The translations under genes were made by a program, and so were the position numbers. Shown here one piece after another: positions 1 to 40,596 of a DNA stretch of 40,596 nucleotides. The stretch is taken from the sequence record SRR31156797_6183. The stretch is one strand, 5' to 3'. The notes beneath the pieces are model-generated. The model worked only from the letters and a program-made list of their open reading frames with translations. It made no database searches and was not told the DNA's origin. The first letter of the stretch is position 1. Every line of letters begins with the position of its first letter.

Positions 1-46
1 CTATTCTCAACTTTTATGACGACTTACAATAAATAAAGTCTGCCCT

Positions 47-87
47 AAAACCCTTATAATGGTAAAATGCCACTATAAGGGTTTTTT
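47..87 (+). terminator. Rho-independent terminator-like hairpin
   Basis: AAAACCCTTATA (47-58) / TATAAGGGTTTT (74-85) inverted repeat followed by a T-run. Confidence 0.6.
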
Positions 88-140
88 GTATTATTTATAA
101 AACTTGGAACAATAAATGTATAATTTGAAAGAAGAACTAT

Positions 141-452
141 ATAGCTAAACGAAAAAGAGCGTTCACAGAAGAAAAATATGAAAAGTGGTTAAATGAGAAG
201 AAAGGTAGTGGGGAACTAAAGAATTACAAACCGTGGTTGGATATTCAAGCTACAAGCTCTCTGGGAACATCAACAAGAGGATTTAGCCCTAAGACAGGTC
301 GAATGTTTCAGCTATTGTCGAATCTAGAAAAGTACTATGCGTCTTCTTTAGAATTTTCTTCAAAAGTTATAGATATTCGTGAACAGTATCCATTGTTGTA
401 TAGAGAAGAAACGATGACAATTACAGATCAACTAAACATTGAGCATTCCTAA
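141..452 (+). pseudogene. tnsA: Tn7-like TnsA endonuclease, N-terminal fragment
   Basis: Frame of ORF 237..452 extends upstream to ATA at 141: (I)AKRKRAFTEEKYEKWLNEKKGSGELKNYKPWLDIQ...KTGRMFQLLSNLE...VIDIREQYPLL. This matches the TnsA N-terminal motifs (GxG...YxPWL, KTGRxHxLLSxLE, DIREQFPL). Start codon lost; stop after ~103 codons. Confidence 0.85.
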
Positions 453-616
453 CACCTGTTAGGTTTAGAGTGTTTAAGGGAGCGTTCCATGCCTTTGAGA
501 TTCTTGCTCAGAACACTGCAATATCAAAGGAAGCAAATCAATTTGAGTATAAATCATATGCAGAATTTTACGATAGATACATTTTAGGTGAAGAAGAACT
601 AAGCAAAATTGTATAG
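452..616 (+). pseudogene. C-terminal fragment of an HSL-type alpha/beta hydrolase (esterase/lipase)
   Basis: Hand translation TPVRFRVFKGAFHAFEILAQNTAISKEANQF...SKIV* contains the GxxHxF catalytic-His motif; no start codon. Confidence 0.6.
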
Positions 617-635
617 CAGATTACAAGTAATAATT

Positions 636-674
636 AAAAAGCAGATGCACACTTAATGATATAAGCGTGCATCT
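636..674 (-). terminator. Terminator of the ABC operon
   Basis: AGATGCAC/GTGCATCT stem with an A-run on the left (U-tail on minus strand). Confidence 0.55.
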
Positions 675-727
675 ATATAGTAATATGGGAAACAGTTGGT
701 AATATTTATAAATAGCATTAAGCTCTT

Positions 728-2461
728 TTAGCTGCTTTGATACTGCATTTTGAGCATTGATGAGAAAATACCACCCTTTGCTTTTAATTCAGATGGTGTT
801 CCTGTCTCTGCAATTGAGCCGTCCTTAATAACAACTATTTTGTCGGCTCCTGAAACAGTTCTCATACGATGAGCTATAATAAGGACAGTTTTATTCTTTA
901 TCAGCTCACTAAGTGCACTCTGAATCTTGCTCTCATTTTCTGCATCCAGAGATGCTGTAGCTTCGTCCAGCAGAATAATCGGAGCATCCTTTAGTATTGC
1001 TCTGGCTATTGATATACGTTGTCTTTCGCCCCCAGATAGCCTCTCTCCGTTTTCTCCTATTAGGGTATCGTATCCTTGGGGAAGTTTGCTGACGAATTCA
1101 TCGCATTGAGCCAATTTGGCTGCCCTCATAATTTCTTGATTGGAGGCGTCCTTTTTCCCAAGTCGGATATTGTCCATTACACTGGAGTTAAACAAAGTAA
1201 CGTCCTGAAATACTATGGAGTAGTTATGCAGCAGAGTCTCAGGGTCTACTTCTGATATATCCTTTCCCCCTAGAGTAATCTGGCCGCTGTCAATATCCCA
1301 GAACCTGGCTGAGAGTTTGGCAACAGTACTTTTACCTCCGCCAGATGGACCAACCAGAGCAGTTACCTCACCCTGTTTTGCAGTAAAGCTTACATTACTC
1401 AGTGTCTGTACACCCTCCTCATATGAGAAGCTGACATTATCAAAATCTATATTGTAGTTTTGAGGGCTGAATTGGGATGAACCCTCTTGCTTTGGCATCT
1501 CTTCCATCTCTTTCATACGCTTTATACGCACATTTAGGTATAGAAGTAATGCCAGATTATTCATAACTTCCATTATTGGATTGTAGATACGAGCTGTGAT
1601 TATCAGAAATACCAGATAAGTAAATATGTTTATAGTGCCTGCGGATAATAGATAAGCACCTAATAGTATTACGCTGGGAAGTCCTAGCTTTAGTATTACG
1701 TAGGAAAAGTTAATAAGTGCTCCGATTACAAGTTCGCTATTGATTAATTGCTTTTCGTAGCTGTCCAGCTTGGTTTGCAATGTGTTCAGGAATGCATTTT
1801 CTCGGTTGTAGGACTTTATCTCGTAAATTGAGTCTAGATCCTCCTGAACATTATCTGAAATGTCTCTTTTGGCATAAAAGAGACCTGTATGTGATTTGTT
1901 TTGCAGATTCTTAGACAGGAAAAATACCAAGCCTGCTACAGGAATTACCCAAAATACCGCTAGAGACAGCTGCCAATTGTAAAAAAACATTAAGATGCCC
2001 ATAATCGTAACAGTAAATCCTGCTGCATAGAGCTGAGGAACAGCATGGGAAAACATATGCTCTATCTGCGTTGCGTCTTCCATTATTGTTGAGCTTAAAT
2101 CGGCAATATCTTTTTTTCCGAAATAGGCAAGGGGTAGTTTCTTTAGTGTTTCTGCCAGACTGATTCGCCTTCTTGCACTTTCCTCATACATTTTACAATA
2201 TGTAGAGTCATACTCGAAATAGGCGATAACAAACATTACCAGTAAAAAGACTGCTGACATTATAGCATAGTACAGTATAGTGTTTGCCGAATTAGTGGAT
2301 GAATCTAACAGGAAGCTGATACGATTATCCAGAAACTTAAATCCTAGTATTACAGGAATCATAAAACTTATATCCATTAGTACTGTCCAAACTATGGATT
2401 TAGCTAAATCCTTTGCTCCCTTTTCGGACAGAGCATGTTTATCTTGAAAATATTTAAGCAT
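728..2461 (-). CDS. ABC transporter TMD-NBD half-transporter (YbtQ/IrtB-like), subunit 2
   Basis: Hydrophobic N-terminal TMD, Walker A GPSGGGKS, LSGGE signature, ILLDE, H-loop IAHR; overlaps the partner gene by 8 nt. Confidence 0.9.
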   Translation of the reverse strand: MLKYFQDKHALSEKGAKDLAKSIVWTVLMDISFMIPVILGFKFLDNRISFLLDSSTNSANTILYYAIMSAVFLLVMFVIAYFEYDSTYCKMYEESARRRISLAETLKKLPLAYFGKKDIADLSSTIMEDATQIEHMFSHAVPQLYAAGFTVTIMGILMFFYNWQLSLAVFWVIPVAGLVFFLSKNLQNKSHTGLFYAKRDISDNVQEDLDSIYEIKSYNRENAFLNTLQTKLDSYEKQLINSELVIGALINFSYVILKLGLPSVILLGAYLLSAGTINIFTYLVFLIITARIYNPIMEVMNNLALLLYLNVRIKRMKEMEEMPKQEGSSQFSPQNYNIDFDNVSFSYEEGVQTLSNVSFTAKQGEVTALVGPSGGGKSTVAKLSARFWDIDSGQITLGGKDISEVDPETLLHNYSIVFQDVTLFNSSVMDNIRLGKKDASNQEIMRAAKLAQCDEFVSKLPQGYDTLIGENGERLSGGERQRISIARAILKDAPIILLDEATASLDAENESKIQSALSELIKNKTVLIIAHRMRTVSGADKIVVIKDGSIAETGTPSELKAKGGIFSSMLKMQYQSS

Positions 2462-4262
2462 TTTCCACTCCTTTTGTTATTGTATTATCAGCACCTATTT
2501 TCCAAGCGATAGACTTCTGGTACTCATCCCACATGGTTTTGTAGATGTCGCCTTTTTGCAGCAGTTCATCATGAGTTCCTTCCTCAGCTATTTTACCACT
2601 TTGGATAACCAATATTCTATCCACATTCTGAATGCTTGTCAGTCTGTGTGCTATCATCAGGGTTGTTTTGCCCCTGCTTACTTCCTTTAGGGCTTTCTGT
2701 ATCAGATGCTCATTCTCAGGGTCTGCAAATGCAGTTGCTTCATCCAATAGAACTATTGGAGCATTTTTTACTATTGCTCTGGCAAGTGCTATCCTTTGCT
2801 GTTCTCCTCCTGACAGATAAGTGCCCTTTGTTCCAATTACTGTATCCAGACCGTCTGGCTGTTCGTTAATAATATCTCTTGACTGAGAGAAATCAATAAC
2901 TTTGTCAATATCCTCTTGTGTGACATTTTCCATTCCAAATACTATGTTCTCTCTTAATGAGCCCTTAAACAGCTTGGTACTCTGGAAAACAAAGGAGACA
3001 TTTTTCATCAGTTCTTCCTTGGAGATGTCCTTTACATTTACTCCGCCTACCAGTACTTCCCCCTCATCTGTATCCCAGAATCGAGCGGCAAGGCGAGCGA
3101 TAGTCGTTTTACCTCCGCCGGATGCTCCTACCAGAGCAATTGTCTCGCCGTGGTTTAGCTTGAAGCTGATATTGTCAATAGCAGGTTTATCGCTGCCCTC
3201 GTAGGAGAATACTACGTTTTTGAACTCCAGACTATTGTCATTAATATTATTTGGGTTTGATTTGTACTTCATATTCTCATAATCCAGCAGGTTATCAATC
3301 CGATCGATTGCCTGTTGGGCTATCATAGTGTTCTGCCTGAAATACATTGACCTCATCAGTAGCATGGTAAAAACCGGAGATATAAGGATGTAGAAAACAT
3401 AGTTGGCAAGCACCAGTGCTAGGTTTCCTCCATTTCCAATCAAAAGGATTCCCATAGGGATTAAAAAGAATGGTGCTGACTGCATGATTACAGCGTAAAA
3501 TGCCATAGGACTCTGCCATAGGAGAGTATACGCATGAACCATTTCCTTGTACTTAATGATACTGTTATAGAATCTCTTAAAGGAGAATATACTCTGACCA
3601 AAGGTTTTGACCACTGGTATTCCACGGACGTATTCTACAGACTCGGCACTCATTTCCTCCAAAGAATCATAATACTTCTTTTGGAAGTCCTTTCCCTTGG
3701 TGCTGGTCATAAACTGCATTGTAATGAAGCCCATGATAATAGGAACAAGGCTGGCAAGTCCCATTCTCCAGTCAATGATAAAAATCAGTGCAATTAGAAT
3801 AATCGGAGAGATAACACTTCCTGCCATATCAGGCAGCTGATGAGCTAGGAACGTGTGTGTTGTACTTGCTCCGTCAGTTACAATTTTACGAATTTTGCCG
3901 CTGGAATACTTGTCAAAAAAGCCAAGTGGCATAGTCAGTATTTTTTTCATACTGACTTTCTGTATTCCTACCTCCACATGAAATGCCGCAAGGTGGGAAC
4001 TCATAAGTGAAAAAAAGTATATCACAATTCCTGCTATTGCACTGGCAAAAGCAAGCCATGCATAGGGTGCGATACCGGATACATCGATAGCCTTTGGATT
4101 TGTCAATATATCACGTGTTATGTACCATACTAAAACGAAAGGCAGGATATTCAGTATTGCAGATATTCCTGATAAACCTAATGATAATGGTAAAAGACCT
4201 TTCTTTTTTCCCATATATGGAGTGAATCTCTTTAGCAGAGATTCCTTTTTCTTTGTTGTCAT
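2454..4262 (-). CDS. ABC transporter TMD-NBD half-transporter (YbtP/IrtA-like), subunit 1
   Basis: TMD plus GASGGGKT, LSGGE, VLLDE, IAHR. Start moved to ATG 4262, which has AGGAGG (4273-4278) upstream. Confidence 0.9.
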   Translation of the reverse strand: MTTKKKESLLKRFTPYMGKKKGLLPLSLGLSGISAILNILPFVLVWYITRDILTNPKAIDVSGIAPYAWLAFASAIAGIVIYFFSLMSSHLAAFHVEVGIQKVSMKKILTMPLGFFDKYSSGKIRKIVTDGASTTHTFLAHQLPDMAGSVISPIILIALIFIIDWRMGLASLVPIIMGFITMQFMTSTKGKDFQKKYYDSLEEMSAESVEYVRGIPVVKTFGQSIFSFKRFYNSIIKYKEMVHAYTLLWQSPMAFYAVIMQSAPFFLIPMGILLIGNGGNLALVLANYVFYILISPVFTMLLMRSMYFRQNTMIAQQAIDRIDNLLDYENMKYKSNPNNINDNSLEFKNVVFSYEGSDKPAIDNISFKLNHGETIALVGASGGGKTTIARLAARFWDTDEGEVLVGGVNVKDISKEELMKNVSFVFQSTKLFKGSLRENIVFGMENVTQEDIDKVIDFSQSRDIINEQPDGLDTVIGTKGTYLSGGEQQRIALARAIVKNAPIVLLDEATAFADPENEHLIQKALKEVSRGKTTLMIAHRLTSIQNVDRILVIQSGKIAEEGTHDELLQKGDIYKTMWDEYQKSIAWKIGADNTITKGVENA

Positions 4263-4362
4263 ATTAGATTGACCTCCTAAATTGTTAAATATTTTTACAA
4301 TTGCTTCTAGCAGATAATTCATTTAGAAGCATTTGTTTTACGTGATAATCAGTTTTGCAATA

Positions 4363-4378
4363 GTTAGACACTGCTAAC
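4363..4378. promoter_or_regulatory. Operator GTTAG-N6-CTAAC, copy 2
   Basis: GTTAGacactgCTAAC; same dyad at 4537-4552. Confidence 0.65.
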
Positions 4379-4536
4379 ATCAAGAGTAAAAAAACATACT
4401 AATTCTAAGAAATAGTATTTCTACTCCAATTGCATATGATGAAAATATATCTTGGCATTAGGTTTAAAAGGCATTTATTTGCCCAGTGCCAATGTCCTAC
4501 CTTACATTGTGGATACATGTTATACTTTCTATTAGA

Positions 4537-4590
4537 GTTAGCAATGGCTAACATCCGTATAATTATATACTACTCTTTTTGAATAGTCAA
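4537..4590 (-). promoter_or_regulatory. SigA promoter with downstream operator GTTAG-N6-CTAAC (copy 1)
   Basis: TTGACT (4590-4585) - 17 bp - TATAAT (4567-4562); dyad GTTAGCaatgGCTAAC at 4537-4552. Confidence 0.75.
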
Positions 4591-4690
4591 TAAAAAGCTT
4601 GCTAAGAAAAATTGCTGATGTGTATTTATATAGCAATAAGATAATTAAAAACGCATGGGAAGAGTGATTATCTGTTTCGTGAAGGTTATC

Positions 4691-5281
4691 TTAGTTGTAG
4701 AAAAATGAGAAACTGTCCTTTGGAACTTGCAGTCCCTTTTCCAGTAAATCAGCTGTTGCCTGCAGCTTTTTCATCCTTTCCTCTGCTGTCCAGCTAAAAA
4801 TGCCCGGATCAAGCAGAAACGAGAAAACAGACAAAAGTATTTCTGAGTATTCCTGCGGATATTCACAAGTAAATACTCCCTCTTCAATTCCCTGTTCCAT
4901 TATAGAGGAGACAATAGGAGACATAGAGGTCAAAATCTTTGCTAATGATTTCTGATGGATTTCGGCGTTTTGGGGATTGTGAAGATGTTCATCCAGGGAA
5001 CTATTTATATATGAACTGTAGTAAGTGTGAAATAAAACAGCAAACTTTACAATGGGAGTACCATTGCTTTGTTTTATAGTTTGTTGGCACTTTTTTATTA
5101 TAGATGCATACTGACGCTCTACCAATGCGTCAAAGACCGCTTCCTTTGAATCAAAATAATAGTACATTCCGCCTTTGGCTATTCCTGCTTTTTTGGCTAT
5201 ATCGCTAACAGATGCAGTACCGCCAGACCCCTCCTCCAAAAGCTCCTCTAAAGCATCCAAGATTAGTTCTCTTTTACTCAT
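4691..5281 (-). CDS. TetR/AcrR family regulator
   Basis: HTH SVSDIAKKAGIAKGGMYYYFDSKE; AAGGAG RBS. Confidence 0.93.
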   Translation of the reverse strand: MSKRELILDALEELLEEGSGGTASVSDIAKKAGIAKGGMYYYFDSKEAVFDALVERQYASIIKKCQQTIKQSNGTPIVKFAVLFHTYYSSYINSSLDEHLHNPQNAEIHQKSLAKILTSMSPIVSSIMEQGIEEGVFTCEYPQEYSEILLSVFSFLLDPGIFSWTAEERMKKLQATADLLEKGLQVPKDSFSFFYN

Positions 5282-5323
5282 TATTTACTCCTTCAACCAT
5301 ATTATAACATAAAGAAACAATAG

Positions 5324-5375
5324 TTGACCAGTGTTCAAAAATATGATAAGATTTGAAAAGTTGAACAGTGGTCAA
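5324..5375. promoter_or_regulatory. Paired TetR-type operators between divergent tetR and hydrolase
   Basis: TTGACCAGTGTTCAA (5324-5338) and TTGAACAGTGGTCAA (5361-5375), imperfect palindromes nearly identical to each other. Confidence 0.75.
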
Positions 5376-5389
5376 AAATGGAGGGGTAT

Positions 5390-6589
5390 ATGAGTCAAAC
5401 TATAATTTTTATGATATTAATAATATGCAGTATTATCATTCTACTTACGCTAATAGTTAAACTTGCATTAGAACTAATTCATCTACTAAAGCGTAGTCAA
5501 AGTACAATGCAGGCTAGAAACATAAAACTGGGGGTGATTGCTTTTGGCATAAATATAGCACTTCTGCTTATATATGCAGGCTTTAGCCAGCTGACAGCTA
5601 GTACTCCCAAAATTCTTGATGAGAACTCAAATGAAATGGAAAACAGTACAGTGAGTCTAGAGCAAGTCACTATAAACGGACACAAGGAGTGGATAAGTAT
5701 CCGAGGATATGATCAGAATGCTCCAGTTCTTTTATTTCTGGCAGGAGGACCAGGAGGGTCTCAGATGGCTGCCGTAAGATATGATTTATCAGAGCTGGAG
5801 AAGTATTTTGTAGTTGTTAACTGGGATCAGGCAGGTTCAGCCAAATCATTTGGTTCAGTCAAGACAGACGAAATAACAGCAGATACATATATTAATGATG
5901 GCTATGAATTAACTAAGTATCTGTGTGAAAGATTTAATAAGGAAAAGATTTATTTAGTAGGCGAATCATGGGGCAGTGCGTTGGGTATTTTTATGATTGA
6001 TAAAGCACCTGAGCTGTACCATGCGTTTATTGGAACAGGGCAGATGATTGACTTTGCAGAGACAGAAGTACTGGATTATTACAAGGCAATGGAAATAGCA
6101 GAGGATAGGGGAGATGCCGAAAAGATAGAGCAACTGGAAGCAGATGGTGTTCCGCCCTATTATGGAGACGATGTTACATTTAAAAGTGCTGAATACTTAA
6201 GTTATCTGAGTGATTATATGGTAAGCAATCCTGAAATTCATAACAGCGGGTATAATACATTCCGAGATATATTCTCCAGCGAATATGGAATAATTGACAA
6301 GATAAATTATTTCAGAGGCATAGTAGTTACTTTCAACAATGTATACCAACAGCTGTATGAAATAGATTTGAGAGAGGATTACACTAAACTTGATGTACCG
6401 GTATATTTCTTCTTGGGGCGACATGATATAAATGCTCCTACTCAATTGGCAGAGGAATACTATGAGATACTGGATGCACCGATAAAAGAAATTGTCTGGT
6501 TTGAGCACTCAGGGCATAGTCCATGGATAAATGAAAGTGATGCTTTTGTAGAGGAAGTATTAAGGGTAGCAGAAGAAGCAACTGATTAA
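5390..6589 (+). CDS. Membrane-anchored alpha/beta hydrolase (proline iminopeptidase-like)
   Basis: Two N-terminal TM segments, AGGPG oxyanion loop, GESWG nucleophile, HSGH; ATG 5390 follows GGAGGGG. Confidence 0.85.
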   Translation: MSQTIIFMILIICSIIILLTLIVKLALELIHLLKRSQSTMQARNIKLGVIAFGINIALLLIYAGFSQLTASTPKILDENSNEMENSTVSLEQVTINGHKEWISIRGYDQNAPVLLFLAGGPGGSQMAAVRYDLSELEKYFVVVNWDQAGSAKSFGSVKTDEITADTYINDGYELTKYLCERFNKEKIYLVGESWGSALGIFMIDKAPELYHAFIGTGQMIDFAETEVLDYYKAMEIAEDRGDAEKIEQLEADGVPPYYGDDVTFKSAEYLSYLSDYMVSNPEIHNSGYNTFRDIFSSEYGIIDKINYFRGIVVTFNNVYQQLYEIDLREDYTKLDVPVYFFLGRHDINAPTQLAEEYYEILDAPIKEIVWFEHSGHSPWINESDAFVEEVLRVAEEATD

Positions 6590-6637
6590 ATGAGTTTAGC
6601 AATAAGTACTCTAATTTATATAAAATAATCTTATAAT

Positions 6638-6676
6638 AACACCTCCTATTTCAATGTATAGAATCAGAGGTGTTTT
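6638..6676 (+). terminator. Terminator-like hairpin
   Basis: AACACCTC/GAGGTGTT stem plus T-run. Confidence 0.45.
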
Positions 6677-6743
6677 ATTCTACTCTAAAGCTATTACCAA
6701 AATTTATATTCCTATTAACGAATATATAATATAATGTTAAAGA

Positions 6744-6757
6744 ATGAATGCATTCAT
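6744..6757. promoter_or_regulatory. Palindromic operator upstream of truncated tetR
   Basis: Perfect 14-bp palindrome ATGAATGCATTCAT just before the GGAGG RBS. Confidence 0.55.
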
Positions 6758-6776
6758 ATAAACTGGAGGCATACAT

Positions 6777-7049
6777 TTGGGTAAAAGAAAAGAAAGCAGA
6801 AAACTATACAGAAACAAAATAGTACAGGCAGCGAAGATTGTCTTTGAAAAGCATGGATTTGAGAATACCACTATTGAAATGATAGCAAAGCAAGCGGATA
6901 TTGGTATAGGAACTGTGTATAATTACTTCAAATCAAAAGAGGAATTATTTATTTTAGCCATGTCTGATAAGATAGTAACGGCAGATGTTACATTGATAAT
7001 CAATAGCATAATATACTATTTGAGGGAAAAAAGCACATTCATGCTTTGA
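6777..7049 (+). pseudogene. Truncated TetR regulator (HTH only)
   Basis: TTIEMIAKQADIGIGTVYNYFKSKEELF HTH; only 90 aa, so the ligand-binding domain is missing. Confidence 0.75.
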
Positions 7050-7086
7050 GTGTGCTTCTAAATATATGATTATAATATCGTATTTT

Positions 7087-8448
7087 TTAAGCTTTTTTAC
7101 TATCGCAATTATTCAATTTTCTATCCTTTAGCTCTTTTGATATTTTTATTGCAAAGAAAAGGGTTATACATGCAGTCAGCAAATCAGCAATTCCCTGAGA
7201 AAACAACACTCCATCAAGACCGAATATATCAGGAAGTATTATTAACAAAGGTATAAGACATATACCCTGTCTTAGCAAACATAGTATAGCACCTTCTCTG
7301 CCTCTGCCAAATGCTAAAAATAATGTGGCGTATACCATCTGGAATCCAAATGTTACAAAGAAAATATTATTTGCCACCAGACCTCTTGCACCAATATCTA
7401 TGACATCCTGCACATTTGAAAATAACCCCATTATATTTTTAGAGAATATAATAAATAATGTGGACAATATTATACAGAATATGGTAGTTAGCTTTAATGA
7501 GTATTTGATTGCACTTTGTACTCTGCTGATATTATTTGCGCCATAATTGTAACCAACAAATGGTTGTAATCCCTTTGTGTAGCCAAATACGAAGTACAAT
7601 CCTAATGACATCAGCTTGGTAATAATGCCAACGCTGGCTACCGCTGCATCACCAAATGCAGATGCTTTTACATTGGTAAGTCCTATAGCACAGCTTGTGA
7701 GCAGTTGAAATATAAATGTAGGTACGCCTACCTTAATCATTTCTGTTATTATTCTCATTGACCATTTATAAGACTTTAGCCTTATTTTCAAATAACTGTT
7801 TTTGCCTAAAAAATAAACTATTAGAAAAGTAGTTGTAAAGATTTGTGATATAACTGTTGCAACAGCAGCTCCCCTTATTCCCATATTTAGTACAAAGATA
7901 AATACCGCATCCAATATCATGTTCAATACTGCTCCGCAGATAAGAGCTGTCATGCTGGTCTTTGCTGCACCTTCTGAGCGAGCTACATTGTTCAGATTGA
8001 TACTCATTACTCCAAAAGGCGAACCTAGCATATAGATGAATGTGTATTCTTTTGCATAGGGCAATATTGTAGAGGTTGCTCCAAGTGCTCTCAGTATTGG
8101 TTCAAGGAGGGGCAGCACTATAGCCATTAGAATAAGTGATAATCCCAGGGAATATATACAGGAAGAAATAGCTGTGTTGTTGGCTTCTTCCTTATTTTCT
8201 TCCCCTAGCAGTCGGGATATATATGATGCTGCGCCCTGCCCGAATATACCTCCTACTCCTACAACTATCATAGTAAGAGGAAAAGCAATTGCAGCTCCTC
8301 CTACAGCTTCTGTCGAGATACTGCTGACGAAGTACGTATCCACCACATTATATACTGCATTTATCAGTAAACCTATAATGGCTGGAAGTCCCAGCTTTAT
8401 TAGTGCTTTTGACACCTTTTCGTTTTTCATTATATTTATTTTGTTCAT
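7087..8448 (-). CDS. MATE family efflux transporter (MepA-like)
   Basis: ~12 TM; YNVVDTYFV, RSEG, LNMILD, GYNYGA motifs. Confidence 0.92.
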   Translation of the reverse strand: MNKINIMKNEKVSKALIKLGLPAIIGLLINAVYNVVDTYFVSSISTEAVGGAAIAFPLTMIVVGVGGIFGQGAASYISRLLGEENKEEANNTAISSCIYSLGLSLILMAIVLPLLEPILRALGATSTILPYAKEYTFIYMLGSPFGVMSINLNNVARSEGAAKTSMTALICGAVLNMILDAVFIFVLNMGIRGAAVATVISQIFTTTFLIVYFLGKNSYLKIRLKSYKWSMRIITEMIKVGVPTFIFQLLTSCAIGLTNVKASAFGDAAVASVGIITKLMSLGLYFVFGYTKGLQPFVGYNYGANNISRVQSAIKYSLKLTTIFCIILSTLFIIFSKNIMGLFSNVQDVIDIGARGLVANNIFFVTFGFQMVYATLFLAFGRGREGAILCLLRQGICLIPLLIILPDIFGLDGVLFSQGIADLLTACITLFFAIKISKELKDRKLNNCDSKKA

Positions 8449-8461
8449 TTTGTTTCCTTTC

Positions 8462-8598
8462 GAGTTAAGGTGCTTAACTCTTTGAATAAAATTTTTTGTT
8501 TGCCTAAATTGATTGCTTTCGTTTACGTATAATTATTTTTATAATCCAGTTGCAGAACCATAGATTCATTATAAAGCCAAAGGGTTAAGCAACTTAAC
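8462..8598. promoter_or_regulatory. Two MarR-type operators GTTAAG-N3-CTTAAC upstream of MATE
   Basis: GAGTTAAGgtgCTTAACTC (8462-8480) and GTTAAGcaaCTTAAC (8584-8598). Confidence 0.7.
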
Positions 8599-8619
8599 GT
8601 ATATTTTAAAAAATTTTAT

Positions 8620-9072
8620 CTATACAAACTTTTTTAAAATATCTTTGGATTTACTTATGAATGAAAAGATTTCTTCGCATGTGTTTTCCGGTATATCCTC
8701 CAATAATTTTACGAGTTTGCTGTTTATATTCGTGTGAAGAGATATATGCTCTTCATGAGCTTTCTTACCGGTATCGGTTAAACTAATAATATATCTTGAC
8801 TGGTTTTCATCATCTGTTTTAATATCGACTAATCCTTTTAATTTTAGTTTCTTGACAGATTGAGATATTGCAGACTTTGACACATCAAAAGCATTTGCAA
8901 GTAATGTAATATTTGCTTTTGGTATATCATTTATACATTTAAGCTGATGAATCTCTGCTGAACTAATGCTAATATCAGTACCGTAATTTTTTGCATCTCT
9001 CTCAAAATCCATTGCCAGATAAATAAGTTCAAAAAGTTCAGAGACTGTTTTTTCTTTCAAATTGTATTTCAC
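8620..9072 (-). CDS. MarR family regulator
   Basis: ITLLANAFDVSKSAISQSVKKLKLKGLV...ISLTDTGKKA winged HTH. Probable GTG start at 9072; the longer ORF overlaps the upstream gene and terminator. Confidence 0.85.
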   Translation of the reverse strand: MKYNLKEKTVSELFELIYLAMDFERDAKNYGTDISISSAEIHQLKCINDIPKANITLLANAFDVSKSAISQSVKKLKLKGLVDIKTDDENQSRYIISLTDTGKKAHEEHISLHTNINSKLVKLLEDIPENTCEEIFSFISKSKDILKKFV

Positions 9073-9078
9073 AATGTC

Positions 9079-9107
9079 AGTGTAAAGCATCTTAACACAT
9101 TTGTCAA
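9079..9107 (-). promoter_or_regulatory. marR promoter with embedded operator
   Basis: TTGACA-17-TACACT; GTAAAGcatCTTAAC (9082-9096) lies over the spacer and -10. Confidence 0.7.
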
Positions 9108-9110
9108 TAT

Positions 9111-9148
9111 AAAAAAATAGATGCACGTTCGTATTGTGATGTGCATCT
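9111..9148 (-). terminator. Terminator of the aminotransferase operon
   Basis: AGATGCAC/GTGCATCT stem followed by U7 on minus strand. Confidence 0.65.
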
Positions 9149-9175
9149 AAAATAATGTTAAAAAACAAACTGAAA

Positions 9176-10561
9176 TTACAATAGTCTTTCCAAACCACTT
9201 GTATCATATGCCTTGCCAGCTTTTTTATCAGCTAGTGCCTTTTGAAGCTTTTGATATTTCTCCTTGGTAACAGGATACAGTATCATAAACAGTACAGCTA
9301 GAGCCATAACAATAGGGCAGAATATAGTTATTATATTTTCTATTCCCATTACAGCGGAATTGCTCTGAACTGCAGCTTCTGAATTGTAGCCGCTTAATGA
9401 CAGTACAAGTCCCAGCGTCTGCATACCGATGGCTGCGCCCAGCTTCTGCAGCAATTGAGGCAGTGATGTGATTGCCCCAACTCTCTTTTTGGAATTAACC
9501 ATTTCATCTATTTCTGATATATCATATGTGAAGGAATAGAATGTTGTCCAGAAAACTGCCAGACCGATGGAGTAGAATAACAGCATTGCAACCAGAGTAA
9601 ATACATTGGTAATTCCAATAAATCTGAAGGCAAACATACCTAGTGTTGCTACGGACAGCAGGAGAATTACAGCGAATTTCCTATCTCTCTTTGTAGCAAT
9701 CCATGTAGTTAACGGAACGAAAATAACCATACCGCCAACGATTGTCCCTAGAGCTATAGGCATATATGAATCAGCGTCTACCTGCATCCTGTACTGAAGC
9801 AAGTACATTAAGTCAGCTTGTGCCAGAGATGACTGGAGCATAAAAAGAACTACAAATATCAGAAGATACTTAAATGGTTTTATCTTCATTATCTGCATAT
9901 ATGTACTGAATATTTTCTGGTTTTCATCTGTCTTAATTTTTACTAATTGTATTTTCTTTGTGGAGATATAGGCAATATATCCAAAGACAATAGCAATCAA
10001 AGCAACTACAATTGCTGAAAATGTCCAGCTGGTAGAGGTGGTGAAATCCATATTTTCAAATACTCCTACCAATACCACAGGTGCAGCACTTCCTACGAAT
10101 ATAGCAAAGGCATTGATTAATGAGCTGGTTCCACGTATTTTGGTTCTTTCATCATAATCTGATGTAAGCTCTGCACATAAAGCATAATAGGGGATGGTGT
10201 ATACTGTATATGCTACCCAGAACACAACTGCTATTGCGATAAAATATACTACTGAGGCACTTGGACTTAAGTTAAACTTAGTAAAAGCAAATACAAATAG
10301 TACAGACATTGGTATAACTGCTGACTTCATCAGTATTCTTTTGTCCTTGCCTTTTCTGTCTGCCATATGTCCAATTACAGGGTCTGTTATGCCGTCAACA
10401 GCTATGGAAATCATACTGATAGTTCCTGCAATAGCAGGATTGATGCCTGCAATGTTCGTTAGGAAAAATAAGAAGTAAGTATAAAACATGTTATACAGTA
10501 CTGATTCGGAGATTATGCCCGATGCATAACCAATGGTTCTCTTCTTTGTTAATGTGCTCAT
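9176..10561 (-). CDS. MFS transporter, glycoside-pentoside-hexuronide (MelB-like) cation symporter
   Basis: DGITDPVIG, IPYYALCAELTSDYDERT motifs; ~12 TM. Confidence 0.9.
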   Translation of the reverse strand: MSTLTKKRTIGYASGIISESVLYNMFYTYFLFFLTNIAGINPAIAGTISMISIAVDGITDPVIGHMADRKGKDKRILMKSAVIPMSVLFVFAFTKFNLSPSASVVYFIAIAVVFWVAYTVYTIPYYALCAELTSDYDERTKIRGTSSLINAFAIFVGSAAPVVLVGVFENMDFTTSTSWTFSAIVVALIAIVFGYIAYISTKKIQLVKIKTDENQKIFSTYMQIMKIKPFKYLLIFVVLFMLQSSLAQADLMYLLQYRMQVDADSYMPIALGTIVGGMVIFVPLTTWIATKRDRKFAVILLLSVATLGMFAFRFIGITNVFTLVAMLLFYSIGLAVFWTTFYSFTYDISEIDEMVNSKKRVGAITSLPQLLQKLGAAIGMQTLGLVLSLSGYNSEAAVQSNSAVMGIENIITIFCPIVMALAVLFMILYPVTKEKYQKLQKALADKKAGKAYDTSGLERLL

Positions 10562-10630
10562 CTTCTACCTCCAACTTTAGACAAATTATAGCAAATAATA
10601 TTATTTGGGTAAATCATTTTGACATATTTT

Positions 10631-12226
10631 CTATGCGTTTAGTAAATTAAATGACTTTTTATTATTGTAATAAAGAGCTTTAAATATCTTGAACTCTCTT
10701 TTGTAGATTTTTTTGTTCTTTTTATTAGGTGAATAAGTTTTCTGTACTTCAATCAGCTCATTGGCATCCTCGAGACTGTCAATAATTCCCAGACCGACAG
10801 AAGCCAGTATGGCAGCGCCCATTGCTCCTGCACTCTGTGGATTGCTGATTACTTCAACCTTTTTATTCAGAATATCAGACAGTATTTGGCATGTCATTGG
10901 AGCTAATGCTCCTCCGCCAACGAAGCGAATGGTTTTGCCTATATCCACCTTCTTTTTGCTGCACTCCATCTGCCAGCGCAAGTGATAGCATACTCCCTCG
11001 ATTACAGCGTGAATCAGCTCTACCTTTTTTGTATCAATACCAACGTTAAAGAACATGCCTCTGGCAGAAGTATCCTCAAATGGGCATCTGTTGCCGTGAA
11101 GCCAAGGGGTAAAGATGACATCGTTGCTGCCTGCTGGGACATTCTCTATGGATTTCATCATATAGTCATATAAATCAATTGCAATTTCTTCGTAATCGCC
11201 GTTTGCCTTAATTTCTTCCAGTCTGTCTACTGTCTCCTCATATGCTAAGTGTTCCTTCACCCACTCAATGCATTTGCCTGCAGTTTCAAGTTCAGCAAAG
11301 TAATTGTAGGTATCACTGTTTGCACCGACTATACCTGCTATTTTGCAGGATACATCCAGCATTGGTTTGTCAATTACGGTGGAAACCCAGCCTGATGTTC
11401 CCATATATACGTGGGTATCTTTTACCTTGGTTGAACCAGCACCGATACCGATTAATGAAGCATCTCCGCCTCCGCCAAATACTAATGTGTCAGTATTTAG
11501 CCCCAGTTCCTTTGCGGCTTTTTCTGTAATCGTGCCAGCTACAGATGTGCTCTTTATAATCTTTGGCAGATGATTTATATCAACCCCCAGCATCTTGCAT
11601 ATGTTTTTGCTGAATTGTCTTTTTCCTTTTCTTATGTCAAAGAGCATAGTAGCATAGGCACTGTCCTCTGTCATTACGAATTCACCACATGATTTGGAGA
11701 TCAGATAATCCTTTACATCCAACCATTTGTAAACCTTACTAAATACTTCTGGCTCATTTTCTTTTACCCAATTATATTTCCACACAGGATCCTTTGAGCT
11801 GCTTGCTACCACTCCGGTTATTATTACGCTTTTTATCAGCTTGCCGATATTTATTCCATCGAACTTTATTCCTCTGGATAATGCCTTGGTCATCTGCTCC
11901 TTTGCCCTGTTGTCAAGATAGCTCATGGCATTGCGGACAGGCTCGCCGTCAGTATCTACCAGTACCAACCCCTGCATCTGTGCACAGAACGAGATGCCCT
12001 CTACATTGACTTTGTCAACTTTGCTTTGCGATAATACATTCTTGGTAGTTACGCACATTGCATCCCACCAGTCGTTTGGGTTCTGCTCTGCTCCGCCGTT
12101 ATCCACTAGAGTAAGTGAATACCCCTGACTGTCGCTTTCTATTAATTGAATCTTTGACCCTAATTTAAATAAGCAAGTCTTTAGTGATGTTGTGCCAATA
12201 TCATACGTAATTACGTATCTATCCAT
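10631..12226 (-). CDS. FGGY family carbohydrate kinase (xylulokinase-like)
   Basis: YDIGTTSLK, GGGD, GTSGW, PWLHGNRCP, AVIEGV, VGGGA. Confidence 0.9.
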   Translation of the reverse strand: MDRYVITYDIGTTSLKTCLFKLGSKIQLIESDSQGYSLTLVDNGGAEQNPNDWWDAMCVTTKNVLSQSKVDKVNVEGISFCAQMQGLVLVDTDGEPVRNAMSYLDNRAKEQMTKALSRGIKFDGINIGKLIKSVIITGVVASSSKDPVWKYNWVKENEPEVFSKVYKWLDVKDYLISKSCGEFVMTEDSAYATMLFDIRKGKRQFSKNICKMLGVDINHLPKIIKSTSVAGTITEKAAKELGLNTDTLVFGGGGDASLIGIGAGSTKVKDTHVYMGTSGWVSTVIDKPMLDVSCKIAGIVGANSDTYNYFAELETAGKCIEWVKEHLAYEETVDRLEEIKANGDYEEIAIDLYDYMMKSIENVPAGSNDVIFTPWLHGNRCPFEDTSARGMFFNVGIDTKKVELIHAVIEGVCYHLRWQMECSKKKVDIGKTIRFVGGGALAPMTCQILSDILNKKVEVISNPQSAGAMGAAILASVGLGIIDSLEDANELIEVQKTYSPNKKNKKIYKREFKIFKALYYNNKKSFNLLNA

Positions 12227-12301
12227 ACTTCAGTCCTTCCTTCTAATTACAAAAGGGCAGAATTTATATCTGCCCGTAATCTTATCCTTTATTTATATCT
12301 G

Positions 12302-13351
12302 CTATTTATTGATTTGTTTTGAATATTTCATTTTGTAAATGAAATTCATTAATCTGCACTCAAGAGAATTTATTGGTTTTACTTTCCCGTGTAAACTGGC
12401 ACCTAGGAAAGCTTTACAATTCTTTTCTACTATCATACTGACAGCCTTTGCGTCATCTTCTGCAGCTCCAGTACATATAGCTCCATACCCTTTGACCAAA
12501 ACAGCATTTGCCTTTTTTAATGCTATCTCAATATTCTTTTGAGTATTTTCTACTGTCTGCATCTTTACTCCGACAATCTGGGCGAAATCATCCACCATTG
12601 GATATATATTCTTGTCTGAGTAGGATACAGCAACAGTCTCTATAGATTTATTTACTATGATGTTTTCACTATTTATTGCTGTAGTAAATTCCTTTGCTTC
12701 TAGGGATTTAGCTCCTTTGCTGTATTCCCCAAGGATATACTTAGCGTATGATATATCATCTGCTGCACTATTTCCTGATGTCTGTATAAACTTTTTTTCT
12801 ATATACTCTTTACATGCATCTTCCAGCTGATTGGCTGCATTAAAGGTATCTTCAAAATCATTACCGAAGCAGAGAGCTCCATGATTTTTTAGTATTATAC
12901 AGCTTCCGTTAGTTTTGGTAAGTGCCTCAGATACATTTGCTGTAAGTTTCTTTGTGCTTGGCAGTCCATATGCACCGCAGATTACTTTCTCATCCAGAAG
13001 AGAATAACATTCATTTACTTGAATATAATCCACATTACATGCACTTATAATGGATGCGTTCTCCTGATGCGTGTGAATTACGAAGTTTACATCCTTTTGC
13101 CTGTAGCAGGCTGCATGAACTCCCTTCTCCGAGGATGGTTTCACATCGCCTTCATACTCTAGAGTGTTTATGTTTACCAGTACAATATCGTCTCTGGTCA
13201 GCGATTGATAGTCCTTGCCGCTAGGGGTTATAACCATATTCTCGTCATCAATTCTCTGGCTCACATTTCCCCATGTTCTTGCGATTAATCCCCTAGCAAC
13301 CAGTTCCTTACCTGCATGAATTACTATATCTTTTGCTTGATTTATATCCAT
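12302..13351 (-). CDS. Class II aldolase/adducin family protein with degenerate second domain
   Basis: GNVS, ITPSG, PSSE, HTH and NHG Zn ligands; extra C-terminal ~150 aa resembling a second aldolase half. Confidence 0.88.
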   Translation of the reverse strand: MDINQAKDIVIHAGKELVARGLIARTWGNVSQRIDDENMVITPSGKDYQSLTRDDIVLVNINTLEYEGDVKPSSEKGVHAACYRQKDVNFVIHTHQENASIISACNVDYIQVNECYSLLDEKVICGAYGLPSTKKLTANVSEALTKTNGSCIILKNHGALCFGNDFEDTFNAANQLEDACKEYIEKKFIQTSGNSAADDISYAKYILGEYSKGAKSLEAKEFTTAINSENIIVNKSIETVAVSYSDKNIYPMVDDFAQIVGVKMQTVENTQKNIEIALKKANAVLVKGYGAICTGAAEDDAKAVSMIVEKNCKAFLGASLHGKVKPINSLECRLMNFIYKMKYSKQINK

Positions 13352-13361
13352 AATTTCCTCC

Positions 13362-14840
13362 TTAGTCTTCGTGAGGAACTACGTTTGCGAATACTCTCTC
13401 AAATCTTGCCAAAATGTCGTCCAGCATATCATCAGTATATGCGGCGGAGGTATACAGTCTGCTGCCAGCCAGAGTGACAATGCCCTCTGCCATGTACGCA
13501 GCACCCATATGCTCCATATACTTTTTGCGTCTTGTTGCTTCCTTTATTGTAGCTGGTATAGTCCATGGCTTTTTCCAGTTTATAGAGAAGTGAACTGTTG
13601 CAACTGTTTCCAAGTGACAGATAGAGCCTTGATTAAATGCAACGAATGGCAAGTCGTATTTCTTGATTAAATCCTGCAGTCCAGCTGTTAGTTTATCAGC
13701 AAATAATCCAGCCTTTTGGGCAGCGTTTGTTTCCTCTATCTGACAGATAGTGTGATAACCGCCTACACAGCTCAGTGGGTTTGCTGCCATTGTACCGCCG
13801 ACTAATGCTTTCTTGTGCTTTGGACCGCCGGCAATACCTGCAGCCAAGAACTTCATATATTCCTTTTTGCCGCCTAAACCGCCAGCACTAGGATATCCAC
13901 CTGCAACAGCTTTACCGAATACTGTTAAATCTGGTGATACATCAAAGTAACCCTGAGCTCCGCCCATTCCAAGTCTGAATGCAGTAACAACCTCGTCAAA
14001 TATCAATAATGCACCGTACTTCCTGCATAGCTTCTCTACACCTTTGCAGAAATCCTTGTCAACTGGTCTTGTTCCGCTCTCAGGACCTACTGGTTCAATG
14101 ATAACGCCTGCTGTACCGCCTCTTAATTTATTGCGTTTTAGCTTTTTCTCCAAATCCTTCAAATCATTTGGAAAGAATTCCTGTGTATGCTTAAATACGA
14201 ACTTTGGAACGCCGTGAGCCTGCATATGTTTTGTTCCTGGGATTCTGATGCCGTATGCTAATTGATCTGACCAACCGTGATATGCACCGCCCATTTTGAT
14301 AATGTTTTTCTTCTTCGTTGCCAATCTAGCAACACGAATTGCGGCCATACAGCCCTCTGTACCTGAACCTAACATACGGAACATATCTACAAACTTCATG
14401 CTTTCGGTTATCTTCTTGGCTAATTTATATTCATATTCATGGAAAAGTCCTGTTGAGGGGCCGCAGAAATCAATTAGCTCCATAGTCTTTTCTTTGACTT
14501 CTTTTGGATTGCTTCCTAAGATAGTTGGACCGCCAGCCTGCAGGAAGTCATAATATTTATTACCGTCTATATCGTACAAAAATGCACCCTCTGCCTTTTC
14601 TATAACTAGTGGGAAAGGATGGTTAAATGCCAGATTATGCTGAACGCCGCCAGGAATATAGTTAAAAGCTTCAGAAACCATTTCCTTTGACTTTGTACAT
14701 TTCTTCTCGAAATAATTCTCTTCATAATCTTTTAGCTTCTCTTCGCTAATAGAGTAAATGGGTTTTTGAATAAGTTCGTCTAATTCCTTGGTGATTTTTT
14801 CAGCATCAGGATAATTGCTAATTGAGTAATTTCCAGACAT
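13362..14840 (-). CDS. Class III PLP aminotransferase (GSA-aminomutase-like subfamily)
   Basis: SGTE, YHGWSD, IFDEVVTAFR, FGKAVAGG (PLP Lys); start moved to ATG 14840 with AGGAG RBS. Confidence 0.88.
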   Translation of the reverse strand: MSGNYSISNYPDAEKITKELDELIQKPIYSISEEKLKDYEENYFEKKCTKSKEMVSEAFNYIPGGVQHNLAFNHPFPLVIEKAEGAFLYDIDGNKYYDFLQAGGPTILGSNPKEVKEKTMELIDFCGPSTGLFHEYEYKLAKKITESMKFVDMFRMLGSGTEGCMAAIRVARLATKKKNIIKMGGAYHGWSDQLAYGIRIPGTKHMQAHGVPKFVFKHTQEFFPNDLKDLEKKLKRNKLRGGTAGVIIEPVGPESGTRPVDKDFCKGVEKLCRKYGALLIFDEVVTAFRLGMGGAQGYFDVSPDLTVFGKAVAGGYPSAGGLGGKKEYMKFLAAGIAGGPKHKKALVGGTMAANPLSCVGGYHTICQIEETNAAQKAGLFADKLTAGLQDLIKKYDLPFVAFNQGSICHLETVATVHFSINWKKPWTIPATIKEATRRKKYMEHMGAAYMAEGIVTLAGSRLYTSAAYTDDMLDDILARFERVFANVVPHED

Positions 14841-14875
14841 GATAACTCTCCTTTTTGATATAAAATATTGCATAA

Positions 14876-14931
14876 AGTGAGTACTCACTCACCTCAATTA
14901 CAATTTTATACCATTACTTGTATTTTTGCAA
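14876..14931 (-). promoter_or_regulatory. Operon promoter and palindromic operator
   Basis: TTGCAA (14931-14926) - 17 - TAAAAT (14908-14903); perfect 14-bp palindrome AGTGAGTACTCACT at 14876-14889. Confidence 0.7.
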
Positions 14932-15040
14932 GATATAATATGAAATCCTGCAGAAAATATTATACATATTGCTAAACTTTCTTTTTAGTTATACTCAAAG
15001 TATGTTAAAATGTGGGGTATAATAATTTAGGAGACAAAAT

Positions 15041-15706
15041 ATGCTTTTTAAATCTTGTAAAGATACATTTAACCGAATAGATAATGAGAAAAAGCTGAAT
15101 ATACTTTCCACTGCCGTTAGCGAGTTCTCCAGCAATGGTTTCAACAGCACTAATATCAATATTATTGCCGATAAATCAAATGTCAGTGTAGGCTCAATGT
15201 ATAAATATTTTGACAATAAGAGAACACTGTACTTAACTTGCGTGGAATGGGCAATGCTTCATCTGAATAAAAAAATCAGTGAAGTATTAGAAAAAGATGA
15301 TGAAGTGGTGACTATGTTTTGGGACATAATACGAATAATACAAAAGTATAAAAAGGAAAATGAAGCCTTCACCAAACTATATTATGAAATGGCTACAGAG
15401 AGCAATGCAGAATATGCTATGATTATTTCCAGTCAAATAGAGGGAATAACTTCTGATATTTATGCTAAATATATTGAGCAGGCAAAGAAGGATAAAATGA
15501 TACGGCAGGATATTGACCCTAGGTATTTTGCATTCTTTATAGATAATCTTTTGATGATTTTGCAGTTCTCCTATAGCTGTGAGTATTACAAGGACAGAAT
15601 GAAAATCTACACCTATGATGATGTATTTGAAAATGATGATAAACTGCTGGAGCAGATGATGCTCTTTGTAAAGGGGGCTTTGTTCTACACTGCTCCTAGC
15701 CAATAG
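15041..15706 (+). CDS. TetR/AcrR family regulator, divergent from the operon
   Basis: NINIIADKSNVSVGSMYKYFDNK HTH. Confidence 0.92.
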   Translation: MLFKSCKDTFNRIDNEKKLNILSTAVSEFSSNGFNSTNINIIADKSNVSVGSMYKYFDNKRTLYLTCVEWAMLHLNKKISEVLEKDDEVVTMFWDIIRIIQKYKKENEAFTKLYYEMATESNAEYAMIISSQIEGITSDIYAKYIEQAKKDKMIRQDIDPRYFAFFIDNLLMILQFSYSCEYYKDRMKIYTYDDVFENDDKLLEQMMLFVKGALFYTAPSQ

Positions 15707-15770
15707 CATCTGGTAGACTATCTGCCCTCGTGTAATATCTAATATCCTAGACTTGTATCAATCCTGTATT

Positions 15771-15890
15771 GCCCTAGCCCTAGCTGACAAAATGGGTGTC
15801 CAGTGTACCTCATTGTCCCGTGAGCTAAAAAAGATGCAGGACGACGGGCTTATTCTCGTAGATAGGGATAATATTACTTTGATTACGTAG
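15771..15890 (+). pseudogene. Crp/Fnr family regulator, C-terminal HTH remnant
   Basis: Hand translation ALADKMGVQCTSLSRELKKMQDDGLILVDRDNITLIT* matches the Crp HTH (GVxRxSLSREL..M...GLI); not in the ORF track. Confidence 0.65.
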
Positions 15891-16108
15891 CTTGGTGATA
15901 TGTTAATATTCAAATTATCACTGTACTTATATTGATTTTGGGATATTACATCAATTCATTTTTAACACACATAAATATTACATATAAACTGCGAAAATGT
16001 TACACAATGTAACGTTTGTGTTGCAAGATATGCAAAAATGGTATAATATGTATATGAACTTAAAGTCGATTTACCAGAATTATAATTTACAGATGAAAGA
16101 AGGCATTG

Positions 16109-17794
16109 ATGAAGAAGATATTAATATACGTATTTGCAATAATGTCAGTGATGATTATATCAGGCTGCACTAAAGAGTCAACAAAAATCATAGACGAGGA
16201 ACTACAGAATCCAACAGATGAGAAAGAAACAGTGACTATTGATGAAACTGTGCTGATAGATACTGATGAATACGTTGTACGGGCAATAGATATAGTTAAT
16301 GATGAATCATTAGGATTGGGAGTAAGAATACAAGCAGATAATTATTCTGATAATCATATTACAATAAATAGCTATATCGGTGCTGTAAATAATATAACTT
16401 TAGATACAAATCTAACTATGGAAGTAGGTGCAGGTGACAGAAGTGAGGAAATATTGTACTTCGAGATGTCTGAATATGAGAAGAGCAATATCGACCATAT
16501 AGCAAAAATAGAGGTGAAATTAATTATAATTGATAAATTATCGTATGATGTTTTATATAATACAGGACTAGTAAGTATAAACACATCAGAGTATGAATCA
16601 TTTACAGAATATGCAGAACCTAAGGGTACTGATTTATATAGTTTAGATGGTATAAATATTGCCTATATTGTGCCAGAATACAGTGAGGAGTCAGCACAGC
16701 AAATACCAATATATATACGCAATGATACGGACAGTGAAGTTTTTATGCTCATAAAAATAGCTTTTAATGGATACGAAATTGATACAGTATCCCCCATTCA
16801 TATACTTAAAGGCAGAGTAAGATATTATGATTTGTATAAAGATATTGATGATTTTAGTAAGAGTATTATTGGCATAGTAGATGAAATAGAAATTAGTTTA
16901 TTCTATATTAATATGTATAATGATAACAGTACTAAAAATTCTGATATTGAAATGAATGAAACTTTCAGAATATCAGCAGATGGTAAGCTGCTGGAAAGCA
17001 GTAAATATTTCGTTGATGCCAGTAAAGACCCAGAGGGAATAGACGGAGAGATACTCTATAACAGTGAAGGTATTCGTATCTATTATCTAGGTCTTGAGGA
17101 GGATAGTGAAGGTATAAATGTGCGATTATATGCAGACAATTGCAGTAGTAATAGAGTAATAATTGATGGAAATAATATTGTGGTGAATGACTACATAATG
17201 AATACTTGTACGTTCATTGAAATTGGTTCTGATAAGAAAGCATACTGGGACATATTGCTGAAAGATGAGGACTTGAATAAAGCGTGTATACAAACCATAG
17301 AGGAAATATTTATTGATACAAAATTTTCTATATTTGAAGATGGAGATTATGGGGAATACGAAGATGAAATCCTAATTATAAATACAGGTAATAAGGCCAT
17401 TAAGCGAGAAGAAACAGATGGTCAGCTTATTATGGATACTAAAGGCATAAAAATGCGCTATTTAGGTGTTGAAGAGGATATTGAAGATGGTTATTACAAT
17501 GGACTAAGTATGTATATAGAGAACACAAGCGACCAAGATATTAATATCAGAATAGAAGATATTAAACTAAATAATAAGCAAATACCAGTAAGTTTTGAAG
17601 GTAGAGTATTATCAGGTAAAAAGAAGTATACTTATATGATGTTTGACAAATGGGATATGGAAGTTAACAGTATAGAGACTATAGAGAAGGTTGAGTTTAC
17701 TGTAGCTGTATATGGTGATGAAATGGAAATAATAACGAGAATTGACAGTATACTTATCGAGCCACAGGCTATACCAGCTATTGAAATAGAATAG
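16109..17794 (+). CDS. Acidic lipoprotein with four repeated beta-rich domains
   Basis: Signal peptide with lipobox ISGC; repeated LY/LI-x3-GIxI...IxNxSD units every ~125-145 aa. Confidence 0.75.
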   Translation: MKKILIYVFAIMSVMIISGCTKESTKIIDEELQNPTDEKETVTIDETVLIDTDEYVVRAIDIVNDESLGLGVRIQADNYSDNHITINSYIGAVNNITLDTNLTMEVGAGDRSEEILYFEMSEYEKSNIDHIAKIEVKLIIIDKLSYDVLYNTGLVSINTSEYESFTEYAEPKGTDLYSLDGINIAYIVPEYSEESAQQIPIYIRNDTDSEVFMLIKIAFNGYEIDTVSPIHILKGRVRYYDLYKDIDDFSKSIIGIVDEIEISLFYINMYNDNSTKNSDIEMNETFRISADGKLLESSKYFVDASKDPEGIDGEILYNSEGIRIYYLGLEEDSEGINVRLYADNCSSNRVIIDGNNIVVNDYIMNTCTFIEIGSDKKAYWDILLKDEDLNKACIQTIEEIFIDTKFSIFEDGDYGEYEDEILIINTGNKAIKREETDGQLIMDTKGIKMRYLGVEEDIEDGYYNGLSMYIENTSDQDINIRIEDIKLNNKQIPVSFEGRVLSGKKKYTYMMFDKWDMEVNSIETIEKVEFTVAVYGDEMEIITRIDSILIEPQAIPAIEIE

Positions 17795-17801
17795 ATATTA
17801 T

Positions 17802-17838
17802 AAACCTGCCAGATGATTATTTATCTGGTGGGTTTTTT
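17802..17838 (+). terminator. Rho-independent terminator
   Basis: AAACCTGCCAGAT/ATCTGGTGGGTTT stem plus T-run. Confidence 0.7.
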
Positions 17839-17994
17839 ACATTTAATTGTGAAAGTTTTCTGAATTGATACATTCACCTTTGTGAACAAAATTATTAATG
17901 AGTTTAAATAAACAATACAAATATCTGATATCTCTGCATTACCATTTCTATTAGTTATTCATATTATATAAGATAAGTATTGGAGGGTAATCAA

Positions 17995-19260
17995 ATGAGT
18001 ACATATAGCAGTAACTATTTAGGTAACACATTACGAGAGCTGGTGGAGGACGTATCCACAATAATACCTACTGACAACGGCACACTAGACAGTATATACT
18101 TTGATAATGCAGGTACTACGCCGGCATTTAATGTAGTGGTTCAGGAGCTGGAGAAGTACAGACCGTGGTACAAATACTTATCAAATAAGTCGCCAAAGGC
18201 AAAGATATTGTCAGATTTATATAAGCAGGGCAGAGTCAGCATAATGAACTTCGTAAATGCTGATTTACATAAGGATACAGTTGTCTATACAAAAAATACA
18301 ACAGAAGCCATAAATGTACTGAGCAATGTATTATGCCCTAGTATACAGGGCTGTGAAGATAAGCCAGTGATAATTACATCATACATGGAGCATTTATCCA
18401 ACTATCTCCCATGGAAATACCGATGTCAGTCTGTGCTGGTTGATGTAATGCCTGACGGTAGGCTGGACATGGCAGACTTGGAAAGTAAGCTGATAGAGTA
18501 TCAAGGCAGAGTGAAACTGGTAGCCATAACCGGTGCTAGCAATGTAACAGGATATGTAAATCCTATCTACAAGATTGCAAGGCTCTCTCACAAGTATGGT
18601 GCACAGGTTTTGATAGATTCAGCTCAATTAATCCAGCATCGCACTATAAATATGAATCCTCCAAATGCCAGCGAACGCATTGACTATATTGCATTCAGCG
18701 CACATAAAACATATGCTCCATTTTTTACCGGTGCATTAGTTGGGGATAAAAATGTACTTGATAAGGGGTATCCGCTGTGCTTTGGTGCAGGAATTACCAA
18801 GGTAGCAAACGACAGGGATGTGATACTAAAGGATAGCCCTACACGCTATGAGGCAGGCTCAAATAATATCTTAGGGGTGATAGCACTGTCTGTGGCTATC
18901 CAAACTATTATCCGAATAAGCATGAGCGAAATTATAGAGCACGAATCATACTTGCTCTCATACGCCATAAAAGCATTGAAAGAGAACCCTAAAATAATCC
19001 TATACGGAGATTCAGAGCATCTAGATGATAGGATACCAATAGTATCATTTAATGTAAAGGGGAAAAACGACGAAGAGGTTGCGAAATATTTATACAATGA
19101 ATATGGCATTATTGTACAGCATGGCTACTGCGGCGCAAACTTATATGTACAGAAATTGACCCAAGGCAGTCCCTATAATGGTGTTGTAAGGATTAGTATG
19201 GCACTGTACAATCAGGACTATGAGCTGGATAGATTTATAAAGGCATTGGATGCAATATAA
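17995..19260 (+). CDS. Class V PLP aminotransferase / SufS-like cysteine desulfurase
   Basis: YFDNAGTT, NTTEAIN, MEHLSN, DSAQ, FSAHK, YEAGS; ATG 17995 follows GGAGGG. Confidence 0.85.
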   Translation: MSTYSSNYLGNTLRELVEDVSTIIPTDNGTLDSIYFDNAGTTPAFNVVVQELEKYRPWYKYLSNKSPKAKILSDLYKQGRVSIMNFVNADLHKDTVVYTKNTTEAINVLSNVLCPSIQGCEDKPVIITSYMEHLSNYLPWKYRCQSVLVDVMPDGRLDMADLESKLIEYQGRVKLVAITGASNVTGYVNPIYKIARLSHKYGAQVLIDSAQLIQHRTINMNPPNASERIDYIAFSAHKTYAPFFTGALVGDKNVLDKGYPLCFGAGITKVANDRDVILKDSPTRYEAGSNNILGVIALSVAIQTIIRISMSEIIEHESYLLSYAIKALKENPKIILYGDSEHLDDRIPIVSFNVKGKNDEEVAKYLYNEYGIIVQHGYCGANLYVQKLTQGSPYNGVVRISMALYNQDYELDRFIKALDAI

Positions 19261-19340
19261 TTATACTTTTCTTGTCATTTGCATTAGAGTATCATTACTT
19301 AAATATCTGTTGTCTTTGTGAATTTCTCCTTTTTGCACTG

Positions 19341-19448
19341 CTAACTAAGTGCATTCGTAATAGCTAATCTTTCACAGTGAACTCCTGCTAATACATTAAA
19401 GTTCTTTAGTTCAATGATTTCATTTTTCGTAGAAATTCTTATTCCCAT
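19341..19448 (-). pseudogene. Short N-terminal remnant, possibly BtrH_N-like
   Basis: GGAGG RBS, then MGIRISTKNEIIELKNFNVLAGVHCERLAITNALS*; GxHCE resembles BtrH-type papain-like N-termini. Confidence 0.4.
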
Positions 19449-19483
19449 TGAAATGACCTCCGTGTATATTTTTGCTTACTATG

Positions 19484-19514
19484 ATTGTATAGTCTCCGGT
19501 TAGGGGAGGGTCAA
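19484..19514 (-). promoter_or_regulatory. MerR-type promoter (19-bp spacer with dyad)
   Basis: TTGACC-ctcccctaaccggagacta (19 bp)-TACAAT with CTCC...GGAG dyad in the spacer. Confidence 0.65.
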
Positions 19515-19524
19515 GGGGAAAAGT

Positions 19525-19790
19525 ATTCAGACTAGATTGTATGGATTGATTAAAACAAATATATAATTGTTACAGTTGAAGGTTTGATGTTTATAATTTT
19601 TCATTTTCCAACCAGATGCATAATCAATTTTATAGGACCTATTGCATTGATTAAAGACAACCTATACCCGATTGTGAATCTATTTGTTTCACATTTAATA
19701 TTCAATTTTGTTTTTACCAAGACCAACTCGCTGTATGGAGCGATTTTGATACATTGGATATCGAATTTATCCTGTTATGTAATCACTTAA
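19525..19790 (+). pseudogene. CPBP/Abi (CAAX protease-like) C-terminal remnant, frameshifted
   Basis: IQTRLYGLIK (post-EExxFRG segment), then after a frame change FIIFH... and KTNSLYGAILIHWISN. Confidence 0.6.
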
Positions 19791-19845
19791 AAAAGACAAT
19801 ATTAATTAGATTATTCCAAATCAGTATTGCTTTGTAATTTAAGTT

Positions 19846-21459
19846 TTATACCATATACATTCTTTGATAATACTCATCCAGCATACGAAGCACAGCAAAT
19901 TCATCAATACATTTTATAATGCTTGCCTGCATCATACTAATCCATTTATCTCGATTATCATAATATGTAGGGATTACTTCATCAAGAAGGACCTTGTATA
20001 GTTCTTTGATATCATGAGTATCCAGTATAGTATCATCATCGCTTTCGAAGCCATCACCGAATTGCCAGCCATTTACTCCATGCTCACATGCTTCAGGCCA
20101 CCAGCCGTCTAGGATAGATAAATTTAGTACGCCGTTAATAGCCGCCTTCATACCGGAAGTTCCGCTGGCTTCCTTTGGTCTGCGTGGGGTGTTGAGCCAT
20201 ACGTCCGCTCCTCTAGTAAGTGCTGCACCTATTTCCATGTCGTAGTTTTGCAGGAATACAACATTGTTAGGATACTTTAGGCTCATAGCTACTAATTTCT
20301 CTACTATTGCCTTTCCTGTATCATCCAATGGATGAGCTTTACCAGAGAATATTATCTGTAGTTTGTTTTCTGCAAACAGCTTATCCATTACTTTCATATC
20401 TGTAAATATAAAGTCAGATCGCTTGTACGGAGCGGCACGGCGTGAGAAACCAATGGTAAGGACATCCTCGTCTAGCTTAATGCTGTTTTTCTTTTCTACG
20501 AATTTTATTAGCGCACGCTTATTCATCATATGAGATGCCCATAGCATATCGTGGTCATCTTTGTGTACAGTTATATCTTCGTCTACCCATGTTGGCAGAT
20601 GGATTGCATTTGTAATGTCGATAATATCACATGCATCATCTATGTGCTTCCACATAGCTTTTGCTGTCTCAGTGTGTAGCTTGGATACAGCATTTGCAAT
20701 CTTGCATGTACGAAGTGCTGCGATAGTCATGTTAAACGGTGCATTACCGATTTTAACCAATTCCTCTATTGTAAGACCATTGTTTGCACCCATGTACATA
20801 AGCCTGTCTATACTGTGGCTTTCATTGCCCTGAATAATAGGAGTATGAGTGGTAAATACAGTCTGCTTCTTTACTGCTTCTCTGGCTTTGTCAAAGTTTA
20901 AGCCTAATTCCATCTGTTCACGAATTAATTCAAAAGCTGCAAATATTGCATGTCCTTCATTAAAGTGATAGATGTCAATATCAATATTTAGAGCACGAAG
21001 CGCACGAACTCCTCCGATACCAAGTATCATTTCCTGAGCAATTCTTTCCTCCTGAAACCAGCCGTACAATTGTCCTGTTATCCAAGGATCATCATTCTTA
21101 TCTAAATCTGTATCCAGTAAATACAAATCGGCATTACCGAATTTATCGACTTTCCATACCTTGGCATATACATTTCTATTTCGGATTTTCACACAGATTT
21201 CTATACCTGTATCTACTAGGAAATCATACTTATATATTGGATATGTATCATATGCCTTATGACTTTCGTTTATTAGCTGGTCAGTATAGCCCTGCTTCCA
21301 CAAAAGACCTACTGCAACCATTGGGAAAGCATGGTCGTATGCACCTTTTATGTAATCTCCGGCCAGTATTCCCAGACCGCCTGCGTATTGTTTGAATGTA
21401 CTTTCCAAGCCATATTCCATACAAAAGTATGCCGTTTTGGGCAAATTGTTTTTTTTCAT
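19846..21459 (-). CDS. glgP: Alpha-glucan (glycogen/maltodextrin) phosphorylase, short GT35 type
   Basis: GGLGILAGD, HFNEGH, FTTHT, EASGTSGMK (PLP Lys); ATG 21459 follows GAGGTG. Confidence 0.92.
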   Translation of the reverse strand: MKKNNLPKTAYFCMEYGLESTFKQYAGGLGILAGDYIKGAYDHAFPMVAVGLLWKQGYTDQLINESHKAYDTYPIYKYDFLVDTGIEICVKIRNRNVYAKVWKVDKFGNADLYLLDTDLDKNDDPWITGQLYGWFQEERIAQEMILGIGGVRALRALNIDIDIYHFNEGHAIFAAFELIREQMELGLNFDKAREAVKKQTVFTTHTPIIQGNESHSIDRLMYMGANNGLTIEELVKIGNAPFNMTIAALRTCKIANAVSKLHTETAKAMWKHIDDACDIIDITNAIHLPTWVDEDITVHKDDHDMLWASHMMNKRALIKFVEKKNSIKLDEDVLTIGFSRRAAPYKRSDFIFTDMKVMDKLFAENKLQIIFSGKAHPLDDTGKAIVEKLVAMSLKYPNNVVFLQNYDMEIGAALTRGADVWLNTPRRPKEASGTSGMKAAINGVLNLSILDGWWPEACEHGVNGWQFGDGFESDDDTILDTHDIKELYKVLLDEVIPTYYDNRDKWISMMQASIIKCIDEFAVLRMLDEYYQRMYMV

Positions 21460-21486
21460 TATAATCACCTCATACACATATGATTG

Positions 21487-23775
21487 CTAAATTCGAATAC
21501 TTGCATTTTTGTCCAGTTTATATTTCTTGCTAAATACATTTAACTCCATGCTAATACCCTTTATCAGATCAATGCTGACTAATTCCTTTGATACACATAC
21601 ATCAATGGTGCACCCTCTGAAATTTATCATAAATGAATATTCGTCCCAGGCATTTGGTATTATTGGGTTCAGGCATAGCTGACCTTTTTCAACTTTTAAT
21701 CCACCGAATCCATGTACTATACTCATCCATGTACCTGCCATAGATGTGATATGCAGTCCGTCATCGGTATCGTTGTTGTAGTTATCTAAATCCAGTCGTG
21801 AAGATCGCAGGTATAGTTCATATGCTTTTTCATGATAATTTAATTCACATGCGATTATTGAATGGATGCATGGGGAGAGGGAAGACTCATGAACAGTCAT
21901 TGGTTCATAAAAGTCAAAGTGGCGTTTCTTTTCCTCAAATGTAAAGTCATTTGGCAGATTGTAAATACACTGTAGTACATCAGCCTGCTTGATGAAGCAG
22001 GAACGAAGTATTCTATCCCATGACCAGTTCTGATTGATGGGTCTGTCTTTAGGTGCTAAATTCTCTACTGACAGCAATTCTTTATCTATAAATCCATCCT
22101 GCTGAGAATATACTTCTAATTCATCAATATATGGATAGTACATATTGTCTGCGATATCTTGGAATTTTGTTAGCTCTAAGTCTGAAATCTGCAGCTCATT
22201 CATTGCTTTTGTATACTGTTCAGGATACTTTTCTTTGACCATATTAACTACTTCTACTGTATAAGAAAGTGAGAATGCAGCCATCTTGTTTGTATGGAAA
22301 TTGTTATTTACATTATTTTCATATTCGTTTGGACCGGTCACGCCCAAAATCATATATTTATTTTTCCATGTGTTGTAGTTAACACGACTTGCCCAGAAGC
22401 GAGATGTTTCATACAGTACATAAATACCATAATTGGGCAGATAGCTCTCATCTCCTGTGTAGTTTACATAATTATAAATGGCATAAGAAATAGCGGCGTT
22501 GCGATGAATTTCTTCAAAGGTTATTTCCCATTCGTTATGACATTCTTCGCCGTTCATGGTAACCATAGGGTATAAGGCTCCTTCTAAACCTAGCTTTGCA
22601 GCGTTTTCTTTTGCCTTATTTAAATGATTGTATCTGTAAATCAAGAGGTTTTTTGATACTATATCAGCAGATGTAGACAAGTAAAATGGCAGACAATAGC
22701 TTTCTGTATCCCAGTATGTAGAGCCGCCGTATTTTTCACCAGTTAATCCCTTAGGACCGATATTCAGCCTGCAGTCCCTGCCTGTGTATGTTTGATTTAA
22801 CTGAAAAATATTGAAGCGAATACCCTGCTGTGCCTCATCATCACCCAAAATTCTTATATCAGAAACTGACCAGATGTCACTCCATACTTTTTTATGCTCA
22901 GAGTATATTTGTTCGAAGCCTTTATAAAACGCATTGGTTACAGCAGATACCGCTCTGTCGCTTATCTGATTATTTTCATAATCTCGGCTTGTTGTTACTG
23001 CGAAATATTTGTATAGTGTTAGAGTTCTGTTTTTAGGTACATCAGCATCATATGTGCTGCATGTGTATAGACTGTCTACTTTTGAAGTTTCGAATATTTC
23101 GCTATCATCTAGCGTAACCTTGGATTTTATACAGGAACATACCCAAAAGTTAGTCTTCTTTGTGCTCATAGTGATGCCTGATAAATTACCATCAGCAAAT
23201 ACATCTTTACAGTTCCAAAACATTTCGTCATAATTGGTATCCTGGTTTCGGACATCACCACTAACAAAGGATTCTAAATTAATATTTACATTACTGGTAA
23301 GAGGGGTTATGCTGTATTTAATGGCTCCTATTTCATTTTGCGCCATAGAAACAAAGCGAATGGATTTGATATGAACTTTCGTGTTATCGTCAAGAATCAA
23401 ATCAAATTCTTTTGTTAAATCACCGCATTTCATATTCAGGGTACGTGTGAAATTTTCCACTTTCTGTACATTTAAATCTATTAAAGTACCATTGATTTTT
23501 AAATGTATTCCAATAAAATCACTAGCATTGATAACCTTTGCGAAATACTCGGGATAGCCATTTTTCCACCAGCCAACCTTAGTTTTGTCAGGATAATAGA
23601 TACCTGCGATATATGTGCCTTTCAGAGTATTACCAGTAAAATCTTCCTCAAAATTTCCCCTTATCCCCATATGACCATTTGCAAGAGATGTAACACTTTC
23701 AGCTACTAGATTGTTTGATTGGTCAAATCCCTCTTGGACAATGCTGAACTTGTGAGTTTTAAATATTTTTTTCAT
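21487..23775 (-). CDS. GH65 maltose phosphorylase
   Basis: KGLTGEKYGGSTYWDTE, GPNEYENN, KQADV, HESSLS; N-terminal KTKVGWWKNGYPEYF typical of maltose phosphorylases. Confidence 0.88.
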   Translation of the reverse strand: MKKIFKTHKFSIVQEGFDQSNNLVAESVTSLANGHMGIRGNFEEDFTGNTLKGTYIAGIYYPDKTKVGWWKNGYPEYFAKVINASDFIGIHLKINGTLIDLNVQKVENFTRTLNMKCGDLTKEFDLILDDNTKVHIKSIRFVSMAQNEIGAIKYSITPLTSNVNINLESFVSGDVRNQDTNYDEMFWNCKDVFADGNLSGITMSTKKTNFWVCSCIKSKVTLDDSEIFETSKVDSLYTCSTYDADVPKNRTLTLYKYFAVTTSRDYENNQISDRAVSAVTNAFYKGFEQIYSEHKKVWSDIWSVSDIRILGDDEAQQGIRFNIFQLNQTYTGRDCRLNIGPKGLTGEKYGGSTYWDTESYCLPFYLSTSADIVSKNLLIYRYNHLNKAKENAAKLGLEGALYPMVTMNGEECHNEWEITFEEIHRNAAISYAIYNYVNYTGDESYLPNYGIYVLYETSRFWASRVNYNTWKNKYMILGVTGPNEYENNVNNNFHTNKMAAFSLSYTVEVVNMVKEKYPEQYTKAMNELQISDLELTKFQDIADNMYYPYIDELEVYSQQDGFIDKELLSVENLAPKDRPINQNWSWDRILRSCFIKQADVLQCIYNLPNDFTFEEKKRHFDFYEPMTVHESSLSPCIHSIIACELNYHEKAYELYLRSSRLDLDNYNNDTDDGLHITSMAGTWMSIVHGFGGLKVEKGQLCLNPIIPNAWDEYSFMINFRGCTIDVCVSKELVSIDLIKGISMELNVFSKKYKLDKNASIRI

Positions 23776-24029
23776 TATATCCTTCTTCTTTTTTAAATGT
23801 TATAGATATACAACAAAATGCACTTTTTCACTACATTTTTATAATATACTGCATATTTAATTATTTCAAGACAGAATTTGAATGATGTTAAGAAATCGTA
23901 AAAAAGCACATTAATATGCTTTATATAGTACTAACAGTAATAAAAAGGGAAAAATGATAGTAAATACATGAAATTCTACATTTTTGAGTTAATAATAAAT
24001 AATAGCGTTGAATTAAGGCTATCAAAGGA

Positions 24030-24058
24030 TTGATTTTTTTTTAAATATAATATATAAT
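24030..24058 (+). promoter_or_regulatory. SigA promoter of tRNA
   Basis: TTGATT-17-TATAAT, 20 nt upstream of the tRNA. Confidence 0.55.
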
Positions 24059-24078
24059 TTTCTAACCGAATTAAATAT

Positions 24079-24166
24079 GCGGACATGGCGGAATCGGTAG
24101 ACGCGTTGGCTTGAGGGGCCAATTTTCCTAACGAAAGTGCAGGTTCAAGTCCTGTTGTCCGCACCA
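24079..24166 (+). tRNA. tRNA-Leu (anticodon GAG)
   Basis: Acceptor GCGGACA/TGTCCGC, D-arm GCGGAATCGGTAGACGC, anticodon arm TTGGC-TTGAGGG-GCCAA, long variable arm, GTTCAAGTC T-arm, encoded CCA. Confidence 0.97.
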
Positions 24167-24256
24167 ATAAAGACGTACTCTAGACGGGTACGTCTTTTTA
24201 ATATTTATGAGACAGAATTGTCCATAGGGGTAGGGACAGCTTTGTCTATAGGGTAT
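24161..24256 (+). repeat. Diverged direct repeat, copy A (tRNA 3' end + terminator + periodic motif)
   Basis: ~80% identical by hand alignment to 27493-27586. Confidence 0.85.
24169..24199 (+). terminator. tRNA terminator
   Basis: AAAGACGTAC/GTACGTCTTT stem plus T-run. Confidence 0.8.
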
Positions 24257-24410
24257 ACCCAATATTGCCTCTAGGGTGGGGTCGGTAGAATCCATAGGAC
24301 TAACCTTTAAATTGGGTGATTAAAATATATTATATTAGAAAGAATTTGTTATATATTGTATAATATGTTTATACTAATTTATAAAACAATACATTTGAGT
24401 ATCGAATAGT

Positions 24411-24683
24411 ATGATGTATATAGAATATGTTTGTAATAGTTATCATAAAAATGGTATTGATAATTGCTCATCTCATAGAATTAGACAAGCACAACTGGAT
24501 GAAGCAGTAGGTATAAAGCTAGAGAGCATACGAATGTTAGCTAAAGAAAACGCTCATATTGTTAAACAGTTTATTGAATATTACAAAAAACAAAAAATTG
24601 AATTGACAGACAGTATAAAAAGTGTAACTATGGAAATAAGTAAGCTAGAGGAGCAGGTGGTTATAGTGTCGGAAAAAGCGTAA
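24411..24683 (+). pseudogene. Large serine recombinase fragment (zinc-ribbon + coiled coil)
   Basis: YVCNSYHKNGIDNCSSHRIRQAQLDEAV followed by a heptad-rich helix; catalytic domain absent. Confidence 0.8.
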
Positions 24684-24818
24684 TTCACGCGGCAAGGTAA
24701 GTATTTTATATATGTAACTAGTTTCGAGAATTATTTAAGTAGTATTGTAAAGGTTCATACCCTATTTGTTAATAACAATACTATTATGGTACAATAAGGA
24801 AAAAATGTGAGGTAGATT

Positions 24819-27101
24819 ATGAAAAAACTTATATTATTATTACTATTATTATCATCGTTGTTAATTATCTCTTGTGCATCAACAGGACAAGAACAAAATT
24901 CTTATGAACCTGAACAAAAAAGTATTTTTACTGATATAATACGGTATAAAGACAAAGTTCAATTTTATTTTGAAGATAATGAAGGACAATCAGAAATAAT
25001 AAAATTTTATATTGATGATAACTTGTTTGATGAAAATGAGTATTTTTGCTTTGATCCTAAATATAGTTATTTTTTACAAAAGCCAAGATCTCTTAAAATA
25101 GAATTATATAACTATGATGATCAGCTTATATGCTATGATGAGATAGCAAATTTTATGGTACTATGTCCTAGTAATAAAAATATAGATTATACAATATATG
25201 AAAATGCCGAAAGTTTGATGATAATTGATCCGCATAACTACGTTTTATATGATGAAATAACTAAACTTGAAAATATTTCGCACCTATACTTAAATGGCTG
25301 CTATGAACTAGATAATACAGATTTTTTATTGAAAATGAGTAATATTGAATCACTATCTATTATAGAATGCAATTTAATTGAAAATCTTAATGAGATAAAT
25401 CAGCTAGAAAATTTAAATGATTTGTATATTTCCGACTGCGACACTTTAAATAATATAGATTCAGTATTTGAATCAAATAGTATAATAAATTTAAGTATAA
25501 CTCGTTGTAATAAGCTAAAAGAAATTTCATCAACTGAAAGTGTATCTAACATTTCCACAATATATTTAAATGGCATGAAACTAAATAATATTGAGTTTTT
25601 AAATAATTTAGCCAGTGTAAAGGAGTTAAGTATAATTAGCTGTTCGGGCACAAAAGATAAATCTCCACTGAAAAGCTTGACGAGCTTAGAGAAACTCAAA
25701 ATATATAATATATATTCTACGACTGATTTAGAGTTTGCATCAAAAATGGTTAACTTAAAAGAGTTAAGTGTATCAAATTATGAAAATATAAATTCAATAC
25801 CTAATCCAGAAAATCTAAAAAAGCTTATTTTGAACTGTGATTCAAATGTGATGGACATTAGCGATTTAGTTATATTTTCAAATCTTGAATATCTTAATAT
25901 AAGAGGATTTAACAAACTTGAAGACATAACCCCGATTGGAGAGTTAGCCAACCTTAAGAAATTTCTATTGATTTCTTGCAACAATGTTGTAGATATTAGC
26001 AGTTTAAGCAATCTAGTAAACTTAGAGTATTTAAGCATAAGTAACGAAGGGATATTTAACGAAGCTCAGGGCATAAAAGATATTAGTGCTCTTTCTCAAA
26101 TGGTTAATCTAAAGGAACTTCATTTCAATATGTGCATTTATATTAGAGATTTCTCAGCGCTATCTGAATTAAATAATCTACACACTGTATCATTGCGCAA
26201 TACGGGTCATTCTGATTTAGACATAACTCCATTAGGCGGTGATGACCTATTGAAACTTACTTTGTATGATAATGCAGTCAGTAATTTTGAAGGTGTTTTA
26301 AATATGCCCAATTTAGAGGAACTAAGCATAAGTAAAAATAATTATGTTAATGATATTAGTAAATTAAGCGTTCTAGATAATCTTGAAAAGTTATACTTAA
26401 TAGAGTGTAATAGTATTAAAAATGTAGACGTAATTTCAGAAATAGCAAGCTTAGAATATATCTCTATAAGTTCCTGTGAAAAACTGGAGAGTATGCCGTC
26501 TTTATCTAACCTAGAAAATCTAACTGAGCTATATATTAATGGTTTTGTTGAAATGGACGATATTACCCCAATAACAGATGCGATTAATTTAGAGACTTTA
26601 AGCATTACAAATGCTTATTCAATTGAGGATATAAGTTCATTTTCAAAATTAACCAATTTACAGAAATTAAGTTTATATAATTGTTCTGGTATAAAGGATA
26701 TTGAAGCAGTAGCGTACTTAAAGAATTTAAGCGAGCTTGATCTTTCATACTTTGGTTCTGTCATAGTTGAAGATATTACTCCAATATCTGAGTTAATCAA
26801 CTTAAGGAAACTGAATTTGTTTGGATGTGTAAATATTGCTGATGTAAAAGCCCTTTCATCTTTACAAAATCTTGAGGAGCTAATACTTTCAAATTGCACT
26901 TCTATAACAGATATTGACGATTTGGAGGTGTTAACAAACTTAGAAATATTGAATTTAAGTGGATGCGAAAGATTAACTAATATAGATAGTATTGCAAACA
27001 TGGAGAGTATTCATTATATTGATTTGAGAAATTGTAGCGGTATTACTGATTATAATTTTGCAGAAAAGATAAATACTAAAATGATAGTAATAGAAGATTA
27101 A
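24819..27101 (+). CDS. Leucine-rich-repeat lipoprotein (internalin-like, Cys-containing LRRs)
   Basis: Lipobox IISC; >20 repeats of ~22-23 aa, LxxLxxLxxLxLxxCxxIxDI. Confidence 0.88.
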   Translation: MKKLILLLLLLSSLLIISCASTGQEQNSYEPEQKSIFTDIIRYKDKVQFYFEDNEGQSEIIKFYIDDNLFDENEYFCFDPKYSYFLQKPRSLKIELYNYDDQLICYDEIANFMVLCPSNKNIDYTIYENAESLMIIDPHNYVLYDEITKLENISHLYLNGCYELDNTDFLLKMSNIESLSIIECNLIENLNEINQLENLNDLYISDCDTLNNIDSVFESNSIINLSITRCNKLKEISSTESVSNISTIYLNGMKLNNIEFLNNLASVKELSIISCSGTKDKSPLKSLTSLEKLKIYNIYSTTDLEFASKMVNLKELSVSNYENINSIPNPENLKKLILNCDSNVMDISDLVIFSNLEYLNIRGFNKLEDITPIGELANLKKFLLISCNNVVDISSLSNLVNLEYLSISNEGIFNEAQGIKDISALSQMVNLKELHFNMCIYIRDFSALSELNNLHTVSLRNTGHSDLDITPLGGDDLLKLTLYDNAVSNFEGVLNMPNLEELSISKNNYVNDISKLSVLDNLEKLYLIECNSIKNVDVISEIASLEYISISSCEKLESMPSLSNLENLTELYINGFVEMDDITPITDAINLETLSITNAYSIEDISSFSKLTNLQKLSLYNCSGIKDIEAVAYLKNLSELDLSYFGSVIVEDITPISELINLRKLNLFGCVNIADVKALSSLQNLEELILSNCTSITDIDDLEVLTNLEILNLSGCERLTNIDSIANMESIHYIDLRNCSGITDYNFAEKINTKMIVIED

Positions 27102-27492
27102 CAAATTTTTGTGTTACACAAATATTAGGCATGTTTTTAAGTTTAGAATATGCTAGTGTGAATGAATTGAATTAAGTACTAAAATATGAACATTTTTATT
27201 GCACAGTTCATGAATTAGTACTTTTTTCATGCTTGAAAGCCCACTAATAAGGTTGTTTTTTTAGAAGTGATTTTAATAAGTGCTCATATAAAATTTGAGT
27301 AAAAAGTGTAAAATCAGGATACAAACATCAAAATGCATAACTTCCGAACTCCACGTGTCCAATTTCGCATTTATCTTTTTTGTAACAAAACGTTTCTAAA
27401 AAGGCGTTTTAGTAATATAATTAGCGTGTATTACATTGGCTAAATGGTATTTTAATTACTAATATTATAGGTGTATCTTTTTTGTATACTAA

Positions 27493-27586
27493 GCACAAAT
27501 ATGGGCGTATCCTAGTGGGTGCGTCTTTTAATATTTTTGATGCAGAAATGTCCATAGGGGTATGGTCAGAATTGTCTACAGGGTAT
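27493..27586 (+). repeat. Diverged direct repeat, copy B
   Basis: GCACAAATATGGGCGTATCCTAGTGGGTGCGTCTTTTAATATT...TGTCCATAGGGGTA...TTGTCTACAGGGTAT aligns to 24161-24256. Confidence 0.85.
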
Positions 27587-28162
27587 CTTTTATGATGTTC
27601 ATAGAGGCAGAGTCATTAAATAATAATGAGAGGTTATGTAGAGATGATTGGCTACTAATTATTTCTTTTATTATATTTATAGAAGCGTTTACTAGTTTTA
27701 CTGCACACCTGTTCAACCTCGTCGTTATACCTTGGTGTATTTATTTCTGTTTGCTTATGGTACAAATTTTTTATAATAATGTATTTTAACCTTCATAGTG
27801 AAGATTTAGTTTATTAAAATAATGAGAGATTATCACATATTGAGTTTGAAGTGATAATTAGGTTTCGTAGAATATGTCAGTAAAGCCTATATACAAAGAT
27901 ACAATGACTAAGGATACTAAGAAGTGATAGAATATTATTTAAGAATTAATATTATCTGGCGGGCTTTAACTTCAAGTTCTGGTGTCCTCACCCAAGCTGT
28001 TACTTCAAGAAGCAACAACATTCGATAAACGGATTTCTTTAGAAACGCGTCGAAATGGAAATATAGCGAATAATGAAGATTACTTTTTGTGGTAATGAAT
28101 TATATTCACATAATTATTTTTACCTGCTATTGTTCTATGCTATAATCTATCAGAGGCTTAGA

Positions 28163-28681
28163 ATGAAAAAGATACAAATTAATGATGACATATTTATTAA
28201 AACACCAGCCATAGAGGATGCACTGCAATCATACCAGTTACTTGATAAGGACAGAGATGAACTAATGGATATATTCAACTTTGTTGAGAAAGATAGTACG
28301 CTGTCTGATGAAGAGGATTTTATCAGAGAATTGGATAGTGATAAATACTTCTTTAATATCTTTTTTAAAAATAATATATGCGGAAAAATAGGTATATTTG
28401 CATATGATGAAAAAGAAAACAGCTACGAAATATATTATTACATTGGTAGTGAGTATAGAGGCTATGGGATAGCGACTATGACAATCAAGGGTTTTGCACA
28501 TTATGTATTTGGTGAACTTAAGGCTGAGAAATTGAAATTCTTTATAAATATAGATAATGATAATAGCAATAAAATGGCAGAAAGACTAGGACTTAAATAT
28601 ATTGAGACGGTAAAGGAGCGTGATTATTGCAATGGCATTTATCATGACCAACACCTTTATGAAATGTATAGTACACTTTAG
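28163..28681 (+). CDS. GNAT acetyltransferase, RimJ/RimL-like
   Basis: YRGYGIAT acetyl-CoA motif, NxxSxKxAERLG; likely start ATG 28163 after GAGG. Confidence 0.82.
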   Translation: MKKIQINDDIFIKTPAIEDALQSYQLLDKDRDELMDIFNFVEKDSTLSDEEDFIRELDSDKYFFNIFFKNNICGKIGIFAYDEKENSYEIYYYIGSEYRGYGIATMTIKGFAHYVFGELKAEKLKFFINIDNDNSNKMAERLGLKYIETVKERDYCNGIYHDQHLYEMYSTL

Positions 28682-28834
28682 GATAAACAAGAACTCGCAC
28701 CAGAGAGCTATGTGAATTGAAGAATACTGTTGTTTGAGAAAATTAGCAATAGCTTTATATATTAATTAATGGTGTTATTATGTGTAATATAGATATTGAT
28801 TATAAATATAGTATCAATTGATGAGGGGGATTAT

Positions 28835-29542
28835 ATGACAAAGGGACTTAACAGAAATCAACTAAAGTATATAGCCATAGTAGCTATGTTGATTGATCAC
28901 ACAGCTGCACTTTTCGTACCATTTACTACTCCATTGGGTCCAATACTTAGAATAATTGGGCGGCTAACTGCTCCTATAATGTGCTACTTTATTGCAGAAG
29001 GGTATTACTATACCAGGTCAAAGAAAAACTATGGAATACGACTTTTCATCTTTGCTGTTATTTCTCAGTTTGCATATTCATTTGCTCTTCATAATACGCT
29101 GTTCTGTACTGATTTCAGTGTAATATTTACACTTTTTATTGGTTTTATTGTATTGCTTATCTACGATAAAGTCGCAAACAGAATAATCAAGTGGCTGTTA
29201 ATAATTATACTGGTTCTTGTGTCATTTTTAGGTGATTGGGGAGTAGTTGCACCGTTGTGGATTCTTGGCTTTTGGATATACCGAGATGATAAGAAGAAAA
29301 AGTTTATAGCTTTTTCTGCCATTGCAGTACTTGTTATTGCTTGGTTAACGATACTTAATATTCAGAATAACAACCACTGGTATGGTTCCTTATGGCAGTT
29401 AGGTATCTACATGGTAATTCCTTTTCTCTTAAGTTACAATGGTGAAAAAGGTGTATCAAATGGATTTAACAAATGGGTATTCTATATCTTTTATCCGCTG
29501 CATCTATTAATACTTGGGCTGATTAAGATGTTTCTAGCGTAA
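28835..29542 (+). CDS. TraX family membrane protein
   Basis: LKYIAIVAMLIDH, IGRLTAPIMCYFIAEG, YNGEKG, FYIFYPLHL; ATG after GAGGGGG. Confidence 0.85.
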   Translation: MTKGLNRNQLKYIAIVAMLIDHTAALFVPFTTPLGPILRIIGRLTAPIMCYFIAEGYYYTRSKKNYGIRLFIFAVISQFAYSFALHNTLFCTDFSVIFTLFIGFIVLLIYDKVANRIIKWLLIIILVLVSFLGDWGVVAPLWILGFWIYRDDKKKKFIAFSAIAVLVIAWLTILNIQNNNHWYGSLWQLGIYMVIPFLLSYNGEKGVSNGFNKWVFYIFYPLHLLILGLIKMFLA

Positions 29543-29548
29543 AAACTG

Positions 29549-30113
29549 ATGAAGATATATAATGCAATAAAAAGTAAAATAAAATGGATACATATTGGAT
29601 TAACATATATTCTACAAATCTGTATATTCCAATTCATGTACCGCTATACTTTTCCAATTATTAATGGCAGCTCAGAGCAAACAAACCTCTTTTGATATGA
29701 TGAAATCAGGATATGATATTGCTGTAGTTGAAGAAACAATTAAAATCTTTACTAATGAAACTAGAAATACATATTTATTTATACAGATGCCTATTGATTT
29801 TATATATCCAATTATAATGGCAATGGTAATGATATTTGTTTTCGTAAAGACAACGAACAGATATAGGATAGTATACTTTTTACTTCCAGCTGTTTTTGCA
29901 CTATTTGATTGGGTCGAAAATCTATGTATTATTCTTTTTTTGACAGCTGCAAGTATAGCAAAATTTATGGTTGGAATAAGCAGCTTCTGTACTCAGGGGA
30001 AAGCACTTTTGGGAGATTATATTCTGTATTATGGTGTTATAGTCTATATCATAATATATGTTTTACGTAAGCTTATTACTTATTGCAAAAGTAGAGATGT
30101 AAAGAAAACATGA
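29549..30113 (+). pseudogene. Membrane protein, apparently frameshifted near 29663
   Basis: Upstream frame MKIYNAIKSKIKWIHIGLTYILQICIFQFMYRYTFPII (TM) starts just after traX and joins ORF 29664..30113 if one base is removed. Confidence 0.5.
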
Positions 30114-30326
30114 ACCCCCGTGTTTTAATCATTTCGAATATTTTCATGTAATAGTTTACAGTCTTGATGCTTATTTGGTACAATGCATTGTTCATAATTT
30201 TTTTATTACAAAATAGTAGTAGGTATTATAAATAAAGGATAATACTAATTGTTATTTGCACCTACTTGATTTATAATGCTACCTATATAGAAAACAAGAT
30301 AGTATATAAAAGGATGGTAAAATTCA

Positions 30327-30932
30327 ATGGTATTCAGACAAACTCAATTATACACATTTTTACGGTATTGTGAGGAAGAACCGCTGGATAAAAAGATACT
30401 GGACTGTGGTGCAGGCGGAAGCAGACCGCCACTTGCAATATTCAAAGAGCATGGTTATGAGACATACGGTATAGAGATTAGCAAAGATGCAATAGAGAAT
30501 GCAAAGGTGTTTCAGAGAGACAACAATATGGAGCTTAATATTATCGAGGGTGACATGAGGTCTCTGCCATTTGATGATAATACTATTAGCTATGCATATT
30601 CATATAATTCAATATTTCATATGAGAAAAGAGGAAATAGGGCAGGCAATTACTGAAATGAAAAGAGTTGTGAAGAAGAATGGCTTGATATTTCTAAACTT
30701 TGTTACTGTGGATGACGGGGAAGCTTTTGTAGGGGAAAAAGTAGGAGAGGGCGAATACATTCAGCGTGAACATGGCGGGAAAGTACTTCACAGCTATTTT
30801 GAGAGGGATGAAGCAGAGAAATACTTTGATGGTTTCAAAGTTCTCTACAAAGAGGTAAGAATTAGAGACATGCACATAAGTGACGGCAGTTGGACAGCTG
30901 GCTTTGTGGACTATATTTTGCAGAAACAATAA
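30327..30932 (+). CDS. Class I SAM-dependent methyltransferase
   Basis: ILDCGAGG, GDMRSLPFDD, RVVKKNG motifs. Confidence 0.88.
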   Translation: MVFRQTQLYTFLRYCEEEPLDKKILDCGAGGSRPPLAIFKEHGYETYGIEISKDAIENAKVFQRDNNMELNIIEGDMRSLPFDDNTISYAYSYNSIFHMRKEEIGQAITEMKRVVKKNGLIFLNFVTVDDGEAFVGEKVGEGEYIQREHGGKVLHSYFERDEAEKYFDGFKVLYKEVRIRDMHISDGSWTAGFVDYILQKQ

Positions 30933-30999
30933 AGAATAATATTTTTAATAATTGAATTTCATAAAAAGGTCGTTAAGGCTTTTTTATTTTGCATTCAAC

Positions 31000-31026
31000 A
31001 CAATTTCTCATTGTATTTCATATTAT
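31000..31026 (+). promoter_or_regulatory. SigK-like promoter
   Basis: ACA-N16-CATATTAT upstream of the cupin gene; same geometry at 17941-17967. Confidence 0.4.
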
Positions 31027-31056
31027 AAGTATTATAAGTACAAAGGAGTAAGTAAA

Positions 31057-31629
31057 ATGAAAAGGTATAGTAGAAGGGGTCCACGACATCCACGACATCC
31101 ACATCATTCGTGTCCACCTAATCCACCGGAAAATCCATGCCAACCAGAACCCCCATGCCATCCTGAACCACCATGTCCACCACGTCCACCGTACTGTTAT
31201 CCATACAATCCAAACTATCTTCCTCCGTTAAGGGATTATGGTGACAGACCGTTTGTAATAAATATTGAAAAAGCAACAAAGAAAAATGATTATTACCGCC
31301 TTGCTTTGTGGACAGGTGATTATCTCCAGCTTACACTCATGAGTATAATGCCAGGAGATGATATTGGTCTGGAAGTACATCCTGATGTTGACCAATTCAT
31401 ACGAATTGAACAGGGTGAAGGAATTGTCATGATGGGAAACAACAGAAACAATCTGACATATTGCAGAGAGGTTCGAGACGATGATGCAATAATAATTCCT
31501 GCAGGTACGTGGCATAATCTGATTAATACTGGAAAAGAGCCTATGAAGCTGTATTCCATTTATGCTCCTCCTGAGCATCCATTCGGTACAGTTCATAAGA
31601 CTAAAGCAGACGATGAACATCATCACTAA
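31057..31629 (+). CDS. Cupin-domain protein (YrkC-like) with Pro/Cys/His-rich N-terminus
   Basis: GLEVHPDVDQFIRIEQG and IPAGTWHNLIN cupin motifs; ATG 31057 after AAGGAG. Confidence 0.85.
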   Translation: MKRYSRRGPRHPRHPHHSCPPNPPENPCQPEPPCHPEPPCPPRPPYCYPYNPNYLPPLRDYGDRPFVINIEKATKKNDYYRLALWTGDYLQLTLMSIMPGDDIGLEVHPDVDQFIRIEQGEGIVMMGNNRNNLTYCREVRDDDAIIIPAGTWHNLINTGKEPMKLYSIYAPPEHPFGTVHKTKADDEHHH

Positions 31630-31631
31630 AT

Positions 31632-31659
31632 AAAAAGGAGCAGACAATGCTCCTTTTTT
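31632..31659. terminator. Bidirectional terminator
   Basis: AAAAAGGAGCA/TGCTCCTTTTT between convergent genes. Confidence 0.75.
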
Positions 31660-31789
31660 GATACTATTTATTCATATTATACTATTATAAGTAGTCAGAT
31701 AAAATGAGCATGAAATGTAAATTGTTGCATATACCTTGTAAAACTGGTAATTCAAGCATCAATAGTATAGAATTTGATAAAGCTAATCA

Positions 31790-33628
31790 CTATTGTCTGA
31801 TTTGAAACTCTTCCAGTATCTCCATAAACTTATCCCCTGTAATAGTTTCATTCTCCAATAGATATTTTGTACACTCTTTTAGTGCATCGTAGTTATCTTT
31901 AAGTATCTTTATGCCTCTTTGATGCTGCTCTCTGATAATTTTTAGAACTATTTCATCAATTTTTGTGTAGGTTTCATTGGAGACCATTTTAATCGGTGTT
32001 CCGTCTAAGTATCTGCTGCTGGATGTCTCCAATGCCATCATATCAAATTCATCACTCATGCCAAATAAGGTTACCATCTGGCGAACCATCTTAGTGGCAC
32101 GCTCAATGTCATTGGCAGCTCCTGTTGATATCCTGCCTACAGCAACCTCCTCAGCACATCTGCCAGCCAGCATTACGCAGACTTTATCCAGCATTTCTTC
32201 CTTTGATATTAGGTATTTATCCTCCGTAGGTAACTGCATTGTATATCCTAGGGCACCCTTTGTGGTAGGAATAATACTGATTTTATGAACCTCATCTGCA
32301 TATGGCAGTATAGCCGCTGCCATTGCATGTCCTATCTCATGATAGCTTACTGTCAGCTTCTCTTGCTCAGATAGAATCCTGTCCTTTTTGCTTGTACCTG
32401 CTGTGTTTATCTCAACTGCTTGGAATAAGTCCTCCTGCATTACAAACTCATGATTATGACGCACTGCGATAAGAGCTGCTTCATTTGCAATATTAGCAAT
32501 ATCTGCACCTACTACTCCCACAGTTGCCTTGGCAAGAGCATTGAAATCGATATCGTCTGCCAATGCAATCTTTCTGGTATGTACTTTGAATATCGCCTCT
32601 CTTCCCAGCAAATCCGGCTTATCTACTATTATCCGTCTGTCAAACCTTCCAGGACGAAGTAATGCCGCATCAAGCACCTCTGGTCTATTGGTAGCAGCTA
32701 ATATAACAACAGACTTTTTGGCATCAAAACCGTCCATCTCCGATAACAGTTGGTTTAGGGTCTGTTCTCTTTCATCATTGGTGGTAGCTGAATTAGCTCT
32801 GGATTTACCGATGGCATCTATTTCATCAATAAATACTATACATGGAGCTTTCTTCTCTGCCTGCGTGAATAAGTCTCTTACACGACTTGCACCTACACCT
32901 ACAAACATCTGGACAAATTCAGGTCCAGACATGGTGAAAAATGGTACATTTGCCTCTCCTGCTACCGCCTTTGCCAGCAGTGTCTTTCCCGTTCCCGGCG
33001 GTCCTACCAATAGTGCTCCCTTAGGCACAGTAGCCCCAAGACGTTCGTATTTATCAGGATTATGGAGAAAGTCAACGATTTCCTGCAGTTGATCCTTTGC
33101 TTCGTTCTGTCCTGCTACATCATCGAATGTAACTCCTGTATCCTTTTGGGCATAGACTTTTTCCTTATTTTTGCCAAATTCCATAGGTGAGCCCATACGC
33201 TTACCCATAGCTTTAAAAATAAAGTACCATATACCAATCAAAATCAACAGCGGCATAACCCATGAAAAGAAAGTATAGCGAACGCTGGTGGTATCCTCTA
33301 TTCTGCCGGAATAGCTGTCAATGTCCCATGTCTCCAGCCTCTTAGCCAAGCCCTCACTATTCCCTATTGATATAGCATAGAACATTTGATCGTAACGCTT
33401 ATTCTCATCCTGTATTTTTGGAGTAGCATATATCCTGTCACCCTCAATAAGAACTTCCTTTAATTCACCGTTATCACCCATTCTTACTAATTCACTGTAG
33501 CTGATTTCTGTTAACTTTGGACCAAATATAGTATTCAGCAGTGTTACCAGCAGGAAAATAATAGTAATATATATAAGGGTTATATTTCTGCGCCTTTTAT
33601 TATGTTTTGCTTTTTCATCATTGCTCAT
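31790..33628 (-). CDS. ftsH: ATP-dependent zinc metalloprotease FtsH
   Basis: Two TM, GPPGTGKT, FIDEID, ATNRPEVLDAALLRPGRFDR, HEIGH. Confidence 0.95.
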   Translation of the reverse strand: MSNDEKAKHNKRRRNITLIYITIIFLLVTLLNTIFGPKLTEISYSELVRMGDNGELKEVLIEGDRIYATPKIQDENKRYDQMFYAISIGNSEGLAKRLETWDIDSYSGRIEDTTSVRYTFFSWVMPLLILIGIWYFIFKAMGKRMGSPMEFGKNKEKVYAQKDTGVTFDDVAGQNEAKDQLQEIVDFLHNPDKYERLGATVPKGALLVGPPGTGKTLLAKAVAGEANVPFFTMSGPEFVQMFVGVGASRVRDLFTQAEKKAPCIVFIDEIDAIGKSRANSATTNDEREQTLNQLLSEMDGFDAKKSVVILAATNRPEVLDAALLRPGRFDRRIIVDKPDLLGREAIFKVHTRKIALADDIDFNALAKATVGVVGADIANIANEAALIAVRHNHEFVMQEDLFQAVEINTAGTSKKDRILSEQEKLTVSYHEIGHAMAAAILPYADEVHKISIIPTTKGALGYTMQLPTEDKYLISKEEMLDKVCVMLAGRCAEEVAVGRISTGAANDIERATKMVRQMVTLFGMSDEFDMMALETSSSRYLDGTPIKMVSNETYTKIDEIVLKIIREQHQRGIKILKDNYDALKECTKYLLENETITGDKFMEILEEFQIRQ

Positions 33629-33636
33629 TTTTATTT

Positions 33637-34713
33637 TTATCTCGTCTCCAGAATACAGCTGTTTGTATACTGTACATCATCCAAAGTATATGTAATATCT
33701 ATAGATACTCCAGCACCGATGGAATATGTCATCTTGCGAAGCTCAAATACAGAATTTATAGGAGTATCATTAATAGCTGTAATTATTGCTCCTTGACGCA
33801 GTCCAGCGGAAAATGCAGGTGATGTATTATCTATCTCCATTACCATTACGCCGCTTTCTAATTCCCTGCCTAAGTAGCTGGCTATCTCCTTATCCATCGC
33901 CATAATGCCAAGGTATGGTGTTTTGTAGTCGGGATTGTTTATTACATTGTCCACAATGGGCTTAACAATATCAACAGGTATAGCAAAGCCTAAGCCTTCT
34001 GCTTCTGCCACCTTCAGAGTATTTATCCCCACCAGCTGACCCTGCATATTAATTAGAGGTCCGCCTGAGTTACCGGGATTAATAGATGCATCTGTTTGCA
34101 GTAAGTCCTCCATAAATGATATTCCATCCTCAGATGGTATGGTAAGCGTTCTGTTTTTGGCAGAAACTATACCGGCTGTAACCGTATGCTGAAACTTCAT
34201 TGTAAGAGGTGTACCTATAGCGATAACTGTATCGCCTACTTCAATGGTTTCTGATGTTCCCATCTCTATAGAAGGAAAGCTTCCCTCTGCTTTTAATACT
34301 GCCAGATCCAGATTAGCATCTGACCAGATAAGCTGGCATTCTACCTGTGAACCGTCATAGAATACAACCTGTATTGCTCCTACCTGCTCTATTACATGAT
34401 GATTTGTTACAATGTAACCAGTCTCATCTACTACCACGCCGCTTCCTAATGATCCTGTTGCCTCCGTTGTATCCTCGTATATCACAGAAACACCGACAAC
34501 TGACTGCTCCACAAGCTTTACAATCTGCGCAATAGTGTATTCTTCATCATTTGCCAGAGTCAATGGATTATACGGTGATTCTATCTGTTCAGGCTGAATT
34601 ATTCCATCCTGCTGATAATTTTTCTGCCTGATTTCATCATTAGTACAGGCACACAATGCAGCAGTCATAAATAAAAAAACAATTATTAATCTATAATATT
34701 TATATATTTTCAT
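33637..34713 (-). CDS. htrA: HtrA/DegP-like serine protease with PDZ domain, lipoprotein
   Basis: Lipobox LCAC; TNHHV, DLAVLK, GNSGGPL triad; C-terminal PDZ (YLGI). Confidence 0.9.
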   Translation of the reverse strand: MKIYKYYRLIIVFLFMTAALCACTNDEIRQKNYQQDGIIQPEQIESPYNPLTLANDEEYTIAQIVKLVEQSVVGVSVIYEDTTEATGSLGSGVVVDETGYIVTNHHVIEQVGAIQVVFYDGSQVECQLIWSDANLDLAVLKAEGSFPSIEMGTSETIEVGDTVIAIGTPLTMKFQHTVTAGIVSAKNRTLTIPSEDGISFMEDLLQTDASINPGNSGGPLINMQGQLVGINTLKVAEAEGLGFAIPVDIVKPIVDNVINNPDYKTPYLGIMAMDKEIASYLGRELESGVMVMEIDNTSPAFSAGLRQGAIITAINDTPINSVFELRKMTYSIGAGVSIDITYTLDDVQYTNSCILETR

Positions 34714-34722
34714 ACAGTATTC

Positions 34723-35250
34723 CTATCGAACAAATTTCAATTGATAGCTTAGAGTTTCAACTAAGACAGAAGTATTTTGTGTTAATTCAAACAATAACGA
34801 GGTCTCTCCCATCTCTGCAATATAGAATATAAAAACCCGATAACCATTCAGGTGAGTTTCTTCTACAAATTCAAATTTGCCATCATCACTTGCCAACAGC
34901 CATCTGTACTGTTTGCTGGCATCTTCCTCTAATGCAACTGCAAAATAACTGCCTAGTGGTATTTCATAGGTGAGAGTATCCTGCAGCAAAACCTCAGATA
35001 TCTCAATATTTGTCTCGTTTTCAATTTCCGCAGCCGATGGAGCACCCTCAAAATTAGATGAAATCTTAGGTGCTGGAGTGGCCGTAACAGATGGTGTTTC
35101 CTCCATAGCATCAGTAATAGTATCCTTTTCAATTAAATCCTCTGTTTCTGATGTAGGTTTGACTGCTTGGTTTGGGTAATCTATTACTTCATCAGTACAA
35201 CCTGCAAATATGACTGCAAAAACCAACATTATAAACAATAATATTTTCAT
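34723..35250 (-). CDS. Lipoprotein with chagasin/I42-inhibitor-like C-terminal domain
   Basis: Lipobox FAGC, Pro/Thr/Glu linker, GSYFAVALEEDASKQYRW resembling I42 GxxFxIxLxxNPTTGYxW. Confidence 0.55.
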   Translation of the reverse strand: MKILLFIMLVFAVIFAGCTDEVIDYPNQAVKPTSETEDLIEKDTITDAMEETPSVTATPAPKISSNFEGAPSAAEIENETNIEISEVLLQDTLTYEIPLGSYFAVALEEDASKQYRWLLASDDGKFEFVEETHLNGYRVFIFYIAEMGETSLLFELTQNTSVLVETLSYQLKFVR

Positions 35251-35530
35251 TGTTATTTCCTTCTCAATTAATATTATTAGATTTTGCCATTTTACCTATG
35301 TAATACTTGTTAAATTTATTCAATTTTCTTATCAAAATTAATTAATATTTTGTAAATATTAATGAAACGTTAAAATTTTCGTTTATTAGTACGTGTTTAT
35401 ATTTATCTAATAGATGTATTATTTGTAATAAAGATAAAATAAATTTGCTTTTATCAAAAAGATGTATTAATATCTCAATATATAAAAAGATGAAATTAAG
35501 CTACAGATATGAGTTGTCAGAAATTGGTGT

Positions 35531-35591
35531 TGTAACACAATCGTAAAACTTATATAACTCTATTGTAAAATAATTAGATATGTAGTATAAT
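35531..35591 (+). promoter_or_regulatory. SigA promoter with tandem WalR/OmpR-like hexamers
   Basis: TGTAAC/CGTAAA/TATAAC/TGTAAA at 11-bp period (35531, 35542, 35553, 35564); TTGTAA-17-TATAAT (35563-35591). Confidence 0.55.
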
Positions 35592-35597
35592 TGGGAT

Positions 35598-37472
35598 ATG
35601 TTAGTTATGAAAGAGAAAGAGAAAAGTTTAGTAAGCAAAATAGTTTATCCTTTCTTATATTTAGGATATATAATGATACTTTGTTTGGGCATACTTTATT
35701 ATTTAGTATATCTTCTAAGCTGCTTAATAACACATAAGGAGGATAAATACGGTGGAGTAATAGGATTAACCGAACAGGTAAAGGAATTCGTATTCCACAA
35801 TAATCCTGTTGATCCTTCCTATGAGCAAATACAAAAAAAACGTATTATACAAAAGCGCAAGGAGCTAGATGCCCCTGTAAAAGCAGAAAAGTTAGAAAAG
35901 ATACGTGTTAAAAAAGTTAAAGAACCAAAGGTAAAAAAGCCAAGACAAAAATCCTACTTTGTAAGGCGTAATCTATCACTAATGAGTATATTCTTTTTAA
36001 ACAAGCAACTAAGAGAAGAAAGACGTGCAGATATTATGGAAAAATATCCGAAAAAGGTAAAAGCAATGACTGTTACTTCAAGTACAGGGAAAATTGGTTA
36101 TGCTCAAAATCGTATGTCTGCTCTTAATAATAAAGGAACTAACAGTGCAGGATTTGCTCAAAGCTTTAAAAACAAGAAGCTGCTTAGAGCCAGCATAGCT
36201 GTAATAGGAGTAGGATGTATTGTTTTTGTTGGCGTTATAGCATATAGTCAGGGCGTTAATTCATGGATTAAATCTCTACGCCCTCAGCAAAACCAAGTTC
36301 TGTTCCAGAGTGTAACCGAAGCATCAGCTGCAGAACCTGTTGTAAATGAAGAACCATCAGAAGTTGTCATGGACGCTACTGATTCAATAGAAACAGCGGG
36401 CACAGCCCTTTCAAATGATACTGATGTACAAGTGATTGAAACAGATGCTTCAAGCCCTGCAGATTCCACTGCATCAACAGATTCTGGCGAAGACACAGAA
36501 GTTGCTCAAACAAATGATAGCAATGTTTCCATAGTAACAGAAGAAAATGTAATAAAAGAGGGTGACACTAACCCTGAGGTTATCAAAATACAGGAGAGAC
36601 TTATGGAGCTTTGCTATATGGATGAAGCTGAAGCAACCGATACCTACGGAAAGAAGACTTCGTATGCTATTCAGCTCTTTCAGCGTCAGCACGAGCTTTC
36701 AGTTGACGGCGTAACAGGTCCTGTTACTTTAGAAGTATTGTATTCTGATGATGCTGAAACCTATACAATAAGCCACGGCAACAAAGGATCAGATGTTGAG
36801 TATCTGCAGGAAAGGCTAGTAGAACTTGGCTATTTATCCAGCAGTTATGATGCGAACGGCTACTTTGACTCTGATACTTCTCTAGCTGTAAAGACATTCC
36901 AGAGACGAAATGATTTATCTGCTGATGGCATCGTAGGCTACAATACAAATACTAAGCTGTATTCAAGCAGTGCAGTTAAGGCGCAGTCAGGAGATGCAGC
37001 TGACCAACAGAGCTCATCTAGTTCGTCTAGTTCATCCAGCTCATCCAGCTCATCCAGTTCATCATCCAGCTCCTCTGGCTCTGACGGCGGCAGTTATTCC
37101 TCCAGCTTGGGAAACAAGATTGCAGAAACTGCTAAATCGTATCTGAATCAAGGTATACCATATGTTTGGGGCGGAAAAACGACAGATGGATTTGACTGTT
37201 CAGGATTCGTATATTATGTATTAAACAAAGCAGGTGTATCCACTGGGTATCGTACATCCTCGAACTGGGCATCCTGCGGCTATTCAACTATCAGCTCCAG
37301 AGATGATTTAAAGCCAGGTGATGTGTGCGTATTCTCAGGTCACGTAGGAATTTATATTGGCGGTGGAAAAATGGTAGACTCCTCAAATGCTACAATGGGA
37401 ATAAAAACCACAGACATTACTACAAGTTATTATACCAGAAATTGGGTATGCGGAAAACGAGTAGCGAATTAA
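35598..37472 (+). CDS. NlpC/P60 (C40) peptidoglycan endopeptidase with PG-binding domains
   Basis: Two TM segments, two PG_binding_1 repeats (FQRQHELSVDGVTG, FQRRNDLSADGIVG), PYVWGG, FDCSG, HVGIY. Confidence 0.9.
   Translation: MLVMKEKEKSLVSKIVYPFLYLGYIMILCLGILYYLVYLLSCLITHKEDKYGGVIGLTEQVKEFVFHNNPVDPSYEQIQKKRIIQKRKELDAPVKAEKLEKIRVKKVKEPKVKKPRQKSYFVRRNLSLMSIFFLNKQLREERRADIMEKYPKKVKAMTVTSSTGKIGYAQNRMSALNNKGTNSAGFAQSFKNKKLLRASIAVIGVGCIVFVGVIAYSQGVNSWIKSLRPQQNQVLFQSVTEASAAEPVVNEEPSEVVMDATDSIETAGTALSNDTDVQVIETDASSPADSTASTDSGEDTEVAQTNDSNVSIVTEENVIKEGDTNPEVIKIQERLMELCYMDEAEATDTYGKKTSYAIQLFQRQHELSVDGVTGPVTLEVLYSDDAETYTISHGNKGSDVEYLQERLVELGYLSSSYDANGYFDSDTSLAVKTFQRRNDLSADGIVGYNTNTKLYSSSAVKAQSGDAADQQSSSSSSSSSSSSSSSSSSSSSSGSDGGSYSSSLGNKIAETAKSYLNQGIPYVWGGKTTDGFDCSGFVYYVLNKAGVSTGYRTSSNWASCGYSTISSRDDLKPGDVCVFSGHVGIYIGGGKMVDSSNATMGIKTTDITTSYYTRNWVCGKRVAN
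37011..37076 (+). repeat. Poly-serine-encoding low-complexity repeat
   Basis: AGY-TCN-TCY 9-nt units encoding the serine linker. Confidence 0.8.
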
Positions 37473-37495
37473 TCATTCGCTGTTAACCAGTATTT

Positions 37496-37535
37496 AAACC
37501 ACCTAGATATGAAGTGCTTCATTTTAGGTGGTTTT
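37496..37535 (+). terminator. Rho-independent terminator
   Basis: AAACCACCTA/TAGGTGGTTT stem plus T-run. Confidence 0.75.
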
Positions 37536-37556
37536 ATAAATTAATAGATTAATTAA

Positions 37557-37809
37557 CGTTAATAATGTGGATAACTTTCGTATAATTTCGAATATTTATA
37601 CACATTATTAACAACTTCTGTGGATAACATAGAATAACACTGATCAACAAATAAAAAGCCATAATTTTGTCTATTGCTGTCACAATTTGTGCATACGTGT
37701 GTGTATAATACCTAGAGCCTAATATTAGCTTTTTTATTTGCCCTAGTATATGTTATACTTATATTGAAAATTATGAAATACAGCAAGTATTAATAATGGC
37801 TTATTAACA
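37557..37809. promoter_or_regulatory. DnaA-box cluster
   Basis: TGTGGATAA at 37566 and 37619; TTATACACA 37596; TGTGTATAA 37700; near-matches at 37557, 37605, 37641, 37688, 37801. Confidence 0.75.
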
Positions 37810-37851
37810 TATAATATCATTATTAGATAACGAAAGGACTAAAAAAGTATT

Positions 37852-39213
37852 ATGCCATCTAGGGACAGAAATAATACGAGAAGATATACATCAAGAAATT
37901 CAGTAAATAGCACTAGGAAAAAACCTAGCAGAAGCTCTACCAGCAGAGGGATGATGTCCCAAAAAAGCTCTAGGCATATTTCTGATGCCAGAAGCAAAAT
38001 GGACAGCGAAACCAGAACGAAGTTAAGACTAATTGGCATTGTAGCTATAGCGTGTATAATAGTTGCCGTTGGTGTTTATTTTCTTGTAGATGCAATAATT
38101 GAGAAACGAATAGGCTTCATTAATCCAAAGGATGAATCTATAAGCGATGACTATGCGACTCAGCAGCCAATGGGCAGGACAGCGGATACAGGAAGTACAG
38201 AAGGTGCAATTATTGAGCCTGATCCGGAGAAGGTTCGTGACATCAGCTATGGTGCAATCGATATTGAATTCTCTGAAAAGCAAATTAATAGACCTGGTCT
38301 GTTTGACATGGACTTAGTATTCTCAGCTGGTACAGGCTCTCTGGACGGTGAAGTTTTGACTAAACTATATCTGTATAACCTGGAAACAGGTACAGAGGAG
38401 TTAGTCGCTGAGTCCGAAGTCGGTTACTATGGTGAAATATACGAAACCTATGTAAATCATAGCTGGATAGTCTGGATTGATACAGATAAGGGTACAAAGA
38501 ATAATATCCGTGTAATGAACAGAGAAACCAAGAAGATATCCACTTTGCGTACAAGTGAAAACGGTCAGCCCAAGCTTCGTCTCTATGGAGATACTTTGGT
38601 ATGGATGGAGCAGGTTTCAGACAGTGTAGATAAACTCTATATGGTTGACCTAAATGTTCAGGAGGACTTAACTCTATTTGACTTTACAGACAAAGCAACC
38701 TACGGAGTGTCTGCACCATGTATTTACGGCACTACTATTGTCTGGGCTGGACCAACAGAAGACGGTGATACAGAAAAATCCGGAATATACTATCTGCGTT
38801 TAGAAGCAGATGATGACGGTATGTTTAATGATCCTGAGAAATATTTCCCCGGCACTTATGTCCATGAACCAGTTTATAATGGTGACGTATTCGTTTGGCT
38901 GGATACCAATAAATCCAGAGACGGGAAGCTGTATATGGGTAGACCTGGTGAAGAGCCAGTTGTAATTGATCAGAATATTACAACATATTCACTAGGTGAT
39001 GACATTGTTGTATACGGTAAAAATACCAGCATATGGGCATATATAATATCCACTGGCGAATTGTGCAGACTGACATCTCCGGGTGAGATGGGTATGCTGC
39101 CTGTTGTTTCTAATAGAACAGTTGTATGGTATAATCTATCTGCCGACTCAAAAAAAGATGTGCTGAGGTATAAAATATTAACAGATGACGAGCTCTACCC
39201 AGGAGGTAAATAG
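37852..39213 (+). CDS. Single-pass membrane protein with extracellular beta-propeller
   Basis: Arg/Ser-rich N-tail, one TM, six blade motifs (WIVWID, TLVWME, TIVWAG, VFVWLD, IVVYG, TVVWYN). Confidence 0.7.
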   Translation: MPSRDRNNTRRYTSRNSVNSTRKKPSRSSTSRGMMSQKSSRHISDARSKMDSETRTKLRLIGIVAIACIIVAVGVYFLVDAIIEKRIGFINPKDESISDDYATQQPMGRTADTGSTEGAIIEPDPEKVRDISYGAIDIEFSEKQINRPGLFDMDLVFSAGTGSLDGEVLTKLYLYNLETGTEELVAESEVGYYGEIYETYVNHSWIVWIDTDKGTKNNIRVMNRETKKISTLRTSENGQPKLRLYGDTLVWMEQVSDSVDKLYMVDLNVQEDLTLFDFTDKATYGVSAPCIYGTTIVWAGPTEDGDTEKSGIYYLRLEADDDGMFNDPEKYFPGTYVHEPVYNGDVFVWLDTNKSRDGKLYMGRPGEEPVVIDQNITTYSLGDDIVVYGKNTSIWAYIISTGELCRLTSPGEMGMLPVVSNRTVVWYNLSADSKKDVLRYKILTDDELYPGGK

Positions 39214-39218
39214 TCCTG

Positions 39219-40568
39219 ATGGCGAAAGCAAAAAGCCAATATGTATGCACTGAATGCGGAAGCATCAGCGTGAAATGGGTAGGTAAATGCCCTGACTGCG
39301 GTGAATGGAACACCATGACAGAGCATTATATAGAAAAAGTGAATACTCACGAAAAAAGAAGCTTAAACAGCGGCATGGTAACTAAGCTATCTCAAGTAAA
39401 AGAAGATATGAAGCTCAGAGAGTCTACAGGTATATCCGAATTAGACAGAGTACTGGGAGGCGGGATAGTAAAGGGCGGACTAACTCTTATTGGCGGTGAC
39501 CCAGGCATAGGTAAATCCACTTTGCTTCTGCAGGTAGCCAACAATCTGGCAAAGATGAATGTTATGTATGTCTCGGGTGAGGAATCCTTGTCCCAGGTAG
39601 CACTTAGGGCTAAGAGATTAGGAATAGATGACAGCGATATCAGCCTGTTCTGTCAGACAAATGTTAATAAGATAATATCAGCTGCAGACAGTATGGATGC
39701 AAAGGTAATGATAGTTGATTCAATACAGACTATGTACAGAGATGATATTATATCTGCTCCCGGTTCAGTAGCACAGGTCAGAGAATGCGCAGCTATGTAT
39801 ATGCGATATGCCAAGGAAAAGGGCTGTACAATATTTTTAGTTGGACATGTTACCAAGCAGGGCTCTATTGCAGGTCCAAGAATATTAGAGCACATGGTAG
39901 ATACTGTGCTGTACTTTGAAGGCGGCGCAAACCATATATATAGAATTCTAAGAGCAGTGAAGAACAGATATGGTTCAACAAATGAAATCGGTGTATTTGA
40001 GATGACAGATAAGGGCATGGTTGAAGTAAAAAATCCCAGCCAGATGCTTCTTTCAGAGCGAAGCGAAGGCTTCCCCGGCTCAGCTGTTACCATTACAATG
40101 GAGGGAACACGACCTTTATCAATAGAGGTACAGTCATTAATCAGTCAGACATCATTTGGTACCCCAAGACGTCAGGCTTCGGGAATGGATTATAACAGAG
40201 TTGTATTGCTACTGGCAGTTTTGGAAAAAAGAGCAGGTATAGTATTGTATGACAAAGACTGCTATATAAATATCGCCGGAGGGATGAGGATAATAGAACC
40301 TGCGGCTGACTTAGGGCTTTGCATGGCTGTAGCATCTGCTGCAAAGAACAAGATTATACCAAATAATATTGCTGTGTTCGGTGAAGTAGGCTTAACAGGC
40401 GAAGTTCGCTCAGTCTCTCAGCCACAGCAAAGGATAAACGAAGCAGTACGAGGCGGATTCACAAGAATTATCCTGCCGGGAAAATCCATTAAAGGCTTAA
40501 AAGATAACGGTATTGAGCTAATACCAGTTGAGAGGTTATCTCAAGCACTAAAGTGCATATTCGAATAA
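39219..40568 (+). CDS. radA: DNA repair protein RadA/Sms
   Basis: C4 zinc finger CTECG...CPDCGEWN, GDPGIGKST, KNRYG, Lon-like C-terminal domain. Confidence 0.97.
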   Translation: MAKAKSQYVCTECGSISVKWVGKCPDCGEWNTMTEHYIEKVNTHEKRSLNSGMVTKLSQVKEDMKLRESTGISELDRVLGGGIVKGGLTLIGGDPGIGKSTLLLQVANNLAKMNVMYVSGEESLSQVALRAKRLGIDDSDISLFCQTNVNKIISAADSMDAKVMIVDSIQTMYRDDIISAPGSVAQVRECAAMYMRYAKEKGCTIFLVGHVTKQGSIAGPRILEHMVDTVLYFEGGANHIYRILRAVKNRYGSTNEIGVFEMTDKGMVEVKNPSQMLLSERSEGFPGSAVTITMEGTRPLSIEVQSLISQTSFGTPRRQASGMDYNRVVLLLAVLEKRAGIVLYDKDCYINIAGGMRIIEPAADLGLCMAVASAAKNKIIPNNIAVFGEVGLTGEVRSVSQPQQRINEAVRGGFTRIILPGKSIKGLKDNGIELIPVERLSQALKCIFE

Positions 40569-40596
40569 AATGCAAGAAGCTTTTATGAAATAAAAG

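Follow-up and report, generated by a model that had tools for sequence, protein, structure and literature searches.

In the catabolism of L-fucose and L-rhamnose, an FGGY kinase (FucK or RhaB) and a zinc-dependent class II aldolase (FucA or RhaD) yield dihydroxyacetone phosphate (DHAP) and an aldehyde. The same two kinds of enzyme, an FGGY kinase and a zinc-dependent class II aldolase, occur in 5-deoxyribose salvage (DrdK-DrdI-DrdA), again with DHAP and an aldehyde as products. The locus described here shares this pair of enzymes with these routes. It differs from them in that its entry enzyme is an aminotransferase and not an isomerase, its repressor is of the TetR type and its aldolase has a degenerate second aldolase-fold unit. 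Eukaryotic degradation of sphingoid bases proceeds via a long-chain-base kinase and then sphingosine-1-phosphate lyase, and yeast converts phytosphingosine to odd-chain fatty acids. This route resembles the one that we propose in that phosphorylation at C1 is followed by C-C cleavage, with a fatty aldehyde and a small phosphorylated compound as products. However, the eukaryotic kinase has a DAG-kinase-like fold, whereas that of the locus has the FGGY fold. Also, the eukaryotic PLP lyase cuts between C2 and C3 to give phosphoethanolamine, whereas a zinc aldolase would here cut between C3 and C4 after transamination to give DHAP.

A bacterial system with a link to ceramidase is SphR/CerN/SphBCD of Pseudomonas aeruginosa, which is inducible and removes sphingoid bases including phytosphingosine. 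For this system PMC11398299 names a cytochrome c together with an oxidoreductase and a predicted PLP-dependent aldolase, controlled by an AraC regulator, and gives the product as ‘unknown’; further papers on the sphingosine response of this organism are PMC3900636 and PMC5150637. The proteins of this system are unrelated to those of our locus. FumI of the Sphingopyxis fumonisin-degradation cluster, a class-III aminotransferase, is reported to remove the amino group at C2 of a long-chain amino-polyol (PMC3136697). It resembles the aminotransferase studied here in belonging to the same class and to a catabolic gene cluster, but it is no close relative, and no FumI structure was found among the PDB matches of our enzyme at E <= 1e-20. 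We know of no kinase-aldolase continuation in the FumI cluster.

Results

Organization and predicted regulation of the operon

The locus lies in a 40,596-nucleotide stretch of DNA from sequence record SRR31156797_6183 (hereafter the window). Four co-oriented genes encode an aminotransferase (AT), an aldolase (ALD), a kinase (KIN) and a symporter (GPH), separated by successive gaps of 10, 75 and 69 nt (Table 1). The corresponding Pfam domains were detected with E-values of 1e-49 (Aminotran_3), 5e-46 (Aldolase_II), 5e-48 and 4e-26 (FGGY_N and FGGY_C) and 4e-60 (MFS_2). TetR_N was found in the product of the divergent gene (1e-10, 41.3 bits). The analysis confirmed the co-oriented genes, short gaps, palindrome, terminator and divergent TetR gene of an earlier sequence-only reading. 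Alignments of AT relatives begin no earlier than residue 12-17 of the maximal AT ORF, and a GGAG lies 8 nt upstream of the ATG at 14843. For these reasons, this ATG is most likely the start codon, which places the palindrome in the AT leader, outside the coding sequence.

Table 1. Positions of genes and putative regulatory elements in the window
Feature	Position	Strand	Remarks
AT, maximal ORF	13362-14888	-	from ORF listing
AT, likely gene	13362..14843	-	class-III aminotransferase, HemL-like paralogue, 493 aa, ATG at 14843
ALD	12302..13351	-	class II (zinc) aldolase with fused degenerate second aldolase-type domain, 349 aa
KIN	10631..12226	-	FGGY-family kinase, 531 aa
GPH	9176..10561	-	GPH/MFS_2-type cation symporter, 461 aa
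TetR gene	15041..15706	+	TetR_N; divergent from operon
Candidate operator palindrome AGTGAGTACTCACT	14876..14889		AGTGA-N4-TCACT, perfect, 14 bp; AT leader
Promoter-like TTGCAA-17-TAAAAT	14931..14903	-	upstream of AT; 9/12 consensus matches only
Promoter-like TTTACC-17-TATAAT (with TG)	10613..10585	-	before GPH; consensus match only
GC-rich hairpin with short T run	12281..12245	-	ALD-KIN gap; -15.5 kcal/mol, z -3.2
Terminator	9149-9118, T run to 9111	-	after GPH; 9-bp stem, closes operon

The earlier reading assumed one promoter for the unit. The promoter scan was unspecific (40 sites versus 30.2 ± 4.6 in shuffled sequences). The hairpin between ALD and KIN, possibly a partial terminator or a processing site, and the promoter-like site before GPH make it uncertain that one promoter serves all four genes. 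The fold of the terminator after GPH has a z-score of -2.8, and none of 200 shuffled sequences gave an equally good fold. The overlap between a MarR ORF (8620-9207) and the end of GPH exists only if the maximal ORF is taken; the MarR gene is located beyond this terminator, has a promoter-like sequence of its own (TTGACA-17-TACACT, 9107..9079) and forms a separate unit.

Within the window alone, the palindrome is not significant (2 matches at <=1 mismatch, 1.33 expected). That it is real follows from its conservation across loci. We found 29 copies with exact arms in the 1.14 Mb covered by 80 related loci, all of them at promoters or 5′ ends of AT, TetR, KIN or MFS1. Positions -400 to +120 relative to the AT start account for 17 copies; nine others lie 47-80 nt upstream of an operon-opening TetR gene and three at 5′ ends of KIN or MFS1. 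One locus (L110) carries an additional copy upstream of TetR-KIN, and Sphaerochaeta loci contain a 14-mer identical to that of the window. TetR orthologues (29-73% identity) occur in 40 of the 80 loci, always alongside KIN. AGTGA-N4-TCACT is thus the conserved predicted operator of the cluster.

Conservation of the gene set

ALD lies directly downstream of AT, co-oriented and no more than 400 nt away, in 79 of the 80 related loci; KIN is present in 48. Cultured carriers include, for example, Anaerotignum propionicum and Anaerocolumna sedimenticola. All five genomes tested whose AT-ALD locus lacks KIN encode a KIN orthologue (56-59% identity) elsewhere. The co-occurrence of these genes in other genomes, on which the idea of a common pathway depends, is therefore borne out for ALD (79 loci), KIN (48) and TetR (40). 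The literature search found no description of any pathway with an AT-ALD-KIN-transporter-TetR gene set, in agreement with the earlier reading, which likewise knew of none. The AT-ALD-KIN-transporter-repressor set is a real, widely conserved and unstudied gene set.

The aminotransferase is distinct from HemL

AT scored 169.7 bits with PF00202 (cut-off 30.5), and its best PDB matches are HemL structures (4e77, E 1e-60). It shares with HemL the fold-type I class-III PLP scaffold, and the catalytic Schiff-base lysine is kept: that of its FGK lines up with the one in the HemL structures. On the HemL equivalog model TIGR00713, however, AT reached 264.8 bits, below the cut-off of 527.3. Its orthologues in five genomes (G001-G005) scored 257-270 bits, whereas true HemL, found beside AT in two of these genomes (G002 and G003), scored 546-638 bits; a search of the other three AT-carrying genomes (G001, G004 and G005) found no true HemL. 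The arginine of the HemL motif GGVNSPVRAF has a role in carboxylate binding. Three fetched true HemL sequences carry GGVNSPVRAF or GGVNSPSRSF, where AT reads PGGVQHNLAFN with a gap in the arginine column, and the variant motif is found in all 78 long ATs. In a quick tree of 35 rows, a long branch (length 5.0, SH-aLRT 99) lies between the 29 AT rows and the three from HemL. Additionally, the AT of the window has about 45 extra N-terminal residues. We therefore reject the assignment of AT as HemL, from which it is separated by score, motif and clade, and which occurs as a separate gene in two of the five genomes; the concern that AT might group with HemL was not substantiated.

Features of the aldolase, kinase and symporter

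The N-domain of ALD matches the fold of FucA and DrdA, and its closest solved relatives are DrdA (6btd, E 2e-21) and FucA. Residues E75, H93, H95 and H157 align with Glu73, His92, His94 and His155 of FucA, which we take to be the catalytic glutamate and the zinc histidines, and do not vary among the 31 sequences compared. Also conserved are N29, S44/G45 and S73/S74, which align with the presumably phosphate-binding Asn29, Thr43/Gly44 and Ser71/Ser72 of FucA. The AraD epimerase differs in having what is presumably an aspartate at the position of the ALD glutamate. ALD stayed below the cut-offs of fucA (TIGR01086, 76.6 versus 400.25 bits), araD (TIGR00760, 83.6 versus 389.1 bits) and even its best model, PRK06557 (120.7 versus 251 bits). 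The degenerate second aldolase-fold unit is fused in ALD; in spirochaetes it can be a separate partner.

Both FGGY domains of KIN score above the gathering score (PF00370, 164.2 bits; PF02782, 92.5 bits). The models nearest to KIN are those of xylulokinase (309 bits) and gluconokinase (251 bits), and its nearest structure is PDB 3gbt, but KIN falls short of the XylB cut-off (TIGR01312, 308.9 versus 380.25 bits). GPH matches MFS_2 (PF13347) with 203.9 bits (cut-off 27) and TIGR00792 with 175.5 bits, below the cut-off of 231.35. It follows KIN in only six of the 80 related loci.

Association with ceramidase and lipid-related genes

Nine spirochaete genomes carry a co-oriented string of neutral ceramidase, a 7TM/GAF/AraC membrane regulator, KIN, ALD, AT and an FLVCR-like MFS. 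The ceramidase (PF04734 + PF17048) scored 502-531 bits in the four that were scanned (L093, L095, L098 and L100), and in two further genomes ceramidase lies beside KIN-MFS. The ceramidase-linked ATs have the family signature, are only 56-60% identical to the AT of the window and form the sister clade of its clade; both clades jointly stand apart from true HemL (SH-aLRT 99). As the ceramidase-linked operons consist of one close clade and one second arrangement, they represent at most two independent events. In a sample of 401 genomes, ceramidase was present in 80 of 95 KIN carriers and KIN in 15 of 294 ceramidase-free genomes, figures that are confounded by relatedness. Among the matches listed, no ALD place (E <= 1e-40) lies within 20 kb of a ceramidase. 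The ten spirochaete genomes whose ALD has the long fused form of the window showed no ceramidase, and no coupling to one was seen for the window or among 35 representatives of recurrent neighbour clusters from the 80 close loci.

Other neighbours that point to lipids include a beta-oxidation trio directly upstream of AT (L089), a FadH-like reductase downstream of ALD (L088), an aldehyde:ferredoxin oxidoreductase upstream of AT (L055), a class-3-like aldehyde dehydrogenase in six loci and oleate hydratase in three. In about 22 loci, AT-ALD adjoins a partner operon (a paralogous AT2, a split transketolase, SCP2-like proteins and an AATase-like acyltransferase), which also favours a lipid substrate. 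Glycoside hydrolases and sugar isomerases were never found within the unit among the neighbours examined.

Discussion

Proposed pathway

Judging from protein families and conserved residues, AT, KIN and ALD probably follow a generic logic that leads from an amine to DHAP. The core would convert an amino-alcohol of the 2-amino-1,3,4-triol type to DHAP and an aldehyde. The substrate would be imported by the GPH symporter, or in other lineages by the FLVCR-like MFS or a GtrA-like membrane protein. AT would form a 2-ketone by passing the amino group at C2 on to 2-oxoglutarate or pyruvate, and KIN would phosphorylate the C1 hydroxyl, either before or after this step. The FucA-type zinc aldolase would then cleave between C3 and C4 to give DHAP and the aldehyde. 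An inducer would make TetR dissociate from the predicted operator in the AT leader, AGTGA-N4-TCACT.

The likeliest natural substrates seem to be phytosphingosine-type sphingoid long-chain bases, in which case the aldehyde would be a fatty aldehyde, pentadecanal from a C18 base. Since the retro-aldol cleavage needs a 4-hydroxyl group, sphingosine and sphinganine would not be substrates. Among the candidates originally considered, these bases, marked as speculative in the earlier reading, gained most, through the sister AT in the ceramidase operon and the recurring lipid neighbours; the closer similarity of GPH to MelB speaks against them. To the whole statement, that the operon serves TetR-repressed catabolism of phytosphingosine-type bases to DHAP and fatty aldehyde, we assign a probability of about 0.45.

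Alternative explanations

The main rival to the sphingoid reading keeps the same enzyme logic for a small, water-soluble amino-polyol or amino-alcohol, such as a 2-amino-alditol or a head-group-derived amino-alcohol, that is imported like a sugar. For the GPH of the window, the sugar carrier MelB gave a higher score (65 bits) than did MFSD2A, a lipid carrier (44 bits). In 15 of the 80 loci, an MFS matches the choline/ethanolamine carriers FLVCR1/2 (131 bits, E 6e-37), a similarity no less compatible with small polar amino-alcohols than with lipids. The kinase models nearest to KIN also suit such a substrate, and to our knowledge the known substrates of FGGY kinases are limited to sugars, polyols and comparable small molecules. 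Some TetR-family proteins also sense small polar ligands, and BetI, RutR and DhaS are among the weak matches. On the other hand, most loci have no linked transporter, the FLVCR-like MFS itself belongs to the ceramidase strings, and neighbours within the unit are repeatedly related to lipids and include no glycoside hydrolases or sugar isomerases. Nor are we aware of any such amino-polyol that is abundant in nature. We consider a small polar substrate somewhat less likely than a sphingoid base.

Kinases paired with class-III-fold phospho-lyases are an established route of amino-alcohol deamination, and ethanolamine-phosphate phospho-lyase is an enzyme of this fold. As the order of the kinase and PLP steps cannot be read from sequence, KIN might act first and AT might then split off phosphate and ammonia with no need of an amino acceptor, leaving ALD to act on an unphosphorylated hydroxy-ketone or in a non-aldolase role. 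However, none of the ALD residues aligned with the FucA phosphate-binding site has been lost, and a phosphate group is thus still expected on the substrate of ALD. Additionally, a glutamate-dehydrogenase-like gene encoding roughly 1000 aa adjoins three spirochaete loci (L083, L095 and L103), which fits true transamination with glutamate and 2-oxoglutarate. We regard the phospho-lyase alternative as improbable.

At least in some lineages, the enzymes might work in the biosynthetic direction. ALD would condense DHAP with an aldehyde, AT would aminate the ketone and a phosphatase would release a 2-amino-1,3,4-triol, i.e. a sphingoid-like or aminopolyol product. Twenty Acutalibacteraceae loci have a gene for a YfcE-type phosphoesterase immediately before AT-ALD and lack a linked kinase. 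The partner operon with AT2, transketolase, SCP2-like proteins and acyltransferase could likewise make an acylated amino-diol. Yet a KIN orthologue was found in all three of these Acutalibacteraceae genomes that were tested. A kinase, a repressor and a symporter of the importer type belong to the operon of the window, and in the sister clade the genes are linked with a ceramidase, a degradative enzyme, and with an importer. Biosynthesis is accordingly quite improbable.

Finally, the best NCBIfam names (HemL, L-ribulose-5-phosphate 4-epimerase, XylB and GPH) would suggest a second HemL for tetrapyrrole synthesis that merely neighbours ordinary pentose genes for xylulokinase, ribulose-5-phosphate epimerase and a glycoside symporter, but this very improbable explanation is contradicted by scores far below all curated cut-offs, by the distribution of true HemL, by the lost HemL motif, by the glutamate of ALD and by a gene linkage that is conserved across two phyla under a common predicted operator.

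Organization of the operon

The four co-oriented genes and the divergent TetR gene described in the sequence-only reading were borne out by the open reading frames between positions 9176 and 15706 (four on the minus strand, one on the plus strand), and the short intergenic gaps noted there measure 10, 75 and 69 nt. Alignments with relatives of the class-III aminotransferase (AT) begin only at residue 12-17 of the ORF, and a GGAG lies 8 nt upstream of an in-frame ATG at 14843. This ATG is therefore most likely the start of AT, which places the palindrome AGTGAGTACTCACT in the AT leader. The predicted terminator was also found, as a 9-bp hairpin with a T run behind the MFS_2-type symporter gene (GPH) at 9149-9111, and it ends the unit. 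The claim of a single promoter held only in part. A promoter-like site does precede AT, but a stable hairpin with a short T run in the gap between the class II zinc aldolase (ALD) and FGGY kinase (KIN) genes and a second promoter-like site 5′ of GPH qualify its singleness. A MarR-type regulator gene and a MATE efflux gene (7087-9060, minus strand) form a separate unit past the terminator. They are outside the operon, having their own promoter-like site and no counterpart in related loci (tblastn matches in 0 of 80). A PDB search with TetR returned generic TetR matches only.

Features of the operon and its control region in the window
Feature	Coordinates	Strand	Basis or remark
AT, class-III aminotransferase	ORF 13362-14888	-	Pfam, NCBIfam
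ALD, class II aldolase, 349 aa	12302-13351	-	Pfam match stops near residue 183-200
KIN, FGGY kinase	10631-12226	-	Pfam, NCBIfam
GPH, MFS_2/GPH symporter	9176-10561	-	Pfam, NCBIfam
TetR regulator	15041-15706	+	Pfam, NCBIfam
Palindrome AGTGAGTACTCACT	14876-14889		AT leader, ~14 nt downstream of promoter-like TTGCAA-17-TAAAAT

Conservation of the module and its operator

Scanning AT against contigs of one genome per species gave 261 relatives, of which the 80 best loci were kept. They belong to Clostridia of many families, Paenibacillus, Evansella, Gorillibacterium and Sphaerochaeta, and their AT is 67-86% identical to that of the window. Gene presence was counted by tblastn with the window's proteins. 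ALD was found in 79 of the 80 loci, every time on the same strand and less than 400 nt past AT; the sole miss, L075, is a locus cut by a contig edge. KIN is present in 48 loci and TetR in 40, each of which also has KIN. Absence of co-occurrence in other genomes had been named as grounds for refuting the proposed pathway, and these counts show the opposite. GPH is confined to the closest, Christensenellaceae-like loci, and transport genes vary across the set: MFS_1 in 15 loci, GPH in six, and in the remainder none besides a GtrA-like four-helix protein, which occurs in 10 Sphaerochaeta loci. Complete searches of five genomes with no KIN at the AT-ALD locus found a KIN orthologue (56-59% identity) elsewhere in each. 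This unlinked KIN follows a TetR orthologue in two of the five, once behind an operator motif; its surroundings in three Acutalibacteraceae genomes, dnaX-ybaB-recR, gave no functional clue.

Together, the 80 loci (1,137,362 bases) contain 29 copies of the exact-arm palindrome AGTGA-N4-TCACT. Seventeen copies, distributed over 15 loci, fall within the 40,207 bases spanning -400 to +120 of the AT start. Another nine lie 47-80 nt upstream of the TetR gene that opens the Sphaerochaeta operon TetR-KIN-GtrA-AT-ALD, seven of them being the identical 14-mer of the window, and the last three are found in L077 and L078, in the TetR-KIN gap or at the 5′ end of an MFS gene. An additional copy stands ahead of TetR-KIN in L110. 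Judged by this sequence conservation, the palindrome is a real operator. Since copies stand at the 5′ ends of AT-ALD, KIN, the MFS gene and TetR, these genes would constitute one regulon. In the AT tree, the Sphaerochaeta sequences (L047, L062, L065-L070, L074, L075; Spirochaetota) nest within those of Bacillota, which, together with the identical 14-bp operator in seven of nine loci, suggests transfer of the whole regulon between phyla.

AT is distinct from HemL

Against TIGR00713, AT scores 264.8 bits, compared with a cut-off of 527.3. A true HemL (546-638 bits) is separately present in two of five genomes behind related loci and was not found in the other three AT-carrying genomes examined. 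AT has GGVQHNLAFN where HemL has GGVNSPVRAF, and the arginine column is gapped. The variant PGGVQHNLAFN[Y/H/F]PF is carried by 78 of 78 long ATs (one has Ser for the last Asn) and recurs in additional spirochaete ATs. Each of the three true HemL proteins retrieved shows the HemL motif. The catalytic lysine is retained in AT. In a tree of 35 rows (quick IQ-TREE, SH-aLRT support only), 29 ATs stand apart from HemL, and the branch between them is long (5.0, with an SH-aLRT of 99). A grouping of AT with HemL would have spoken against the sequence-only reading; by score, motif and tree, AT falls outside HemL. We rejected a second HemL as its identity because the score is half the cut-off, the motif is variant, the clade is separate, and HemL either coexists or was not found. 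Ordinary pentose genes were likewise rejected as the identity of the neighbours, whose scores are far below curated cut-offs.

ALD appears to consist of two aldolase-like parts

The N-terminal domain of ALD can be aligned to both FucA and DrdA, a 5-deoxyribulose-1-phosphate aldolase. Its glutamate, three histidines and phosphate-site residues are invariant in an alignment of 31 sequences, and this conservation of catalytic residues and phosphate site argues for a ketose-1-phosphate-like substrate and DHAP as product. A Foldseek search with the whole AlphaFold model, a confident one (pLDDT 90.4), matched the N-domain only, to FucA (E 8e-15). Two further motifs, PxxDDFAQ and GAxCxG, are invariant within residues ~228-345, a part that resembles the second half of the aldolase-II fold in secondary structure. 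In the spirochaete loci L081-L083, L087-L089, L091 and L092, two neighbouring genes correspond to the window's fused ALD, namely a 221-aa active-looking aldolase and then a 204-230-aa degenerate Aldolase_II paralogue. This separate second unit is recognised as Aldolase_II with 49-61 bits, so that ALD looks like an active subunit joined, in the window, to a degenerate paralogous one.

Linkage to ceramidase in spirochaetes

The link to ceramidase was tested in 401 sampled Spirochaetota genomes, of which 52 have ALD and 95 have KIN. In 11 genomes, a KIN orthologue lies 2.5-4 kb from a neutral ceramidase gene. Nine of these have, all in one orientation, the gene string ceramidase – 7TM/GAF/AraC membrane regulator – KIN – ALD – AT – FLVCR-like MFS, followed in L095 by a 998-aa GDH-like gene; the aldolase of the ceramidase-linked operons (L093-L101) is a single 230-aa protein only. 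The other two have the order ceramidase – HAD – MFS – KIN, and one of them (genome G258) has AT-ALD at a locus beside beta-oxidation genes. The ATs of the nine strings are the sister clade of all other ATs. Among KIN carriers, 80 of 95 also hold a ceramidase, compared with KIN in 15 of 294 ceramidase-free genomes, a contrast that is inflated by relatedness. This spirochaete sample gives the strongest evidence for a lipid-like amine as substrate. With ALD as probe (E <= 1e-40), no pair with ceramidase within 20 kb was seen among the listed places; as the aldolases encoded beside ceramidase miss this threshold, the link is visible only with KIN. The strings represent one tight clade and one other arrangement, which counts against a lipid substrate or is neutral. 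Ten spirochaete genomes carry a fused ALD like that of the window, and ceramidase was found in none of the ten; nor was one seen among those neighbours that recur across the 80 close loci.

Other lipid-type neighbours and a partner operon

A partner operon, which also speaks for a lipid-like amine, adjoins AT-ALD in about 20 Acutalibacteraceae loci (L023-L049), in L055 (8-4367) and in L076, and occurs also in L110 (3-1481). It comprises a HemL-like paralogue, AT2 (~28% identity to AT), a split transketolase/DXS-like pair, SCP2-like proteins and an AATase/PapA-like acyltransferase (Atlas score 0.99). Two small proteins pass the SCP2 gathering score in the Peptococcaceae genome only (with 22 bits in L055 and 31 bits in L110); their Acutalibacteraceae counterpart gave no SCP2 match. 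In L055, the partner genes, an aldehyde:ferredoxin oxidoreductase gene and AT-ALD are all on the same strand. The partner operon may serve to cleave bases without a 4-hydroxyl in their 2-keto form; alternatively, it may produce an amino-lipid.

Further neighbours in favour of such an amine include a class-3-like aldehyde dehydrogenase in six loci, oleate hydratase in three and the AATase/PapA-like acyltransferase family in three more. To the same effect, genes for acyl-CoA dehydrogenase, 3-hydroxyacyl-CoA dehydrogenase and enoyl-CoA hydratase lie directly 5′ of AT on the same strand in L089, and a FadH-like reductase gene lies 3′ of ALD in L088. Unusually large glutamate-dehydrogenase-like genes (~970-1000 aa), which could serve to recycle the amino acceptor, adjoin the module in the spirochaete loci L083 (11991-14981), L095 (16670-19666) and L103 (13337-16255). 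A gene of the endonuclease/exonuclease/phosphatase family lies divergent to the KIN unit in a single Acutalibacteraceae genome (L108, 10416-11252), and GDPD-family and Metallophos genes stand behind TetR-KIN in a single other genome (L111, 9935-12017). These gene families include phosphodiesterases acting on (sphingo)phospholipids.

Proposed pathway and alternatives

The most far-reaching reading, to which we assign a probability of roughly 35%, is that bacteria from two or more phyla, many Clostridia of gut and sediment among them, break down phytosphingosine-type bases in a sugar-like manner, by transamination, C1 phosphorylation and a DHAP-releasing aldolase, with an AT2-transketolase branch. 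We infer every step of the mechanism. Class-III aminotransferases of the aldehyde/ketone-amine type are able to turn a 2-amine into a 2-ketone. AT would transaminate the C2 amine of the base to the ketone, and amino transfer to 2-oxoglutarate fits the adjacent glutamate-dehydrogenase-like genes. KIN would then phosphorylate C1, and the two-part ALD would cleave the product to DHAP and an odd-chain fatty aldehyde. As retro-aldol cleavage between C3 and C4 needs a 4-hydroxyl, phytosphingosine-type bases fit and sphingosine or sphinganine do not. The AT2-transketolase operon would handle bases without the 4-hydroxyl, and its presence would be explained because a transketolase could cut C2-C3 of 2-keto sphingosine or sphinganine.

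A sphingoid base is favoured as substrate; a small polar amino-polyol is the main rival and somewhat less likely. The amino-polyol would agree with the window's symporter, which is closer to MelB than to MFSD2A, and with the MFS proteins of other lineages, which resemble choline/ethanolamine carriers. We also know of no FGGY kinase that acts on lipids, and KIN would be the first. Two further rivals are both improbable: a variant with the kinase and a phospho-lyase and, for the phosphoesterase-linked loci without a kinase, a biosynthetic direction.

Material from plants, fungi and hosts is rich in sphingoid bases, which act as antimicrobial lipids at epithelia; to our knowledge, the chemistry of their bacterial breakdown is unsolved. 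For the best-studied case, SphBC of P. aeruginosa, sphingosine is described as metabolised to an 'unknown' product (PMC11398299). A description of the present gene set was not found in the openly accessible full-text literature, so that no match to a described pathway emerged there. The original observation as a whole was confirmed, and its interpretation survived all three refutation tests that were run. If the sphingoid-base route is correct, it would fill in the chemistry by which bacteria catabolise the sphingolipid backbone, add a new class of substrates to those of FGGY kinases and class II aldolases, and offer a defined pair of operator and repressor for use as a ligand sensor. The conserved, repressor-controlled module, present in hundreds of species, would make the pathway directly testable. 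With a small amino-polyol as substrate, it would still be an undescribed, widespread catabolic route.

Other genes in the window

A 562-aa ORF (16106-17794, plus strand) lies in a stretch of odd composition (GC 0.305, GC skew +0.31); neither Pfam nor NCBIfam gave a match for this ORF, and none of the 80 related loci matches it. Two ABC exporter genes occupy 728-4322 (minus strand). A second TetR gene (4691-5281, minus strand) is divergent from a gene for a 403-aa alpha/beta hydrolase (5378-6589, plus strand). At 19846-23775 (minus strand), a GH65 glycoside phosphorylase/hydrolase gene adjoins one whose protein has a weak carbohydrate-phosphorylase match.
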